Source: an uncultured delta proteobacterium (GTDB lineage: Bacteria > Desulfobacterota > Binatia > UBA9968). From it: 64,000 nt of DNA. This document shows, in pieces, positions 1 to 64,000 of this stretch. The stretch's first letter is position 1. Each line of letters starts with the position of its first letter. A program made the translations under genes and the position numbers. Location: assembly GCA_963816145.1 (NCBI GenBank), contig CAWFJP010000029.1, positions 288,001 through 352,000 of the forward strand, given 5' to 3'. The notes under the pieces were generated by a model. The model was not told the DNA's origin. It did no database searches and saw only the letters and a list, made by a program, of their open reading frames with translations.

Positions 1-351
1 GTGCTCTCCATCATCGACCGCTATCTGGAGCATGCGCGCATCTTCTATTTCCACAACCACGGCAAGCCGGAATATATGCTGGCGTCGGCGGACTGGATGC
101 AGCGCAATTTCGATCGCCGAGTCGAGATTGCCTTCCCGGTGCTGGATGGGCAGCATCAGGCCAAGCTTAAAGAAATTTTGGATACCCAACTAGCCGATAG
201 TGTGAAAGGCTGGCGCATTCAGTCCGACGGCAGCTCGCTTCGGATGCGCACGGAAGGCGCGGACTCGACGCGCTCGCAAGAACGGCTTTACGAAATCATG
301 GGCACCGAGCGAAATGGTTCGGCGCCTCGCGCGACGCACGACAGCGATTGA
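1..351 (+). CDS. ppk1: Polyphosphate kinase 1, C-terminal part (5' truncated by window edge)
   Basis: SIIDRYLEHARIFYF and ASADWMQRNFDRRVEIAFPV are the conserved PPK1 C-terminal motifs. Confidence 0.93.
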   Translation: MLSIIDRYLEHARIFYFHNHGKPEYMLASADWMQRNFDRRVEIAFPVLDGQHQAKLKEILDTQLADSVKGWRIQSDGSSLRMRTEGADSTRSQERLYEIMGTERNGSAPRATHDSD

Positions 352-402
352 TGTCGTGCCGGTCGTCATCGAATTGCTAAGAGGCGATCGAGCGAGTTAG
401 GG

Positions 403-2283
403 TTATTCGTCTATTCGAAAATGTTGGTCTTGGCAAAACCGCTCCGCCAGGTTCAATGGCCTGAGCAACGCGGCCTTTTTTGTCTGATGGTCTTGCATGC
501 GGCGCAGAACGTTGTCCAACGTCCGAACCGCCTCAACGACATACGGCCCCTTGTTTAGCATTACGCATTCGGCGCGCTCAGCCATCGCAGCGTCGGTGAT
601 TTCCGCGCGCGACGGGTGGCCTTTCTTTGCTAGAGTCTCCAAGACCTGGGTTGCCCAAATGACCGGGACATGAGCCGCTTCGGCGATCCACATGATCTCT
701 TCTTGCAACTCACCAGTTCGTTCGTAGCCGCATTCGACGGCCAGGTCGCCGCGGGCGATCATCACGCCGACCCTTGGATGGCGCATCGCCGTCAAAATTA
801 AGCTCGGCAAACGTTCGAAAGCTTTGCGGGTTTCGATTTTGAGTACGATGCCGAGTTCGTTTCCACGCACCCGATCAAGCTCGGTCAGCAACAACTCGAC
901 GTCGCGTGTGCTGCGGACAAATGAGTAATCGACCAGGTCGGCGTGGCCTGCGATGAACGGTAAATGGGCGATATCTTCTGCGGTCAAAGCCGGAAGGTTT
1001 AGTTCGCTGTCCGGCAGATTGATGCCCTTGTCGGAGCGGAGATTCTCGCCCTTGGCTCTGGCCTGAACTATTTCCACGCGCATTTGATCCGGCTCGACGG
1101 AGCGTATGACGCCGCCAATCTTGCCGTCATCGAACCAGATGGGTTCTCCCGCGCGCGCATCGGCGAAAATTTGCGGCAGGGTGACGCCGATTCTTGCGGG
1201 CTCAAGAATATCGCCATTGACGTTACGGAGCGCCGCTCGACCGGGTGTATCAGCGTTAGTCAGGATCAAGAGATCGCCAGGCTTAAGGACAATTGCCGGT
1301 TGCACGGGTGGCAGGGCGCCGATCCGGGTTAAATCTCTCAGCCGGACAACACTCAAGGCTGTTTCCGAGGTGAGGTAAGATGTTTGACTGGATTCAGCGA
1401 GATAACCGGCGCCAAACGGCTGGGTTACCTCCATCGAGCGCCAAGCATCCCTAGCGTCGTTAAACGTGATTCTGTCGCCGCTACGGAGCCGGGCGAGCCA
1501 ATTGCCGGGCATCGTCAAGCAAGCGTCGGTGTGCGCGCAGGCCGGTTCGGGATGCTCCAGCGGCGTCAACCAAATTCGCGCTGGGGCGGTTACCTTGCCA
1601 TATCGATCCCGCCGAGGTTTCCATTTTACAACGCCCGGCACGGGTTCGATCGGGCCGGTGCGTAGCTTGGGCCCGGGCAGGTCCATAATAACGCGGCAAG
1701 ACCGGTTGTGCTCCGTCCGCGCTCGGCGCAGATGCTCGACCATCGCCGCCCAAGCGTCTTGATGATCGTGGGCGCAGTTGATGCGCATGCAATCCATGCC
1801 GTTGGCGACAAGGTCACTGACCAGCCGGTAATCGGTTGCGGCTTCGCTCGGCATGGTGACCATGATCCGGACGTCACGGTCGGCTGGTTTCGGCCCGAGC
1901 AAGGCTGCCGAATTTTGTTCGAGATTGGATCTACCTAGGGTGCAATCGACCGGACCTGAATCCGTAGAGTGCCTCCCCATCAGATTGGCGGCGACATTCA
2001 TTACCGCGTCGAGGTTGGCTAAGACTCGTGACTCGCATCTTCCGAGAGATGATAAGCCGAATAAAGCGAGTTTTTCCTGCAATGGCCGGATATCGTGCCG
2101 TCTGAGGGCCAAGTAATGAAGCAAGTTTTTTGCGCCATCGCGATGCGCGTCCGCCAAAGACCCAGTATGCTCGCGAAAGCTATTTTCCATCCGCAGCATT
2201 TCATCGCGGAGAGCCGATATTTCCTGGAACGGCTCATCCAAATGACGCCAGGCACGATTATTTTCATTGGATCGCTCGTCCAT
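403..2283 (-). CDS. pyk: Pyruvate kinase, atypical long form (N-terminal extension, enlarged B domain, no C-terminal allosteric domain)
   Basis: RINCAHD, DLPGPKLRTG, DDGKI, KGINLP, KIET, ARGDLAVE, ATQVLE, RAEITDAA motifs; ATG at 2283 with AGGAA RBS preferred over the ORF-track start at 2367. Confidence 0.9.
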   Translation of the reverse strand: MDERSNENNRAWRHLDEPFQEISALRDEMLRMENSFREHTGSLADAHRDGAKNLLHYLALRRHDIRPLQEKLALFGLSSLGRCESRVLANLDAVMNVAANLMGRHSTDSGPVDCTLGRSNLEQNSAALLGPKPADRDVRIMVTMPSEAATDYRLVSDLVANGMDCMRINCAHDHQDAWAAMVEHLRRARTEHNRSCRVIMDLPGPKLRTGPIEPVPGVVKWKPRRDRYGKVTAPARIWLTPLEHPEPACAHTDACLTMPGNWLARLRSGDRITFNDARDAWRSMEVTQPFGAGYLAESSQTSYLTSETALSVVRLRDLTRIGALPPVQPAIVLKPGDLLILTNADTPGRAALRNVNGDILEPARIGVTLPQIFADARAGEPIWFDDGKIGGVIRSVEPDQMRVEIVQARAKGENLRSDKGINLPDSELNLPALTAEDIAHLPFIAGHADLVDYSFVRSTRDVELLLTELDRVRGNELGIVLKIETRKAFERLPSLILTAMRHPRVGVMIARGDLAVECGYERTGELQEEIMWIAEAAHVPVIWATQVLETLAKKGHPSRAEITDAAMAERAECVMLNKGPYVVEAVRTLDNVLRRMQDHQTKKAALLRPLNLAERFCQDQHFRIDE

Positions 2284-2931
2284 AACGGCTTCCTTTCTCT
2301 GGTCATTCGCGAACGCAGATAGTATGCCGTCCGGCCTTCTGTAACCTTGCGTTAAAGAGAATTTCATATTGGCGTATCGTTGCTGCTAGTTTGAGGGTTT
2401 TTCACCGGTTTCAGCCTCGGCGGGTGCAGCGCAGGAGGCGTGCGTTTCCCCGAGGGGGCGTCGGCCATTTAAGGATCTTCCGAGAGATAGGAAATCTGCA
2501 ATCGCTTATTCCCGTCGCTGAGAAAGCTATTCTGTGCGCTGCGGTCAATTGCATTAACGCAACCTCATACCCGTACATTACATTGACATTGGATTTTTAC
2601 CGTCAGTTTGCCAGTACTTCATCCATTCGTAAAACGCTTCGGATAGCTTGGCCGATTTCAAAGAAAAGCATTTTGGCGTTCGAATAATAACAACCGTTCA
2701 AATAGTTCCCTTATTCGGTGCTTTTTACTGGCTTGGTCTGTTTATATCTTGTTCTATGTGGTTCGGATCGTTCGCGTAACGGCGACCGCGAACGATTGCT
2801 GATTTCTGTCTGCGTTCCTTTTTTATTACGTCGATGGTTTTTTTGATTTATCATTGAGCTTTTCCATCAGTTCGTTGTACTCCCTAGAAAATTCAATTTA
2901 TTATGCAATGCGAATGGCTCTTCTACACTAG

Positions 2932-4029
2932 ATGACCGGGGTTGACGTGAGAAATAGGATGAACGTGGGCGGGATAAGATCTCTCTTGATTGTTTTCCTC
3001 TTGGGTTTCGTCATCGCCGGCGCGATGATTGCTCAGGCGGGGCCAGCGCCGGCGATTCGCAGACGATGCGCCTTCGACATTGGTTCCGGGGAGACAAAAC
3101 TCACCGCTGCCGAAGTCATATCCGCCGAGCCACATTACGCGATCACCAAGCTAATAGACAAAAAGGTCCTCCTGCCGTTTGCCAGAAGTCTCAAGGATCA
3201 GGTCATCCCCGATTGGTTAATCGAAGAGGCCATCGCAAAACTTGGTGAGCTCAGAAGCGAATGCGGCGTCCTTGGTGCTCGCGAATATTCCGGTGTCGCC
3301 ACCTCGGGATTCCGAATAGCTCGAAACGCTCACCACGCTTTGGCGAGAATATTTCAAGAAACAAAGATTCCGTTGCGGGTAATCACCGGTGAGCAAGAGG
3401 CAGCCCTCGCGTTTCTGGCAGCCGCGACTGCTCTGCAGTCAAACGGCAAGAACCTGGTGGTCTGGGACATTGGCGGCGGGAGTTTGCAGTTTAGCATGAG
3501 CGCGGATGGTGCTAGCGCGGCTCATCGAGAGTATGTCGTTTCCTCTGGGCATCAAGGGGCCGAATTATTCCGAATGGAGATCGCTAAACGGTTTAACCGT
3601 CGAGCTGCGCAAGCTGTGAACCCTTTGAGCCAGGCGGAAATGATCCAGGCTATAGAATTGGCTAGAGATTGGAGCCGCGCCGTAAATTCCAAAATTATCC
3701 AACAACTTCGCCGCGGCGATATGCGCGTTGTGGGTTTGGGAGGCATTCACACGGAGAGTCTCGTCGCTCAAGCCGGATTGCGGTTCAACGTGCCGTATCG
3801 ACTCTACACTCTTGACGGAGTCCGCGCCGCGGCCCAGCGCGCCGTCAATATGAGCGATCAGGATTTTCGCAAGGCCTATCCCGATAACAATTACCCCGAG
3901 AGTCAGGCCACCAACCTCGCGTTGGTTCTCGGCTACATGGAAGGTCTGCGAATCAAGGAAGTGATTCCCCTGGAAGTCACTCTGGCAGACGGTCTTCTCG
4001 TGGATGAGACTTACTGGCCGCCAAAATAA
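2932..4029 (+). CDS. Ppx/GppA (ASKHA) phosphatase family protein with predicted N-terminal signal peptide
   Basis: AFDIGSG, VATSGFR, ITGEQEA and WDIGGGS motifs; basic then hydrophobic N-terminus ending AQA. Confidence 0.8.
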   Translation: MTGVDVRNRMNVGGIRSLLIVFLLGFVIAGAMIAQAGPAPAIRRRCAFDIGSGETKLTAAEVISAEPHYAITKLIDKKVLLPFARSLKDQVIPDWLIEEAIAKLGELRSECGVLGAREYSGVATSGFRIARNAHHALARIFQETKIPLRVITGEQEAALAFLAAATALQSNGKNLVVWDIGGGSLQFSMSADGASAAHREYVVSSGHQGAELFRMEIAKRFNRRAAQAVNPLSQAEMIQAIELARDWSRAVNSKIIQQLRRGDMRVVGLGGIHTESLVAQAGLRFNVPYRLYTLDGVRAAAQRAVNMSDQDFRKAYPDNNYPESQATNLALVLGYMEGLRIKEVIPLEVTLADGLLVDETYWPPK

Positions 4030-4337
4030 TTTCAGTAGTGCGAGATTTGTTCCTCAATTCAACTGCGTCTCTGGTGCTTGAAGCTCCGCACAATCGCCTT
4101 CTCGGAGCTACGAGTAATTGCGTTTGAATGTCGAGAAAGGGGTTTGAGTCTCGCACGACGAGCTGCGCCTCAGCGCTCGTCGCCGACGGGAAAGCCCGCG
4201 TTGCTCGATGCCGGCAATTAATCATCCATTGCGACCTGAAAAAGCAATCTGACGACGGTTTCGTCCAGAGCTATTAGGGCCGAACGCCCATATAGGACAT
4301 CCAGCGATGTGCCTTCTCTCATCGTAAGTCCGTAGCG

Positions 4338-4360
4338 GGGCTGCTCTGCAGCCCTTTTTT
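4338..4360 (+). terminator. Rho-independent terminator
   Basis: GGGCTGC-TCT-GCAGCCC hairpin followed by TTTTTT. Confidence 0.7.
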
Positions 4361-4532
4361 CATCTCCGTTAGAGCTGTTTCTCGGCGGGAACGTTTTTGC
4401 GTCTGTTTGGCAAATCCGCGCTCAGATCACGATGCAGGTCGCTGTGAACCGGGTGATTGACCTTGGTTAAGATCTTGTTAAATCTCAATTACTGGTGTAT
4501 TTCGCTGTCTTCGGGACGGAGCTATTTTCTTT

Positions 4533-5387
4533 ATGGAATACTTGAACCACTTGCGCCTGAAAAATCCACAAGACCATGATCGACTCGGCGAACGTGAAGC
4601 GGCGATAGCAATGATTCCAGACCGGCTGACGTTTCGCTGGTGGCAACTAATCTGCGCCGTTTCGGCTGGGAATATCGTGTTGTGGAGTCTCGCTGCTTGG
4701 GGGCTGTTGGGGGAGTCCGACGTATATCGATCCAAACAGCTCGTTCTGTCCGGTCTCTTCGTTGCAGCCTGCGCATTTCGATCGCTTCTTCCGAGAGTAG
4801 ATTTGGAGCGGATGTGCCTTTGGGACGGTCCGCTTTCCTCGGTTATTATCGGTAGAACGGTTGCCACGATTGCCGAGCTGTGTTTCGCATGGCAGTGCGC
4901 GCTCTTGCTGTTTAAGCTATCGGTGCTGACCGGCTCTTCGGCTATTGAAGCGCTCGGACTAGCCGTGCTGCCAATCATCGTCGTGGCGGAACTGGCGTGC
5001 TGGTTCGCCGTTGCCACGCTGAATCACATCTGGCATGCAGTCGAAGAACTGTTGTGGTCGGTAATGGTCGGTCTGGTTGCGGTCGGTTTGGTGCTCTATT
5101 GGCGAGACGCGGGTGGGGCCCTGCCGATGTGGGTCCCAATCGGTTTGATCGCTTGTGCCGGAACAGCTGTCCTAATACTGACGGTGGATGTCCCCCTCTA
5201 CATTGCGCGCTGGCGGATCGGTAAACGCGCCGGCATGCGTTATCTCCGCGTTGTCGAGGGCTTGAAAGACGCAGTCGTGCGCCGTCGGGTCACTCAGACA
5301 CGTGATGACTGGCGCAACGAGGTGCTTTGGATGAGTCTCTATTTCAGTGCCGGTGTTTGGGTGAGCCTTGGCATCATTTTCGTTTAA
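4533..5387 (+). CDS. Hypothetical multi-pass membrane protein
   Basis: 284 aa ORF with about 7 hydrophobic segments and coding-like codon usage. Confidence 0.7.
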   Translation: MEYLNHLRLKNPQDHDRLGEREAAIAMIPDRLTFRWWQLICAVSAGNIVLWSLAAWGLLGESDVYRSKQLVLSGLFVAACAFRSLLPRVDLERMCLWDGPLSSVIIGRTVATIAELCFAWQCALLLFKLSVLTGSSAIEALGLAVLPIIVVAELACWFAVATLNHIWHAVEELLWSVMVGLVAVGLVLYWRDAGGALPMWVPIGLIACAGTAVLILTVDVPLYIARWRIGKRAGMRYLRVVEGLKDAVVRRRVTQTRDDWRNEVLWMSLYFSAGVWVSLGIIFV

Positions 5388-5938
5388 TCGCCGGCGTTGG
5401 CGCATGCCGAGCTGATCCCGCCTCAGATAGGGGACTTTCTGCGATCTGCGCTCGGCAATAAGGATGATCTTTGCAGTGCCGCGCAGGAATCGTGCACACC
5501 CGCAGATCCTAGTTTGAGAAACTCAGAGAGTGACAAGCCGATATTGCACCGGGAGCGCAAACGCACGGTCGAGCCCGCGGCGCTACGCGCCGGTGCGCTC
5601 AACGACCTCTTGAAGACGCGTGGAGTTTTTAGTTTGCCTTCGCAACGTGAACTTTATTTGTTTGTAACGACCTTGTAATCGATATCCGCCATAAATTGGA
5701 CCCATGCCAGTCTGAGTAAACGACTTTCCGAACTCCAAGGATTAAAACGAAGAACCTTTTTATGGGCGGCGTTTGCCTCGCCGGCGCGGTGCCGCGAAAC
5801 GCGAAAGCCTCAAGCGACTGGGGGTCAGACGGTTTGCTCGCAGCGGCATGATAAGGCGCATGTTCTGCGGATGCGGTCACCCAGCTTCGGGGTGAGCGCA
5901 TAAATTAGAGAATGATAAAGAAGGAAGGAACGCACAGT

Positions 5939-6025
5939 ATGACACGTTATGTGGAAATTTTTGGCTGGATGATCGTCTGTCTTATTTTTGCGTATACGAT
6001 ATTCTCGATAGTCGCGCGCTGGTAA
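5939..6025 (+). CDS. Candidate small single-TM protein (28 aa, MTRYVEIFGWMIVCLIFAYTIFSIVARW)
   Basis: Purine-rich AAGGAAGGA RBS upstream of ATG; one hydrophobic helix; below the ORF-track length cutoff. Confidence 0.45.
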   Translation: MTRYVEIFGWMIVCLIFAYTIFSIVARW

Positions 6026-6898
6026 ATGAGCCGGTGCAGCGGTTTTCTATGAACCTTTGATGATCGGCAAAAACAGATAAAGCAAATCGCCGAGTAGGGG
6101 GTCTGATCGGCGCATCCATCAGGAGCTGAAGCTAAACCAACGCAACCAAAATATCATCGCAGCGTCACGATGCAGTAATCTCCTCGGTACAGACTACGTT
6201 CAATGATTTGGCGAACGGTGCAAACCTCACCCCCCTCGCCAAGCGGGAAGCCGTCAACCCCCCGGGCGGCTTCCCGCCAACCTCGTTGAGAGTGGGTTTA
6301 GGCGTTGTTACCATAAGACGGAGGATCAGCGATGAGTGCCAATTTCAGACTTGTCGCTTGGTGGCTGGCCTGCTCGGTGACGGCGGTGCTCATCAGTAAC
6401 GGTTTCGCAAGAGTTCGTATGACGTTGAATTGGGATCAACAATCTCAAACCACGACGCCAGTACGTGTTGCTCATGTCCAATCGGAACCGCGTTAGAATT
6501 GCGACTTAAAGGTAAAATCTTCGACATCGTTACGGTTGGCCAGCGTGGTGTTGGCGTATCTAACGTGTCACGTTCTCTGGATAAATTTTGTTAGCCTCGG
6601 CATTCCGCTCCAATATCCCGGAGTTATTGTCGTGCCGACGGCGCAGCCGAACAGCAATGATCCCGGAGCGCCGATGAGCGCGGCCATAAATCGCACTTGG
6701 GTCGCGCCGACTCTGTTGGTGCCTTAAGAAAACCTATGAAACACGACGAAGGTGCGGCTGCGTACCGGCGGCGGTTTTCACACGTCAATACAAGTCTGCC
6801 GCATGACTGCCTTTAGTGAGGAAGTCGCGAATGACGAGCAATCTCACGTTAGCGAGACGTTCACATCAGATCGACCATGAGGACTGAGCTCAACAGGC

Positions 6899-7850
6899 TT
6901 AGACTAGCTCTTGAAATAATTGTTTCCAGGCAGCCAATTCCTCTTTCGGTTTGACTATGTGAGCGAGACTTCGGCACTGGCGTTTTAGCAATCGGTAAAA
7001 TTCTCGATCCGACTCTGCGCGCAAAAGCAGGCGCCGCAGCGTTTTTGTGTCGCCAACGGGAAAGTAACCGGCAAAGCGCTTGCCGAGGGTCCCCATCAAG
7101 CCGGATATTTTTGATGCTATCACGGGCACGCCGGACGCGAGCGCTTCCGACAGGACGTTGGAGCTGCCCTCCATTTTTGAGGTGATGGTGACGAGCTTGC
7201 TTTGGGCGAGCAGGGCGCGGGTCTTGCGGTGGGAAAGTTGACCCAGCCAACGGTAGCGGGGATTGCGTTTCACTTCGGCTTTGACCTCTTTCTCAATCCC
7301 CTTATCAAGGGCCAGCCCGACCTGGGTGACGACGATACGTGATTGCCGCGGCAGATCGCGCACGGCCATCGCCGTACGCAGCGGGTCTTTTTCGTCGCGC
7401 AGATGGCCGATCACGCAAACTTCAAACCGATCTTTATGCCGCTTCGGTATGCCCGGAAGTTGCTCAGCCGACTGATAGATCACCTTAGTTTTGCCGCGAA
7501 AGCGTGTCGGCAGTTCTAATAAAGCGAGTTTTTGTAGGGCGACCAAGCGCGTCGCAAACTCAAGGGATTGTTGAGATTCCTTATTTTGATGGATATCGCG
7601 ATAAACATCGGTGCCGGTGAGCACGACGATCAGCGGTTTGGCCGGATGGGTTTCGTGAAACCGTCTGATTGATTCGGCGCTGCGCAGGGCATGAAGCGCG
7701 ATCAACGACATCGCAAGTTTTGCCGTCATAGATTTGCCGCACGCGCACGCGGTGGCCGAGTTTTTTCAGGATCGCCGCCCAGCGCAGCGCTGTGATCTTG
7801 TTGCCGTTGTTGATCGTCAGCGGCGCGGGAGTGACCAGTTGGATATTCAC
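6899..7850 (-). CDS. senB: Selenosugar synthase SenB-like GT4 glycosyltransferase, with a +1 frameshift near 7707
   Basis: N-terminus VTPA..NNGNKITALRWA (ORF 7581-7850) joins IALHALRS, VLTGTDVYRD, GHLRDEKDP, SKMEGSSNVLSEA (ORF 6899-7729) if one base is removed; lies 8 bp downstream of senA. Confidence 0.85.
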
Positions 7851-7858
7851 GTGTCACG

Positions 7859-9229
7859 TTACTTGGCGCAGGTGCGAAAGCCGGCCCAGACATCACGCCG
7901 ATCGGGGGTGTAGAAGTTGCGCCAGCTGTTGCGGATCAACAACGACGAGGTCGCCCAGCAGCCGCCGCGCAGGACTTTATGAGTGCCGAACCAGGGCTGC
8001 GAGTATTCCTTGTAAGGATCGGCGCTAAAGCCTGGATAGGGCAGGAAATCATCCGCAGTCCATTCCCAGACGTTGCCGATCATCTGGCGGCAGCCGAAGG
8101 CGCTGTCGCCGGCGTTATAAGCTGCGACTTCGACGACACCGTCGCCGCGCCAGCCGAGATTGGCATGTTGTGGTTCGGGGGATTGATCGCCCCAAGGATA
8201 ATGGCGCCGTCGTTGACTTAGTCCGATTCCTGCCGATGTCGGTTCTCCCGATGCGGCTAATTCCCATTCCGCTTCGGTGGGCAGGCGCCGGCCGGCCCAG
8301 TTACAAAACGCTTCGGCCTCAAACCAGCTGATATGCACCACTGGCAGATCTTCGTTCAACAGGACGTAGCGGTCGTAGACGCGCTGCTGCCAGCGCCCAT
8401 TATCGAGCGGCTGCCAGTAGACCGGATGGTCGAGTTTTTCCTTATACGCGGCAATTTCAACGGGCTCACTGACGTTTTTGTTGAAGAACTTGGCGAAGGA
8501 TTTTTCCAGCTGCGGCGAGCCGCCGGATTCGAGCCATCGCCAGCCCTCGGTGCTCCAATACTTCGGTTCGCGATAGCCACCTTCTTCGACGAATTCCAAA
8601 TAATCGCCGTTGGTCACAGGCGCGCGAGCGATGCTGAACGGTTTGACCTCGACCTCATGGGCCCATTTCTCGTTGTCGAATATAAACGGAACATCCTTGG
8701 TTGCGCCGATAAGAAACTTTCCGCCGGGAATTTCGACATCGCCGGGCCAAGCGCGCGGATCGAGAGTGTCACCCAACGCGGATAGCTGGAGAAACCGCGG
8801 TGGCGGGTAGCCCAGAGTCTGGCGCGTGTAGGCGAGCGCTTCGGAGTGCATCCCTTCGTGAAACGTCGCCAACCAATCAAAATAGAACTCGTCGGGCGAT
8901 AGTTCGGATTTGCCGTCGATGCGGGCGATGCAGCGCTCGAGCACTTCGTTCATGTAGGCCAGGGTGTCGGCTCGGTTCGGCAGCAGCAACTCCCAGCGAG
9001 TGTCGTGGGCGACATCTGTGGAGTTATAAAGCCGGTCGCCAGATTCCAGGATCGGCCGCTCGCCGCGCAAGTGGCGCAGTACCCAAAACTCCTGGAACCA
9101 GGCGACATGGCCGATCTCCCACAGCGGCGGATTGACGATCGCCAAGCGCGGGCCGATCAGCTGGCGATCGTCAAGATCGGCGACCAGGCCAAGCAGGCGG
9201 CCGCGGAACTCACGCATGGCGGCGATCAA
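7859..9229 (-). CDS. senA: Selenoneine synthase SenA-like sulfoxide/selenoxide synthase (DinB + FGE-sulfatase domains)
   Basis: NPPLWEIGHVAWFQEFW (SenA-type rather than EgtB-type SPxKWH), FHEGMH iron ligands, FDNEKWAH, RLPTEAEWE, RNFYTPDRRD..AGFRTC; the true start may be upstream (MSVKQLIAAM) behind a 1-bp insertion near 9233. Confidence 0.88.
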   Translation of the reverse strand: MIAAMREFRGRLLGLVADLDDRQLIGPRLAIVNPPLWEIGHVAWFQEFWVLRHLRGERPILESGDRLYNSTDVAHDTRWELLLPNRADTLAYMNEVLERCIARIDGKSELSPDEFYFDWLATFHEGMHSEALAYTRQTLGYPPPRFLQLSALGDTLDPRAWPGDVEIPGGKFLIGATKDVPFIFDNEKWAHEVEVKPFSIARAPVTNGDYLEFVEEGGYREPKYWSTEGWRWLESGGSPQLEKSFAKFFNKNVSEPVEIAAYKEKLDHPVYWQPLDNGRWQQRVYDRYVLLNEDLPVVHISWFEAEAFCNWAGRRLPTEAEWELAASGEPTSAGIGLSQRRRHYPWGDQSPEPQHANLGWRGDGVVEVAAYNAGDSAFGCRQMIGNVWEWTADDFLPYPGFSADPYKEYSQPWFGTHKVLRGGCWATSSLLIRNSWRNFYTPDRRDVWAGFRTCAK

Positions 9230-9392
9230 TTGGCTTCACGCTCATGGTGGCGCGAGGGCCGGCGCTCGGCTGGAGACGACGTTGATGCGAGATTCTCCAT
9301 GCTGATGCTCAATAGCCAGCTGTGATTCGAACGAGTGAGAAATCTTATTCTTCTTGATGTCTAACTGCAATCTCGCTGCGCATCACAAATCT

Positions 9393-10526
9393 TTAAGTCA
9401 ATTTCGCGATGGCTGCGCGCCATGGTGCCAATTCTTTCACCCATCGCCGGCCGCGATTTCGTTCGACGTAGGCGTAGGCCGCTCGCAGTCGGCGCGTCTC
9501 GGCTGGTGTTAGTCGCAGCGGGCGTTTGTCCTTTTTGGTGGCGCTGCTCGCTTCAGCATAACTCCTGAGCGCACGCCAATGCGGCAACGCGTCGGCGCCG
9601 AAGCGCTGGCGGACGATATTCGTCCAGGACGATTCCGCTCGATACTTGGCCGGAGCATGGGCGTAGTCGAAGCAAGTCGCCAACGGGATAAAACTCAACT
9701 CTTCTTGCAGCAACGGATTGTTGAGATAGCCGTAGACAGACTCGGGCAAGCGCGGATCCCGGCCGATGAGGGGGGCGATGTGTAGTTCTTCGCGCATGGA
9801 CAGATCGTTGACCGGATAGTTGTCCCACAGCAATAACGGACGTTGGATCTTCTTGGCAATGCGCCGCACATGGGAAAGGGTGATGGTTTTTGAAACCACC
9901 GATGGCCCGGTCCAGAAGCAGGGGGTGTTTGGCGGCAGATATTGCGCCAAAGTTTCGAGAAAATGCGGTTCGAACTTGCCGAAGACTCGTTCGAGCATGG
10001 CATCCTCGCTGTAATAAGAAGGACAAATCCACCAGGCGACGTCGCTCCAGCTCCCCGGCTGGGCGGCGATGATTTTTGCCAGCCAAGTCCCCTCGGCGCG
10101 CGCCAGGCTATTCCTAAAAGCGCGCCGGTCGCGCGGATCGCTCAAGCGCGAAGGAATATCGTCGAACAAGACGGCGAAGGTGCGCACGCCGGCGTCGTAG
10201 AAGCGCTGCGCTTTGCGCAGGAGAATGCCAACGGCGCGATCGTCGCCGAAGTACAATCCCTCGCCGGGGTGAAAACCATAGACGAAGTCAATTCGATTAC
10301 TTTGCGCAGCTCGAATCAGCAGTAGGAGCTCGCGCCATTTCGTTTTAGGATAGGGCTGTCGCCATAGCTTTCGATGATACGGATCGTCTTTGGGCGCATA
10401 GAGAAAGGTATTCATCCCCCGCGCCGCGCCGAATTCGAACAGCCGCCGTCGGTGCGACATTGACCAAGGTGGACCGAAAAAACCTTCGACAATGCCGCGG
10501 CGCAGAAAAGTTTTAGCGGCGTTCAT
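9393..10526 (-). CDS. GH84 beta-N-acetylglucosaminidase / O-GlcNAcase-like, catalytic domain only, no signal peptide
   Basis: RGIVEGFFGPPWS, YAPKDDPYHR, catalytic VLFDDI, WTGP and WDNYPVND motifs of GH84. Confidence 0.9.
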   Translation of the reverse strand: MNAAKTFLRRGIVEGFFGPPWSMSHRRRLFEFGAARGMNTFLYAPKDDPYHRKLWRQPYPKTKWRELLLLIRAAQSNRIDFVYGFHPGEGLYFGDDRAVGILLRKAQRFYDAGVRTFAVLFDDIPSRLSDPRDRRAFRNSLARAEGTWLAKIIAAQPGSWSDVAWWICPSYYSEDAMLERVFGKFEPHFLETLAQYLPPNTPCFWTGPSVVSKTITLSHVRRIAKKIQRPLLLWDNYPVNDLSMREELHIAPLIGRDPRLPESVYGYLNNPLLQEELSFIPLATCFDYAHAPAKYRAESSWTNIVRQRFGADALPHWRALRSYAEASSATKKDKRPLRLTPAETRRLRAAYAYVERNRGRRWVKELAPWRAAIAKLT

Positions 10527-10719
10527 ACGGCGCCAATTTCGCACAGCAACGCTGGTGGAACAAGATTGCGGTGGTTATTCGGCGTGAGGCGCGGAATAAC
10601 TCAGCGATAATGGGACATCGCGATTCAGCGTCGGAATGGTCGGATGGCTAATGGTCGCTTCGGTGAGCTAGCCCGGATTCGAACGACACCAAAAGTAGAC
10701 AAGAACCCCCACCTGCTCG

Positions 10720-11568
10720 TTAGCTCTTCAAAAACGGCACGCCCAGGCGCATTAGGTCGTCGAAGGCATCCCAGTGCACCATGTGCTTGCAGCCGTTGAC
10801 GATGTGAAGGTTGATTTGGGGTTGCTGTTCTTTCAGCAGTTGGGCGCGTTCGCCGGCGTGGGCGCGGTCTTCACGGCCGAAGATCATCAACAGCGGCATC
10901 TTCAGCTCGGCGAGTCTTTCATATAAGGGCTTGCTCGCCGCGCCGCCGCCGGCGGGGGCGTCGTGGCTCTGGCGGTCCTGGTGTGCTTTGAAATTGCCGC
11001 CGATCATGCTGCGGTGGCGCAGGGCGACGTCTTCGTCCGAGATTAACGCATGGTTGAAAGTGTCAGCCTGCAAAAGTTTGCGGGCATCCTCGACTGTCGG
11101 TTCCTTTTGCGCCATCTCTTTGTCGACGCGCGCCTGCACCGCTTCGTACTTCCCGACCTGGGCTTCGGTCTGCAGCGGCAGCAGCGAGCCGGTGCCAAGA
11201 ATGATGACGTGCGAATAGCGGCTCGGCTCTTCCAACGCCAGTTGAATGGCGAATCCGCCCGAGCGTGAATGGGCGATCAGCGCGGTCTTGCCGAGGCCCG
11301 CGGCATCGATGAATTTCGGGATGGAGTTGCGTTGCTGCGCCGTGCTTTGCTTGGCGGGTATGTCGGAGAGGCCAAAACCGGGATAGTCAAAGGCAACGGA
11401 GCGAAATCCGGCCTTGGCAAAAGGGCCGAGATTGCGCAAAAACACATCCGCCGAGCTGCCCAGCGACGCGCCGTGCAGGAACAGCAACGATGGCCCCGAA
11501 CCTTCTTCGATATAGCGAAGTTTCAGTCCATCGACGGTAACGAACTTGTTTTCCGGTTTGGTCGCCAT
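10720..11568 (-). CDS. Alpha/beta fold hydrolase
   Basis: LFLHG, FDYPGFGLS, nucleophile elbow AHSRSG, GREDR, KHMVHWD. Confidence 0.85.
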   Translation of the reverse strand: MATKPENKFVTVDGLKLRYIEEGSGPSLLFLHGASLGSSADVFLRNLGPFAKAGFRSVAFDYPGFGLSDIPAKQSTAQQRNSIPKFIDAAGLGKTALIAHSRSGGFAIQLALEEPSRYSHVIILGTGSLLPLQTEAQVGKYEAVQARVDKEMAQKEPTVEDARKLLQADTFNHALISDEDVALRHRSMIGGNFKAHQDRQSHDAPAGGGAASKPLYERLAELKMPLLMIFGREDRAHAGERAQLLKEQQPQINLHIVNGCKHMVHWDAFDDLMRLGVPFLKS

Positions 11569-11841
11569 GACATTGTCTCCTTATGACGCAGAATAAGATT
11601 CTCATCCGCGCGCGTTCTATGTGAGCAGCTGCCGCTTGGCCGCGTCGTGCGAGTTTATGGAAATCTGTACAGGAAACAGTAGCAAGGTGTCAATCACGGT
11701 TTCGCCTTCCCTGGGCACGGATTCCGGTTGAAATATGTTTTCAGAAATCGCCGATCGAATGTGGCAGGTCGTAGAATTCGCGCGAGATTATCTTGCCAAG
11801 ACTATCCTCTTTGCGTAGGATCGAGAGCGGATACTGCACCG

Positions 11842-12651
11842 ATGATACGATTGCCTGTGACGCTGTTCGCCGTTTTATCATTGACGGTCGTGGGATTTGC
11901 CAGCGCCGCTGTGGTTGCGCCGTCGAACGACCTCGGCGAAATGATTCGCATTCCCGCCGGCGTGTTCGTGATGGGTAGTAATGACGGTCCGGCAGACGAA
12001 CGGCCGCAGCATCGCGTCGAAGTTGCCGAGTTCTTCATCGATCGCACCAAGGTGACGAATGCCTCGTTCGCACTGTTCCTGAACGCCATTGGACCGGAAG
12101 GTCCCAAGGGCGAAATATATTTCGATATCGATGACAGCGATGCGCGCGTGCACCGGCGCAACGGTGAGTGGACGGCGGATGCCGGGTTTGAGAATAATCC
12201 GGTCGTCGAAGCTTCCTGGTATGGCGCCGTCGCCTTTTGCCGCTGGGCCGGCAAACGTTTGCCGACGGAAGCGGAGTGGGAAAAGGCGGCGCGCGGCACC
12301 GATGGTCGAAAATATCCCTGGGGTGACGAAGCTCCAGATCGGACGCGAGCGCAATTCGGCGCCGGTTGGAACGAGCTCAAGCCGGTCGGGAGTTTCCCCA
12401 ATGGCGCGAGTCCTTACCGACTGCTCGATGCGGCGGGAAACGGCTGGGAGTGGGTGAGCAGCGCCTATCGCCCCTATCCGTACAATTTGAGAGACGGCCG
12501 GGAGGATCTCAACAAAGATATGGTGCGCACCACTCGCGGCGGCGGGCATGACGCGCGAAGCGAAGAATTGACCGCGACTCATCGCGGCCGGCATGTCTCG
12601 CGCAATCCGCACGGCGGCCATCACAACATCGGCTTTCGCTGTGCGCGCTAG
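11842..12651 (+). CDS. FGE-sulfatase (SUMF1/EgtB C-terminal-like) domain protein with signal peptide
   Basis: IPAGVFVMGS, ERPQHRV, RLPTEAEWEKAARG, GNGWEW, IGFRCA; hydrophobic N-terminus. Confidence 0.85.
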   Translation: MIRLPVTLFAVLSLTVVGFASAAVVAPSNDLGEMIRIPAGVFVMGSNDGPADERPQHRVEVAEFFIDRTKVTNASFALFLNAIGPEGPKGEIYFDIDDSDARVHRRNGEWTADAGFENNPVVEASWYGAVAFCRWAGKRLPTEAEWEKAARGTDGRKYPWGDEAPDRTRAQFGAGWNELKPVGSFPNGASPYRLLDAAGNGWEWVSSAYRPYPYNLRDGREDLNKDMVRTTRGGGHDARSEELTATHRGRHVSRNPHGGHHNIGFRCAR

Positions 12652-12676
12652 CTGGTTATCGCCGCCAATACATTTC

Positions 12677-13321
12677 ATGCCGCTTTTTTACGTCATCGAA
12701 GGAATGCTCATCGGTCTGGTGGTCGCAGTGCCGGTGGGGCCGTTGGGTTTGTTGTGCATCAATCGGTCGCTCATGTTAGGTACGGTCGCCGGTCTGGCTT
12801 CAGGATTGGGCGTCGCCAGCGCCGATGCACTTGCCGCCGGCATCGCCGCGCTGGGGATTTCCTTGATTTCCGATTTTTTTATCGAATATCAATTTTTGCT
12901 GCGCTTGGTCGGCGGGATCTTTCTTTGTGTGATCGGTTATCGGATTTACCGCACCGAGCCGGCGGCGCAAATCCCGACGATTTCGAATAACGGCTTATTC
13001 GGCGCCTATGCGACGGCTTTTTTTCTGGCCATTTCCAATCCGGCGACGATTCTATCGTTTATCGCGATCTATGCGGGCTGGCATGTGCCGACGCTTCACG
13101 GCCATTATATGGCGGCGCTGTTGTTGATGACGGGAGTTTTCATCGGTTCGGGGTTGTGGTGGGTGGCGCTGTTTGCCGGGTTCACGCTGTTCCGGCTCAA
13201 CATCGGCCACGGATTTTTGGCTTGGGTCCATCGCATTTCCGGAGGGGTGATCGTCGGTTTCGGCATTATAGTGCTTTTGAGCTTGTCGCCCTTGAAACAA
13301 GCTTTGAACATTAATTTCTGA
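12677..13321 (+). CDS. LysE/RhtB family exporter
   Basis: VAVPVGPLGLLCI, GLGVASAD, SNPATILSF, GSGLWW; about 6 TM segments. Confidence 0.85.
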   Translation: MPLFYVIEGMLIGLVVAVPVGPLGLLCINRSLMLGTVAGLASGLGVASADALAAGIAALGISLISDFFIEYQFLLRLVGGIFLCVIGYRIYRTEPAAQIPTISNNGLFGAYATAFFLAISNPATILSFIAIYAGWHVPTLHGHYMAALLLMTGVFIGSGLWWVALFAGFTLFRLNIGHGFLAWVHRISGGVIVGFGIIVLLSLSPLKQALNINF

Positions 13322-13323
13322 CC

Positions 13324-14307
13324 ATGGTTCGGCAGGCAGATGCTATCGTGCAGCGCGGCAGTGGGGTGCCGGAGGCGATCAACGGCGCGCTGGCGGTTTT
13401 TTTCCTCGGTGTCAATCTGATTGAGTATTTCGTCTTGTCGCTGTGGTTGTTGCCGCGGGACTTGCGCTGGGGGTGGTTGCTCCTACCGATCGTCCTGCTG
13501 ACCAATCCTTTCTGGAGTCTGATTCACGAAGCGATTCACGATCTGATTCATTCAAATAAATCGGTCAACATGTTTATTGGCAGGTCGCTGGCGATCCTGT
13601 TCGGTTCGCCGTATCGCATTCTCCGGCTCAGTCATTTGCTGCATCACAAGCTCAATCGCATGCCCGTGGAAGGCACGGAGTTTTACGATCGCGACAAGGG
13701 CAGCAAAACGGCCGCGGCGCCGGGATATTATTTTCAGATCCTGCTCGGTCTTTACCTGGTCGAAGTGATCAGTCCGCTGTATTTTTTCCTGCCGCGGCGC
13801 TGGCTCGAGCGATTTCGCGTCCGCTATCTGCCGGCCCAGGGCGTCAGCGCCATTTTGATGCAAAACTGGCTTGGCGTTGAGTCATTGCGCGAGATTCGTC
13901 GTGACGGGGTGTTGACGATATCTTGTCTGGCCCTGGCCTTTTACTGCTATGGCAGCTATTGGCCGCTTCTGTTGGGCGCGCTGGCGGCGCGCGGCTTGCT
14001 GATTTCGTTTCTCGACAATGTCTACCATTATGAGACGCCGGTGAGCGATGTGTTTTTCGCTAAGAATCTTAGTTTGGCCAAACCGCTGGCGGGCTTATTA
14101 TTAAATTTCAACCTGCACGGCATTCATCACATCAACCCGGCGATTTCGTGGATCGATTTGCCGAAGGCTTTCGACGCTCAGGCCGGCAAGTATCACGGCA
14201 ACTACTTCGCCACGGCGCTGCGCCAGTTGCGCGGCCCCATCGCGCTCCAGGAACTGCCGCATGGTGCTCCGGTGCTGCGGGTGCGCCCGAGTCCATTGAT
14301 TCATTAA
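13324..14307 (+). CDS. Membrane fatty-acid desaturase family protein
   Basis: Three His boxes: HEAIH, HLLHH, HGIHH; starts 2 bp after the LysE stop. Confidence 0.85.
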   Translation: MVRQADAIVQRGSGVPEAINGALAVFFLGVNLIEYFVLSLWLLPRDLRWGWLLLPIVLLTNPFWSLIHEAIHDLIHSNKSVNMFIGRSLAILFGSPYRILRLSHLLHHKLNRMPVEGTEFYDRDKGSKTAAAPGYYFQILLGLYLVEVISPLYFFLPRRWLERFRVRYLPAQGVSAILMQNWLGVESLREIRRDGVLTISCLALAFYCYGSYWPLLLGALAARGLLISFLDNVYHYETPVSDVFFAKNLSLAKPLAGLLLNFNLHGIHHINPAISWIDLPKAFDAQAGKYHGNYFATALRQLRGPIALQELPHGAPVLRVRPSPLIH

Positions 14308-14326
14308 GCTTACATTTGGGTCATCT

Positions 14327-14434
14327 GTCATTCCGGCGCAGGCCGGAATCTAGGTGGTTGCTGCGGTTGGGTCGCGAGCTCGGATGGATGCCGGCCCCGA
14401 ATCGAGTCCGGGGCAGGCTCTGCGCCGGCATGAC
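14327..14434. repeat. Palindromic REP-like element, family A (GTCATTCCGGCG...CGCCGGCATGAC), with a nested insert
   Basis: Terminal inverted repeats; related copies at 15615, 19316, 39838, 41019 and 41210. Confidence 0.8.
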
Positions 14435-14487
14435 GAGTCTTAGTCTCGTTGACAGCGAGGACTCACTGGGGGCGACATCGGGAGTAA

Positions 14488-15516
14488 TTAGCCACGCTTG
14501 CGGAGCAGTAGCAGAGAAAACCATTCTTGCGGATCGCTGTAGTGGGCGACCGGCCGCAAGCCGATGAAGCCCAATTGCTCCTGCAATCGGTGCGGTTCGA
14601 ACTTGCGGCTGATTTCGACCAGGATGCGTTCCTGCCGATTCCAGGTGAATGCAGCGTTGGCGCTGGGGAAGCGGATGGTTTGGTCTTCGTTGGCCACGGC
14701 GTACATCTCGATTTGCTGCCACTCAGGATTGAACCAGGAGTGATAGCGCATCTTGTTAAGATCGAAGTTGCTGCCGAGCCGGCGGTTGACACTGCGGAAC
14801 ACATTCAAAATAAATGCTGCGGTGATGCCGCGGCTGTCGTTGTAGGCGGGTTCTAAAATATTCTTATTTTTGACCCGGTCGGCGCCCAGTAGCAGATAAT
14901 CGTTAGGTCCCATGGCGTCCGACAAAGCCCGGAAGAAGCGCGGGAACTCGGTCTGATTGAAGTTGCCGATGGTGCTGCCGAGAAAGATGAATAGTTTCGG
15001 TAGAGCCTTGTCGACGGCGGAAAAGCCCTCCTGGTAGCGCGAATGGATGCCGTGAAAATGGATCTGGGGAAAATCTCTGCTGACCGCGGCTTGAGAAGCG
15101 AGCAGGCCCGCGACGCTGACGTCGATGGGCGCGAAGTGGCAGCGGCCGCGTTGGCGCAACTGTTCGGTGAGTAAGTGCACGGTCTTTTTGCTGTAACCGG
15201 CGCCGAGCTCGACGATGCATTCCACCGGCGCGGCGGCGATGATGGCTTTCGCCTGGGCTTCGAGGATGCTGTTTTCGGTGCGGGTGAGATAGTACTCCGG
15301 CAGTTCGCAGATCTCTTCGAATAGTTCCGAACCTTGATCGTCATAGAGATGATAAGCTTCGAGCCAGCGCGGTTGGTCCCACAGCGTGGTCAAGATCGAC
15401 AGCGTCGGCACCGAGTCGAGATCGGCGCCGCGCCTTGACCAGATGCCGTCAGGCTCCGACGACCAGCGTGACATCTCACTGGCGGCGAAAATGCTTCGTG
15501 ATGTTTCTTGTTTCAT
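14488..15516 (-). CDS. egtD: L-histidine N-alpha-trimethyltransferase (hercynine synthase)
   Basis: YDDQGSELFEEICELPEYYLTRTE, ELGAGYSKKT, FLGSTIGNF, AYND..GITAAF, IEMY, EISRKF; start codon uncertain. Confidence 0.88.
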   Translation of the reverse strand: MKQETSRSIFAASEMSRWSSEPDGIWSRRGADLDSVPTLSILTTLWDQPRWLEAYHLYDDQGSELFEEICELPEYYLTRTENSILEAQAKAIIAAAPVECIVELGAGYSKKTVHLLTEQLRQRGRCHFAPIDVSVAGLLASQAAVSRDFPQIHFHGIHSRYQEGFSAVDKALPKLFIFLGSTIGNFNQTEFPRFFRALSDAMGPNDYLLLGADRVKNKNILEPAYNDSRGITAAFILNVFRSVNRRLGSNFDLNKMRYHSWFNPEWQQIEMYAVANEDQTIRFPSANAAFTWNRQERILVEISRKFEPHRLQEQLGFIGLRPVAHYSDPQEWFSLLLLRKRG

Positions 15517-15614
15517 GGCCGGGGAGACTATAAAAGAAATTAACAGCGGATGCGACATCGAGACCAAGTGTTTTGGCCCTGAAGTGCGCAGCATAAGACT
15601 CCTCTCTTTTGTCC

Positions 15615-15681
15615 GTCATACCGGCGGAAGCCGGTATCCAGGTTTGCGAGTTTGCTGGATTCCGGCGTGCGCCGGAATGAC
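15615..15681. repeat. REP-like family A copy in the egtD / ABC divergent region
   Basis: GTCATACCGGCGGAAGCCGGTATCCAG...CTGGATTCCGGCGTGCGCCGGAATGAC. Confidence 0.8.
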
Positions 15682-15708
15682 GAACTGTAAAGTAGATTGG
15701 TCAAGTAT

Positions 15709-16476
15709 ATGAACCGTGATGAGATCGCCATTGAATTTCGCGACGTCAGTTTCACACTGCCGACCGGCAAGACCCTTCTGGCCCACCTGAACCTGCAGGT
15801 TGCCCTCGGCGAGACGCTGGTGCTGCTCGGACGCAGCGGCTCGGGCAAGACCACGACGATGAAATTGATCAACCGCTTGATCGATCCCACCTCGGGCCAG
15901 GTGATCGTCGACGGCAAGCCGACGGTGGATTGGGATCCGATCCGGCTGCGCCGGCGCATCGGTTATGTCATTCAGGAAATCGGCCTGTTCCCGCATCTGA
16001 CCATCGAACAGAACATCGGCGTGGTGCCGCGGCTCGAGGGTTGGGAGCCGGAACGCATTCGCCAGCGGGCGCGCCAGCTTTTGACTCTAGTCGGTCTGGA
16101 CGCCGACCGTTTCGCCGCGCGCTTCCCGCGCGAACTCTCCGGCGGCCAGCGCCAGCGCATCGGTGTCGCCCGAGCCCTGGCGGCAGATCCGCCCGTGATT
16201 CTCCTGGACGAGCCGTTCGGCGCCCTCGATCCGATCACCCGCCGGGATATACAGCAGGAATTTAAAACCTTGCAGCAGGAGCTCGGCAAGACCATGGTGT
16301 TCGTCACCCACGACATCGCCGAAGCCTTCGTGCTCGGCGATCGCATCGGCTTGCTCAAGGACGGCGAAATGGTTTTGCTCGGAGCCCCGGCGGAGCTGCT
16401 CGAATCATCCAATGCCGAGGCGCGCGCTTTTGCCGCCTGCTTTCACGACGGCCAAACGATCGGGAGACCGGCGTGA
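15709..16476 (+). CDS. Quaternary-amine ABC transporter ATPase (OsmV/OpuCA/EgtV-like)
   Basis: GRSGSGKTT, LRRRIGYVIQEIGLFPH, LSGGQRQR, LLDEPFGALDPITR. Confidence 0.92.
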   Translation: MNRDEIAIEFRDVSFTLPTGKTLLAHLNLQVALGETLVLLGRSGSGKTTTMKLINRLIDPTSGQVIVDGKPTVDWDPIRLRRRIGYVIQEIGLFPHLTIEQNIGVVPRLEGWEPERIRQRARQLLTLVGLDADRFAARFPRELSGGQRQRIGVARALAADPPVILLDEPFGALDPITRRDIQQEFKTLQQELGKTMVFVTHDIAEAFVLGDRIGLLKDGEMVLLGAPAELLESSNAEARAFAACFHDGQTIGRPA

Positions 16477-18031
16477 CGCTGCTGGAATTCTTCGCGAACA
16501 ACCGCAGCGAGTTCGCCGAACTGGTCTTGGAACATTTGTTCCTGGTGATCATGTCCACCGGCATCGCTGTGCTGATCGGCGTGCCTTTGGGTATCCTGCT
16601 GACGCGCCGGCCGGCGCTGAGCAAACCGATTCTCGGTTTTGCCAACATCATGCAGACTGTGCCGAGTTTGGCGCTGTTCGGTTTTCTCATTCCGCTGAAC
16701 ATTTACTTGTTTCAGTTCAAACTCGTCGGCGGTATCGGCGCGCGCACAGCGATCGTCGCCCTGGTGCTTTACTCGCTCTTGCCGATTATCCGCAATACCT
16801 TTACCGGCATCAGCAACGTCGACCCGGCGATCCGCGACGCCGGCCGCGGCATGGGCATGACCGATCGTCAGTTGCTCTTTCAAGTCGAACTGCCGCTCGC
16901 GCTCGGCGTGATTCTCGCCGGCGTGCGTGTGGCCACGGTGATTTGCGTCGGCACGGCAACCATCGCGGCCGCCATCGACGCCGGCGGCCTGGGCCGTTAT
17001 ATCTTTCGCGGCTTGCGCGCCAATGACAACGTGCTCATTCTCGCCGGCGCCGTGCCGGCGGCGCTGATCGCGCTCGGCGCGGATTTGCTCCTGGGCTATT
17101 TCGAGAAGACGATTCAACTCGGCGCTGTGGCGCGTAGCAAGTCAAAAAAACTCCTGTGGGTTACCGCGGTCGTCGTCTTGGCGTTTCTCGGCGGCATGTA
17201 TTTTTTCACCGGCAAAGGAGCTGGGCGCATTGCCGTGGGTTCCAAAGACTTCACCGAACAGGTGATTGTCGGCGAGATCCTCGCCCAAGCGATCGAGGCG
17301 AAAACCGGCATGGAGGTGGTGCGACGTTTCGACCTGGGCGGCAATCTCGCCCATGACGCGCTTGTCGGCGGTGAGATCGATCTTTACGTCGAATACACCG
17401 GCACCGGACTGCTGGCGATCCTGAAAGAAAAGCCACTGGCCGATCCGCAGGAAGTCTACGCCGTGTGAAAGCAGAGTATGCCAAGCGCTTCGACCTGGAA
17501 TGGACCGAGCCGCTCGGCTTCAACAATACCTTCGCCATACTTGTCCGCGGCGAGGATGCCAAGAAGCTCGGTTTGAAATCCGTCAGCGACGCGGCCAAGG
17601 TCTCGTCTCAATGGCGCGCCGGCTTCGGCCAGGACTTCATGTCGCGCGCCGACGGTTATCCGGGATTTTCCAAAGCCTACGGACTGCACTTCGAGGCAAC
17701 GCGCGAAATGGATCTGTCGCTGACCTACCGGGCGCTGGCGGAAAATCAGGTCGATCTCATCGCCGGCAACTCCACCGACGGTTTGATCGCGCGCTACGGT
17801 TTGTTCCAATTGGAGGACGACCGCCACTATTTTCCGCCCTACGACGCCGTCCCCGTGGTGCGGCAGTCGACGTTGCAAAAACATCCGCCGCTGCGCGACG
17901 TGCTGAGGCAGCTCGGCGGTATTCTCACCGTCGAGGAGATGCGCAAGCTCAATTACGCGGTGGACGGCGAGAAACGCCAAGCGAAGGATGTGGCGCGGGA
18001 GTTTTTGCGTGGCAAGGGAATCTTGCCTTAA
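16473..18031 (+). CDS. Fused permease + substrate-binding protein (OpuBC/OsmWX/EgtU-like), with a -1 frameshift near 17463
   Basis: QTVPSLALFG, RGMGMT, GGLG permease motifs, then GSKDFTEQ, YVEYTGT, GFNNTFA, LEDDRHYFPPY; adding one base gives EVYARVKAEY. Confidence 0.87.
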
Positions 18032-18163
18032 TGCGTAGCGGCGCCGGCTGACTGATTCGGTATCGCTGGCCACGCCGTCAGTTTATCGCGGCGTTTTTCT
18101 GCCAGGTTGTTGAAACTTGCCGGCTGCGGTTGTTACATGTTTTTTCAAGATTTACGGAGGTGC

Positions 18164-19219
18164 ATGATGGCAAAGGTAACAGGTTTCATCGATGCCGATG
18201 GCCACGTGGTGGAAGCCGACTCCGAGCTGCTCGATTTCCTGCCGGCGCCGTTCAAAGGGCGGGACGATCTGATGGCGTTCCCGTTTTTCCCGACGCTCGA
18301 CGGCTTTCATCGCCAGGCTCGGCGGATACTTGACGGCAAGGGACGTTCCATCGCCAAAGCCAGCCTCAAGGAATGGCAACAGTTTCTCGACGAAGACGAG
18401 ATCGCCTGGTCGGTGCTCTATCCGACCACCGCTTTGACCTTCGGCTTGGTGCGCGACAAGGATTGGGCCTATGCGCTGGCGACCGGCTACAACAATTATC
18501 TCTACGAAGGCTTCACCAAATCGGAAAAACGCTTAAAGGGCATGGCACTGTTGCCCCTGCAGGATATTCCCGCGGCGGTCAAGGAGCTGCGCCGCGCGGT
18601 TAAAGAATTGGGCTTTGTCGGCGGGATCTTGCCAGCGGTGGGGTTACGCCAGCCGTTCGGCGACGAAAGGTATTTCCCGGTTTATGAAGCGGCTCAGGAT
18701 CTCAATGCGCTGCTCGCGGTGCACGCCGCGCCAACCCAGGGTATCGGCGTCGACGGCTTCGACCGGCTCATCGAAGTGCGCACCTTGAGTCATGGCTTCG
18801 GCCAGATGATTCAGATCACCAGCATGATCTACAGCGGCGTGTACGACAGGTTTCCCAAGTTGAAGGTCGCCTATGCCGAAGCCGGCTGCGGCTGGGTGCC
18901 GTATCTGATGGAACGATTGGATTTGGAGTACGAACACCGCCCCAACCAGGCGCCGGATTGCAAGAAGGCACCATCGGAGCATTTGAAGAGCGGCCGGATT
19001 TTCATTCATTGCGAGTTGGAGGATCGGGGCATCCCGCAGGTCGCCCAAGTCTTGCGCGACGATATACTCTTTTGCGCCAGCGACTTTCCCCATGAGCCTC
19101 GCAATGAATTTCGCGACAACATCGAAAAATTCATGACGCGTGAGGATGTCAGCGCGGATATCAAGCGCAAAATTTGTTTCGAGAATCCCAAACGGATGTA
19201 TCCGTTGGCGCTGCAGTAA
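18164..19219 (+). CDS. Amidohydrolase_2 family protein
   Basis: IDADGHVVE, VLYPT, EAGCGWVP, ASDFPH, ENPKRMY; GGAGG RBS. Confidence 0.87.
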   Translation: MMAKVTGFIDADGHVVEADSELLDFLPAPFKGRDDLMAFPFFPTLDGFHRQARRILDGKGRSIAKASLKEWQQFLDEDEIAWSVLYPTTALTFGLVRDKDWAYALATGYNNYLYEGFTKSEKRLKGMALLPLQDIPAAVKELRRAVKELGFVGGILPAVGLRQPFGDERYFPVYEAAQDLNALLAVHAAPTQGIGVDGFDRLIEVRTLSHGFGQMIQITSMIYSGVYDRFPKLKVAYAEAGCGWVPYLMERLDLEYEHRPNQAPDCKKAPSEHLKSGRIFIHCELEDRGIPQVAQVLRDDILFCASDFPHEPRNEFRDNIEKFMTREDVSADIKRKICFENPKRMYPLALQ

Positions 19220-19315
19220 GCATCTCGATATGTCCACGAAGTGCCTACAATCCGACACTCGTCTTCAGAATAAGAATTTGGCGTGGGTTGCTACAAATGG
19301 TTCTCTACTCGACTC

Positions 19316-19391
19316 GTCATTCCCGCGAACGCGGGAATCCAGGTTTGTTCTTTGCCAAATTTGCCTGGATACCCGCTTGCGCGGGTATGAC
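19316..19391. repeat. REP-like family A copy
   Basis: GTCATTCCCGCGAACGCGGGAATCCAGG...CCTGGATACCCGCTTGCGCGGGTATGAC. Confidence 0.8.
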
Positions 19392-19468
19392 GGAACCAAG
19401 TGGCCTTCGTTGTGCGGATTGTCCCCGCACAAGTATATTTAAAGGAGAATCTAACGCGAAGGATCCTG

Positions 19469-19496
19469 GTAGGGGCGAGAAATTTTTCGCCCCTAC
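19469..19496. repeat. GTAG-class REP palindrome
   Basis: GTAGGGGCGA-gaaatttt-TCGCCCCTAC; a related copy starts near 43416. Confidence 0.7.
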
Positions 19497-19508
19497 AGCT
19501 CACCCTTG

Positions 19509-20730
19509 ATGAATGATTCAAAAAGTAACGGCGCCTTTCGCGCTCTTAGCTATCCCGACTATTTTTGGTTCTGGTCGAGCTATTTCGTCTCCAACGTCGG
19601 TTCCTGGATGCAGAGCATCGCCATGGGCTGGCTGCTCTTTGATCTGACGGGGTCGCCGCTCTTATCTCGGGCTCTTCAGCTCGCTGCGCATGGTGATGTT
19701 GCTGAGCTTTTTCATCATCGGCGGGATCATGTCAGACCGCATCGACCGGCGCAAAGTGATGCTGTGGATTCAATTCGTCGCCGCCGGCACATCTCTGATT
19801 TTGGCGCTGTTGGTATCGAGGCACGCGATCCAGGTCTGGCATATCTTCGTGCTCGGCGCGGTTACGTCAACGACCTGGGCGTTCGAGCAACCGGTGCGCC
19901 AGGCGCTGCTGCCGCAACTCATACCGCGTGATGTCCTGGTCAATGCCTTGGCGCTGAATGCGGTGACTTGGAACGGCGCCGGTTTACTGGGGCCTAGCCT
20001 GGTGGGGATCTCGGTCGGAACCATCGGCATCGATGGTTGTTTCTACGCCAACGTCGTCAGTTACCTGGCGGTGGTGGCGGCGCTGGTGCGGCTGCGCGTC
20101 CCGGCCAACGTCCAGGAGCCGGGGCGCGGCACCGTGGTGCAGAGTTTGCTCGGCGGCTTTCGCTACGTTCGCGGCGAGCCGGTTATCTTTACCTATCTGA
20201 CGGTTTCGGCAATTTTCAATATCTTCGGGCGTTCATATGTAACGCTTCTGCCGGTGTTCGCCAAAGAAGTTTTGCGGGTCGGCGCTTCCGGCTTCGGCTT
20301 TCTCGCTGCGGGTCCCGGGCTGGGAACGATCTTTGGCTCGCTTACCCTGGCTAGTTTGGGACGCGTGGAAGCCAAGCGCTGGCTCATGGTTTCCATACTG
20401 GTTGCCTTCGCGGCGCTGCTGGGCGGCTTCGCCTTGAGCCGAAATTTCTCCCTCGCCGTGGCGCTCTTGGTTGTCATCGGTGGCCTGAGCACGGTATTTG
20501 AAACACTGCTCAATACCTCGATACAGCTGCGCGTTGCGGAGGCGTTTCGCGGCCGGGTCTCGGGCTTCTACGGTTTAACCGGCGGCGGTTTGCGCGAGTT
20601 CGGCGGCATGCAAGCCGGTTTCGTTGCTGAGTGGACCAGCGCGCCGGTGGCGATCGTCGCGGGTGCGGTGGTATTGGCGGTGGTCGGATACAGGTTTCTC
20701 GGCGCGCGGCTCAAGCGTATGGCGTCATAG
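19509..20730 (+). CDS. MFS transporter (MFS_3/DUF894-like), with a +1 frameshift near 19662
   Basis: FRALSYPDY..VSNVGSWMQ..LTGSP joins YLGLFSSLRM..GGIMSDRIDRRK after removing one T. Confidence 0.85.
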
Positions 20731-20754
20731 CAATATTGTTTTTTGAGGTGAACT

Positions 20755-21756
20755 ATGTGGACTTGGAATTATTCGATCATCTTCTTGGCAATGCTGATCG
20801 GCGCCATTCCGGCGCCGCTGCCGGCGCAAAAGCTCGATCGCGCGGTGCTTGCCTTCGGCTCCACCGGTCCAAACTTGACGACCTTCTGGCTGGCCCGTGA
20901 AGCCGGCCTGTATAAGCAGCATGGCCTCGATGTCGATGTGGTATTTTTTCGCGGCAGCACTATCGCGATCAACGCGCTTGCCACCAAGGATGCTCACTTC
21001 GGCGCATTTGGTGCGAGCTCGGCGGTGCTTGCCCGAATGGGCGGCTTGGACACGGTGTTGGTCGCCACCGCGGCGCCGGGCTTGTTGTTTTATCTGGTGA
21101 CGAAGAAGGAGATCAAATCGGCGGCGGATTTGAAGGGCAAGCGGATCGGCGCAAGCCGGCCCGGCACGGACTCCGATCTCGCCGCTCGCGTTGCCGCGCA
21201 GCAATTAGGGCTCGGCGAAAAAGATATTCAGGTCATTGCGATGGGCACGGACAACGAGCGATTAGCGGCGATGAGCCAAGGGGTCGTTGACGCGACTGTG
21301 GTCACGGTCGGCGGCTACGTGGCGGCGCAAAAGCTCGGCTTTCACTCGATCCTGGATCTCTCGCAAGCGAACATTCCCTACGAAGCGGCCTCAATGATCA
21401 CCACGCGTTCGCTGATCAAGGAAAATCCCGAGATGGTTCGGCGATTCATCAGAGGATTCGTCGCGGCGATTCAATACGCGCAGACCCATCGAGAGGCGAC
21501 ATTGAAGGTTTTGAGCAAGTACATGCGCACCACGGACGCCGATATCCTGAACGCCAGTTACGATCAGTACGTCGGGCGGGTGATTCCGCGGGTGCCGTAC
21601 GTGAGCGAAAAAGGCTTGCAGGCGGTGATCGATTTCATCCGGCAGCGCAATCCCCAAGCCGCCAATGTCAAACCGCAGGATGTCATGGACAATCGCTTTA
21701 TCAAGGAGTTGGACGACAGCGGTTTTATCAAAGCTCTGTATAGCGCCAAAAATTGA
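20755..21756 (+). CDS. ABC substrate-binding protein (NMT1/SsuA-like)
   Basis: Signal peptide, GLYKQHGLDV, DLKGKRIG, ENPEMVRRF, DDSGFIKALY. Confidence 0.85.
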   Translation: MWTWNYSIIFLAMLIGAIPAPLPAQKLDRAVLAFGSTGPNLTTFWLAREAGLYKQHGLDVDVVFFRGSTIAINALATKDAHFGAFGASSAVLARMGGLDTVLVATAAPGLLFYLVTKKEIKSAADLKGKRIGASRPGTDSDLAARVAAQQLGLGEKDIQVIAMGTDNERLAAMSQGVVDATVVTVGGYVAAQKLGFHSILDLSQANIPYEAASMITTRSLIKENPEMVRRFIRGFVAAIQYAQTHREATLKVLSKYMRTTDADILNASYDQYVGRVIPRVPYVSEKGLQAVIDFIRQRNPQAANVKPQDVMDNRFIKELDDSGFIKALYSAKN

Positions 21757-21764
21757 GGTGAATA

Positions 21765-22268
21765 ATGAAACCTGTTGGGCCGCTGCTCGGTTTGGCTCTG
21801 TCGGCTTTACCCGCGCTCGCTGTCGCGGCGGATAACGTCGATTGCCGGGTGACTTCGCGGTTTTCCAGTCAAGGAAGTGTCGGCAAATTCGTAATTGACG
21901 CGCTGCGCAGCGCGACAGAGCGGCTGACCATCGCGCTTTATGGCTTTGACAACATGGAGCTCGGCGACGAATTGATCCAACTGGCAAAAAAGGGCGTGGT
22001 CGTGAAACTTAAAGTCGATACAGCGCGCAGCAAGAACAAGAAAATCGTCGCGCTGATCGATCGGCTCAAAGCCGGCGGCGTTGAAGTTCAGACCGTGGCA
22101 CCCAACGGCCGCAACCACAACAAGTTTGCCGTTATCGACGGCAAACGGGTGCTCACTGGCTCGTACAATTGGACTCTGAAGGCGGAAGGAAACTGGGAGA
22201 ATTTGCTCATGCTGGATTGTCCCGAGCTCGCCAAAGCTTATGAGAGCGAGTGGGAGCGTATTCACTGA
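21765..22268 (+). CDS. Secreted single-HKD phospholipase D / Nuc-like protein
   Basis: HNKFAVID..VLTGSYNWT and EN motif; signal peptide. Confidence 0.85.
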   Translation: MKPVGPLLGLALSALPALAVAADNVDCRVTSRFSSQGSVGKFVIDALRSATERLTIALYGFDNMELGDELIQLAKKGVVVKLKVDTARSKNKKIVALIDRLKAGGVEVQTVAPNGRNHNKFAVIDGKRVLTGSYNWTLKAEGNWENLLMLDCPELAKAYESEWERIH

Positions 22269-22285
22269 CGCCTTTTTCGTGTGCA

Positions 22286-23749
22286 TCAAGGGTCGCTATT
22301 TCGAATCAGCTGCGCGTAGAATCGAATGCAGCGCAGGTAGTCCGCAAATGAAATGCGCTCGTCAACGCCATGAATCCGCTTGGTATCCTCTGGGCGAAAA
22401 ACGATGGGCACGAACCGGTAAATATTTTTCGTAAGGTTGGCATAGTGGCGGGTGTCCGTTGCCGCGATCGTCAAAAAGGGCGCGACAATGGTTTCCGGCG
22501 CAACCTCGCTGATCGTTCGGCTCACGAGTTTGAAGCCTGCGACATCGATGGATGATATGGGCGATGGATCGATTGGAAACGGCAGCGGGGTTATTTTCAC
22601 CCGGGTATCGTCGATCGCCCGGCGAACGCGGACGATCACCGCATCGACTGTGTCGCCGCTAATCAAGCGAAAGTTCATTGTCGCTTGGGCCCGGGCGGGT
22701 AAAACGTTTTCCTTATCGCCGGCGTGAAATATCGTTGTCGCCTTGGTTGTGCGAATCATCGAGTCGGTCAGTGGCGACTTGGCCAATTCGCGCTCAAGCC
22801 AGGGCTCGGTCAGCCACAGATTGGCGAGCAGGAGTCTCTTATCCCATGACAATTCGGGACCGACGAAATTGAAGAACTCCTTAACCGCGTTGTTGACGCG
22901 ACTCGGGAAGGGCGTCCTTTCAACCTTGTCGATGGCCCGGCTGAGAATGCCGATGGCGCTTTCTTTGGGGGGTAAGGACGAGTGGCCGCCGGGACTCGTG
23001 ACCGTCAACTCCAGGGTTAGATAACCTTTTTCGCCGAGCCCAATCATCGCAACCGGAGCGGCCACGTTAGGAATAATGCCGTTAATGATCCCGCTGCCCT
23101 CGTCGAGTACGGACTCGATCTGCACGCCGCGGCCGCCGAGCAGCGCGGCGATTTTTGCAGCGCCCTGTTGGCCGCCGGTTTCTTCATCATGGCCGAATGC
23201 CAGATAGACGGTGCGTTGCGGTTGAAAGCCGTCAGCGAGAAGTCTTTCGACGGCTTCGAGCATGCCGAGAAGACTCGCCTTGTCGTCTATGGCGCCGCGA
23301 CCCCAGACGTAACCGTCGGCGACCTGTCCGGAAAATGGCCCATGGGTCCACGAGCTTTCCGTGTCTGGATCGATCGGCACGACATCCAAGTGGGCCATAA
23401 GCAGGATCGGTTTCAGCCGGTCGTCTTTGCCTTTCCAGGTGTAGAGCAGACTGTAGTCGTTGACGACCTCTGTCGTAAGCTGCGTATGAATTCGCGGGAA
23501 AGATTTTACCAAGAACGCGTGGAAATTGCGGAATGGATCAGTGTTTGATTGCTTCTTCACTAATTCGATGGAGATTGTTTTGAACTGAATGGCCTCCGAC
23601 AATCGTGTCATGACGGCATTTTGATCGAGTGGAAGCTGCGGTGCAGGCGGTGGATGGAGTTGGCGGGATCTGAAGGTCATCGTGCGGATGACCAGCAACG
23701 CCAAGACAACGCCAAACAGGACGCTGAGCGATAGTGCGAGGCGTTTCAT
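22286..23749 (-). CDS. M20 family peptidase (carboxypeptidase S / PM20D1-like) with N-terminal anchor
   Basis: LMAHLDVVP, WGRGAIDDK, GHDEE, GGHSS, KENVLP, IHGVDE. Confidence 0.9.
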   Translation of the reverse strand: MKRLALSLSVLFGVVLALLVIRTMTFRSRQLHPPPAPQLPLDQNAVMTRLSEAIQFKTISIELVKKQSNTDPFRNFHAFLVKSFPRIHTQLTTEVVNDYSLLYTWKGKDDRLKPILLMAHLDVVPIDPDTESSWTHGPFSGQVADGYVWGRGAIDDKASLLGMLEAVERLLADGFQPQRTVYLAFGHDEETGGQQGAAKIAALLGGRGVQIESVLDEGSGIINGIIPNVAAPVAMIGLGEKGYLTLELTVTSPGGHSSLPPKESAIGILSRAIDKVERTPFPSRVNNAVKEFFNFVGPELSWDKRLLLANLWLTEPWLERELAKSPLTDSMIRTTKATTIFHAGDKENVLPARAQATMNFRLISGDTVDAVIVRVRRAIDDTRVKITPLPFPIDPSPISSIDVAGFKLVSRTISEVAPETIVAPFLTIAATDTRHYANLTKNIYRFVPIVFRPEDTKRIHGVDERISFADYLRCIRFYAQLIRNSDP

Positions 23750-23896
23750 GAGGATTGGCGACTATAAAAGAGACTGGTAGCAAGTTCGCCGGAGGACTGC
23801 AAATCGAAAGGGTGCCGTGGCTCTTCGGATTGACAACTCCCACTGGGTCCGATAATTTTTCCGGATAAACAAACAAGAAAAATTTGGAGGAATTAG

Positions 23897-24832
23897 ATGA
23901 GCGATTTTTATACGGATTGGCTGGAACAGTCCAAAGCCAATGAAAAAGCGGTCGCCGAGTCGCCACGATTCACGCGTTCGAAAGATCTCAAGTGGGTGCG
24001 CACACCGCAGGATTTCAAAGCGGCCTTGATGATCGCGCCGGAGTTGGGTTTCACCACCGGCGGCAGTTGCATGATGCGCGCGGAGATCCCGGTGGGCTGG
24101 CATTCCGGCAAACATCTGCACGGCGAAGAGGCGATCTATGTCGAGAGCGGCGAAGGTTTCATGGTGCTCGACGACAAACGCTACGATTTCGGCCCAGGCA
24201 CGATCATTCATGTGCCCTATCGGTCGACCCATCAGATCTTCAACACCGGCAAGCTGCCGGTGGGCTACATTTCCGGCCTGGCGTGGCACCTCGAAGCTGC
24301 GGTCTACATGGGCAAAATGGAACAGTTGGAAGTGTGCGGCGAGAACGATCCGAAAGTGCTCGCGGCATACCCGAAGGAAGAATCCCAGTACTGGCCTGAA
24401 GACGGCCGGCGCATCTCGATGCATCAGGCCCAGCATGTCAAGTCGGACGAGTCGAAGCACGGCGCGACCTATTTCTTGATGGGCCGCAGCGGCAAGGACA
24501 ACGGCTTCAAGGCCACCGGCGTAGCGATCAGCTCTATCTTCGTCGATCTGCCCCATACCAAAAGCCATAGCCATGCCCATCCCGAAGCTTATCTTTATGC
24601 CCTCGAAGGCGACGGCTATTCCGAGATCGGCGGCAAACGCTACGACTGGAATCAAGGCGACGCTATTCACGTGCCGCCGGGCATGCTGCACCACCAGCAT
24701 TTCAATCCATTCGATCGCGACATGAAGGAGCTGCGCTTCGAATTCGGCGTGCGCTATTGGTTCGTCGATCAGTGGAAAGGCTATGTCACCATCGATAAAC
24801 ACTTGAAGGCGACCACGCATATGATCGACTAG
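23897..24832 (+). CDS. Bicupin domain protein (ring-cleavage dioxygenase-like)
   Basis: Two cupin motifs: GKHLHGEE..H and HSHAHPEA..HQHFN. Confidence 0.8.
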   Translation: MSDFYTDWLEQSKANEKAVAESPRFTRSKDLKWVRTPQDFKAALMIAPELGFTTGGSCMMRAEIPVGWHSGKHLHGEEAIYVESGEGFMVLDDKRYDFGPGTIIHVPYRSTHQIFNTGKLPVGYISGLAWHLEAAVYMGKMEQLEVCGENDPKVLAAYPKEESQYWPEDGRRISMHQAQHVKSDESKHGATYFLMGRSGKDNGFKATGVAISSIFVDLPHTKSHSHAHPEAYLYALEGDGYSEIGGKRYDWNQGDAIHVPPGMLHHQHFNPFDRDMKELRFEFGVRYWFVDQWKGYVTIDKHLKATTHMID

Positions 24833-24852
24833 TACTGTTTTGGTTTAGTCTC

Positions 24853-24891
24853 AAGGGCGAGCTGGCCATGGAGTCAGCTCGCCCTTTTTTT
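24853..24891 (+). terminator. Rho-independent terminator between convergent genes
   Basis: AAGGGCGAGCTGGC / GTCAGCTCGCCCTT stem followed by a T-run. Confidence 0.8.
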
Positions 24892-24900
24892 AACAACAGG

Positions 24901-25449
24901 TCAGATTGGAAAATCTTTGGGATTGGGCGACGAGGAAAGCTCGAAGGCATTGAGCGTGCACGAGATCATGGAATAATAGCCGATGGTTGCCGTGAGTTCG
25001 ACCAAACCGGCGACGCCTAAGCGGGTCAGCATCGATTGGAAAGCCTTCTCGATCACCCGATGGCTTTGCAGCACTGCGCGAACGTAGTCGACGATTTCCC
25101 CTTCGTCGGGCGGGAGTCCCGCGGTGGATTGGCGCTGGTGCACCGCACGCACTGTCTCCTGGTTAATGCCGTTCTTCTCGGCGTTTCGCACACCGGCGGC
25201 CCACTCATGGATGCAGTCCAATTCTCGCGATGTGGTCAGCGCGGCCAGCGCGCGTACCTTCGGTTCGAGTTTGCCGTCGAAGCGAAGATAGCCGCCTAGG
25301 CTGGCGGTGTGGTCGGCAATGGTCGGCACATGCAACAATGCCGGAAAGCAGCCGCGCACCTCGCCGCGGCTTTTGACGATGGCGTCGTAAACTGCTCGGT
25401 GTTGCGGCGCTAGACTCTGCTTGTTTTCAATCAGCGGTATTCTTGCCAT
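24901..25449 (-). CDS. Carboxymuconolactone decarboxylase (AhpD-like) family protein
   Basis: MARIP, LGGYLRF, HEWAA, GLVELTATIGYY pattern. Confidence 0.8.
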   Translation of the reverse strand: MARIPLIENKQSLAPQHRAVYDAIVKSRGEVRGCFPALLHVPTIADHTASLGGYLRFDGKLEPKVRALAALTTSRELDCIHEWAAGVRNAEKNGINQETVRAVHQRQSTAGLPPDEGEIVDYVRAVLQSHRVIEKAFQSMLTRLGVAGLVELTATIGYYSMISCTLNAFELSSSPNPKDFPI

Positions 25450-25617
25450 GATCCCTCCTTAGCTTTCCTCTTTATTCCATGTTCAGGCGGCGACTCAACC
25501 GCGCGGTAGCGTTATCGATGTGCGCTTCGCTGGACAATGGCGCAGCGCGGCGGTTTGGAGTTGAATTTTTCTCTGACAATTTCTTGCAACGTGAAGAAAC
25601 TTTTTCTATAGGTTTGC

Positions 25618-25890
25618 TTGATGCCCGGATTTTTTCGAAACAAAAGCGACGACTCGAAGATGATGCTCGGTTTCATCGTGCGCCGTTGTGCGGCGGATAT
25701 CGGCCACCCGCCGTCGCCCGACGAGTTTGCCAAGTGGGCCAACGGCGATAACTTGAAGGGAAGCCGGTTTTGTTTGTTCGGCCAAGAGATCTCGCCGACC
25801 GCGGCGAAAGTGATGTTCAGCCAGCCCGGCAGACTGGTCACAGTGAGCCCGGAAGGCTTGGCGCGATTATCGAAAAGCACCAGCCGCTAG
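25618..25890 (+). CDS. Hypothetical small protein
   Basis: 90 aa ORF filling the gap with coding-like composition; start uncertain. Confidence 0.55.
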   Translation: MMPGFFRNKSDDSKMMLGFIVRRCAADIGHPPSPDEFAKWANGDNLKGSRFCLFGQEISPTAAKVMFSQPGRLVTVSPEGLARLSKSTSR

Positions 25891-26001
25891 CGCTTCCCTC
25901 CCATCTCCACGTTAATTTGCCGTTCGGCACTGGGCATTTCGTTCTAGACTTCACCTTTTGACGGCAGTATAGCTGGGCCATTACTACCGAAGAGGAGTTT
26001 T

Positions 26002-26202
26002 ATGGAAGAGCAAATACGCCGCTTGAGCGCGCATTTCGGCTGGAATCTGAGCGATGAAGAGGTTCGCCGCATTGCCGCGGAGGCGTTGGTGCAGGAGCAG
26101 GTGCTCGAACGTCTCAAACAGGTTAATTTAGCGCAGACTCGGCCGATCATGGGTGTTTTCAAATCCCGGCGGTCCACGACGAAGACCCGGAGGCGAAAAT
26201 GA
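26002..26202 (+). CDS. Small GatC/AtzG-like partner of the downstream amidase
   Basis: GAGGAG RBS; stop overlaps the amidase start (ATGA); size and position typical of such partners. Confidence 0.55.
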   Translation: MEEQIRRLSAHFGWNLSDEEVRRIAAEALVQEQVLERLKQVNLAQTRPIMGVFKSRRSTTKTRRRK

Positions 26203-27641
26203 GCGGGCTCGAACTCGACCGCGCGACGATTGCCGAACTTGCGCCGGTCATCAAGGCGAAAAAGCTTTCCGTCGTCGCCTTGACCCAGGAGTTTCTCGAC
26301 CGGATCGGACGTCACAATCCGGCGCTCAATGCCTTTCAGACGGTCACAGCTGCGGACGCACTGAAGCAGGCGCGCACACTTGATCGTGAACTGCGCGCGG
26401 GCAAGTGGCGCGGGCCGCTCCACGGCATTCCATTTTCGATCAAAGACAACTTGGCAACCCAAGGCGTCAAAACCACTGCCGGGTCGAAGCAACTCGCTGA
26501 CTGGATTCCCGATTATGATGCAAGCGTTGTCGCTAAGTTGAAATTTGCCGGCGCGGTCCTACTCGGCAAAACTAATATGCATGAGTGGGCATCCGGCAGC
26601 ACGACGATCAATCCGTACTACGGCACGACGGCCAATCCTTGGGACCGTAATCGCATTTCCGGTGGGTCGAGCGGCGGGTCGGCGGCATCGGTCGCCGCAA
26701 GTCTGTGCTTGGGCTCCATCGGTACCGATAACGCCGGCTCGGTGCGCCACCCGGCTTCGCTCTGCGGCGTGGTCGGATTGAAACCAACCTTTGGCCGGGT
26801 CAGCCGATATGGCGGTGTCCTGGGCACGGGCGGATTCTCGACCGATCACTTCGGTCCGTTTGCCAAGACCGTCAAAGATTGCGCACTGATGCTCAAGGCG
26901 ATCGCCGGGCATGACCCTAAAGATCCTCTCAGTGCGCGAGAGCCAGTGGCGAACTATACCAGCGCCATCGGCAAGCCGGTCAAAGGACTGCGTGTGGGAC
27001 TGATCGAAGGTTACTTTGATGAGTTCATGAGCGCGGAGGTGCGGCTTTTTTTCGAAACCGCAGTGAGCCAATTGAAAGCCCTTGGCATGAAGGTCGTCAA
27101 GCTCAATATTGCTTACACCGATTTGATTGCCGCGGTGCAGTTGGCGACCAGTCGGGTCGAAAATGTTGCAACGGCGCACGAATATTTGCGCAACGCGCCG
27201 CGCGATTACAGTCCGTCGCTTTTTCACCGTCATATCAAATCATTGCTGATTCCGGCCGATGTCTATGTGACGGCACAACGGGTGCGGCGGTTGATCTGCG
27301 AGGCCTTCGAAGCGGCGTTCGACAAAGTAGATGTCCTGGTGGCGCCGACGGTGGGGTCGCCGGCGCAAACCATCGAGGAATGCCGCCAAGGTTTCGCCAT
27401 CGTCGACGGCCGGCGCGTTGAGCTGCAGGAAGAACGCGGCACGACCGGCACCTTGTGTACGATTCCCTTCAACGTTACCGGGTTGCCGGCGATGAGTTTA
27501 TGCTGCGGTTTTTCTTCCCAAGGATTGCCGATCGGAATGCAGGTCGTCGGCGCGCCCTTCGATGAGGCGCGGCTGTTTCAAGTGGGCCATGCCTATGAAC
27601 AGGCAGCAGGGTGGTATAGACAGCATCCGAAGTTCGATTGA
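26199..27641 (+). CDS. Amidase signature family enzyme (GatA/AtzE-like)
   Basis: GPLHGIPFSIKD, GKTNMHE, GGSSGGSA, GTDNAGSVRHPASLCG. Confidence 0.92.
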   Translation: MSGLELDRATIAELAPVIKAKKLSVVALTQEFLDRIGRHNPALNAFQTVTAADALKQARTLDRELRAGKWRGPLHGIPFSIKDNLATQGVKTTAGSKQLADWIPDYDASVVAKLKFAGAVLLGKTNMHEWASGSTTINPYYGTTANPWDRNRISGGSSGGSAASVAASLCLGSIGTDNAGSVRHPASLCGVVGLKPTFGRVSRYGGVLGTGGFSTDHFGPFAKTVKDCALMLKAIAGHDPKDPLSAREPVANYTSAIGKPVKGLRVGLIEGYFDEFMSAEVRLFFETAVSQLKALGMKVVKLNIAYTDLIAAVQLATSRVENVATAHEYLRNAPRDYSPSLFHRHIKSLLIPADVYVTAQRVRRLICEAFEAAFDKVDVLVAPTVGSPAQTIEECRQGFAIVDGRRVELQEERGTTGTLCTIPFNVTGLPAMSLCCGFSSQGLPIGMQVVGAPFDEARLFQVGHAYEQAAGWYRQHPKFD

Positions 27642-27659
27642 TGGAACCGGCGAGGCTTA

Positions 27660-28058
27660 TCAAAACGCGTCGATGTAACCCGTCACCCACACACCGATTA
27701 TCACCGCGCCAATCGTCCAAAGGAGGACAATCACGATGGCTGCGGCGCGGCTATGGGCCAAACTGCCATCGGCCTGTTGAGCGGCTTGCCGTGCGTCCGC
27801 GAGGACCGTGGCGGGGATCAGCTTGAGCGCCAGGAAGATTCCCAGCGGTAACAGCACGAGATCGTCGAGATATCCCACTACCGGGATAAAGTCCGGAATC
27901 AGATCGATGGGACTCAAAGCGTAGGCAACCACGATCGTAACGACCAGCTTCGCAGCCCATGCCGTGCGCGGATCGCGGGCGGCGAGATAGAGGGCGACGG
28001 TCTCGCGTTTGAGCGCCCGTGCCTTTGTCCTAAGGTTTTCGATCAATCTTTTGCTCAT
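27660..28058 (-). CDS. YkvA / DUF1232 membrane protein
   Basis: [21 protein letters not shown] signature. Confidence 0.9.
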
Positions 28059-28169
28059 CTGGTGACCGTGTACTCAGATGGTGATTGCCCCTAACCAACC
28101 GTCTTGTTATGCTTTTGAACACTATCATGATTTAGCTTTTTGGCAGAGTATTGCGGAGGATAGGACTCG

Positions 28170-29171
28170 ATGCTTGCTCCTGGTTTGTTAGCTTTCTTAG
28201 CATGCGTTCTGACTGCCAGTGCAGCGGTGGAGGTGTCGGCGCAAGTTAAGCCGGAGAAATTGCGTATCGGCTATGCCGCGCGCGCCGTGGCGCACTCGGT
28301 GCCGTTCGTCGCCAAGGAGGCGGGCTTTTTTGCCGAGGAAGGGATTAACGCCGAGATTATCCATACGGCGGGATCGATAGCACCGATGGCTTTGGCGGCT
28401 AATGAAGTCGATATGACGATCATGTCGGCCTATCTGATGATTCCGGTCTCCGTGCAGAATCGCGATGTCGTCATGCTCGGCGGATTTTCCCGTTACGCTT
28501 CGATGGTGTTCGTGGCGCGCCCGGATATCAAGAAGCCGCAGGATTTGAAGGGTAAGATAGTCGGCATTCAGCGTCCCGGCGACGCTTACGAGAAAAGCGC
28601 CCGTTTCGCCTTGAAACATATCGGCCTGGATGCCGACAAAGACGTCACGCTGCTGGCCCTCGGCAGCAATGACGTGATGTGGGGCGCGCTCAATACCAAT
28701 CGGGTGGCGGCCACCGTGCTGTCGCCGCCGGGCACGCTGTTCGCGCGCAAAGCCGGCATGAATTTCATGGTCGATTTGACCGACTTGAAGTTGGAATATC
28801 AGGGCTCGACGATCACCACGCGCCGTTCTCTCGTTCAGAAAAATCCCCAGCTCGCGACCCGGGCGATGCGCGCGATCGTCCGCGGCGTGCATCTGTTCAA
28901 GACGCGGAAAGAAGAGACCACGAGAATCTTGAGCAAGTTTCTCGGCACCAAAGATCCTGACGGATTGACCGAGTCTTGGGAGTACGCGGCGAAAATGCCG
29001 GCCAAGCCCTACGCTTTTGAGAGCGCCGTGCAAGCGGTGTTGGATCATTTGGCCGAAGGCCAGCCCAAGTACGCGCAGTACAAGCCCGGCGAATTCATCG
29101 ACGCGCGCACCCTCGTGGAAATCGACAAGAGCGGCTATATCGACAAGCTTTACGGCGGGCAGGCGAGATAG
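28170..29171 (+). CDS. ABC substrate-binding protein (NMT1/SsuA-like)
   Basis: Signal peptide, [28 protein letters not shown]. Confidence 0.85.
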
Positions 29172-29182
29172 TTCGGGGCGCC

Positions 29183-31225
29183 ATGTTACGCGATCAAGAC
29201 AGCGGCCAGTTCCGGCTGGTTTCCGAGTTCAAACCTCAAGGCGATCAGCCCCAGGCGATCGATAAGCTGGTTAAAGGGCTAGCGGCCAAGCGGCGCCACC
29301 AGGTGCTGTTGGGTGTGACAGGGTCAGGCAAGACCTTCACGATGGCCAATGTCGTCGCCCGGGTAAACCGGCCGACCCTTGTCATCGCCCCGAACAAGAC
29401 GCTCGCCGCGCAACTCTATGAAGAGTTTCGCCTGCTGTTCCCGGAAAACGCGGTGCGCTACTTCGTTAGCTATTACGATTACTACCAACCGGAAGCGTAC
29501 CTGCCGTCCACCGACACCTACATCGAAAAAGATTCGTCGATCAACGACGAGATCGATAAACTGCGCCACTCGGCGACCAAGGCGCTGCTCGAACGGCGCG
29601 ATACTTTGATCGTCGCCAGCGTCTCGTGCATCTACGGCTTGGGCTCGCCGGAAGCATACTTCGATCTGATGGTCTACGTCGAAGAAGGCGCGACGGTCAA
29701 TCGCGATCAGATGCTGCGCAAGCTGGTGGATATCCAGTATCAACGCAGTGACTACGATTTCCACCGGGGCACGTTTCGCGTGCGCGGCGATATCGTCGAA
29801 GTCTTTCCCGCATATGAAGACCGTTCGGCCCTGCGCATCGAATTTTTCGACGAGACCATCGAGTCGATTCACGAAGTCGATCCGATCCGCGGCAAGATTT
29901 TGCGGCGCGTCGACAAGGCGACCATCTATCCGGCAAGCCATTATGTCACCGGGCAAGACCGGCGAAAGCAGGCCGTGCTGGGGATCCGTTTGGAGCTGAA
30001 AGAGCGGCTGAAGGAGCTCCAAGACCAGCGTAAATTATTGGAGGCGCAACGTCTGCAACAGCGCACGCTCTACGACCTCGAATTGTTGGAAGAGATGGGC
30101 TTCTGCCCGGGGATCGAAAACTACTCGCGCCACTTGACCGGCCGCCAGCCGGGCGAGCCGCCACCGACTTTGCTAAGTTACTTTCCCAATGATTTTCTCC
30201 TGGTGATCGACGAGAGCCATGTCACCGTGCCGCAAATCGGCGGCATGTATCGCGGCGACCGCTCGCGCAAAGAGACCTTGGTCGAGTACGGCTTTCGCTT
30301 GCCGTCGGCCCTCGACAACCGGCCGCTCAATTTCGACGAGTTCGCGTCGATGATCAACCAAACCATTTACGTTTCGGCGACGCCGGCGCCCTTCGAGCTA
30401 CGCGAAAGCAACGGCGCGGTAATCGAGCAAGTGATCCGCCCCACCGGTTTGATGGACCCGGCGATCATGGTGCGTCCGGCGCGCACTCAAGTGGACGATC
30501 TGCTGGAGGAGATCCGCACACGAGTCGAGCGCAAAGAGCGTGTGTTGGTGACTACATTGACCAAGCGCATGGCCGAGGACCTGACGGAATATTATCAAGA
30601 TCTCAACGTCAAAGTCCGCTACTTGCACTCGGACATCGAGACTCTGGAACGGGTCGAGATCATCCGCCAACTGCGCAGCGGCCAGTTCGATGTGCTGGTC
30701 GGCATCAACCTTCTGCGCGAAGGGTTGGATTTGCCGGAAGTGTCTTTGGTGGCGATTCTCGATGCCGACAAAGAAGGCTTTCTGCGCTCCGACCGATCGC
30801 TGATCCAGACCATCGGCCGTGCCGCGCGTAACGTGAATGGCACGGTGATCCTCTACGCCGACGGCGTCACCGATTCAATGAAGCGCGCCATGGATGAAAC
30901 CGAGCGGCGGCGCCGCTTGCAGGCGGCGTTCAACAAAAAGCATGGGATCACGCCGCAAACGATTATCAAGGCGCTGGGCTCACCGCTGGTGAAGATCTAC
31001 GACGCGGATTATGTCGACATTCCGATGGCGGCGGAAGGCGCCGCACAATATCGCCCAGGCGAGTTGAACCGGAAATTGCGCAAGCTGCAAAAGGAAATGA
31101 AAGAAGCGGCGCAAAAGTTGGAGTTCGAGCGCGCCGCGGAGTTGCGCGATCAGATCCGCCAACTGCAAAGCCAGGAGTTGGCGCTGCGGGATTCGCCGCT
31201 CGACTCCAGCATAGACGGCGATTGA
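29183..31225 (+). CDS. uvrB: Excinuclease ABC subunit B
   Basis: [41 protein letters not shown]-terminal UVR motif FERAAELRD. Confidence 0.98.
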
Positions 31226-31237
31226 ACCAGCTCAGAT

Positions 31238-31630
31238 TCAGCGGGTTTCGTTTTCCGACTCTTGAGTGATGTTGACCGCTAGGTCCACCGGGTCGCGGCT
31301 GTCGCTGTCCGGTTGGCGGTAACGGACAAAGCGCACGGCGGTCTTGGGCTGTGGGTCGTTGAAGATGGTCGCGACGAAGAACACTGCGATGGCCAGGCCA
31401 CTGAGTGAGTAGAGGACAAAGGGTTGCATGGAACCGGTGGAAGAAAGATATTCGCCCCATTGAACCATGAAGCCGAGGTAGAAGGTAAATAGATAGGTTA
31501 TCAGAAGACAAATCTTGACCCGATCCATGAGCAGGAATGGCAGTAGTCCAGCAATGAAGAAAAACACTTGCCAGATCGGGATGAGCTGGTTGAATACTCC
31601 CAAGTGCATTAGATTGTCGATATCGAACAT
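31238..31630 (-). CDS. Hypothetical membrane protein inserted between uvrB and uvrC
   Basis: AGGAG RBS; 3 hydrophobic segments. Confidence 0.65.
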   Translation of the reverse strand: MFDIDNLMHLGVFNQLIPIWQVFFFIAGLLPFLLMDRVKICLLITYLFTFYLGFMVQWGEYLSSTGSMQPFVLYSLSGLAIAVFFVATIFNDPQPKTAVRFVRYRQPDSDSRDPVDLAVNITQESENETR

Positions 31631-31882
31631 GGTGGCTCCTGGTTCCGTGGTCTGTCGCGAAATCTACTCGATTACCTGGGTCTTGACTCAAAAGTTATGC
31701 CAACGATGCCTTGTCGTGCCCGCGGTAACGCCAGGTAGCGATTTGTCAGGGTCGGTGATTTTGCTCCCTGCACACGTCTTGTCCTATCGTGCGCAGGTGT
31801 CGTTCTTCCTGACTCTCTTGTTCCTTTCGAAGCGGTGGCTGTACGGAAACTTCCTATACAAACCGCGGATCATGCCGTGAAC

Positions 31883-33748
31883 ATGCTGACCGAAAAACTC
31901 GCCGGCTTGCCGTCCAGACCGGGCGTTTATCTGATGCGCGAAACTAGCGGCAAGGTCATCTACGTTGGCAAGGCCAAGGATCTGCGGATGCGGGTACGGG
32001 CCTACTTTAATCATTCCGACGAGCGCTCGCAGATCCAGTTTCTAGTGCGGCGGGTTGCCGATATCGAAACTCTGGTCACGAGCAACGACAAAGAAGCGCT
32101 GATCCTCGAAAACAATCTGATCAAGCAGTACAAGCCGCGCTACAACATTCGCCTCAAGGACGACAAGAGTTATCTCAGTATCAAAGTCACTACCCAGCAT
32201 GCCTGGCCGCGCATCCTGGCGACGCGCAAGATCGTCAAGGACGGCAATCGCTACTTCGGGCCGTTCTCCTCGGCCCTGGCGGCGCGCGAGACCATCGACA
32301 TCATCGAGAAACACTTTCAGCTGCGCAACTGCACCGACCACAACTTTCGCAACCGCACCCGGCCCTGCTTGCAGTATCAGATCAAGCGCTGCATGGGGCC
32401 TTGCGTGCTGCCGGTGGCTCCGGATGTTTATCGTGAGCAGGTGCGCCAGACCATGCTATTTATCGAAGGGCGTCAGCAAGAGCTGATCGACGAGTTGAAG
32501 CAGCGCATGTCGGAAAAGGCCGACGCCCTGGAGTTTGAGGCGGCGGCGCGGATTCGCGACCAGATCCAGGCGGTCGAGAAGACCTTGGAGAAACAGCGCA
32601 TGGTGGCGCACTGGGGTAGCGACCAGGATATCTTCGGCCTGTACCGCGAGGGCGGTTTCATCGAAGTCCAGGTTCTGCTGGTGCGCCAGGGCAAGCTGAC
32701 CGGGAGCCAGTCCTATTCGTTGGCGGATTTGGAATTTCCCGACGAAGAGATCATGGGTTCTCTGCTGACGCAGTTCTACCAAGGCCAGCGTTTCGTTCCC
32801 GACGAGATTCTTTTGCCGGTGGAACTCGATGATGCGGCTGTGCGCGAGGAGTATCTCGCCGAGCATAAGGGCAAGGGCGTCAAGATTCATTGTCCGCAGC
32901 GGGGCGATAAGCGCCACCTCGTCGATATGGCCATCGACAATGCCAAGCAAAGTTTTGCCGACCGCCACGATCAAGAGAAGGCGCGCGAGAAGATGCTGCA
33001 CGAGCTGCAAAACTCGCTGCGTTTGAAAAACTACCCTCAGCGCATCGAATGCTTCGATATTTCGATGATCCATGGCGCCCATGCGGTGGGCTCCATGGTG
33101 ACGTTCATCGACGGTGAACCGGACAAAAATCTCTATCGCCACTTTCGCATCAAGACCATCGGCGCCGAGTCCGGCGGCGATGATTTCGGCATGATGCTGG
33201 AGATGCTCAAGCGGCGCTTCAGCCGCGGCAAGGAAGAAGGCGATCTACCGGAGCTGATCGTCGTCGACGGCGGCAAAGGACAGTTAGCGATGGCCATCGC
33301 GGCCATGGTTGAGATCGGCATCGACGGCGTCGAGGCGGTGGGCCTGGCCAAGATGCGCGTTCAAGCGGCGCCGCGCAGCGCCGAGATCGAGCGTTCGGAA
33401 GAGCGCGTGTTCCTGCCGGGGCAGGCCAATCCGGTGATCTTGAGGCGCAACTCCAACGCGCTGTTTCTGCTCCAACGCGTGCGCGACGAAGCCCATCGCT
33501 TCGCCATCACCCATCATCGGAAACTGCGCTCCCAGCAAACGCTTTATTCCGCTCTTGATCGGATTCCCGGCATCGGCGGTGCGCGCAAGCGTGCCTTGCT
33601 GCGCGCCTTCGGTAGCATCAAGCGCATCGAAGCGACAACCTTGGATGAGGTCCTCAAGGTACCGTCGATGAATGAAAAATTGGCGCAGCAAGTGCTCGAT
33701 GCCCTGCGCGGCAAATCGGATTCGGATAACGAGCTGCAAAGAACGTAG
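31883..33748 (+). CDS. uvrC: Excinuclease ABC subunit C
   Basis: GIY-YIG region PGVYLM..YVGKAKDLR, RIECFDIS, VDGGKGQ, RDEAHRFA, HhH IPGIG. Confidence 0.98.
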   Translation: MLTEKLAGLPSRPGVYLMRETSGKVIYVGKAKDLRMRVRAYFNHSDERSQIQFLVRRVADIETLVTSNDKEALILENNLIKQYKPRYNIRLKDDKSYLSIKVTTQHAWPRILATRKIVKDGNRYFGPFSSALAARETIDIIEKHFQLRNCTDHNFRNRTRPCLQYQIKRCMGPCVLPVAPDVYREQVRQTMLFIEGRQQELIDELKQRMSEKADALEFEAAARIRDQIQAVEKTLEKQRMVAHWGSDQDIFGLYREGGFIEVQVLLVRQGKLTGSQSYSLADLEFPDEEIMGSLLTQFYQGQRFVPDEILLPVELDDAAVREEYLAEHKGKGVKIHCPQRGDKRHLVDMAIDNAKQSFADRHDQEKAREKMLHELQNSLRLKNYPQRIECFDISMIHGAHAVGSMVTFIDGEPDKNLYRHFRIKTIGAESGGDDFGMMLEMLKRRFSRGKEEGDLPELIVVDGGKGQLAMAIAAMVEIGIDGVEAVGLAKMRVQAAPRSAEIERSEERVFLPGQANPVILRRNSNALFLLQRVRDEAHRFAITHHRKLRSQQTLYSALDRIPGIGGARKRALLRAFGSIKRIEATTLDEVLKVPSMNEKLAQQVLDALRGKSDSDNELQRT

Positions 33749-33784
33749 CGAGGCACAGCCGCAATCCGAACTCGGAATATCTCT

Positions 33785-33915
33785 CGCAAAGGCGCCAAGG
33801 CCGCAAAGGTCGAGCGTGTCATTTCGACCGACGGGAGAAATCTTTCTTAGATCTCTCGCATCCACCCGGGATGACGGGCATGAGCCCGTCACTTGACGTC
33901 TTTGCGGCTTTGCGG
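33785..33915 (+). repeat. Composite ~130 bp repeat, family B
   Basis: CGCAAAGGCGCCAAG..GTCATTTCGACCGACGGGAGAAATCT..GGGATGACGGGCATGAGCCCGTCA; copies near 38836 (inverted) and 44802. Confidence 0.8.
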
Positions 33916-33997
33916 CAGAACATCCGCAATTCGGTAGTTTTCGACTTAGAGCGGTGTTGCACAATCGGTAGCGCTTCTCATAAAAGAGTAAGCCAAT

Positions 33998-36475
33998 ATG
34001 GCGGACCAAGCGGAAGCAGCTGGATCAGGTTCGGTTGATCTCCATCCATCTGCTTGGCTAATCCTGCCGACGTTGTCTCTGCTGCTCGGCCAAGCGATTG
34101 CCGCGGCTTCCTGGCAGTTGCCCGATAACCATTGGCTAGCGGTGGTGCCGATTTTGCTCCTACCATTCTATCGGCGTTGGCGTCACTGGGTCATCCTCGG
34201 GTTGTTAGTGACCTTGGCTTTTTCCGTCGGCTTTGTCCGCCATCGCGAAATCCTTTTCCCCAATTTCCCGGATCATCATTTGCGCTCGGTCATGCTGCGC
34301 CATGAGCGGGTTTTGATCGAGGGGTGGCTCAATGCCGAGCCGGAGAAACTCATCAATCGTCATCGCTGGTTGATGCGCGCCGAGCGGATTTGGCATCCCA
34401 CCGGCGCGGAGGATATTGTCGGCGATCTGCAACTGAGTCTGCGCTCAACGCGGCGTGTCTGGCGCTACGGCGACCGCGTCCGTTTTTTGCTTCGTCCCAA
34501 CTTGCCGCAGAACAGCGGCAATCCCGGCGGCTTCGAGTACGCCACCTATCTTGCCCAACGGCAGATCTACGTCACCGGATTTCTTGAGAACGACGCCGAG
34601 GTTGAGTTGATCGCGCGGGAGGCGGGGGCGATTCGCGGTGCGATCGAAGATATTCGCCGGGAAATCCGTCGTTATATCGACGCCAACTTCTCTCCGGACA
34701 GCGGCGCTTTGATGAAGGCACTGACGGTTGGCGACATGGGCGGGATCAGCAAGGAGGTTCGCAATGCCTTCACCGCCGCCGGAGTCAATCACGTGCTGTC
34801 GATTTCCGGGCTCCATGTCGCCATGTTGGGCGTGGTGATCTTCGCGGCGCTCCGATACGGCTTGTCGTTTAGCAGCTATTTGCTGCTGCGTTTCAATTTG
34901 CTGAAGGCGGCAACTGTTTTTTCTTTCTTGGCGGTGGTGTTTTACACCGCCCTGGCCGGCGGCATGGTACCGACGGTGCGCTCGGCGATCATGATCGGCG
35001 TCTATCAATTGGCAGTGCTTCTCGACCGGGAAGAGGAAGTCTTTGCCAGCTTGACTCTGGCAGCTTTGTTGATCGCACTGGTCTGGCCGGGCGTGATCGC
35101 CGATATCTCGTTTCAATTGTCCTTTCTCGCCGTGCTGTTTATCACCTGGGGCATGAGCAAACTCTATCGCGGCTTGGCGCGGGAAAAGAGCCAAGAACTA
35201 CCTCAAGAGAAGAGTTGGATCAAAGAAAAGGCGCGCCAGGCGACCTTTCATTTGGCCGTGCCGTTACTGGCGACTCTGGGCACCGGGCCGTTGATCGCGC
35301 ATTATTTCGGAAATCTCTCTCTAGCGGGGTTTGTCACCAATCCGCTGATCGTGCCGTTAGTCGGCTTTGTCGTTGTGCCTATTGGTCTAACCGTCGGTTT
35401 ATTGACTCTCATCGCCAACGAATATGCCGGACCGCTGGCTTGGCTCGGCGACCATCTCTCAAGTTGGACAATTGTCATCGTCGAGTACTTCGGTCGCTTG
35501 CCCATCGCGAGCTTTCGTGTCGTTGCGCCGAACCTGCTTGAGGTCAGCGCGCTTTACGCTGGGCTGTTCGCGTTATTCCTTCTGCGCAAGCGAGGCCATG
35601 TTGCACTCGCGGTTGGGATATTTTCGATTCTGCTCGCTGGCGATGTCTACTATTGGCGCGCCGAGCGGCAGCAAACCAATCGATTGCGCATTACCCACTT
35701 GAACGTCGGTCAGGGCGATGCCGCGGTGGTCGAATTGCCTGGCGGTAAAATTTTGGTGATCGATGCCGGTGGCGCAGCGGTGGGGGACTTCGATACCGGT
35801 GAAAGCATCGTCGCGCCTTATTTGAGATCGCGGAAGATTCGCAAAATCGATTATCTGCTGGTTAGCCATGCGCGTATCGATCATTACGGCGGTATGCGCG
35901 CGCTGACCCAGGAGTTTTCTCCCGACGAGTTTTGGTCCGGCTTTGCCAAGGGCGGAACCCAGCGGTTCGAGGACCTTGAAGAAGCCTTGGATCAACTGAA
36001 GATTGCGCGCCTGGCATTATCCGCGTCAACGCCATGCCGGGAGTTCGATTCAGTGCGAGTTTGCGTGCTTTTCGGAGGCGATGGCAACACCGTCGAGAGT
36101 TCGGTGGTCGTGCGCCTGGATTACGATAAGGCGTCGTTTCTGTTCGCCAGCGATATCGATAAGCGCGAGGAGTTGCAGCTGGCGCAGCGTTCAAATGGAC
36201 TGACCAGCACTGTACTGAAGATTCCGCGCCACGGCAGTGCGACCGCCAGTTCGCCGGAATTTATCTTGGCGGTGAAGCCAAAAATCGCGATTCTCTCAGC
36301 TGGGGCGAGAAGCCGCGCCGAGGCGAAACGCGATGAGGTGGTCGAGCGTTATCGAGAAGCCGGTGTCGAAGTGCTGCGCACCTACGAGGACGGTGCGATC
36401 ATTTTGGAGACCGATGGTGCGACGATTCGCTATAGCGGTTTCAAAAGCGGCAAGGCGGGTGAATTGGTCTTGTAG
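33998..36475 (+). CDS. comEC: DNA internalization competence protein ComEC/Rec2
   Basis: NPGGFEY, GVNHVLSISGLHV, RSAIM, SFQLSF, NVGQGDA, SHARIDHYGG, PRHGS. Confidence 0.95.
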   Translation: MADQAEAAGSGSVDLHPSAWLILPTLSLLLGQAIAAASWQLPDNHWLAVVPILLLPFYRRWRHWVILGLLVTLAFSVGFVRHREILFPNFPDHHLRSVMLRHERVLIEGWLNAEPEKLINRHRWLMRAERIWHPTGAEDIVGDLQLSLRSTRRVWRYGDRVRFLLRPNLPQNSGNPGGFEYATYLAQRQIYVTGFLENDAEVELIAREAGAIRGAIEDIRREIRRYIDANFSPDSGALMKALTVGDMGGISKEVRNAFTAAGVNHVLSISGLHVAMLGVVIFAALRYGLSFSSYLLLRFNLLKAATVFSFLAVVFYTALAGGMVPTVRSAIMIGVYQLAVLLDREEEVFASLTLAALLIALVWPGVIADISFQLSFLAVLFITWGMSKLYRGLAREKSQELPQEKSWIKEKARQATFHLAVPLLATLGTGPLIAHYFGNLSLAGFVTNPLIVPLVGFVVVPIGLTVGLLTLIANEYAGPLAWLGDHLSSWTIVIVEYFGRLPIASFRVVAPNLLEVSALYAGLFALFLLRKRGHVALAVGIFSILLAGDVYYWRAERQQTNRLRITHLNVGQGDAAVVELPGGKILVIDAGGAAVGDFDTGESIVAPYLRSRKIRKIDYLLVSHARIDHYGGMRALTQEFSPDEFWSGFAKGGTQRFEDLEEALDQLKIARLALSASTPCREFDSVRVCVLFGGDGNTVESSVVVRLDYDKASFLFASDIDKREELQLAQRSNGLTSTVLKIPRHGSATASSPEFILAVKPKIAILSAGARSRAEAKRDEVVERYREAGVEVLRTYEDGAIILETDGATIRYSGFKSGKAGELVL

Positions 36476-36499
36476 TCGCCTGAGGTAAGAGAAAATTTA

Positions 36500-36573
36500 C
36501 CACGAAGCCACGAAGAGCACGAAGTTCCGAATTCTATTGTCCGAGACCTTCGTGTCCTTCGTGCCTTCGTGGT
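36500..36573. repeat. Palindromic repeat CACGAAG...CTTCGTG
   Basis: Three CACGAAG units facing three CTTCGTG units, between convergent genes. Confidence 0.7.
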
Positions 36574-36583
36574 GAAAAATTAT

Positions 36584-37522
36584 CTACAGTGCTTTGAGTT
36601 CGCCGATATAATCCTTGAAGCCGTTGACGATGTCGTACTCCGGAGTCCAGCCAAGCACCTGTTTGGCCTTCTCGATCACCATCGGCTGTTTCGCCGAGCG
36701 GGGTTTAACTCCGGGGATGATTTCCACCTGTAAATTTGGCAGCAGTTTTTCGGCGGTCGAGACCAGATCGTCGAAGGGGATGACCACGCCGGTGCCGATG
36801 TTGAGCGTCACCGGTTCCTTCAGCGGCGTGGTGACCGCCTTGTCCAAGGCGCGGCCGAGATCTTTGTAATAAACATATTCGAAATCCCGGGCGACCTCCT
36901 GGGCGATCTTAACGACGCCGCCCTTGATGCCGGTCTGCAACATGTTTTGGACCATCTCGCCGCCGCCGGAGCCGCCGGCAAAGTGGCCGACGCCGTAGAC
37001 ATTGGCGAGCCGCAAAACGATCAACTCAAAGCCGAACATGCGCTGGTAGGCCTCGACCATGAGTTCCTTGGCGACTTTGGAGTTGCCGTAAGCTTCGCCG
37101 GGACCGCGGCGAAAACCTTCGTCGATCGGATTGGGCTCGCCTTGGCGGCGGTCGTAGACGCCAAAGGTGCTGATTTGCACCAAACGCTTGACGCCGGTGA
37201 GACGCACCGCTTCGGCGACGTTGATCGTGCCCATGACGTTGATCTGCATCCCCGCATAGATCGGGTTGCCGACTTTTCCTCCGATCAGTCCTGCCGTGTG
37301 GATGACCGTTTCGCATTTATGTTTCTGGATGGTTTCGATGAGCGACGGCAGATCGCGCACATCTCGCTGGACCACGGTAACGTTGGCGGCACCGAGTTTA
37401 TGCGCCAAGAAATCCTTGCGCGGGGCGACATCGTAAAAGACCACGTTGTCGCCGCGTTTGATCGCATGTTGCGCGAAAGATGTGCCGACCAGACCTAGGC
37501 CTGTAATGAGTGTCGATGCCAT
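36584..37522 (-). CDS. NAD-dependent epimerase/dehydratase (extended SDR)
   Basis: ITGLGLVG, HTAG, INVMGT, YGNSK catalytic YxxxK. Confidence 0.88.
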   Translation of the reverse strand: MASTLITGLGLVGTSFAQHAIKRGDNVVFYDVAPRKDFLAHKLGAANVTVVQRDVRDLPSLIETIQKHKCETVIHTAGLIGGKVGNPIYAGMQINVMGTINVAEAVRLTGVKRLVQISTFGVYDRRQGEPNPIDEGFRRGPGEAYGNSKVAKELMVEAYQRMFGFELIVLRLANVYGVGHFAGGSGGGEMVQNMLQTGIKGGVVKIAQEVARDFEYVYYKDLGRALDKAVTTPLKEPVTLNIGTGVVIPFDDLVSTAEKLLPNLQVEIIPGVKPRSAKQPMVIEKAKQVLGWTPEYDIVNGFKDYIGELKAL

Positions 37523-37688
37523 AAGAACTCCTTTTTGTGGGTTGATTTAGTTCCTATTGCAACGGCGGCGAAATGTCTAGCGGTTATTGAGGCCGATTCC
37601 ATTCGTTTGCTTGTCATCCATTGCAAAGCGCGTTTGTGGCGGTGTATATCGCAGGAAGATTAGTTGTGACATGGGGAGGAAAAGGAAC

Positions 37689-38786
37689 ATGCAAGGAGTA
37701 GTCGATGCCGATACTCATATCGCCGAGCCGGAGGCGATGTGGCAATTGATTGACGAGGAGATGGCGCCGCGCCGGCCGGTGTTGGTGGACTTGCCGGAAG
37801 ACACTTGGTTTGGCGATCGCAACGCTCTGTGGCTGATCGATGGACAGATTTTCCCCAAGCCGGCAGGCAAGGGCAGTTATCGGCTGGTGACGCCGTCGGC
37901 GCAGAAGGCGGAAAAAGTCCGCGGCGATATCGCCATCGCCAGCCGTGAAGTCGCCAACGTCGAGGCCCGCGTGAAAGATATGGACCGTCTCGGCGTGTCG
38001 GTGCAGGTGATCTATCCGACGCTGTTTTTGGTTTACATCACTGACGATCCGGAACTCGATACCGCCCTGGCCAAAGCCTACAATTCATGGCTTGGCAATG
38101 CTTGCGCCAAGTCCAATGGCCGGCTCAAGTTTGTCGCGGTGTTGCCGCTGCGCTCGATCTCGGAATCGCTCAAGGAGATGAAGCGAGCCAAGGATCTCGG
38201 CGCGGTGGGAATCTTCTTTCGCGGCATCGAGGGTGACAAGACTCTCGATCATCCCTATTTTCATCCGGTCTACGAGCAAGCGGCCAAGCTGGGCTTGCCG
38301 ATCAGTATTCATACCGGTTCCGGCGCGCCCTGGATGTTGCCGTACTTCGAGCATGCGCGGAACCACACCTTTGCCCATGGGCGGGCGCTGCCGATCTTCG
38401 CTTTCCGGGATTTGCTCGCCAATCGCATTCCCGAGAAATTTCCCGGGCTGCGTTTCGGCTTCATCGAAGCGTCGGCGGGCTGGGCGCCGTTCATGATTCA
38501 CATTCTGCGTCGCCTGTTCAAAGACCGGCCGCAATACCAGAACAGCGCCGAGCTGTTTCGGGCATCCAACATTTTCATTGCCGCCGAGGCCGACGAAGAC
38601 ATTCCCTACCTCGCCAAATGGATCGGCGAAGATAACATTGTCATCGGTTCCGACTACGGCCACAACGATCCGTCGGCGGAAGAGAAGTTGGTCGAGAGCC
38701 TGCAGAAACGGGAAGACATTCCGGAGCCGTTCGCGAAAAAGATTCTCTGCGACAATCCGCGCCGGTTGTACGGCTTGGATGCGTAA
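37689..38786 (+). CDS. Amidohydrolase_2 family protein
   Basis: VDADTHIAE, VIYPT, EASAGW, GSDYGHND, DNPRRLY. Confidence 0.87.
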   Translation: MQGVVDADTHIAEPEAMWQLIDEEMAPRRPVLVDLPEDTWFGDRNALWLIDGQIFPKPAGKGSYRLVTPSAQKAEKVRGDIAIASREVANVEARVKDMDRLGVSVQVIYPTLFLVYITDDPELDTALAKAYNSWLGNACAKSNGRLKFVAVLPLRSISESLKEMKRAKDLGAVGIFFRGIEGDKTLDHPYFHPVYEQAAKLGLPISIHTGSGAPWMLPYFEHARNHTFAHGRALPIFAFRDLLANRIPEKFPGLRFGFIEASAGWAPFMIHILRRLFKDRPQYQNSAELFRASNIFIAAEADEDIPYLAKWIGEDNIVIGSDYGHNDPSAEEKLVESLQKREDIPEPFAKKILCDNPRRLYGLDA

Positions 38787-38835
38787 AGAAAGGATCGAGC
38801 GTTCGAGGCGATTTTAGAGACTCGGATATTACTCC

Positions 38836-38958
38836 CGCCAAGACGCAAAGCGCCAAGTGACGGGCTCATGCCGGTCATCCCGAGTGGATGCGAGGGACCT
38901 AAGAAAGATTCCTCCCGTCGGCCGAAATGACATGCTCCGACCTCTGCGCTTTTGCGGG
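38836..38958 (-). repeat. Family B repeat, inverted copy
   Basis: Reverse complement of the 33785 element. Confidence 0.8.
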
Positions 38959-39028
38959 AGATCTTCCGGAATTCGCTTGCGGCCCTGCCGGTGCAATGGA
39001 TCACGAATGGCTTGAACTCTCTGGAGTT

Positions 39029-39736
39029 ATGAAGGACCTCGAAAACTTCGTCCAAGATGTCGCGGTGCATTTCAACGCGAATCTCGGCTCCGCCCTGGTC
39101 GAGGCGTATAAGCTCGGCAGTCTAGCCCACGGCGGCTTCAGCGACATCTACAGCGATATTGATGTCGGCTTGCTTCTCAGTTGCCGCGAACCGCCGCCGC
39201 GGATGAGCGAGCTGATCGCCGGCGCGAAGGCGCTGCACCCGGAATACGGCAAAAAACTCTCGATATTTTGGGGCAATCCTGATTTTGACTGGGGGCGTTT
39301 GCCGGTGATCGATCGCCTGGATTTGCTCGATCATGGCGTGGCGCTGCTGCACGGCATCAAGCCCCCTTTGCGGCGGCCGAGCAAGCAGGAGATTCACCAC
39401 GAGCAACTTCAGAGCATCGAGCGGAGTTGGAAACCTAGATTGCCGGAGCTGAATCTACTGACGAGTCTTGAACCAAAAGACCGCAAACCCTACATCCGCG
39501 CGATCCTCTACGCCGCGCGCTTGATTTATACCTGGGATAATCTGGTCGTCGGTTCCAATGACAGTGCCGTCGAATATTTGCACCAGGTGAGGCCCGAGGG
39601 GCTCGATCTCAAAGCGATCGACATGGCGCTCATGTGCCGCAAGGGAGAGTGTAGTGCCGAAGATGTGATGCGCTTGGGCAGCGATCTCAATCGGCACTGT
39701 GACAGCGCGATGTCCTATGTCTTGGGACGGCCCTAG
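39029..39736 (+). CDS. Pol-beta-like nucleotidyltransferase domain protein
   Basis: YKLGSLAHGGF...SDIDV (GS...DxD motif); GGAG RBS. Confidence 0.7.
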   Translation: MKDLENFVQDVAVHFNANLGSALVEAYKLGSLAHGGFSDIYSDIDVGLLLSCREPPPRMSELIAGAKALHPEYGKKLSIFWGNPDFDWGRLPVIDRLDLLDHGVALLHGIKPPLRRPSKQEIHHEQLQSIERSWKPRLPELNLLTSLEPKDRKPYIRAILYAARLIYTWDNLVVGSNDSAVEYLHQVRPEGLDLKAIDMALMCRKGECSAEDVMRLGSDLNRHCDSAMSYVLGRP

Positions 39737-39940
39737 TCTGATCCGGTTGGAAAGATGTGACTGAGTTACCCTCAACTTTGCGCTGACGGGGTGTGAATTC
39801 GTCAATCCAGGTTTTGGGACTTGACGCGGATTCGAATCTGGATGCCGGCCTTCGCCGGCATGACAAATCTTCTCTTTGCCTGAAGCCTGCCCTGAGCAAG
39901 ATCGAATGGGCGAGGGATTTGATCCACCTCGAGAGAGACA

Positions 39941-40291
39941 CTAACTCGCGAGTCTTTGTTTCGATTCTCCGCAACGTTTTTCGTTTTTCCATTTCAGCAG
40001 CCCTTTGCGGACATAGCAGGCGTTTAGCCGTAGATAGTCGCAAAGACTTTCGAAGGAGAACTCCGAGCTTGAGTCAGTTTCAAAAAACCACTCTTCGGCT
40101 TGTTGGAACAATTCCTGGCCTTTCTTGTCCTTCGCCAAGACGTATTTCTGAAAGTCCTCGATGGCACTCTCCAGCATGGCGTAGAGCAGCCGCTCCTCGC
40201 CCTCGCGGATGCTTTTGCGCGAGAGCTGTTCGATAATGCCCTCATCGGTGGGTTCGAGTATGCTGGATAGCGCTGCCTTCATTCGGTTCAT
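39941..40291 (-). CDS. Hypothetical protein
   Basis: 116 aa, GAAGGGA RBS, helical EERLLYAMLESAIEDFQKY..AEEWFF..FSFESLC. Confidence 0.65.
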   Translation of the reverse strand: MNRMKAALSSILEPTDEGIIEQLSRKSIREGEERLLYAMLESAIEDFQKYVLAKDKKGQELFQQAEEWFFETDSSSEFSFESLCDYLRLNACYVRKGLLKWKNEKRCGESKQRLAS

Positions 40292-40699
40292 CCCTTCGGT
40301 TAATGATCCATTGCTTTATGACTAACTTGCCGGCCTAGAAGGTGACAACGCAATCGGTGAGCCAGTAGCCTCTTTGTGAAAGCGTTGCAGTCGAGGTAAT
40401 CATCGGGCAAGTGGCGTAAGAGCGTGGCTGGGTGGAGTTGCCCGACGGCACGGGGCCGGGTGGTCGACCGGGCCGGCCCAAGGTGCTGGAAGTGGGTTCG
40501 GATCCTCTGGCAAAGCGATCGGCCATCTGGCGCAGAATCTAGTGCTGGGGACCGTCACGCCGCTGAGCTATGGCTGCCACGATGCGATTTGGCACCGCAC
40601 CGCGACGGTGGATTTGCCGGCCGCGGAACAGGTTGTCATGGCTAATTCAACCGAACGGCGCCCTTGAGAATCGTTCGCTGAAGTGAGATATAGCCGACC

Positions 40700-40918
40700 A
40701 TGGCCAACCTGTATCACAACGACCGGCTGATTATCGCCTACGCGTCGATGAATCAAAGCACCAAGGATTGGAGCGCGGGAGCAGAGATTACCTGGAAACG
40801 TGATGGCGAGCGTTTTAGCCACACCGTCGGCGGCTTGGGCGATCGCTTCAAGTCCAGCGAGGATGCCGAGCGGTTTGTCATCAACCTCGCCAAAGCCTGG
40901 ATCGACTCCAATCCCTGA
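40700..40918 (+). CDS. Hypothetical small protein
   Basis: 72 aa ORF with coding-like codon usage. Confidence 0.6.
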   Translation: MANLYHNDRLIIAYASMNQSTKDWSAGAEITWKRDGERFSHTVGGLGDRFKSSEDAERFVINLAKAWIDSNP

Positions 40919-41018
40919 CGCCTGTCTAGAGAATCAATTAGCGTTTCTCTCGGGGATGGTTGAAATCCCGCGCCCCTTCGAAACACCTCTGGGCCGACTT
41001 CAGGCGAGGAGAAGGTTT

Positions 41019-41102
41019 GTCATGCCGGCGCAGGCCGGCATCCATTTTTGCGCGCAATGCAAGGCCATAGAAAACCTGGATTCCGGCCTCCGCCGGAATG
41101 AC
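41019..41102. repeat. REP-like family A copy (half copy at 41210-41241)
   Basis: GTCATGCCGGCGCAGGCCGGCATCCA...TGGATTCCGGCCTCCGCCGGAATGAC. Confidence 0.8.
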
Positions 41103-41308
41103 CAAAGTCAAATATCCAGCAATAAGCTATGGGCATTATATCGATGTTGTGAGATTGCTTCTAATCGTCACACTCGAATGTGTCTATCGGAGGCCAGTTC
41201 CGGACTTGTCTGGATTCCCGCTAACGACATGCGGGAATGACGGAGTTGGAAACGGGAATGCGTGCAACGCAGCAAGCTGCGGGAAATCGACCCGCAGGGA
41301 TTCCAGTT

Positions 41309-41740
41309 CTACCGCGGGTGTTTCGCCGTGCCGGCCCAGCCGGTTTCAGAGATGTCGATGATGACACCGTCCGGGGCGCTGTATTTGACCTCTGCGTTGA
41401 CATGGGACGCCAGGTTGCGGCCCAAACCTAATGCTTGATTGATGTCGTCGCGAATCGGCGCCCCGGCGTCGGTGAGTTTCTTGTCGATGGTTTCGATGCT
41501 ATCGACCTCGAAGCCGATATGGTGCAGGCCGCTATATTCTTTGCCCTGCGGTACGCCCGCGGTTTGGTCGTTTTTGAATTTCAGCACGGCAAAGTTGATG
41601 TCGCCGTCGGTCAAATGAAAGCCGGTGGCGCCAGGACTGTTGATCTTGGCGATTTCCCTGAGGCCGAATACTTCTTTGTAGAACTGCGCGGTCTTTGCCG
41701 GATCTTGGGTGGCGATTGCGATATGTTTGATCTTTGCCAT
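41309..41740 (-). CDS. VOC / glyoxalase family protein
   Basis: KIKHIAI..DPAKTAQFY..FGL, GLHHIGFEV, PDGVIIDIS. Confidence 0.88.
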   Translation of the reverse strand: MAKIKHIAIATQDPAKTAQFYKEVFGLREIAKINSPGATGFHLTDGDINFAVLKFKNDQTAGVPQGKEYSGLHHIGFEVDSIETIDKKLTDAGAPIRDDINQALGLGRNLASHVNAEVKYSAPDGVIIDISETGWAGTAKHPR

Positions 41741-41948
41741 GGGGCCCCCTTTGCCGATCAATTTACTTGATCTCTACAATAGCTCGTATGCCGCCGCAAG
41801 GTTAGCCCCACGTTGGCGCAAAGGACCTGTCGCCTGCCGCATTGGAAAAGCTTCATTAAAGCAGGCAATATAGGCGAAGTTATAGAACAGACTTCGATTA
41901 GGCGGTGCGCCGACTTTGGAAGTGCGCAGGCGCGAAAGGTAAGACGCG

Positions 41949-43295
41949 ATGAACTACAACGCATGGTTTCAGTGCATTAACGGCTGCCCCGGGCAATACA
42001 ATCTCCTGGAGATTATCTATCGTTGTCCGTCTTGCGGCGATCTGCTCGAAGTCCGCCATGATATGGAAGCGCTTCGCACGCGGGCGGCGGCGGGCTGGAT
42101 TAAGCTCTTCGACGAGCGAGTCAGACAAAATGTCTATCCTTACGGTTCCGGCGTCTGGGCGAAAAAAGAGTGGGTCATCCCGTTCATCGACAACGAGAAC
42201 ATCGTTTCGACTTGCGAGGGTAATACCAATCTGTTCTGGGCCAACCGTTACGGCAAGCAGATGCATCTCGAAGACCTCTGGGTCAAGCAGTGCGGCAACT
42301 CGCATACCGGGTCGTTCAAAGATCTCGGCATGACGGTTCTGGTGTCGGTGGTCAAACAGATGATCGCCAACGGCGAGCCGATCGACGCGGTGGCTTGCGC
42401 TTCGACCGGCGATACCTCTGCCGCTCTGGCCGCCTACGGCGCCGCCGCCGGAATTCCTACGGTGGTGTTCCTGCCGCGCGATAAAGTCTCGCCGGCGCAG
42501 CTAGTGCAGCCGCTTGCCAATGGCGCTTTGGTGTTGTCGCTCGACACCGATTTCGACGGTTGCATGGCCGCGGTGCAGGAAGTCACCCAGCAAAAGCGCT
42601 TGTATCTGGCCAACTCGATGAACAGCTTGCGCATCGAAGGGCAGAAAACGATTTCCCTTGAGATCGTCCAGCAGTTCGATTGGGAGGTTCCCGACTGGGT
42701 GGTCCTGCCGGGCGGCAACTTGGGTAACGTCAGCGCCTTCGGCAAGGGTTTTTTGATGATGTACGATCTTGGCTTGATCTCGAAATTACCGCGCATTTGC
42801 GTCGCTCAGGCGGAGAATGCCAATCCGCTCTATCTGTCGTACCTGGAAAATTTCGAACACTTCGAGCCGGTGACGGCGAAAAAAACCTTGGCAAGCGCGA
42901 TTCAGATCGGCAATCCAGTGAGTATCCGCAAGGCGATCTCGACGTTGCAGCGTTTCAACGGCGTCGTCGAACAGGCCTCGGAACAAGAACTGGCCGAAGA
43001 AGTGGCGCGGGCGGATCGCACCGGCATGTTCAACTGCCCTCATACCGGTGTCGCGCTGGCGGCGCTGCGCAAGCTGGTCGATAAGAAAATCATCCATGGC
43101 CGCGAACGCGTCGTGGTGATTTCAACCGCCCATGGGCTCAAGTTTGCCGATCAGAAGATCGCTTACCATGCCGGCGCTTTGCCGGGGATCAAAGCTTCCC
43201 AGGCGAACCAACCGGTGCAGGTGAGCGCCGATCCGAAAAAGATCAGCGACGCAATCTCGCGCTACGTCGAAAGGGTGCGACTGCTGGATAGCTGA
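41949..43295 (+). CDS. thrC: Threonine synthase (plant/cyanobacterial-like type)
   Basis: [14 protein letters not shown] (PLP lysine), [24 protein letters not shown]. Confidence 0.93.
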
Positions 43296-43475
43296 GCCGC
43301 AGGGGATAAGCGTTAAGATCGGAAGGTTTGGCCGCAAAGAACGCAAAGCTCTCATAGAAAGATGACTCGGATAATTAACCGCAAAGAGCGCAAAAGGCGC
43401 AAAGAGTTGAGATTGGTAGGGGTGGGTTTCAAACCCGCCCTCACAAGGCATGCGCGTTAACACAGGCAAGCAGCA

Positions 43476-44684
43476 ATGACTAAGAATTTTTCCAGTAAGA
43501 ACCCAGCCGGCAAGCCGTTTGGTTTTAGCACCTTGGCGGTGCATGGCGGCGAGCCGCGCCCCAAGCTCGGCAACTCATTGGCGACGCCGATCGTGCAAAC
43601 GGCGACCTACACGTTCGCCGATACTCAGGAACTGCACGATCACTTCCAGCATAAGATCGAGCGCGAGGAGTATGGCCGCTATGGCAATCCGACCCAACGC
43701 ATCGCCGAGCAAAAGCTCGCATCCTTGGAAGGAGCGGAGGACTGTTTACTGTTCTCCAGCGGCATGGCGGCGGTAACGACTGCGCTGTACGCGGTGTTGT
43801 CGCATAATTCCCACGTCGTGGTCACCGACGATTCTTACCGGCGCACTCGACAATTCTTGACCCAGACGCTGCAGCGTTACGGCATCGAAGTCTCGGTGGT
43901 GCCGGCGGGCGATTACCAAGCGATCGAAGAAGCGATCCGGCCGACCACGCGATGTTTGGTCAGCGAATCGCCGACCAATCCCTACAATCGCATCGTCGAC
44001 ATGGAGCGTTTTGCTGATATCGGCAAGCGCCATCGGGTGAAGACTTTGATCGATGCGACTTTTGCCACGCCGTTCAACCAGCGGCCGTTGGAGTTCGGCA
44101 TCGATCTGGTGCTCCATTCGGCGACTAAATATCTGGGTGGCCACAACGATCTGCTCGCCGGTGCCGTCCTCGGCGGCGCGGAGTTGGTCGACGGTATTCG
44201 CTCGCTGCAACATGTCACCGGCGCGATTATCGATCCCTTGGCGGCGTACTTGCTGGTGCGTGGACTCAAGACCTTCGGCCTGCGCATCGAGCGGCAGAAT
44301 GCCAATGCTCAAGGCTTGGCGGAATTTCTCGCCGGCCATCCGAAAATCGCCGCGGTGCATTACGCCGGCTTGCCAAGCCATCCCGACCACGCGATCGCGC
44401 GCCGGCAAATGCGCGGCTTCGGCGGTGTCGTGTCTTTCGAGTTCAATGGCGATCTCGATGCGACGTCGCGGGTCGTCGACGGCTGCCGCATTCCGCAGAT
44501 CGCGCCGTCGCTCGGCGGCGTCGAGAGTCTGATCGAACAGCCGGCGCTGATGAGTTTCTACGAGCTCAGCACGGAAGAACGATTGATGGTGGGCATCAAG
44601 GATAATTTGATCCGCTATTCGGTCGGCATCGAAGACACGGCGGATCTTATTGCCGATTTGGCGGCGGCTTTGGAGCAGGCGTAG
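43476..44684 (+). CDS. metB: Cystathionine gamma-synthase (Cys/Met metabolism PLP enzyme)
   Basis: EYGRYGNPT, FSSGMAA, ESPTNP, HSATKYLGGHND, APSLGGVESL. Confidence 0.85.
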   Translation: MTKNFSSKNPAGKPFGFSTLAVHGGEPRPKLGNSLATPIVQTATYTFADTQELHDHFQHKIEREEYGRYGNPTQRIAEQKLASLEGAEDCLLFSSGMAAVTTALYAVLSHNSHVVVTDDSYRRTRQFLTQTLQRYGIEVSVVPAGDYQAIEEAIRPTTRCLVSESPTNPYNRIVDMERFADIGKRHRVKTLIDATFATPFNQRPLEFGIDLVLHSATKYLGGHNDLLAGAVLGGAELVDGIRSLQHVTGAIIDPLAAYLLVRGLKTFGLRIERQNANAQGLAEFLAGHPKIAAVHYAGLPSHPDHAIARRQMRGFGGVVSFEFNGDLDATSRVVDGCRIPQIAPSLGGVESLIEQPALMSFYELSTEERLMVGIKDNLIRYSVGIEDTADLIADLAAALEQA

Positions 44685-44697
44685 GGAAAAGAGATTT

Positions 44698-45085
44698 AAC
44701 CGCAAAGAACTTTGCGCGGCTTAGCGTCAGTCAAAGAAGATTCGGAACCAGATAATTTACCGCAAAGGGCGCCGAGAACGTAAAAACTTGTCGGAGTACC
44801 TCCCGCCAAGGCGCAAAGGTCGTAGCGTGTCATTTCGACCGACGGGAGAAATCTTTCGTGGACCCCTAGCATCCACTCGGGATGACGGCCATATGCCCGT
44901 CAGTTAGCGTCTTGGCGGGAGGAAATTCCGGATCCGGGCGCCTTCAAGTGCCAGAAGGATTTGCGCAAGCCGCGTAAATTGTGAGCTAAATTATTGCAAA
45001 GGGTGCGAAGAAAAGAAATCGATTTCCGAACTTTGCGTTCTTGGCGGCCCCTTCGATTAAACTCAGGACAGGCTTAGCGCGGCAA
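44698..45085. repeat. Cluster of nested palindromic repeats including a family B copy (44802-44920)
   Basis: Repeated CGCAAAG / CTTTGCG units, the GTCATTTCGACCGACGGGAG core and CCCTTCG..CTCAGGACAGGC. Confidence 0.7.
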
Positions 45086-45174
45086 AACTCTTCACCGACC
45101 GTTGCGCACTATTCCATTCGCATCTTCGAGTTGACGACATCATCTCTGTTATTGAAGAGGCCGCCAAACCGGGG

Positions 45175-45522
45175 ATGAGAGTCGTTTTCCTCGTTCGTTA
45201 TCCCGTAGATCCCTGGGAATGGTTCCGGGACCACTGGGTGACAACAGCGTCTGCGAGAGACGCCGTGCCGGCGGGAAGGAAAGTCATGGAGAGATACTCC
45301 TGGGACGGGCAAATGGCGTTGGCAGAAGAGATGGTCACTCCGTGGCGTTCCGTTTTGCAAGAGATAGGAGTAAACGCGACCGTGACTGTTTATACCGGCA
45401 GTTTGTCAAGCGTGGGGAAAACTTATAGTCGCGAGGGCGAGATCTCACTCGTAATGCGGGCGCAGAAAAACCTTCCTGTAATGGGCTTCCTCCGTAGGCC
45501 CATCGTTGAGAGGCACAGCTAA
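45175..45522 (+). CDS. Hypothetical protein (possibly a fragment)
   Basis: 115 aa ORF, no clear RBS. Confidence 0.4.
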   Translation: MRVVFLVRYPVDPWEWFRDHWVTTASARDAVPAGRKVMERYSWDGQMALAEEMVTPWRSVLQEIGVNATVTVYTGSLSSVGKTYSREGEISLVMRAQKNLPVMGFLRRPIVERHS

Positions 45523-45909
45523 CGGCCAGCTGAAACGGCTGGTCCGTGTCAATGATCGCGGCGCTATGAAACTAGGAATGATCCGTTTGAGTTCGGAAGA
45601 CGTTCCGTGCAGCGGCCGAAATGTGTCGAGCATTCCATGCCGCAGGCAATTGGTTCAAAAGCTTCGACATTGTTAACAAAGCGACAAGTCAAGAATGAAG
45701 ACACGACGCCAAATCGCGACTAACCGTCCCAATGGCTGGTTGCCTGACGACCGCAACGGGAGCCTAACCTAACTCTAACTTGCTAACTGCTAATCTGCGC
45801 CTAAGCCTGTTGAAATCTTGATTGCGGGCTTCTGCCGGGTCAAGGTCGTTTCCCAAGAATTTTGATTGTGGCATTGTATCGGTAGCTCTTCTAAGAGCTA
45901 GGAGGCGGT

Positions 45910-46875
45910 ATGGTTTTTCGACTCGCGGTGGCGGTTTGGACGTTTGTTGCTGGGTGCAGTTTCTTAAGCCCTGTTGGCGCGCAGCCTTTGCGCATCAGTT
46001 ACTCCGGCGTTGCCGGGCAGAATCTGGCGATCTGGGTTACGTACGAAGCCGGGCTGTTCAAGAAGTACGGGCTCAATCTGGAAATGTTGATGATCGCCGG
46101 CGGGGTGACCAATCTCCAGGCGCTGATGGCGGGGGAGATCGCTTTCGTCTATCAGGGCGGAGCTTCGCCAGTGCAGGCGATTTCGCAAAACGCCGATCTG
46201 ACGATCCTCGCCACGGCTTATGGCTTGATGCCGTACGGAATCGTTACCGGCAAGGGCATTCAGACTGCCGCCGACCTCAAAGGCAAGCGCGTGGCGGTGT
46301 CGCGAGTAGGCGGCATCGAGGAGACTGCCATTCGTTTTGCGCTGGATAAACTAGGTGTTGGGGCGCGCAACGTGACCTTCATTCAAACCGGCGCTGATCC
46401 CGTGCGCATCGCCGCTGTCGAATCGGGTGTGGCCTCCGCTGCGGCGTTGGCGCCGCCCGGGCTCTTCGGCGCGACCGCGCGGGGCCTAAACTTGCTGACC
46501 GACCTTGGCACGCTCAATATTCGCTACCCGGCCTCGGTAATCTCCGCGCGCAAGACTGCGCTGACGTCGGAGCGGCCATTGGCGAAACGCTTTCTCATGG
46601 CGCTGGTCGAAGGCTTGCACGTCTATCATCAGAACAAGAGCCTGGCGATTAAAGCATTGCAGAAGTATACCCAGCAGAACAACGCCGAAATCTTGTCCAA
46701 GTCGTACGATTACTTCGTCAAGAACACGCCGCTGGTGCCGTTGTCTGACGTAGTAACGTTCGAAAACGCTCTGCCCACCGACAAGCCGAGCGAGCGGAAG
46801 CCGCAAAGCTTTTACGACAACTCGATCCTAGAAGAGCTGGTGCAAGAAGGGTTCGTGAAGAAAATCGGTCGCTGA
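45910..46875 (+). CDS. ABC substrate-binding protein (NMT1/SsuA-like)
   Basis: AGGAGG RBS, signal peptide, GLFKKYGL, DLKGKRVAV. Confidence 0.85.
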   Translation: MVFRLAVAVWTFVAGCSFLSPVGAQPLRISYSGVAGQNLAIWVTYEAGLFKKYGLNLEMLMIAGGVTNLQALMAGEIAFVYQGGASPVQAISQNADLTILATAYGLMPYGIVTGKGIQTAADLKGKRVAVSRVGGIEETAIRFALDKLGVGARNVTFIQTGADPVRIAAVESGVASAAALAPPGLFGATARGLNLLTDLGTLNIRYPASVISARKTALTSERPLAKRFLMALVEGLHVYHQNKSLAIKALQKYTQQNNAEILSKSYDYFVKNTPLVPLSDVVTFENALPTDKPSERKPQSFYDNSILEELVQEGFVKKIGR

Positions 46876-47086
46876 GCTGTAATCAGGAAATCGGAATATT
46901 TCCCACAAAGGTGCCAATGCGCGAAGTTAAGAAAGAATTTATTCTCCGAACTTGGCGCCATCGCACCCCTTCGATTTTGCACAGGGCATGCTTGGCATGA
47001 GACTCATCCGGTTTCGAACCTTTCGTGTTCTTCGTGGTGAGAGAGTCTTATTGTTTATTTAATGGAAATCGTTCGAACTGAGTATC

Positions 47087-47263
47087 TCAGCCGGTGATCT
47101 CGTAGCGCACGTTGGTCGGGCCTTCGACGCGGCGGTGGGCGCCGATTTCGAAATTGTAATTGCCCTGTAAAACTTTCCCCGCGACGCGCTCGGAGCGGAG
47201 GATTAGGCCGTAGGATTTTCCTGGGCCGCCTTGTTCGGCGTGGATGTCAAAGGGTGGTACTAG
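47087..47263 (-). pseudogene. 3' half of a cysteine-dioxygenase-like cupin gene split by an IS
   Basis: LVPPFDIHAEQGG..EGPTNVRYEI matches the C-terminus of the intact paralog 48888-49469. Confidence 0.9.
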
Positions 47264-48330
47264 GAGCCTGTCGGAGAAAGTGTTAAGGGGCAGGTATAAA
47301 AAGTTTTCAGCATGGCCATTTTTTCTGGACACCCAATTGATCGAGACTATATTGGTGTGCATGAGAACGTTCAAGTCGTACCAACCTGATCAACTTTACT
47401 TGTTGCCGCCAGCGCTTCGCGATTGGTTGCCCGAGGGGCACCTGGCGCTGTTTCTCAGCGATGTGGTGGATACGCTGGAATTGGGGCCGATCTTTGATGA
47501 CTACGAGCAGGGCGATGGGCGAGGGCAGCCGCCGTATCATCCGGCGATGATGGTGAAGCTACTGATCTATGGGTACTGCATGGGCAAGCCGTCCTCGCGC
47601 AAACTGGAGCGGGCGAGCTATGAGGAGGTGGGGTATCGGGTGTTGTGCGCAGAGCAGCATCCGGACCATGACAGCATCGCCGAGTTTCGCAAGCGCCATC
47701 TTAAAGCGTTAGCCGGACTGTTTGTGCAGGTGCTGCGGCTGTGTCAGAGAGCGGGGCTGGTGAAGTTGGGGCATGTAGCGCTGGACGGGACCAAGGTCAA
47801 GGCCAACGCATCCAAGCACAAGGCGATGAGCTACGAGCGGATGTGCAAAGCGGAGCAGGAATTAGAGCTTGAGGTCAAGCGGCTGCTGGAGCTGGCCGAG
47901 AAGGTCGATGGGGCGGAAGACCAGGAGTTTGGGGAAAAGCGCGGGGATGAGTTACCGGCGGAGTTGGCGCGGCGAGAGAGCCGGCTTGCCAAGATTCGTC
48001 AAGCGAAGGCTGAGCTGGAAGAGGAGGCGCGCCAGCGCGCCGAGCAGGCTGCGGCCCAGGCGCAAGCAGAGATTGAAGAGCGACGGCTCAAGGAAGAGCA
48101 GACGGGGAACAAGGCCAAGGGGCGAGAGCCCAAGATAAACGATCCCCAACAAAGCGTGCCCCAACCCAAAGCACAGAGAAACTTTACCGATCGGGATTCA
48201 CGGATCATGAAGGACGGGGCGACGGGGGGCTTTGTTCAAGGGTACAATTGCCAAGCGGTGGTCGATAGCCATGCCCAGATCATCGTGGCGGCGGCGCTCA
48301 CGCAACAGGCCAATGACAAGCAGCAGTCCG
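47264..48330 (+). mobile_element. IS1182-family insertion sequence, right end missing
   Basis: Begins GAGCCTGTCGGA right after CTAG; transposase motifs YHPAMMVKLLIYGY, PDHDSIAEFRKRH, ALDGTKVKANAS, NFTDRDSRIM, GYNCQ; ends abruptly after ANDKQQ with no matching right IR. Confidence 0.9.
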
Positions 48331-48359
48331 GTCGACTTTGCCGGGAGTGCCTTGGGTGA
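47361..48359 (+). pseudogene. IS1182 transposase, C-terminally truncated
   Basis: Lacks the distal DDE residues; the frame runs into the antisense host gene. Confidence 0.85.
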
Positions 48360-48747
48360 TGCTTTCGATCTCTAATTTAGCGTATCCTTCTTTGGTGCCG
48401 TCGTCGACTCGACGATAGCGCTCCAGTGTTTCCGTTCCTTCGAGCAGTCCGTAGGCGGTCCAAGATTGGGCGTGATCGTGGATGCTGCCTTTGCGATTGG
48501 CGCCATGCACCACGCCGTTGATGGCAAAGCCAAAGTCGGGGTCTTCATAGAAAAGCAGATTGCGCCGGCCGCCGTCGGTGTCGGGCCAAGTTTTGCAGGT
48601 CTGGCGCATGGACTCGTCTTTGACCAGCGTTTCGAGTAAATCGCGGCCCTTTTTCATCCGCAATTCGGTGTCCGGGAGTGTCGCCCAGGCGTGTCGCAAA
48701 TCTTGAATGAATTTTTCGAATGCCGGGAGCCGTTTCGCAGTCGACAT
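48331..48747 (-). pseudogene. 5' half of the IS-interrupted cupin gene
   Basis: GGAGG RBS; MSTAKRLPAFEKFI..GSIHDHAQSWTAYG..TPGKVD stops exactly at the IS junction. Confidence 0.9.
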
Positions 48748-48887
48748 TGTAACCTCCGTTTGACCTGCTTCTTGGTATTCAAGATTAAAAGAGGACAATT
48801 ATTCACCACAGAGGCACAGAGCTCACAGAGTTCGGAAAAGATACTGCCTCTGTGTTCTCGGCGTCTCTGCGGTGCAATCTCCGATCC

Positions 48888-49469
48888 CTATTTGATTTCG
48901 TAAGGGATGTTGGTCGGGCCTTCGACCTGGCGATGCAGGTTGCCTTCGATGCTGTAGCTGCCTTGCAGCACTTTGCCGGCGACGCGTTCGGAGCGCAAGA
49001 TTACGGCGACCGAGCGTGTCGGGCCGCCTTGTTCGGCGTGGATGTCGAAGGGCGGCACGAGATCGACCTTGCCGGCATTGCCTTCGGTAACGCTTTCCAG
49101 TTCCAGTTTGGCATAGCCTTCTTTTGAGCGATCATCGACGCGGCGATAGCGTTCCAAACTTTCCGTGCCGTCGAGCACGCCGTAGGCGGTCCAGGCGTGG
49201 GCATGATCGTGAATGCTGCCTTTGCGGCCGGGTACGCGGACGACGCCGTTGATGGCAAAGCCGCATTCTTCATCTTCGTGGAACAGCAGATTCTTTCTGC
49301 CTTCGGTGGATGGCCAGGTTTTTGACGCCTGGCGCAACGACTCGTCCTTGACCAATCCTTCGAGCAGCTCGCGCCCCCTTTTCATGCGTGCTTCGGTGTT
49401 GGAAAGCTCTTTCCAGGCCGCGCGCAAATCATCGATGAACTTTTGAAACGCCGGGATATGTTTACTCAT
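48888..49469 (-). CDS. Cysteine-dioxygenase-like cupin (intact paralog)
   Basis: GSIHDHAHAWTAYG and DIH metal-ligand pattern; GGAGG RBS. Confidence 0.75.
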   Translation of the reverse strand: MSKHIPAFQKFIDDLRAAWKELSNTEARMKRGRELLEGLVKDESLRQASKTWPSTEGRKNLLFHEDEECGFAINGVVRVPGRKGSIHDHAHAWTAYGVLDGTESLERYRRVDDRSKEGYAKLELESVTEGNAGKVDLVPPFDIHAEQGGPTRSVAVILRSERVAGKVLQGSYSIEGNLHRQVEGPTNIPYEIK

Positions 49470-49555
49470 GTTACCTCCTCATCGGAAATTCCCCCCGCAA
49501 AGGCACGATATCGCCAAGGTCGGAACGGGAATTAGAGTTTTTGCTAAATCTAATG

Positions 49556-50533
49556 CTATTTAATCATCTCTCGGCGGACTTCTTCAAGCGGTCGGAAGTC
49601 GACGATCTTATTCAGCGGAACATCGCCGATGCTTTTGTCGGCGCGCTGCATCTGGCTCATGTGGACTTTCAGTCCGGCGTCGCTCGCGGCGCCGTCTTTG
49701 CTGAAGGACTTCGCCAGCGATGCGTAGGACTCCTTGGCTGTGTTGGCATCGACGCGCCACTCCCGTTCGAGGATCTGGATCGATTCCTCCGGTCTTTCGC
49801 GCGCGAAGATCAGTCCGCGATAGAGTCCGCGCAGCAAGCGTTTGGTGAGATCGCGCTTTTCACTGAGTTGGCGTTCGGTGGTGGTAAAACCGTTGCTGGG
49901 AAACTCGATGGCGTCGCCCAGGAAAAGCAGTTCGCGGAAGCCTTTTTGTCTGAGAAGCACATTGTCCGGAGGGATGGCGATGGTGGCGTCGACCGAGCCG
50001 GCGGCGAGTGCGGCGACCCGGGTGCTCGGCAGGCCGATCATGATCAGCACGGCGTCCCGCTGGGCGTCCATGCCTTCACGTGTAAAGGCGATCTTGGTGG
50101 CCAATTCGATGGTATCGCCGAAGCGGACGATGCCGATGTATTTACCGCGCAGCTCTAGAATCGACTTGAACTGCGGTTTGGCCATCAAGAAATAGTTGGG
50201 CCGCGCCGCGCCAAAAAAGATCGTCTTGATCGGCGCGCCCTTGGCAGCAAGGCGCAGTGCCGAGTCGGCGACGCCGTGGTAGTCGACGTCGCCGGAAAGT
50301 AGCGCGTTATGGGCTAGCTGCGGCAGCATGATCGGCGTGTCGATGTCGATGTTGTCGTCTTTGAAGAAGCCTCTATGGATCGCGACGTAGAGCGGCAAGT
50401 AGCCCATCGATTTGGCGGGCAGCGCCAGGCGAACACGATCCGCGGCGCGGCATTCTTCGAAACCGCCATTGCCAATAACGATGAGAAACGCAGTTAGGAT
50501 TTTTGAGATATTCCACCGCATCAGATTTGTCAC
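49556..50533 (-). CDS. ABC substrate-binding protein (NMT1/SsuA-like)
   Basis: RGFFKDD, ELRGKYIG, AGSVDA motifs; start uncertain. Confidence 0.82.
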   Translation of the reverse strand: MTNLMRWNISKILTAFLIVIGNGGFEECRAADRVRLALPAKSMGYLPLYVAIHRGFFKDDNIDIDTPIMLPQLAHNALLSGDVDYHGVADSALRLAAKGAPIKTIFFGAARPNYFLMAKPQFKSILELRGKYIGIVRFGDTIELATKIAFTREGMDAQRDAVLIMIGLPSTRVAALAAGSVDATIAIPPDNVLLRQKGFRELLFLGDAIEFPSNGFTTTERQLSEKRDLTKRLLRGLYRGLIFARERPEESIQILEREWRVDANTAKESYASLAKSFSKDGAASDAGLKVHMSQMQRADKSIGDVPLNKIVDFRPLEEVRREMIK

Positions 50534-50640
50534 TTACCGCGGCGTTACGGAGACGGCTTGGGCGCGGTAGCCGACATTCAAGCGCTCGAGTTGCGGTGTC
50601 TCGGCGGCGGAGGCCTCTATCGGCACCAGTAGGGCAACTT
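50534..50640 (-). pseudogene. Probable remnant of an SBP N-terminus
   Basis: ASAAETPQLERLNVGY resembles the mature start of neighbouring SBPs, then stops. Confidence 0.4.
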
Positions 50641-50669
50641 GAAGGAAAGTCCGCTTGATGATTCGAACT

Positions 50670-50780
50670 TCCCCCTTTGGGAAAGGGGGAACGAGGGGAT
50701 TGTGGAAATGGTCCACTTAAGAAAATCCCCCCCTCCCCCCTTTTTTAAAGGGGGGATTGTTCGGATCAACGGGGGGATTT
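50670..50780. repeat. CCCCCTTT..AAAGGGGG palindromic repeat doublet
   Basis: Two short inverted-repeat units plus GGGGATT / AATCCCC arms. Confidence 0.7.
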
Positions 50781-50803
50781 GTTCTGCTATTTGGCGCAGT
50801 ACA

Positions 50804-51241
50804 CTACCCATTCGCTCGTGCTCTCGCTTTCTTCTCTTCCGGCGCTTTGATTCGGTCAAGCTGCTTGAGCGCGAAGTCGCCGTGGCCGACTTCTTTGTCG
50901 GTGGCGCTGAAGCGCGGGTTACCGGCCGGTTCGGCGCGGGCGCCAAGTAGGATCATGTACTCGTCGCCGGTGTTGTCGAGTTGATAAAGCTGGCCGGCGG
51001 GAATCGTCACCAGCATGCCGGGATTGAGAGCCCGCGACGTGCCGTCGGAAAAGTGAAAAGTGCACTGGCCTTGAATGCAGTAGAACTGCTGGTCGGCGGT
51101 GTGCTTGTGCATCGGCCCCTTGGTGCCGGGATAGTCGCCGTGGACCCAGGTGTGAAACTGGTCCGAGGTGAACAGCACCTTTTTGCTGTGGCCGATCTCT
51201 AACTCCGGTTCTTTCAGTATATCGATAAATTCTGCAGCCAT
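50804..51241 (-). CDS. Cupin domain protein
   Basis: PMHKHTADQ.FYCIQG, IPAGQLY; AGGAGG RBS. Confidence 0.8.
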   Translation of the reverse strand: MAAEFIDILKEPELEIGHSKKVLFTSDQFHTWVHGDYPGTKGPMHKHTADQQFYCIQGQCTFHFSDGTSRALNPGMLVTIPAGQLYQLDNTGDEYMILLGARAEPAGNPRFSATDKEVGHGDFALKQLDRIKAPEEKKARARANG

Positions 51242-51480
51242 AAGTTCCTCCTTGCTTATATGACTATTTCTTAAAACTTACAGGGCGGTTATACCTTGCC
51301 AAAGTCCTACCGTCCAGGAATCGGATGTTTCTCCCGCAAAGGCGCGAAGCTCGCAAAGTTCGGAGATTTATGGCGAAGAAGTTCTTTAAGAAAGTTCATT
51401 GGTCCAGTGTGAGCTTAGCGTCTTTGCGCCTTTGCGGGAGAAATTCCGAATCTCCCTTGCCGTTTCGCTACACCTGATGA

Positions 51481-52038
51481 TTAACGCTTGCTTTGGCGAA
51501 ATTTCTCCCACGCGGCGATGCCGGCTTTGACCGCGCGCACGTCGCCGTCGCCGCGGTGCCCGGCGCTGCCGACGGCGCCGACGATGATATCGTCGACGAT
51601 CAGCGGAAAGCCGCCGGGGATTAAGATAATCTGTCCTTCCATCAGGCTCAGCGCGCTATGAAATCGTTGCGGATTGGTTTTGATCTGATCACCGGATTCG
51701 GCGGTGGACTGCTGTAAGGTGGCGGCGCCCACCGCTTTGCCGATGGCGAACCTTACCCAAAAGCCCGAAGTGCCGTCCATGGCGTCGAGCGAAACCAAAT
51801 TGCCGTTGAAGTCGACGACAGCGATGGCGGCGCGGCCGTTTTCCGCTTTGACCAGGGCTTTCGCCGCTTCGACGATGACGCGCGCTTCTTCCAGCGGCAG
51901 AGCGGTGGGCACGCGAATGAGCGGGCGCGCGGCACGATCGTTCGGCGCCGGCGCCGGTTTATCTTGTGCTTGCACAGACACCGAGGAGGCGGCGATGAGC
52001 GCGAACAAAAGAGTGGCAGAGAGTATTCCTGGTTTCAT
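51481..52038 (-). CDS. GlcG/HbpS family heme-binding protein, exported
   Basis: AIAVVD..GNL, AIGKA, PGGFPL..GAVGSAG; signal peptide. Confidence 0.85.
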   Translation of the reverse strand: MKPGILSATLLFALIAASSVSVQAQDKPAPAPNDRAARPLIRVPTALPLEEARVIVEAAKALVKAENGRAAIAVVDFNGNLVSLDAMDGTSGFWVRFAIGKAVGAATLQQSTAESGDQIKTNPQRFHSALSLMEGQIILIPGGFPLIVDDIIVGAVGSAGHRGDGDVRAVKAGIAAWEKFRQSKR

Positions 52039-52057
52039 AACAATTTTCCTCCTCTGA

Positions 52058-53605
52058 TTACTTCTTGGCCTGTGCCGCGGCGCGGGCGGCTTGCATCGAT
52101 GCGCTGTCGCCGTGGATGCCGACAATAGTGCTCACATCCAAGTTCAGTCTGTCCAGTCCAGCGACAAACTCCTTTACCGCCGGCGCCGGTCTCACTTGGC
52201 CATTGCGCGGGCTGATTTGGTCGGCCTCGATAACGATCTTTTCAGTCGGCAGGTAGACCACAACCAAGTCTTCGGCGTGCGACAAGGGCAGAGGATACAC
52301 TTCGACGCGCCGCTGGCCGTCGGTCAAGATGCGCGGGCCGCCGCCGAAGGCTTCGATGACAACTGCAGTCGGCTGCTTCGCCAAGCTGTCCGGTTTGCGC
52401 GTATGCGGCGCTTTGGCGACCCGACTGTAGAACTCGTTGGCCGAGAACGGGACGACGAGGGTCGCGCCGGTGGCCATGAAGGCACGAATGCCGCCGGCAT
52501 GGTCGAGGTGATGGTGGGTCGGAATCGCATAGCGCATCGGTTTGTTGGGGAATTTTTCTTTGATCGCTTGCACAACCGGCGCGGTGCGCGCGTCGTAGAG
52601 CGGCCCTTCGACCACCACGAGATGGTCGCGCATCTCGACGACGATGGTGGCGTGGCCGACGCCTTGGATCTTGTGCACGCCGTCGGCCAAGCGATGCCAT
52701 TCAACCGACGGCGGCCGGCCGAAGTCCAGGTAGCTGACGTTGCCGGCAACCCGGCGTAGAATCCATTGCGAGGCGATCGGTGTGGCATCAGTCTTTTGGT
52801 TGCGTACGGCTTCGGGGATGGCGAAGGGGTCGGCGACAAAAGTGACGTTGTGCTGCACGGACTTGACCTGTTCTTCCTGGAGCAGTTTACCGTTGAGCTC
52901 ATAACGGAAGCTGAAGGGCATCATCACAGCGCCCACTTTGCGCCAGTCGCCATAGCGCAGCAGGTAGCTGCTGTCGCCTTCGAGAGGATCGTCTTCGAGG
53001 ATCTCGACTTGGGTCGGCAGATGGGTTTTGGCGTCGAAATAGATCTGGAACTCATCGCCATTGTCTATGAAGCTGATGACGTGCAGGGGTTGTCCGTCGA
53101 CGTCAGCGTCGGCCAGGCGGCGCAAAGTTTTCTGCGCTGCCGCGGCGGTTAACAAGAGTTTCGCCGGCGCGCGCCGTTCCTCGCGCAGGCGTGTGGCCAT
53201 GCGGCCGGGGTGCAGGCGGCTGGTCTTGGCTGTGTTCGCTTCGCCTTCTCGCAAGAGACCGACGTTGCCGTCGATCACTTCCAAATAACGGATCGCTTCA
53301 TTACGTGCCGAGCTGCGGCCGTCCCATTCGAGGCGCACGCGCGGTTGGGTTAAGTCGCGCGTCAACGCATAGCGGAAAGTGCAAATCTGCCGGGTCGGGC
53401 CGAGCGGCTGAGGCGTCGATGACGAATCGTATTGCTTGCCCTCGCTCTCGACCATTTCGTTTCTGAGCGCACGTAAAGCATTCATGCCGCCCATCGCTTT
53501 GGCGGCTTGGTCGACCACTGCCAGGGCCGACTGAGCCCGTACAGCTACGGGTGCGACCAGCAGTGCCGTGAGCAGCCCGCCGACGGTCGATAATTTCCGA
53601 ATCAT
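52058..53605 (-). CDS. Exported MBL-fold metallo-hydrolase
   Basis: THHHLDHAGG, SHAED, EAD, GIHG; signal peptide. Confidence 0.85.
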   Translation of the reverse strand: MIRKLSTVGGLLTALLVAPVAVRAQSALAVVDQAAKAMGGMNALRALRNEMVESEGKQYDSSSTPQPLGPTRQICTFRYALTRDLTQPRVRLEWDGRSSARNEAIRYLEVIDGNVGLLREGEANTAKTSRLHPGRMATRLREERRAPAKLLLTAAAAQKTLRRLADADVDGQPLHVISFIDNGDEFQIYFDAKTHLPTQVEILEDDPLEGDSSYLLRYGDWRKVGAVMMPFSFRYELNGKLLQEEQVKSVQHNVTFVADPFAIPEAVRNQKTDATPIASQWILRRVAGNVSYLDFGRPPSVEWHRLADGVHKIQGVGHATIVVEMRDHLVVVEGPLYDARTAPVVQAIKEKFPNKPMRYAIPTHHHLDHAGGIRAFMATGATLVVPFSANEFYSRVAKAPHTRKPDSLAKQPTAVVIEAFGGGPRILTDGQRRVEVYPLPLSHAEDLVVVYLPTEKIVIEADQISPRNGQVRPAPAVKEFVAGLDRLNLDVSTIVGIHGDSASMQAARAAAQAKK

Positions 53606-53614
53606 TGTCGTCTC

Positions 53615-54514
53615 CTAGCGCAGCTTGTTGAATTTCTGCTCTGACACTTCGCCAGGGCTCAAGTCGGTGCGGAAATCGTACAGCGAGTTTTCCCAAGAGC
53701 CGTACATCGGATTGGGCAGCATGAACCACTTGGTGCCCCATTCGCTACGCTCGAGCGCTGCGCGCATACGCGCTTCAGGCGTGGCACGATACCCCGAAAT
53801 AAAGTCGGAAAGGTCGTCCCCAACGAGCATGAGCACGCGGTAAGACTGGGCGATGAATTGGCGCCGGCTCTCTTTGTCTCTGCTCCAGCCCGCTCGTTCG
53901 CCCCGGCACAGCACGGTGTCGACTCCTTTGGACAAGGCAACGCCGATGGCGGCGAGATTGCGCCGCGTGGTTTCTTCGGTGGGATGATCACGATTGGTAA
54001 TGAAGAACACCGTGACGCCGCGCGCTTGCGCCGCCGCGATAAACTCCACGGCGCCGGGTACGGCGGCGGGTTGATTGCGCTCTTGCCACTCGCGCCAGGG
54101 CCGGCTGGAAAAGCGCGCATGGCTACGCGCCATCTTACTTTGGAAAGCGCCGGTGTCGATCACGGTTTCATCGATATCCATGATGATGGCGGGCGGCAAG
54201 TCGCGAAAGTTTTCTTTTTGCGTCGGAAGGGCGCTCCAATGAGTATCGGCGAGTGCCCGTTCCAAGTGCGTCTGAGCTGACGCGTAGATGGATTGGACGA
54301 GCACGCGATATTCGGCTGAGGTGGTCTGCCAGAGGATGGCGTCCAGACGATTGTCGGCTCGGGCTGGCGCATCGGTCTGCCGGGAGTTGGGTGGCGTAAC
54401 TGTGCACCCTAAGACGGTGCTCAGGATCAGGAACAGAGATAATACATGCGCTGCGGTGCATTGCTGATTTGCCCAAGGTGAAAGGTTTCTAGATCGTGAG
54501 GTTGATGGGTCCAT
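53615..54514 (-). CDS. 5'-nucleotidase lipoprotein e(P4) family HAD acid phosphatase
   Basis: Lipobox VLGC, MDIDETV, FITNR, VGDDLSDF, LPNPMYGSWE. Confidence 0.9.
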   Translation of the reverse strand: MDPSTSRSRNLSPWANQQCTAAHVLSLFLILSTVLGCTVTPPNSRQTDAPARADNRLDAILWQTTSAEYRVLVQSIYASAQTHLERALADTHWSALPTQKENFRDLPPAIIMDIDETVIDTGAFQSKMARSHARFSSRPWREWQERNQPAAVPGAVEFIAAAQARGVTVFFITNRDHPTEETTRRNLAAIGVALSKGVDTVLCRGERAGWSRDKESRRQFIAQSYRVLMLVGDDLSDFISGYRATPEARMRAALERSEWGTKWFMLPNPMYGSWENSLYDFRTDLSPGEVSEQKFNKLR

Positions 54515-54528
54515 GACCAGTGAACTTT

Positions 54529-55599
54529 CTATTGGGACGCAGAGCGCCGTTCAATTTCAGGAATGACTTCCTGGCAGATCAGATCGATGGCTTCGTCCCA
54601 GTTGGGCCCCAACGGCGAGGCCATATCGATGATGTCGAAACCATAGGGTTTGGCAGCGCGCAGCATTTCGTCGACGCCGTCGACGCACTCGGCCGGTGTG
54701 CCGGCGATGACGGTGCCGACTTGGGCTAGCAGATCATCGTCGATCAAATCGATCATCTCGTCCACGGTCTTGCCCGAACCATGCGCTGCCGCGACCGATC
54801 TGGCGGTCGCTTCGGGCATGGGTAATTTCAGCAGACGCTGTTTGAGTAGATGCCCCTGGATGAGCGCGCCGGCGCCCATGCGCTTGGCAAAGCGTTTGGC
54901 CGCGGCGCCGTCACGAGACACTGAAATATGCAGATGTAAAACCTTGGTAAATTTACCGCCGTCGTTGCGGGCACGGCGGGCCTTTTCCAATTCTGCCATC
55001 GCCAGGTCGATCGCCCCTTGACGCACCAGCGCGCTCGGAAAAGACAGGTTGCTGACGATCAAGCCATCGCCGATGTCCCAAGCCATCTTGAGCATCTGCG
55101 GCCCGGCGGCGGCGACGAAGATCTCCGGTACTCGGGCCGGGGGAAGGCGGAGAAACGCTTCGGCGTTGGGATCGAGGTGGAAGAATTCAGTGAGGCTGGC
55201 AAATGTGCCGAGCGTAACCGTTTGCCCCGCGAACATTTCCCGTAAAAACAAAATGGTTTCCCGCACCATGGCGACGCGCTTGGTCTTGCGGATCATATTG
55301 GACGACGGTGAACCGGCGCCGATGCCGACGGTGATGCCGCGGTCGCCGGCGAGGTGTGCCAGAGACGCGAAGCTCGATGCCAAATCGACCGGAGTGCGAG
55401 CCCAAGGATGAGTTACCGATGTGCCGACATGGGCGCCGGTACGGCTGATGATTGCGGCCAAGATGACAAAAACATTTTCGTAGGTCAGATGATCCGGCAC
55501 CCAGACTTTGTCGAAAGCGTATTGCTCCAGTGCCTTCTTGGCGTAGGCCGCCATCTCCGGAGCGGTGCAAGGTGGATAGAGTTGGATGCCGAAGCGCAT
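54529..55599 (-). CDS. LLM class (Mer-like, possibly F420-dependent) oxidoreductase
   Basis: MRFGI, FDKVWVPDH, GTSVTHPWARTP, GIGAG, AAAGPQML, GDG. Confidence 0.85.
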   Translation of the reverse strand: MRFGIQLYPPCTAPEMAAYAKKALEQYAFDKVWVPDHLTYENVFVILAAIISRTGAHVGTSVTHPWARTPVDLASSFASLAHLAGDRGITVGIGAGSPSSNMIRKTKRVAMVRETILFLREMFAGQTVTLGTFASLTEFFHLDPNAEAFLRLPPARVPEIFVAAAGPQMLKMAWDIGDGLIVSNLSFPSALVRQGAIDLAMAELEKARRARNDGGKFTKVLHLHISVSRDGAAAKRFAKRMGAGALIQGHLLKQRLLKLPMPEATARSVAAAHGSGKTVDEMIDLIDDDLLAQVGTVIAGTPAECVDGVDEMLRAAKPYGFDIIDMASPLGPNWDEAIDLICQEVIPEIERRSASQ

Positions 55600-56011
55600 G
55601 ACGTTACGGGCCAGCCTGGGTAGTTTACTGTGTAACATAAATTCACGGCTGGGTACTAATAGCTTTTACAAACGGCAACTTCTGGCCGGTGGGCGAAACA
55701 AACGCCGACGGCAGCGCCGCCACCTCGGCTCAATACCTCATATCGCTACCGGCACTGCCATGGTTCTGACACCGTCAGGATATCGTCTTAAAAGCACGGT
55801 CCTAAGCGCAGCTTGAATGCGAATGCTAGTAGCACTTAAAAGCTCAATCATATAATGGGCGATAATACAGGTAGATTTGTTACAAACCTAAAGTGTCGAT
55901 TGCAATTATTGGATTCGCTAGCTCCGGCAGATTTGTAAGCTGTGATGCGATTGGCGCAGGGGCATGTGGTCGGGAGACATCGTCGAGGCTTTTTGCCGTC
56001 CTCTCGGAGTG

Positions 56012-56137
56012 TTGTCAATTTTGTCAAGCATTGACAACCAACTTGGCTTAAATGTCAGTACAGTCACTCAGCGTTACCTAGAACATCCAATTGCTAAACG
56101 TTTCCCAAGTCAGCTATGACGGCAAGTCAGTGATGAC
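56012..56137. promoter_or_regulatory. Candidate enhancer (bEBP) sites, GTCA-Nx-TGAC
   Basis: Perfect TTGTCAA-GCA-TTGACAA (56021-56037), plus GTCAGCTATGAC (56109) and GTCAGTGATGAC (56126). Confidence 0.5.
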
Positions 56138-56259
56138 ATGAATAACGGGCATCCTTGTGTCATTTCTAGCAATTTACAATTGGGAATTTCAGATGATTCC
56201 TGGTGAAAGATTTTACCGAATAGGGACAGGGGGGGTCTTCATATGGGTCTCGATCCCTG

Positions 56260-56275
56260 TGGCATGCTTTCTGCT
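56260..56275 (+). promoter_or_regulatory. Sigma54 -24/-12 promoter
   Basis: TGGCATG-CTTT-CTGCT (GG-N10-GC); predicted start near 56286, just before the riboswitch. Confidence 0.75.
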
Positions 56276-56289
56276 CGAATCCCCTTACA

Positions 56290-56363
56290 AGTTGACGCTG
56301 TGATCTGAAATCCCCAACGTGGTCACCATGGGGCTCAGGGAGCGAGTGGTGAAACCGGCAACT
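56290..56363 (+). ncRNA. c-di-GMP-II riboswitch aptamer
   Basis: AGTTG/CAACT closing stem, CGCT/AGCG, TGA/GA kink-turn, TCTGA..CCCC/GGGG..TCAGG stem, loop GGTCACC pseudoknotting with GGTG-AA-ACC. Confidence 0.82.
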
Positions 56364-56384
56364 CATAGTTGCCGGTTTTTTTTT
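56353..56384 (+). terminator. Riboswitch expression-platform terminator
   Basis: AACCGGCAACT-CAT-AGTTGCCGGTT plus T9; the 5' arm is the 3' end of the aptamer. Confidence 0.88.
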
Positions 56385-56422
56385 GTTCGGTTTCAGAAAT
56401 TCTCGAAGGGAGGGTCGAACCG

Positions 56423-56878
56423 ATGTCGTACCACTTGAAGGAAAACAAAGGCCAGAGCGCAGTGGAGTTCACCTTAGGGTTTTTGCTTCTTTATACCGTG
56501 ATCATGGCTGTCGTCGAGTTCTCGCACATGTTTTATACCAAGACGGCTCTACAGCACGCGATAGCTGAAGCGGGCCGTTATATGATCACAGGCCAAGGAA
56601 TCGACCTTACAGGAACCAATCCCAACGCTCGTTTGCAGAAAGTCCAAGAAAAATTCTGCAACAATCTGATCGCTACGGGTCTTCCCTGCGCAAATGTTTC
56701 CTCGCATCTTACGTTGACCTGCGTCGGTGGCTGCACACAACCGGCCGGCGGTCCAGGTCAGACCGTAACTCTCACTGCGACGTATTCGAGATCGTGGTTT
56801 ACCGGGATGTTCAATCATCTATTGCCCAGCATCACTCTTGCCGCGAACACGACTTGGAAAAACGAAATCTATATGTAA
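56423..56878 (+). CDS. tadE: TadE-like pseudopilin
   Basis: KG/QSAVEF prepilin motif, hydrophobic helix, AEAGR; GGAGG RBS. Confidence 0.85.
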   Translation: MSYHLKENKGQSAVEFTLGFLLLYTVIMAVVEFSHMFYTKTALQHAIAEAGRYMITGQGIDLTGTNPNARLQKVQEKFCNNLIATGLPCANVSSHLTLTCVGGCTQPAGGPGQTVTLTATYSRSWFTGMFNHLLPSITLAANTTWKNEIYM

Positions 56879-56896
56879 CTGGCACAGGAGTTCATT

Positions 56897-57559
56897 ATGA
56901 GATTCATACGCAAATACCTGAGTACAAAAAAAGGTCAAAGCCTGGTCGAGATGACGTTTGGTATCCCGATGTTGATTGGTCTGGGGTTCGGGGTTATCGA
57001 GATTGGCAACATGATTAACTCCTATCTGGTGTTAACCCATTTGACCCGTGAAGCCACTAACATTCTAGCCCGTCAGCCCGGAGTTAAAGGCTCGACGCAA
57101 TGGGCGACAAGTGTCAACACGGATTTGAATGCGGTCATCAGCAAGGCAAGCCCGGTCATTAACCCAACTGCCAGCGGCGCTAGAGGGCCGAATCAGTATA
57201 AAATCTACTACTCGATGATCGAGTGGAATACCGCCCCGGGAGCTTGCGATGGTGGACCAATGGCGAATGGCCAGCCGGACAATTACCGGATTCGTCGCAG
57301 CAATACAGGTTGGACCGGCAATGTCACCTGGCAATATGGTTCATTGAGCCGGAATAGCAACTTGGGCAACGATGGAGAGTGTGCCTACCTGCTTTTGCCT
57401 GAGGTCAAGAACCTATCTGCACAGGGGCTTGTTCTCCATGTCATAGAAGTTTTCTATGATTATGCCCCAAGTAAGTTAACTCCGGTGGAAGGCTTCATCG
57501 GTGCTCTCGCGCCCGGAATATTTTATCGCAAAACGGTTTTTATGGATGTTGTCGGGTAA
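56897..57559 (+). CDS. TadE/TadF-like pseudopilin
   Basis: KG/QSLVEM motif, TM helix, REA; AGGAG RBS. Confidence 0.82.
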   Translation: MRFIRKYLSTKKGQSLVEMTFGIPMLIGLGFGVIEIGNMINSYLVLTHLTREATNILARQPGVKGSTQWATSVNTDLNAVISKASPVINPTASGARGPNQYKIYYSMIEWNTAPGACDGGPMANGQPDNYRIRRSNTGWTGNVTWQYGSLSRNSNLGNDGECAYLLLPEVKNLSAQGLVLHVIEVFYDYAPSKLTPVEGFIGALAPGIFYRKTVFMDVVG

Positions 57560-57573
57560 CCACGCGAATTGAG

Positions 57574-58821
57574 ATGACTCGTACCTATGACAAGGAACAG
57601 ATTATGAAGCGCAAAAACGAAAAGGGTCAAGCACTTGTTTTTATCTTGTTATTGTTTGCTGTGTTGCTTTTTCTGGTTGGCTTAGCCAGCGACGGCGGCC
57701 GGGCGTATTTGCTTAGAGCCTCCTTGGCTCGAGTCGTCGACGCCGCGACGATTGCAGCGGCGGCCAAGCTCAATTCACAGGGACTCACCGCGGCTCAAAA
57801 CGCTGCGTGCGATTCGGCGAGGATGAACGGTGTCGCTAATTGCGGTATTTTAAATGTCACTCAGGTGACTACTAACGATGCCGCCGGCAACCCAAAGGAA
57901 GGCGTCAAGGTTACCGCAAACGTTTCAACCCCAACGATTTTTGTCGCCGCCGGTAATCTGCTCGGTTGTACCACCTGCAGTATCATTAATGTCTCGGTTA
58001 GCGCGGTGGCAACCACGGGTGGTACAATCGATCTGGTGACGAATCTCGATAACACGGGGTCCATGGCAGGCTCCAAAATAACCAACGCCAAGATCGGTGC
58101 GAATGCTTTAGTTACGGCTTTAATGCCCAGTGGTGGTTCATCCACAGCGCTCGTCAGTGTCGTGCCTTTTCAGGGATGTTATCGGTCGAGTACAACCGGC
58201 GGTTGTGTCGATGAGGATGAAAACCCGATCAACGGCGGCATGATAGTATCGCTGACTAGTGATGCTTCAAGGCTGCATAACGGCATCAATGCTCTAAGCG
58301 CGCCGGGCGGTTCCGGAACAAACGTTTGCACCGGGCTGAAAAAAGCCCGCCAGAAACTGTTTCAAGCCGGTGTGGCTCGGCCTAATAGCTTGAGATTTCT
58401 AATTATTCTCACGGACGCAGAGAACAATTATGACACGAATCTCCCGAGTGGCGGTGTGGACGCGGCCTGTATTCCGTCCGGAAACAATGACAATGCCCGC
58501 AACCTAGACCTCGGAGTAAAAACCAATGCCCTTGCCACGGAAATCAAAGATCCCGGCTCCGACTCCGATGGGCAATCGGTTGGACAACTAGTGAAAGTCT
58601 TCGTGATCATGTACGGTCCCAACGCAACCGGAACCGTTCCGAGCAATTGCAATGCGACTGGCCTAAGCAGCGGCACTGCGACAAGCCAAAGCTATACAAA
58701 AAATCTTGCACGCTGCATCGCTTCCAGTGCCGGTGATGTTTACTTGGCGCCCAATGCTACAGATATTAGCGCCGCCTTTCAGCAAATTATCAGTCGATTG
58801 CCGGTTGTTTTGGTTAACTGA
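57574..58821 (+). CDS. tadG: TadG-like pseudopilin with von Willebrand A domain
   Basis: KG/QALV, TM, DGGRAY, DAATIAAA; MIDAS-like LDNTGSM, GTN, ILTD; several Cys pairs; start may be 57603. Confidence 0.82.
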   Translation: MTRTYDKEQIMKRKNEKGQALVFILLLFAVLLFLVGLASDGGRAYLLRASLARVVDAATIAAAAKLNSQGLTAAQNAACDSARMNGVANCGILNVTQVTTNDAAGNPKEGVKVTANVSTPTIFVAAGNLLGCTTCSIINVSVSAVATTGGTIDLVTNLDNTGSMAGSKITNAKIGANALVTALMPSGGSSTALVSVVPFQGCYRSSTTGGCVDEDENPINGGMIVSLTSDASRLHNGINALSAPGGSGTNVCTGLKKARQKLFQAGVARPNSLRFLIILTDAENNYDTNLPSGGVDAACIPSGNNDNARNLDLGVKTNALATEIKDPGSDSDGQSVGQLVKVFVIMYGPNATGTVPSNCNATGLSSGTATSQSYTKNLARCIASSAGDVYLAPNATDISAAFQQIISRLPVVLVN

Positions 58822-58889
58822 TTCGCTCGTGAAGCCGTTTTCTGGACTTAGCTTTGTTTTGGTCCAATTACGTGACGCTGATCAAACGC

Positions 58890-58927
58890 AAGGAGGGAGT
58901 CGCGCGTAAGCACGACTCCCTCCTTTT
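58890..58927. terminator. Terminator after the tad cassette
   Basis: AAGGAGGGAGTCG / CGACTCCCTCCTT stem followed by a T-run. Confidence 0.8.
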
Positions 58928-58962
58928 ACATGGCAACGCTGGAACAATTGCAATGATCGCGG

Positions 58963-59036
58963 TTAGTACTCGGTCTGACGCGTGCGTTGGATCTGTTGAT
59001 TGTTACGATTGATGGTCTGCTGGTATTGTTGAATCT
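58963..59036 (-). pseudogene. Duplicated 3' end of the glycine-zipper gene at 60846
   Basis: 70 of 74 nt identical to 60846-60919 by manual count; encodes IQQYQQTINRNNQQIQRTRQTEY*. Confidence 0.85.
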
Positions 59037-59622
59037 TCTTTTGGTTACCGATGAGCAGCCGACTTTTATGCGTCGTGATAGCGCGGCGGAATGTGAGGAA
59101 AATCTGCGATAGGTAAATGATCTCGCGCCTGGCGAAACCAAGGGTTCCTACCATGATACCGCGGGTTTCATACAGGATGTGCCCAGCGCAGGTTACGATT
59201 ATGTCACAGCCAAACATTTCTCGCTTACGACGCCAAATTTCTGCTCGCGGGGATGGCGAATGCCAATGACATTCTTAACGTCGGTCACGGGACCGGCGAG
59301 TCCATCGTCGCCGTCTGTAGCCGCAAGTTGCGGACGGACGATAGCGACGTGCCCGATGATCTCGTCGAAGGCTGGCCCTGTCCTTCCGGGCCCTGTACTA
59401 ATGAGAAGCGGCAGAACGGTAAAGTTTTCATACCGCGGATCTCAAGGGTGATGTAAAACAGCAGTTGCAGGTGATTTTCAATGGGATTGCGGCTATCTTA
59501 AAGCTGCGCTTGCCGGTTTGACTGTGAAACTGATTGGTCGTATTTGACGGGCAGGTTGAGTTATCGAGTGTATCCTCCGATCGTACCGGGTAACGTCGGT
59601 TTTTCTTGGATGCGCGGTTGAG

Positions 59623-60519
59623 ATGGAAAACTTAATTCTTGGAATTTTCGCTCTAGGCTGCAGCATCGTGACTTTGCTCGGTTGGTTGTGGCTTAGTGCT
59701 GAGCGGGACTTGACCAAGACCCGAAGTGAAGCAGCAAGGCGCGAGTCGGAAACGCGCAAGTTCGATGAGGAGCTCAATAACCTAAAACAAACGCTTTTGG
59801 ATCACGAAAAGCGTTTATACAAGTCGGTAAATCACGAGCACGACGTGGCCACTCAGCACAACCGGTTGCGCAGCGATATCGCCGAACTCCGTGGTAAGCT
59901 CGATGAAAGCCAAGGTAAGATATTGGAGGTGGTTGAGGCCAAACGAGCCCAGGCAGTTGTCCAGGCAAGGGGTGGCGGAGATACCGCCGAGTTGGTTCGA
60001 CTTGACGATCGTATTGCCGAACTTGAGCAAGAGCTTGCTAAGGATGAGGCCAAGTTGCGCGAGTTGGATCTTGTGTGCGAGAGACTCGCTGAGGGAGAGC
60101 GGATGCGACAAGCGTTGCGCGAGGAAAGTGCCCGCCATCAGGCTCAACTGGAACATTGGCGCGATCGCAGTATCGAAAGCGAGGAAAGCGAAACGAGAGT
60201 GGCGTTAATTCAAGAGCAGTTCGGCGAACTCTTGACGATGCAAGCCACCTTTGCTGAGGCGCAGCGGCGATTTCACGACGCCTTAGTGAAGTTTGATGGT
60301 TTGATGGATACGCCCTCGAAGGCGGTGGTTCAGACCCCAACCTTCGAGGTGTTTAGAGGCAGTGGCGCCCAAGCGCAGCCGATATCCACCGGCAATGCGA
60401 CTGATAGTAGAAACCCGCAGCAGCCGACAACCCAGTCCGACGTGCGCTTGACAGAGGTGCAGCGGCAGAGCGGGTTTATACCCAGGTTGCGCAACCTCAA
60501 GACGCCAAAGGTTGGCTAG
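59623..60519 (+). CDS. Membrane-anchored coiled-coil protein
   Basis: N-terminal TM helix, then E/R/L/Q-rich heptads. Confidence 0.7.
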   Translation: MENLILGIFALGCSIVTLLGWLWLSAERDLTKTRSEAARRESETRKFDEELNNLKQTLLDHEKRLYKSVNHEHDVATQHNRLRSDIAELRGKLDESQGKILEVVEAKRAQAVVQARGGGDTAELVRLDDRIAELEQELAKDEAKLRELDLVCERLAEGERMRQALREESARHQAQLEHWRDRSIESEESETRVALIQEQFGELLTMQATFAEAQRRFHDALVKFDGLMDTPSKAVVQTPTFEVFRGSGAQAQPISTGNATDSRNPQQPTTQSDVRLTEVQRQSGFIPRLRNLKTPKVG

Positions 60520-60775
60520 GCGGAATTGCCCACGATGATCATTATAAGTGTGGTCGGTATCGTTGCAGGTGCTTTTTTTCGATGCTTAGCAATCGCATTA
60601 CCAAGCCGGGAATTCTTGGAGTTGTGCCTTCGGGATTAGAAAGCACTGCAGCCCGTGGGCCAGCCAATGCCAGTATCTCGGCATCGGACAAATCAGCGGC
60701 GGGTGCGAAATCAGAATCGCAACTCATTTTGCTCCCGAGGCTAGGCCTGCCGATTAAAGACGCTGCATGATAAAC

Positions 60776-60814
60776 AAAAAAAGGGAGTCGGCGATTTCGC
60801 CGGACTCCCTTTTT
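60776..60814. terminator. Bidirectional terminator
   Basis: A-run GGGAGTC / GACTCCC T-run. Confidence 0.8.
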
Positions 60815-60845
60815 ATCTGGTGCTGAATCTACTTGCCGAGCAGCC

Positions 60846-61190
60846 TTAATACTCGGTCTGACGCGTACGTTGGATCTGTTGATTGTTACGATTGATGGTC
60901 TGCTGGTTCTGTTGAATCTGCTGTTGGTTCGTCTGGTATTGTTGCTGCTCTTCCTGCCCTTGCATGTAATCGCCGACCAGTGCGCCAGCGCCCAAGCCGA
61001 CCGCTCCGCCGATCGCCGCGCCTGTCCCTGGCCGGCCCACCGCTGCACCGATGAGACCGCCGGCCGCCGCGCCGCCCAGGGCACCGATACCTGCGCCTTT
61101 TTCACGGGTCGTCAGTGAACCCCCGGAGCATCCAACGAAGATCATGCCGGCGACTCCCAGCGCCATCCATCTTTGCGTCATGACTTTCAT
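60846..61190 (-). CDS. Glycine-zipper lipoprotein with Gln-rich tail
   Basis: Lipobox FVGC, GAGIGALGGAAAGGLIG repeats, AGGAGG RBS. Confidence 0.85.
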   Translation of the reverse strand: MKVMTQRWMALGVAGMIFVGCSGGSLTTREKGAGIGALGGAAAGGLIGAAVGRPGTGAAIGGAVGLGAGALVGDYMQGQEEQQQYQTNQQQIQQNQQTINRNNQQIQRTRQTEY

Positions 61191-61239
61191 ACTACCTCCT
61201 ACGAAATCGATTCGGACCGAAATTAGTTTCTTCTTAAGC

Positions 61240-61255
61240 AGCAATGTCATTGCCA
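61240..61255 (-). promoter_or_regulatory. Sigma54 -24/-12 promoter of the glycine-zipper gene
   Basis: Minus strand TGGCAAT-GACA-TTGCT, about 50 nt upstream of the ATG. Confidence 0.7.
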
Positions 61256-61365
61256 CGCCGCTTAGGTCCGTTTAAGCGGAAGTTTATCGAAATCAGGGAC
61301 CGATTGGACGTAATTGTTGCTGGAGATTTCTCCACTTTCGCTCCAAGTTTGGCCCATGTCGGCGC

Positions 61366-61686
61366 TTATTTGCCCCGCGCCATGGCTTCGACATCGGCGA
61401 TGGTCGGTTTGTCCAAGCGGAATGCGCGGTGGGCGCGCCACTCCAAAACCTCCATCTCGCGGATGCCGCGTTGGTGGTGCGGGTCGGTGGCGGCGAGCGC
61501 TTTAGCTTCCTCAAGGTTCGCCGCCAGCATCACATAGACGCCATAGCGGCCGTCGGTGGTTGGGCCGGAAAACATCAGCCGGCCGGCCCGATGTTGATCG
61601 TCGAGCCACTGGCGATGATCTTCATAGTTACGTTGTTTGTCTTGTTCTTTTTCCGGCAGCGATCGCGACATCACCAGATACCACAT
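61366..61686 (-). CDS. YciI family protein
   Basis: H..WL, FSGPT, NLEEA..LAATDPH. Confidence 0.85.
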   Translation of the reverse strand: MWYLVMSRSLPEKEQDKQRNYEDHRQWLDDQHRAGRLMFSGPTTDGRYGVYVMLAANLEEAKALAATDPHHQRGIREMEVLEWRAHRAFRLDKPTIADVEAMARGK

Positions 61687-61856
61687 ATCGATTCCTCCAA
61701 GATTTTCTACCCTCTGAATCCGATCTTAACGACGCGCGTGCAAAATTACCACTTGCGTCGCCAATTCACCGCGGATAAAAAGGGTTCACGCAGGGAAGGT
61801 TGAATCAGGCCGCAACGCGGGCACTGGAACTAATTCACGATCGAGAAGGAGTAACC

Positions 61857-62861
61857 ATGATTATAGATGTTCATGGACATGTTTCGCCGCCCACCGAGTT
61901 GTGGGCCTACAAGGCGAATATTCTATCCGCCCGGGGATCTCACGGCCGGGGCGGCGTCAACGTTTCCGATGACGAAATCCGCGCGGCGGCGAATCGGAAA
62001 GAAAACTGGGCGAAGGGCCATTTGGATTATCTGAAAGACCATGGCACCGACGTGCAACTGATCTCGCCGCGGCCGTTTCAGCTCATGCAGTCGGAGAAGC
62101 CGGCGAAATTGGTGCACTGGTTTGCCGAGGAATGCAACAATATCATCGCCCGGCAGATGAAGCTATTTCCCAACACCTTTCTCGGAGTTTGCGGTTTGCC
62201 GCAGGCGGCCGGCGAGCCGATTCAAAACGTCTTGCCAGAGCTGGAGCGCTGCGTGAAGTTGGGCTTTGTCGGTTGTCTGTTGAATCCGGATCCTTACGAA
62301 AATGGCGGGCAGGAAGCGCCGCCGCTGGGTGACCGCTATTGGTACCCGCTCTACGAGAAACTCTGCGAACTCGACGCGCCGGCGCATATCCACGGGACTG
62401 GTTCCCGTTCGGAGCGCAGCCCGTACTCGGTTCATTTCATCAACGAGGAAACCATCGCGGTATTCGGCCTGGTCAACTCGGCGGTGTTCCAGGATTTTCC
62501 CAAACTTAAAATCATCGTCAGCCACGGCGGCGGCGCGATTCCTTACCAACTCGGCCGCTTCGAGGCGCCGTCGCTGCGCCGCGGCACGGGCGCGCGCTTT
62601 TCCGACGGCCTGCGTAAGCTCTACTTCGATACCGTGCTCTATACCGAGGATGCCGTGCGCCTGTTGATCAAGACCGTCGGCGCCGACCGTTGCCTGTTCG
62701 GCACCGAGTGCCCGGGCACCGGTTCGTCGGTTGATCCGGCGACCGGACGATCGATGGACAATGTAAAGCCGATAGTGGAGAACATCGAAACTTTGAGCGC
62801 GGCGGATAAGCAAAAGATTTTTAGCGACAACGCCAAGACGGTGTTTAACTTGAAGATTTAG
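61857..62861 (+). CDS. Amidohydrolase, LigJ (4-oxalomesaconate hydratase)-like
   Basis: MIIDVHGH, SDDEIR, ISPR, LPQ, ELERCV..GF.GC.LNPDP, WYPLYEK, HGGGAIPY, FGTE. Confidence 0.75.
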   Translation: MIIDVHGHVSPPTELWAYKANILSARGSHGRGGVNVSDDEIRAAANRKENWAKGHLDYLKDHGTDVQLISPRPFQLMQSEKPAKLVHWFAEECNNIIARQMKLFPNTFLGVCGLPQAAGEPIQNVLPELERCVKLGFVGCLLNPDPYENGGQEAPPLGDRYWYPLYEKLCELDAPAHIHGTGSRSERSPYSVHFINEETIAVFGLVNSAVFQDFPKLKIIVSHGGGAIPYQLGRFEAPSLRRGTGARFSDGLRKLYFDTVLYTEDAVRLLIKTVGADRCLFGTECPGTGSSVDPATGRSMDNVKPIVENIETLSAADKQKIFSDNAKTVFNLKI

Positions 62862-62943
62862 GGTTCAAGCTATCTAAATCATTTAGGCTGCTCAAAACGT
62901 AAGAGAGGGTTCACCAAAGCGGCGACCGGCACGATTAAATTTT

Positions 62944-64000
62944 ATGTTACCGCGGGAAGAGAATGACCTACTAACCCGAGTCGGACCCGGCACGGCGATG
63001 GGGCAGTTGATGCGCTGCTATTGGATTCCAGCGCTGTTGGCGGAAGAGATTCCCATCGCCGACGGTGCGCCGGTGCGGGTCAGACTTCTAGGTGAGGATC
63101 TCGTGGCCTTCCGTGATTCTAAAGGCCGGGTCGGCTTGCTCGGCGAGCACTGCGCCCACCGAGGCACGTCGTTGTTTTTTGGCCGTAACGAACAGTGCGG
63201 TCTGCGCTGTGTCTACCATGGTTGGAAATACGACGTGGACGGCCATGTCTTGGAAACCCCGGCGGAGCCGGCGGATAGCGACTTTCGGAAAAGGCTCCAT
63301 CACACAGCGTATCCCTGTCAGGAAATCGCCGGGATGATTTTCACATACATGGGTGCCCTGGAAAGAATGCCGCTCATGCCGCGCTACGAGTGGGCGGAGC
63401 TGCAGCCGGGCCATCTGTTTCCGGTAAAATCCTTTCTTGAATGCAATTATCTCCAGGGCATCGAGGGCGACTTCGACTCCTCGCATACGTCATTTCTGCA
63501 CAACAATAACATTCAGAACGCCGAACGCTTAAAACGTGACGGCGCACCAACGTTGGAAGCCGAGGAAACCCGCTACGGTATGCGGGCGATTTCGATCCGT
63601 AAGTTTGGTGCCGAGCAGATCTACGTGCGCACGAGCCCGTACATCATGCCATCGTTCAGCATCGTGCCGGGACTGCCGACGGCCAAGTTCGAAGCGGATG
63701 ACATTCGCGGCTTTCGTTTTTGGGTGCCCGTGGATGACGGCTCTACTTGGCTTTATATTTTGAACATGCGCAAACAGCCGTTCGACGACGAGGAGCGCAA
63801 GGCATTGCGCAGTTGGGTCGAGCCTGACTACCGGCGCAAGCGGAATCTCCACAACGATTATCTCATTGACCGGGGCTTGCAGCGCACCCGGCTTTACTCG
63901 GGAATCGAAGCCGTCAATCCGGCGGAACAGGACGGCTGCGCGACCGAAACCATGGGGCCGATATTCGACCGCTCAAAAGAACATTTGGCCTACAGCGACA
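62944..64000 (+). CDS. Rieske non-heme iron oxygenase alpha subunit (phthalate 4,5-dioxygenase-like), 3' truncated
   Basis: Manual translation: MLPREENDLLTRVGPGT, CAHRG, CVYHGWKYD, EGDFDSSHTSFLH; absent from the ORF track because it has no stop in the window. Confidence 0.9.
   Translation, partial: MLPREENDLLTRVGPGTAMGQLMRCYWIPALLAEEIPIADGAPVRVRLLGEDLVAFRDSKGRVGLLGEHCAHRGTSLFFGRNEQCGLRCVYHGWKYDVDGHVLETPAEPADSDFRKRLHHTAYPCQEIAGMIFTYMGALERMPLMPRYEWAELQPGHLFPVKSFLECNYLQGIEGDFDSSHTSFLHNNNIQNAERLKRDGAPTLEAEETRYGMRAISIRKFGAEQIYVRTSPYIMPSFSIVPGLPTAKFEADDIRGFRFWVPVDDGSTWLYILNMRKQPFDDEERKALRSWVEPDYRRKRNLHNDYLIDRGLQRTRLYSGIEAVNPAEQDGCATETMGPIFDRSKEHLAYSD

Follow-up and report, generated by a model that had tools for sequence, protein, structure and literature searches.

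A gene for a putative beta-N-acetylglucosaminidase of family GH84 lies in front of senA and senB in the stretch of DNA analysed here (the window; 64,000 nucleotides from one contig of an uncultured Binatia bacterium), raising the question of whether a glycosidase takes part in the making of selenoneine. As described to date, the pathways to selenoneine and ovoselenol finish with a non-enzymatic elimination of the selenoxide. Neither a glycosidase nor a hydrolase is mentioned in the available part of the text of 10.1101/2022.04.13.486033, no mention of a glycosidase was found in the available parts of the SeGlcNAc papers searched, and no link between GH84 and selenoneine was found in the literature searched, supplements apart in all three cases.

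Organisation of the GH84-senA-senB region

Profile matches localised three co-directional genes on the minus strand, as the first-pass annotation had proposed: GH84 (9393..10544), senA (7859..9229) and senB (6899..7850). The GH84 frame starts at GTG 10544, and the start first annotated, an ATG at 10526, lies within the same frame. The 276-aa senB ORF (6899-7729) proved to be without the N-terminus. About 45 N-terminal codons of senB, from GTG 7850, were found in one frame and the remainder in another, owing to one extra base near 7708 that was absent from four relatives as well as from a metagenome contig ~97% identical over that piece. The SenB match to TIGR04348 (339 bits, cut-off 300) covered profile positions 45-309 only, and full-length SenB matches in 50 relatives ran from positions 1, 2 or 6 to 308/309. 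Since two other genes are frame-split too, this 1-nt insertion probably arose in the assembly; an alternative genetic code or a programmed frameshift was ruled out, the relatives having a plain open frame there.

The gap between senA and senB was 8 nt, and the one between GH84 and senA was 163 nt (9230..9392, minus strand), as previously annotated. Scans of this 163-nt spacer revealed neither promoter-like nor terminator-like sites, nothing in Rfam at E<=0.1 and no unusual RNA fold (fold z-score -0.38). When the contigs of four sequencing runs were aligned to the window, the RNA run (X18) contributed one contig of 245 nt that falls inside GH84 (10037-10281, 3 mismatches), a 144-nt piece at 10654-10797 and three pieces of 32-50 nt inside senA, DNA carry-over being a possible source of them all. 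No piece from this run bridged two genes, which makes it uninformative on an operon.

The senA product (456 aa) matched the SenA model NF041186 with 489.7 bits (cut-off 420) and had the DinB (PF12867) plus FGE-sulfatase (PF03781) architecture of a SenA-type selenoxide synthase. Residues Y409, N438 and F439 aligned to Y421, N450 and F451 of the 8ux5 chain, which appears to be the YNF variant of OvsA, its numbering shifted by a 20-residue tag; Y/N/F is the hercynine motif of SenA, in contrast to M/Q/A in OvsA (10.1101/2024.04.10.588772, available part). Among solved structures the scores were 362 bits for 8ux5, 352 for OvsA 8u41 and 240 for V. paradoxus SenA 8k5i. Over its whole sequence the window SenA scores higher against solved OvsA than against the SenA of V. 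paradoxus, yet it has the hercynine motif of SenA, and it is predicted to selenate hercynine at C2 with SeGlcNAc.

The region shares with the senABC cluster of V. paradoxus (Kayrouz et al. 2022) a tightly adjoining pair of SenB and a SenA-model protein, with hercynine coming from EgtD and selenophosphate from SelD, and differs from it in having GH84 in front and no selD/senC. With the ovoselenol cluster (OvsA/OvsM/SenB/SenC) it has in common the SeGlcNAc donor, the selenoxide elimination and, in OvsA, the nearest solved structure to its SenA by sequence score. It departs from that cluster in the Y409/N438/F439 residues, which go with hercynine and C2 chemistry, and in the nearby egtD, no ovsM-like gene being seen among the scanned ORFs beside it. 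The EgtD histidine N-alpha-methyltransferase gene (14488..15594, minus strand; TIGR03438, 304 bits against a cut-off of 290.9), a source of hercynine, lies 4 kb from the GH84 and sen genes, and egtD was also near GH84 in loci L005, L007, L011 and L020.

Upstream of GH84 and in the same direction lies a gene for an alpha/beta-hydrolase (10720..11568, minus strand; PF00561), 87-94% identical across the genus. Within the genus it recurs in the cluster but changes place, preceding GH84, preceding SenA or standing between the two. Pointing away from the GH84 side is FGE2 (11842..12651, plus strand), a predicted secreted FGE-sulfatase-domain protein (PF03781) with a signal-peptide-like N-terminus. 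It is followed by a LysE-family exporter, so named by its family (12593..13321, plus strand; PF01810), and this adjacency was conserved in loci L005, L007, L008, L009, L011, L020 and L022.

No match to selD, egtC or egtE was found on the contig of the window, in agreement with the first-pass annotation. The single SelD of the source genome, of the selenocysteine type, matched only on other contigs, and in all the relatives compared SelD either shared no contig with the sen genes or was hundreds of kb away from them. At cut-off, neither EgtC nor EgtE was found anywhere in the source genome, which would suit a lyase-free, sugar-based route to ergothioneine, as formerly suggested, where SenB and SenA would make a thio-GlcNAc-hercynine conjugate and GH84 would replace the C-S lyase. 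Given that the SenA sulfoxide formed from thioglucose does not eliminate spontaneously, such a route would need a cleaving enzyme, although thioglucose is a very poor SenA substrate (both from 10.1101/2022.04.13.486033, available part). The suggestion found no support, because a selenocysteine-type SelD was present in 57 of the 61 genomes of the order and the window SenA passes the SenA model with its hercynine motif. Furthermore, the product of a glycosidase on this route would be a sulfoxide or sulfenic acid and not a thione, a second EgtB-like gene is present on another contig of the source genome, and we know of no biological thiophosphate donor. We consider this route very improbable.

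The GH84 protein

PF07555 was the only domain found in the 383-aa GH84 (E 9e-79, 265 bits against a cut-off of 25). Since it begins at residue 13-16, a signal peptide or an extra module cannot fit, and the protein is, as its sequence reads, cytoplasmic and single-domain. The catalytic pair, D128-D129, aligned to the DD of CpOGA and BtGH84 and was nearly invariant across the GH84 alignment (56 sequences); in these respects the earlier description of an intact enzyme with neither signal peptide nor additional module was borne out. The architecture is a TIM barrel followed by a short C-terminal helical bundle; in a search with the AF2 model (pLDDT 95.6) all top Foldseek matches were GH84. The sugar-site residues of OgOGA are Gly8, Tyr10, Tyr160, Trp219, Asn221, Asp226 and Asn254 (PMC2973230, available part). 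The alignment showed that the window GH84 keeps the Gly, the Tyr of CPxxY and the Trp, Asn and Asp of WDNYPVND, and has Phe23 in place of Tyr10, so that the sugar-binding and catalytic residues are intact as judged by alignment, with the exception of the Tyr10 equivalent.

The best solved relative was 5diy, the Thermobaculum terrenum O-GlcNAc hydrolase (E 2e-68; Foldseek TMq 0.85). With it and other bacterial GH84 O-GlcNAcases the protein shares the fold, the cytoplasmic location, the catalytic domain plus helical bundle, the DD pair and the sugar-binding Lys, Tyr, Trp, Asn and Asp. However, it is only 33% identical to 5diy and shorter (383 vs 474 aa), it has the Phe for Tyr10 and further clade-specific changes, and its genomic partners are senB and senA instead of an OGT, PF13844 (GT41) having no match in the 99.5%-complete source genome, although control genomes do match.

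The sen-linked GH84s formed one clade (22 rows, SH-aLRT 98), as the first-pass annotation had asked a phylogeny to decide. Identity in this clade is at least 58%, and the next relatives reach at most 43%. Of 1.84 billion cluster representatives searched, a single full-length sequence (58% identity) joined it, besides a few fragments. Clade-specific residues were F23, H92, S176, F195, W154, W171, W172 and F292. Positions 23 and 195 were each Phe in 22/22 clade members and Tyr in 61/62 other GH84s. The first of them corresponds to OgOGA Tyr10, which is conserved in hOGA (PMC2973230, available part), where its equivalent is probably Tyr69. The clade thus has substitutions of its own at conserved positions in the region of the active site, and the Tyr-to-Phe changes together with the new His, Trp and Phe residues fit an altered aglycone site.

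Linkage of GH84 to the sen genes in related genomes

The survey covered 61 genomes from the order to which the source genome belongs (MAGs of Binatia type from uncultured soil and wetland bacteria, in three GTDB families), counting two flagged as unpublished (G005 and G035). Window-type GH84 was present in 53 of them and lay on the same contig as SenA or SenB, at a distance of 2.5 kb or less, in 49 of the 53, substantiating the linkage that the annotation had expected in related genomes. These genomes are kin and the linked cases are not independent. The gene order was GH84-SenA-SenB in 45/49, and the trio persisted while its flanks changed, even inside one genus (L014 vs L019).

In the other four linked genomes (G036, G037, G039 and G041) SenA was elsewhere and GH84 was directly followed by SenB. 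This arrangement, the presence of SenA without SenB or GH84 in G043, and a selenocysteine-type SelD in all these genomes would agree with GH84 splitting free SeGlcNAc into GlcNAc and selenide, SenB and GH84 being a store-and-release pair that would buffer selenium for SelD and selenoproteins or clear excess selenosugar when hercynine is short. An ovsA mutant accumulates SeGlcNAc (10.1101/2024.04.10.588772, available part), and therefore free selenosugar does exist in cells. However, making and hydrolysing the same compound from what appears to be a single operon would spend UTP and ATP in a futile cycle, and SenA stands between SenB and GH84 in most of the linked genomes, making this function improbable.

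All the linked cases came from one order, so that one event in an ancestor may lie behind the association. GH84 could then be a housekeeping cytoplasmic GlcNAcase, engaged in protein O-GlcNAc removal or in glycan or cell-wall recycling, whose position next to the sen genes is inherited synteny. Its nearest solved relative is, after all, a bacterial O-GlcNAc hydrolase, and in G005 and G013 GH84 was apart from senAB and beside a secreted FGE-like gene. FGE2 orthologues, restricted to families f1 and f2, were on the contig of GH84 within ~6 kb in ~20 genomes and its immediate neighbour in 11, and in these two families the secreted FGE-like gene was beside GH84 equally often. In contrast, the adjacency to the sen genes outlasted rearrangements and changes of the flanks in three families and down to 58% identity, otherwise conserved Tyr residues were replaced throughout the clade, and the GT41 OGT expected for protein O-GlcNAc cycling was not found in the genome. 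GH84 and SenB were also jointly absent in G017, G028, G043 and G045, SenA being missing as well in G017 and G028, where, as in G043, completeness was 80-95%. We regard inherited synteny as a possible but rather unlikely explanation.

The linkage and the single isolated clade give good support to a functional tie in this order, and GH84 probably works with the sen genes in some way; the linkage points to a shared function and, at the level of gene content, suggests an unrecognised sugar-handling step in the making of selenoneine.

Comparison with Burkholderiales

Window-type GH84 was found in 0/400 sampled Burkholderiales, and SenB in 75/200. A tblastn search with eight proteins, which detects GH84 and no other glycosidase families, found GH84 in 0/20 Burkholderiales SenB loci; a Pfam scan of these neighbourhoods showed no glycosidase but covered 85/171 ORFs in 10/20 loci and missed SenB itself in 5/10, and is hence unreliable. 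The link between GH84 and sen is thus lineage-specific and not general to selenoneine producers, and GH84 is dispensable for those producers of selenoneine and ovoselenol that have been studied. The window SenA was 29-38% identical to SenA of the senA-senB-selD type (six Burkholderiales loci) and 50-53% identical to that of a second, divergently arranged Burkholderiales type.

Three Burkholderiales MAGs have acquired GH84, and all of them have SenA and SenB elsewhere. Because of the SenB base rate of 75/200 this co-occurrence is weak support for a common function, and GH84 adjoins no sen genes in these recipients, a point in favour of the inherited synteny explanation. Mis-binned Binatia contigs are an unlikely source of these genes for L013, which is on a 512-kb contig, and for L018, which has a TctC/Bug-type neighbour that we take to be typical of Burkholderiales.

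Proposed function of GH84

We propose for GH84 an accessory role in the selenoneine pathway of this lineage, in which it would act on the GlcNAc carrier of selenium. SelD, encoded elsewhere in the genome, would supply selenophosphate, SenB would produce 1-seleno-beta-GlcNAc, and SenA would join it to EgtD-derived hercynine, giving the hercynyl-SeGlcNAc selenoxide. Cellular reductants could reduce the selenoxide ahead of its elimination, and GH84 would cleave beta-Se-GlcNAc linkages, above all that of the resulting hercynyl-SeGlcNAc selenoether, yielding selenoneine and GlcNAc by the substrate-assisted mechanism of its family. SeGlcNAc is beta-configured and the reduced selenoether was formed in vitro with DTT (10.1101/2022.04.13.486033, available part), and for one GH84 enzyme a cleavage of thioglycosides that needs no general acid catalysis is reported (Macauley et al. 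2005, available part). Hydrolysis of the Se-GlcNAc bond, chiefly in the hercynyl-SeGlcNAc selenoether, is the reaction that we prefer, as a tentative assignment. If it holds, GH84 would resemble the C-S lyase EgtE in releasing a chalcogen-imidazole from its carrier, a step that is spontaneous in the described sen pathway, whereas the fold and chemistry are unrelated, with glycosidic hydrolysis in place of PLP-dependent beta-elimination.

Hydrolysis by GH84 of the Se- or S-glycosidic bond in GlcNAc-selenoneine or GlcNAc-ergothioneine, as put forward in the first-pass annotation, is chemically reasonable, and a plausible rival of similar weight, absent from that annotation, is the hydration of 2-acetamidoglucal to GlcNAc via the oxazoline intermediate of the normal mechanism, which would recycle the GlcNAc carrier and remove a potential inhibitor of GlcNAc-processing enzymes. 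2-Acetamidoglucal is the sugar released in the OvsA reaction, and SenA is said to be analogous (10.1101/2024.04.10.588772, available part). Hydration would account for GH84 staying with both SenB and SenA and for the changed conserved Tyr residues. GH20 hexosaminidases were reportedly found by Lai and Withers in 1994 to hydrate 2-acetamido-D-glucal, but hydration of a glycal by GH84 was not found in the literature searched. N-Acetyl glycals are tight-binding hexosaminidase inhibitors according to the available parts of the reports on them, a binding that favours hydration; on the other hand, the pathway's own glycal by-product could for this reason hinder a GH84 acting beside SenA. If this salvage were generally important it would be expected in other sen and ovs lineages, yet none of the 400 sampled Burkholderiales had this GH84, and a NagZ-like GH3 is also encoded in the source genome. 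We regard glycal hydration as possible but doubtful.

We give about an even chance to this clade being the first natural glycosidase to have been drawn into the biosynthesis of selenometabolites, be it as a selenoglycoside hydrolase, the reaction that we prefer, or as a 2-acetamidoglucal hydratase. GH84 is a candidate for two gaps in the pathway, namely what becomes of the sugar carrier and what follows once the selenoxide is reduced in the cell. If it is the hydrolase, the 'spontaneous' last step of selenoneine formation would be enzyme-assisted in thiol-rich cells; if it is the hydratase, the GlcNAc carrier cycle for selenium would be closed. Either way it would be a rare GH84 acting on a small molecule instead of glycoproteins, and it could aid the production of selenoneine in vitro or in heterologous hosts, where product is lost as the reduced selenoether. 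Even if GH84 is unrelated to the pathway, the region represents a senC-less variant of the sen cluster in abundant uncultured bacteria of soils and wetlands.

Organisation of the GH84-sen region

The first-pass annotation had described GH84 (a predicted beta-N-acetylglucosaminidase), senA and senB as a co-directional set, and all three genes were recovered on the minus strand, each by a domain or family model. The GH84 gene (9393-10544) encodes 383 aa with PF07555 as sole domain (E 9e-79); the domain begins at residue 13-16, in agreement with the proposed lack of a signal peptide or added module, and the expected catalytic Asp pair was located at D128-D129. SenA (7859-9229, 456 aa) contains DinB and FGE-sulfatase domains and scored 489.7 bits with the NCBI SenA model (cut-off 420), and SenB, a GT4 protein, scored 339 bits with TIGR04348 (cut-off 300). 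Neither a promoter- or terminator-like site nor an Rfam match was found in the 163 nt between GH84 and senA, whose fold is unremarkable; senA and senB are spaced by 8 nt. An HsaD/BphD-like alpha/beta-hydrolase gene (10720-11568, minus strand) lies upstream of GH84 in the same direction, genes for a secreted FGE-sulfatase-domain protein (11842-12651) and a LysE exporter (within 11842-13321) form a divergent pair on the plus strand, and egtD (14488-15594) belongs to the wider neighbourhood.

No selD, egtC or egtE was found on the contig of the window, nor any EgtC or EgtE at cut-off in the whole genome (7.8 Mb, 31 contigs, 99.5% complete), which also yielded no GT41 OGT or GH20. Its only SelD, a selenocysteine form with an in-frame TGA, is encoded on contig 30 (G000:C30:565877-566803, locus L001). 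The nearest homologues carried the names Candidatus Binatia or 'delta proteobacterium' and came from soil and wetland MAGs.

The senB ORF of 276 aa covered profile positions 45-309 only, and the absent N-terminus (from GTG 7850) was found in a different frame. Alignment with four relatives placed one surplus base near 7708; this base was missing from a short-read metagenome contig approximately 97% identical over the piece, the site being covered by one of three DNA runs. Two more genes of this genome are similarly split, an ABC transporter gene, broken within its OpuAC domain near 17465 of the window, and a NagZ-like GH3 on contig 1 (G000:C1:210937-211897, two overlapping matches in different frames), as are genes in several relatives assembled in few contigs. 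The senB split is therefore probably an assembly indel rather than a true pseudogene, and the GH3 split is apparently another.

Divergent from egtD, an ABC ATPase gene precedes one for a permease that carries a fused OpuAC betaine-binding domain (15697-18031, plus strand), a layout that we take to be that of the EgtUV ergothioneine transporter. A weak WsnRNA46 match in the egtD upstream region (15593-15703, minus strand; 30.7 bits, gathering score 65.3) is most likely due to chance. Elsewhere in the window, a DUF772 transposase-domain ORF was found at 47244-48359 (plus strand), and the GC content dips at 56-60 kb, where the ORFs had no Pfam match.

Linkage of GH84 to the sen genes within the order

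GH84, SenA and SenB were searched in 61 genomes of the same order, belonging to three GTDB families (f1, f2 and f3); the counts include G005 and G035, which are flagged as unpublished. GH84 of the window's kind was present in 53 genomes and in 49 of these it was on the same contig as SenA or SenB, at most 2.5 kb away, so that the linkage asked about in the first-pass annotation extends to the relatives. The gene order GH84-SenA-SenB was found in 45 genomes, with an alpha/beta-hydrolase between GH84 and SenA in five of them (G016, G018, G024, G027 and G034), and GH84 was directly followed by SenB, with SenA elsewhere, in four genomes (G036 and the f2 genomes G037, G039 and G041).

Inherited synteny, with a GH84 that shares no function with the sen genes, is a rather improbable reading of this arrangement, though one to be taken seriously. 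In family f3 the GH84-SenA pair was kept in 19 of 19 genomes, with SenB directly behind in 18 (in G047 it was seen only as a fragment on another contig), and two f3 species differed in the genes flanking the pair. The GH84 and senA matches of this family are spaced by as little as 35-45 nt. The GH84 of G005 (locus L007) is truly apart from the sen genes, having 6.4 kb of other sequence downstream, and that of G013 is likewise apart; contig breaks could explain the unlinked copies of G012 and G032. None of the three genes was found in G017 and G028, and G043 had SenA, with SenB and GH84 both absent.

The alpha/beta-hydrolase was 87-94% identical across the genus, exceeding the conservation of GH84, and its position varied: in some loci it precedes GH84, in others it separates GH84 from SenA or precedes SenA. 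A secreted FGE-sulfatase-domain gene (further examples at L090:11206-12060 and L091:7822-8637) was on the contig of GH84 within about 6 kb in some 20 f1 and f2 genomes, directly adjacent in 11, and it was followed by the LysE exporter in f1; it remained next to GH84 in G005, G012 and G013, where senAB were on a different contig from GH84.

SelD with an in-frame TGA was detected in 57 of the 61 genomes, and in none of the rows compared was it near the sen genes, being either hundreds of kb away or on a different contig. The TGA was present in 54 of 58 SelD match rows, three of the four others being fragments lacking the N-terminus. Presumably one SelD serves both the selenoproteins and the sen pathway.

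Distribution of GH84 beyond the order

Eighty GH84 loci were fetched, one genome per species; several came from genomes already in the 61-genome survey, which makes the two counts non-independent. Eighteen loci reached 58% identity to the query or more; in 14 of these GH84 adjoins SenA or SenB, and the remaining four are L007 and three Burkholderiales MAGs (L012, L013 and L018, the last of which stops at a contig end). No sen genes were found within the fetched flanks of the 62 loci of at most 41% identity. In a tree of 84 sequences (L022 was left out because of its short HSP) the 22 high-identity rows split off with an SH-aLRT of 98, bearing out the expectation that sen-linked GH84s form one clade. 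When 1.84 billion cluster representatives were searched exhaustively without a profile, one full-length member (58% identity) and fragments were found, the next matches being at most 43% identical. This GH84 was absent from 200 other genomes of a phylum-wide sample (best match 38% identical) and from 400 other sampled Burkholderiales genomes.

The three Burkholderiales copies were 63-65% identical and nested inside the Binatia clade, suggesting that they may have been gained by lateral transfer. Their neighbours were an MFS transporter, a LysR regulator and a contig end, without sen genes. Each of the three MAGs had SenA and SenB elsewhere, which supports the tie to sen weakly, because SenB occurred in 75 of 200 Burkholderiales genomes. 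At 20 Burkholderiales SenB loci (L096-L115) this GH84 was not found, and SenA was adjacent in 11 and SelD in six. Two SenA subtypes were observed at these loci. The first shares 50-53% identity with the window's SenA and is encoded divergently from senB, with selD missing; the second, at 29-38% identity, was inside senA-senB-selD cassettes in five of six loci.

Predicted GH84 and SenA proteins

The structure model of GH84 is of high confidence (pLDDT 95.6), and its best superposition was with 5diy, the O-GlcNAc hydrolase of Thermobaculum (TMq 0.85). The sugar-site residues were conserved apart from the one replaced by Phe23. Phe23 and Phe195 were fixed in the clade, each position being Tyr in 61 of the 62 other GH84s, and further changes fixed in the clade at positions conserved elsewhere were His92, Ser176, Trp154, Trp171, Trp172 and Phe292. 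Phe23 corresponds to Tyr10 of OgOGA, which according to PMC2973230 contacts the sugar and its N-acetyl group and is conserved in hOGA; there, 4MU-GlcNAc hydrolysis is affected when Tyr69 is mutated, a residue that we take to be the equivalent one.

Against solved structures, the window's SenA scored higher over the whole sequence with OvsA (362 and 352 bits) than with V. paradoxus SenA (240 bits), yet it carries Y409, N438 and F439 instead of the M/Q/A of OvsA at the positions whose substitution (M401Y, Q430N and A431F) converts OvsA to SenA, as given in 10.1101/2024.04.10.588772. Because of these residues and the nearby egtD, we read it from its sequence as a hercynine-using selenoneine synthase. 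A second DinB and FGE (NHISS) gene (G000:C3:91448-92734, locus L094), with orthologues in many relatives, scored 224 bits against the EgtB cut-off of 360 and 220 against the SenA cut-off of 420.

Possible role of GH84

According to 10.1101/2022.04.13.486033, SeGlcNAc is beta-configured, the selenoxide product of SenA eliminates spontaneously, a reduced hercynyl-SeGlcNAc selenoether arises with DTT, and the sulfur analogue of the SenA product shows no elimination. The preprint 10.1101/2024.04.10.588772 names 2-acetamidoglucal as the sugar released by elimination and describes an ovsA mutant that builds up SeGlcNAc. The selenoether, the glycal and the free SeGlcNAc therefore leave three possible sen-related jobs for a cytoplasmic beta-GlcNAcase.

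Among these we prefer, tentatively, hydrolysis of the selenoether. A GH84 is said to cleave thioglycosides without general acid catalysis, which we count as support for it. Alternatively, GH84 might hydrate the glycal by-product, a possible but doubtful role. N-acetyl glycals are reported to inhibit hexosaminidases by tight binding, which fits a glycal-binding enzyme but could also mean inhibition. GH20 enzymes hydrate 2-acetamidoglucal, a reaction for which a literature search gave no match. Hydrolysis of free SeGlcNAc is an unlikely function. The sulfur route, which the first-pass annotation had offered beside the selenium one as cleavage of GlcNAc-ergothioneine, is very improbable.

A literature search on selenoneine with GH84 or N-acetylglucosaminidase, and on SeGlcNAc, brought up no link between a glycosidase and the pathway, supplements aside. 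In contrast to the known sen cluster, the one described here has no senC and includes GH84, with a variable alpha/beta-hydrolase. As far as sampled, this GH84-bearing cluster is restricted to one uncultured order, in which, on the preferred reading, GH84 would hydrolyse the hercynyl-SeGlcNAc selenoether.

Follow-up and report, generated by a model that had tools for sequence, protein, structure and literature searches.

A c-di-GMP-II-type ON switch behind a sigma54-type promoter probably gates a tadE-tadE-tadG adhesin cassette in a bacterium of the Binatia lineage, as read from a 64-kb stretch of DNA (hereafter the window). The core of this reading, namely an aptamer/terminator ON switch, a sigma54-type promoter and an orphan tadE-tadE-tadG cassette, is supported, having withstood all computational tests run, and every sequence item listed in the first-pass annotation was located where it had been placed or a few bases away (Table 1). 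Under the proposed mechanism, transcription would begin at the sigma54-type promoter, with a start near 56286 that puts the class II c-di-GMP aptamer almost immediately at the 5′ end of the RNA. In the ligand-free state, the terminator hairpin (56351–56379) and its U tract would fold and transcription would end before tadE; once c-di-GMP was bound, P1, the pseudoknot and the pocket residues would occupy nucleotides of the terminator 5′ arm, blocking the hairpin such that RNA polymerase would continue into tadE-tadE-tadG. The products are two Tad pseudopilins and one pseudopilin with a vWA metal-dependent adhesion module; their presumed role is to prime or cap a Tad pilus built by machinery from another part of the genome, and the pilus would then gain an adhesive minor-pilin set when c-di-GMP is high.

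Table 1 Positions of observed and predicted elements of the putative switch and its cassette within the window.
Feature	Position	Strand	Details
Inverted repeat GTTGTCAAT / ATTGACAAC, candidate protein-binding site	56011–56019 and 56030–56038	.	putative function
Two adjacent GTCA-N4-TGAC palindromes, candidate activator site	56106..56137	.	within 15-nt direct repeat CAAGTCAG..ATGAC, spacing 17
Sigma54-type promoter TGGCAT-N5-CTGCT (TGGCATGCTTTCTGCT)	56260..56275	+	GG 56261–56262, GC 56273–56274
c-di-GMP-II-type aptamer	56284..56369	+	Rfam RF01786; well-paired core 56290–56363
Aptamer P1	56290–56294/56359–56363	+	
Aptamer P2	56296–56298/56342–56344	+	
Aptamer P3	56305–56313/56331–56338	+	
Aptamer pseudoknot (P4; P3 loop with 3′ joining region)	56321–56327 with 56348–56352 and 56355–56356	+	
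A69/A70/G73 equivalents (3Q3Z)	56353 A, 56354 A, 56357 G	+	mapped via Rfam consensus alignment, not structure
Intrinsic terminator (expression platform)	56351..56384	+	stem 56351–56363/56367–56379, loop CAU, 9-T run 56376–56384
Ribosome-binding site GAAGGGAGGG and start codon ATG 56423	56405..56425	+	18/21 positions invariant in four leaders
tadE-like pseudopilin 1, 151 aa	56423..56878	+	PF07811 1.9e-11; prepilin-type motif KG/QSAVEF at residue 10
tadE-like pseudopilin 2, 220 aa	56897..57559	+	PF07811 2.7e-07; motif KG/QSLVEM at residue 13
tadG-like pseudopilin with C-terminal vWA adhesin module, 415 aa	57574..58821	+	motif KG/QALVFI
Strong hairpin then UUUU after tadG	58890..58927	+	−29.5 kcal/mol

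The first-pass annotation had named a c-di-GMP-II aptamer together with an Rfam covariance-model search as the check on it. That search matched RF01786 (c-di-GMP-II) over model positions 1–84 of 84 (53.9 bits, E = 4e-09), which exceeds the gathering score of 53.5 by just 0.4 bits, and no other Rfam match in the window reached its gathering score. Most of the six outer P1 pairs in the RF01786 model are mismatched here; the well-paired inner P1 begins at 56290, about 4 nt past the transcription start as had been claimed, with that start predicted near 56286 from the −12 GC. The 3′ end of the aptamer lies 54 nt ahead of the start codon. The same aptamer occurs at the orthologous site in two relatives (L001, 53.9 bits; L006, 54.9 bits) and is common to syntenic Binatia-type relatives and two Chloroflexota loci, and the window copy scored 100.2 bits with a covariance model built in this analysis (R1). 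Across nine aligned aptamers, 94.6% of cells were standard-paired in P1, P2, P3 and the pseudoknot, as against 25.3–44.9% for slid partners. Both-sided (compensatory) changes occurred in 9 of 23 pairs and the observed covariation was reached by 0 of 500 shuffles, a signal that owes most to the contrast between two Chloroflexota sequences and a tight cluster of seven Binatia-type ones (effective number of sequences 2.11) and thus reflects few independent events. By helix, these changes affected 4/5 pairs of P1, 1/3 of P2 and 3/8 of P3 (90–96% of cells paired), while all seven pseudoknot pairs held in the nine sequences (100% of cells paired), with one A-U to G-C swap. The borderline Rfam score is therefore strengthened, since relatives share the aptamer with compensatory pairing.

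We then assessed which ligand the aptamer is likely to bind. In the 3Q3Z structure, A69, A70 and G73 contact the ligand, with A69 recognising one of its guanines (PMC13715770), and the equivalent residues are A, A and G in all nine aligned aptamers. Two highly conserved positions of the Rfam consensus differ in the window, a loop G to U and a joining-region C to A, and the resulting U and A pair together in the pseudoknot. The A at the C68-equivalent position and a GGUC loop are common to the window and the c-di-GMP-II-GAG variant (RF03169), in which the consensus reads GAG where the canonical class reads GCA (a definition drawn from Rfam consensus lines). The window and all nine aligned aptamers read GAA, such that the A69 equivalent is A and not G, and membership of the GAG variant was rejected. 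For the second aptamers that relatives carry downstream, RF03169 was the best model (54.5, 52.5 and 50.6 bits) and scored above RF01786, and L008b scored 52.0 bits with RF01786; judged by these scores, sub-family assignment between RF01786 and RF03169 is unstable. These features could mean that the aptamer is genuine but senses another cyclic dinucleotide, for example 3′,3′-cGAMP, or has relaxed specificity, in which case the cassette would answer another signal. An engineered class II derivative with a one-nucleotide deletion binds 2′,3′-cGAMP and a crystallised variant binds 3′,3′-cGAMP at 11 nM, so small changes can shift class II specificity (PMC13715770). We nevertheless consider a different ligand improbable: the position that distinguishes the GAG consensus is unchanged, the A70 and G73 equivalents are retained, and the C-to-A change beside the pocket is offset by the loop G-to-U change, which indicates a pseudoknot base-pair swap and not a change of the pocket. 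c-di-GMP is thus the ligand that we favor.

The terminator stem comprises 13 pairs (6 G-C) closed by a loop of 3, and the first four T of the 9-T run form the last bases of the stem. Alone, the hairpin has a predicted energy of −18.6 kcal/mol, and it is present in the minimum-energy fold of the leader. A strong terminator sharing the aptamer 3′ strand had been placed with its 5′ arm at 56353–56363, and the arm found here, 56351–56363, covers that interval and takes in both the 3′ strand of the pseudoknot and the whole 3′ strand of P1, along with the three pocket residues. Because the arm is made of the P1 3′ strand and pocket residues, ligand binding should give read-through (ON), and the higher stability of the terminator relative to the nested aptamer helices (−4.8 kcal/mol) and the pseudoknot duplex (approximately −6.2 kcal/mol) points to a default OFF state. 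The ON logic by terminator-arm sequestration proposed earlier thus agrees with the computed mutual exclusivity of aptamer and terminator, with the read-through itself predicted. The terminator was conserved in L001a/b, L006a/b and L008b, and its overlap with the aptamer was also found in L001a/b, L016 and L010. The upstream copy of L008 has lost the U tract along with the 5′ strand of P1, a joint loss that fits the two acting as a single functional unit.

The degraded state of this L008 copy (32 bits; fold z-score 0.21) is also a reason to ask whether the window element is a decaying relic that plays no part in regulation in this genome. The second aptamer and third tadE found in relatives are already gone from the window, and just 11 of 16 c-di-GMP riboswitches in Clostridioides difficile are reported to be functional (PMC6366702). 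Decay is nonetheless very improbable for the window copy, which retains P1, P2, P3, pseudoknot and pocket residues intact, along with the 13-bp terminator and its U9 tract. Among the window, L001a and L006a, 72 of 74 aptamer positions are invariant compared with 23 of 60 upstream, and the three genes are all open with conserved processing motifs. A working switch therefore remains our reading of the leader.

The promoter ahead of the aptamer shows the GG-N10-GC arrangement that had been described, with exact spacing and a full match to TGGCAY-N5-YTGCW at 56260–56275, and it was classed as sigma54-type against the consensus TGGCAC-N5-TTGCW with GG-N10-GC spacing. TGGCATGCTTTCTGCT is the sole TGGCAY-N5-YTGCW site in the window, and shuffling the window gave at least one such site in 20 of 100 cases. 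Promoter elements were invariant in four orthologous leaders (−24, 6/6; −12, 6/6), while the surrounding positions had drifted (invariant: spacer 2/5, upstream 21/60, promoter-to-P1 3/13). The motif was found at the orthologous place in 3/3 close relatives and at two other places in 21 loci, both on the minus strand, and P1 lay 15 nt from the −12 element in L001 as in the window. Scanning the intergenic region from 55600 to the start codon revealed no sigma70-like site on the + strand.

Candidate activator sites were less consistent with the first-pass annotation, which had taken GTCA-Nx-TGAC palindromes to be enhancer-binding sites. Two GTCA-N4-TGAC palindromes are present (56109–56120 and 56126–56137), the sole two in the window, approximately 125–150 nt upstream of the −24 element, but their count is within chance (at least two in 20 of 100 window shuffles) and no GTCA-Nx-TGAC palindrome was matched in L001, L006 or L008, that is, in 0 of 3 close relatives. 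Further upstream, the arms of the inverted repeat GTTGTCAAT/ATTGACAAC (9 nt, 100% complementary, 10 nt between them) are weakly alignable with relatives; altogether, the palindromes of the window span −125 to −250. As the GTCA palindromes are not conserved and are no more numerous than chance would allow, the activator input to the "AND gate" proposed earlier follows from the promoter type, and an activator requirement should be read as conditional on it. The riboswitch could therefore operate as described behind a promoter that is not sigma54-dependent, with the conserved TGGCAT...CTGCTC serving as another signal and with neither activator input nor AND gate, which would fit the identification of the promoter from sequence only, its chance recurrence in shuffles, the lack of conserved activator sites, and a Pfam scan of the 75 window ORFs that detected neither rpoN nor an enhancer-binding protein gene. 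GGDEF/EAL genes were likewise absent from these 75 ORFs. We regard this as unlikely given the exact spacing and full consensus match, the invariance of 12/12 element positions amid drifting spacer and flanks, the rarity of the motif outside its orthologous place, the absence of a + strand sigma70-like site in the scanned region and the fixed distance to P1, which together argue for sigma54 dependence.

Downstream of the switch, Pfam assigned TadE, TadE and Tad plus VWA to the three genes, in agreement with the tadE-tadE-tadG order reported earlier. The ORF list had placed the start of the first gene at TTG 56369; this start was rejected and replaced by ATG 56423, which follows a conserved GAAGGGAG ribosome-binding site and gives a protein of 151 aa. 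Both tadE-like products have the TadE N-terminal domain of TadE/TadF (PF07811) and a prepilin-peptidase motif G/xxxxE with a hydrophobic helix after it. The TadG-like protein matched Tad (PF13400, 4e-06) and VWA (PF00092, 4.8e-07), and its MIDAS-like residues D159-x-T161-x-S163, T249 and D281 were invariant across 37 aligned homologs; in the MIDAS, threonine replaces the first serine (D-x-T-x-S), and position 5 after the G of the prepilin motif is F, not E. Its AlphaFold model (pLDDT 82.1) matched vWA pilus adhesins and PilB, a bimodular type IV minor pilin with vWA from Streptococcus sanguinis, in Foldseek searches, and like PilB it combines a long N-terminal pilin-like helix with a vWA domain. 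Matches to PilB and to the vWA pilus-tip adhesins SpaC, PitA, Mfa5 and RrgA had E values of 1e-09 to 9e-07, with query-normalised TM-scores of just 0.33–0.43 and 13–15% identity, such that the likeness lies mainly in the vWA domain. From the modelled structure, we infer that the products may be located at the pilus tip. No other Tad family (Flp pilin, prepilin peptidase, CpaB/C/E/F, TadB/C) was detected by Pfam in the 75 ORFs, and no small ORF combined G-x4-E-Y/F with a hydrophobic stretch as in Flp (0 found), so the cassette is an orphan within the 64-kb window, as the first-pass annotation had proposed. The hairpin after tadG is likely the operon end in this genome, and it takes the place of the second aptamer and third tadE present in relatives.

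We compared the arrangement across loci to assess how widely it recurs. The host of the window is an uncultured, soil-type bacterium of the Binatia lineage. In relatives, a second aptamer and a third tadE follow tadG, and the window lacks both; by sequence comparison, the window copy is a reduced form of the arrangement in its relatives, a point absent from the first-pass annotation. In five more distant TadG loci (L002–L005 and L007; 44–56% identity), we found no sigma54 motif and no aptamer at E ≤ 0.05 (Rfam) or E ≤ 1 (R1), which suggests that the arrangement is confined to a sub-clade, although some of these contigs end short of the upstream sequence (the L005 match starts at 733). Among Chloroflexota, 4 of 13 loci had an aptamer followed by a TadE gene and then a TadG-like gene, and two of these aptamers were class II-type and two class I-GGC-type.

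These comparisons raise the tentative possibility that c-di-GMP riboswitches gate only a detachable minor-pilin/adhesin module and not the Tad machine, and that this wiring arose repeatedly, with serial aptamers and sigma54 control layered onto it. The gated module would be tadE-tadG cassettes separate from the machinery, such that c-di-GMP would decide what the pilus is primed and tipped with. The wiring would have arisen with class II aptamers in Binatia and with both class II-type and class I-GGC-type aptamers in Chloroflexota. In the closest relatives, two serial aptamers, placed ahead of the cassette and, within the operon, ahead of the third pseudopilin, could set two c-di-GMP thresholds, so that tip composition would change by degrees. 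Within the Binatia sub-clade, sigma54 activator input would be layered over the riboswitch gating.

The closest known system is Cdi-2-4, a class II c-di-GMP riboswitch upstream of pilA1 in the type IV pilin operon CD3513-03 of C. difficile (PMC6366702; PMC11477304). It belongs to the same class, its terminator forms without ligand and ligand gives read-through (ON) (PMC6366702), and its targets are pilin genes promoting adherence (PMC6366702, PMC11477304). Cdi-2-4 belongs to a Firmicute and controls a major pilin, that of a type IVa-like pilus, whereas the cassette here encodes Tad pseudopilins and a vWA-bearing TadG in the Binatia lineage, with no major pilin or machinery nearby in the window, a sigma54-type promoter, and relatives with a second intra-operon aptamer. 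The mechanism is already known, since C. difficile has an established ON switch of the terminator-overlap kind at pilin genes, and the window provides a new example. A link to Tad pili has a precedent in cpaA, a Cpa/Tad gene that encodes the Cpa/Tad prepilin peptidase. Class I (GEMM) aptamers were linked to pilus genes including cpaA in 2007 (PMC1950547, Table 2), and that paper describes terminators that overlap the aptamer 3′ strand to give ON logic, as well as tandem arrangements (PMC1950547). Class I leaders thus resemble the present one in sensing c-di-GMP before pilus genes, in terminator overlap, in ON logic and in tandems, but they have another aptamer fold, and Table 2 names cpaA, not tadE or tadG (PMC1950547). 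Two Chloroflexota loci had class I-GGC-type aptamers directly ahead of TadE-TadG arrays. The claim that such control was new for Tad pili is therefore weaker than first stated, being preceded by the class I aptamer-cpaA link and the C. difficile class II pilin switch. In open-access papers and bioRxiv, we found no description of Tad pseudopilin and vWA adhesin cassettes away from the machinery as a riboswitch target.

The class II c-di-GMP riboswitch is found mainly in clostridia according to reviews (PMC12564702), and our findings, if confirmed, would extend it to an uncultured Binatia lineage and to Chloroflexota. They would also add a further type of target, Tad pseudopilin and vWA adhesin cassettes separate from the pilus machinery, and provide a testable direct link of c-di-GMP to surface attachment in uncultivable organisms. 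The serial two-aptamer operons, together with convergent use of both riboswitch classes before TadE-TadG cassettes, suggest a general rule.

The three co-directional plus-strand genes of the tadE-tadE-tadG cassette are separated from a minus-strand luciferase-like monooxygenase gene (54529–55638) by a 785-nt intergenic region, within a window of 56.7% G+C, and the gaps between the cassette genes are 18 and 14 nt. The first-pass annotation had proposed control of this cassette by a sigma54 promoter and a c-di-GMP-II ON-riboswitch, and every item it listed, from the palindromes through the promoter, aptamer and terminator to the genes, is present in the sequence. Our analysis supported its interpretation except as regards the activator sites and how strongly novelty was claimed.

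Coordinates of features at the putative riboswitch-cassette locus and of second aptamers in close relatives
Feature	Position	Strand	Basis
Inverted repeat GTTGTCAAT/ATTGACAAC	56011–56038		Repeat scan
Two adjoining GTCA-N4-TGAC palindromes	56109–56120 and 56126–56137		Pattern scan
Sigma54-type element TGGCATGCTTTCTGCT	56260–56275	+	Pattern scan
c-di-GMP-II aptamer	56284–56369	+	Rfam match
13-bp terminator hairpin	56351–56379; 9-T run at its end, 56376–56384	+	Sequence reading, scan
Ribosome-binding site GAAGGGAGGG and start codon	ATG at 56423	+	Sequence reading, leader comparison
tadE	56423–56878	+	
tadE (second)	56897–57559	+	
tadG-like gene with vWA domain	57574–58821	+	
Second class II-type aptamer, L001	L001:11268–11953 (including third TadE-like gene)		
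Second class II-type aptamer, L006	L006:11240–11324		
Second class II-type aptamer, L008	L008:6745–6829		

The covariance-model check with Rfam c-di-GMP-II returned a match above the gathering score (53.9 versus 53.5 bits), and because the margin was just 0.4 bits we sought independent support. At the orthologous site in three close relatives found by the TadG-homologue genome search, Rfam matched an aptamer at 53.9 bits in L001, at 54.9 bits in L006 and weakly, at 32 bits, in L008. We then assessed the structure formed by helices P1, P2 and P3 and the pseudoknot on nine aligned aptamers. Standard pairs occupied 94.6% of cells, against 25.3–44.9% when the 3′ partners were slid by one to three columns, and every one of the 63 pseudoknot cells was paired, including one A-U pair exchanged for G-C. 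Two-sided changes occurred in 9 of 23 pairs and none of 500 shuffles reached the observed covariation, which represents few independent events, as it mostly splits seven close Binatia-type aptamers from two of Chloroflexota (effective number of sequences 2.11). Of the P1 pairs in the Rfam model, the outer six are mostly mismatched in the window and would partly precede the predicted transcription start. A search of the window and 21 loci (E ≤ 1) with R1, our own covariance model built from the nine aptamers, found no further copies except one match at 16095–16163 on the minus strand (15.3 bits, E 0.25), which we took as noise. Weak Rfam matches of the leader to DapZ (29.6 bits) and Thr_leader (19.6 bits) reflect the terminator hairpin only.

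Two of the highly conserved letters of the Rfam consensus are changed in the window, one in the P3 loop (UGGGCAC to UGGUCAC) and one in the 3′ joining region (GUGCAACC to GUGAAACC). As these positions, 56323 U and 56352 A, are partners in the pseudoknot, the two departures amount to a base-pair swap. In the c-di-GMP-bound pocket of structure 3Q3Z, A69 reads one guanine and G73 the other, while A70 is intercalated between both ligand bases (PMC13715770, a 2026 structural paper). Alignment to the consensus places their equivalents at 56353 A, 56354 A and 56357 G, which are invariant in all nine aptamers. The consensus of the GAG variant (RF03169) carries G at the A69-equivalent position where the window carries A, which, with the GAG/GCG variants defined from the Rfam consensus lines, suggests that the window aptamer belongs to the canonical class and that c-di-GMP is its likely ligand. 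Some residual doubt attaches to the ligand, since small changes in the class II fold shift specificity among cyclic dinucleotides (PMC13715770).

The 5′ arm of the terminator (56351–56363) is made of aptamer nucleotides: it contains the last two pseudoknot partners of a 5-bp segment (56351–56352), the pocket adenines (56353–56354), the pseudoknot cytosines (56355–56356), the pocket guanine (56357) and the entire P1 3′ strand (56359–56363), such that aptamer and terminator are mutually exclusive. Predicted energies were −18.6 kcal/mol for the terminator hairpin, −4.8 kcal/mol for the nested aptamer helices and about −6.2 kcal/mol for the pseudoknot duplex, and the minimum-energy fold of the leader had the terminator but not P1. 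Given this difference in stability, the hairpin would be the default state without ligand and lead to termination, and stabilization of the aptamer by ligand would allow read-through. The overlap and the energies thus favor the ON-switch reading, in which the 3′ strand of the aptamer doubles as a terminator arm.

The same overlap occurs in both aptamer copies of L001 and in the Chloroflexota loci L016 and L010. The upstream aptamer of L008 (4327–4412) is degraded, having lost the P1 5′ strand and a P2 pair together with the continuity of the terminator U tract, and its fold is no better than that of shuffled sequence (32 bits; fold z 0.21), while the second aptamer of this locus is intact. Joint loss of the P1 5′ strand and U tract is expected if aptamer and terminator decay together as a unit. 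Pairing between the aptamer and a 5′ extension (inverted repeat 56249–56259/56336–56346) was attributed to chance, as the upstream arm of the repeat is not kept in relatives. Separately, a 15-nt inverted repeat with 93% complementarity joins 56180–56194, upstream of the promoter, to 56303–56317 on the 5′ side of P3; its upstream arm precedes the predicted start, so it would be relevant only if transcription started further upstream.

The promoter element, TGGCAT-N5-CTGCT, fits the sigma54 −24/−12 consensus with exact GG-N10-GC spacing. Pattern counts alone are weak evidence, since at least one match occurred in 20 of 100 window shuffles. Comparison gives far better evidence: across four orthologous leaders, both the −24 and the −12 hexamers were invariant (6/6 each), compared to 2/5 positions of the spacer, 21/60 of the upstream 60 nt and 3/13 of the stretch between promoter and P1. 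A slightly relaxed pattern recovered the orthologous site in all three close relatives and, elsewhere among all 21 loci, two minus-strand sites, and a scan of the intergenic plus strand found no sigma70-like site. The element is therefore quite likely a sigma54-type promoter, as first annotated, and would be expected to depend on sigma54. The predicted start, about 12 nt past the −12 GC, falls near 56286 and precedes the well-paired part of P1 by 4 nt.

The GTCA-N4-TGAC palindromes lie at a distance from the promoter plausible for activator sites, the role first assigned to them. Exact copies are absent from L001, L006 and L008, and the upstream 500–650-nt regions of these relatives align poorly save near the promoter, so we rejected the palindromes as conserved enhancer-binding sites. 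An ORF family scan of the window found neither rpoN nor an activator gene. The proposed AND gate, in which expression requires both an enhancer-binding protein and high c-di-GMP, would thus follow from promoter type and not from any identified activator.

In all three cassette proteins a hydrophobic helix comes after a prepilin-type motif (KG/QSAVEF and KG/QSLVEM in the TadE proteins, KG/QALVFI in the TadG-like protein), and NCBIfam assigned no family to any of them. The predicted TadG model (pLDDT 82.1) combines a vWA domain with a beta-sheet and a long N-terminal helix, and its best PDB matches in Foldseek were the vWA pilus-tip adhesins SpaC, PitA, Mfa5 and RrgA, along with PilB, a bimodular minor pilin of S. 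sanguinis (E 1e-09 to 9e-07; query-normalised TM-scores 0.33–0.43). MIDAS-like residues D159, T161, S163, T249 and D281 were invariant across 37 TadG homologs. The best reading of the model is an adhesive minor pilin, with a presumed tip location and ligand. As none of the 75 scanned ORFs matched another Tad family and the window has no small ORF of Flp type, the cassette is an orphan within the window, as had been noted.

TadG homologs were collected from Candidatus Binatia metagenome-assembled genomes, and the alignment of 37 full-length sequences was searched against genomes, with one genome per species. The resulting 21 loci comprised three close relatives (L001, L006 and L008; TadG identity 77–84%), five distant ones (L002–L005 and L007; 44–56%) and 13 from Chloroflexota (27–33%), and in L001 and L006 synteny with the window extends over the flanking genes. 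In all three close relatives, a second aptamer lies about 16–20 nt past the tadG stop codon (50.6–54.5 bits with the GAG-variant model), giving the order aptamer 1, tadE, tadE, tadG, aptamer 2 (with a terminator of its own) and a third TadE-like gene (L001:11405–11953; PF07811, 2.3e-05). The space ahead of aptamer 2 is too small for a promoter, so this aptamer would act within the operon. The window carries a reduced version of this arrangement: blastn, Rfam and R1 detected no second aptamer downstream of its tadG, and at 58822–58951 the second aptamer and third tadE are replaced by 124 nt with a strong hairpin (58890–58925, −29.5 kcal/mol). Within the five intermediate loci, L002–L005 and L007, we found no sigma54 motif and no aptamer at E ≤ 0.05 (Rfam) or E ≤ 1 (R1).

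An 84-nt direct repeat, 93% identical between its copies at 58963–59046 and 60846–60929, flanks about 1.88 kb that neither L001 nor L006 carries. The repeated sequence is the 3′ end of a minus-strand glycine-zipper gene (60846–61256, PF13488), and the bracketed segment holds a 298-aa ORF (59623–60519) with sub-threshold coiled-coil-type matches only and a minus-strand 187-aa ORF of no family (60542–61105). This segment looks like an insertion or rearrangement beside the lost second-aptamer site.

Elsewhere, an ORF with a DUF772 transposase domain (47244–48359, 3.3e-16) was the sole mobile-element signature among scanned ORFs. A histidine-specific SAM methyltransferase (14488–15594, minus strand; Methyltransf_33, 6.8e-94) and a DinB_2 and FGE-sulfatase protein (7859–9229, minus strand) form a pair resembling the ergothioneine-synthesis enzymes EgtD and EgtB; a further FGE-sulfatase ORF lies at 11728–12651. 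The window also encodes four NMT1/THI5-like binding-protein paralogs (20755–21756, 28170–29171, 45910–46875 and, on the minus strand, 49556–50533) and three Amidohydro_2 paralogs (18107–19219, 37587–38786 and 61800–62861); at gathering scores Rfam reported nothing beside them, the NMT1 motif riboswitch included.

The cpaA gene belongs to the Cpa/Tad system. Work from 2007 connected class I aptamers with tandem arrangements and with pilus genes, cpaA among them (PMC1950547, Table 2), and other work establishes the aptamer class, the ON logic of terminator overlap and the control of pilins and adhesins by c-di-GMP riboswitches (PMC6366702, PMC11477304). Novelty is thus narrower than first claimed, as the mechanism and the link to pilus genes were already established. 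Open-access papers and bioRxiv yielded no description of a class II aptamer before a Tad pseudopilin/TadG cassette in Binatia or Chloroflexota, or of one combined with a sigma54 promoter. Papers retrieved there for c-di-GMP riboswitches and Flp pili concerned type IV pili generally or in C. difficile (for example PMC13234629), and the words pili, pilus, Tad and c-di-GMP are all absent from the Binatota genome paper (PMC8262859).

Sense-orientation aptamers were found in 4 of the 13 Chloroflexota loci. The remaining nine were covered by Rfam at its gathering thresholds, and R1 was applied to all 21 loci; weak class I copies may have escaped this search, in which upstream sequence is missing from several contigs. 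Two of the four are class II-type and lie about 0.5–0.8 kb upstream of the TadG match (L016, 55.6 bits; L010, 42.3 bits, variant model). The other two, on Dehalococcoidia metagenome-assembled contigs, are c-di-GMP-I-GGC-type (L013:4393–4474, 76 bits; L018:6477–6560, 71.8 bits) and directly precede arrays of TadE and TadG-like genes. At all four loci the first downstream ORF is TadE-like, with a TadG-like gene after it, such that the position held by the class II aptamer in the window is filled in L013 and L018 by a different aptamer class.
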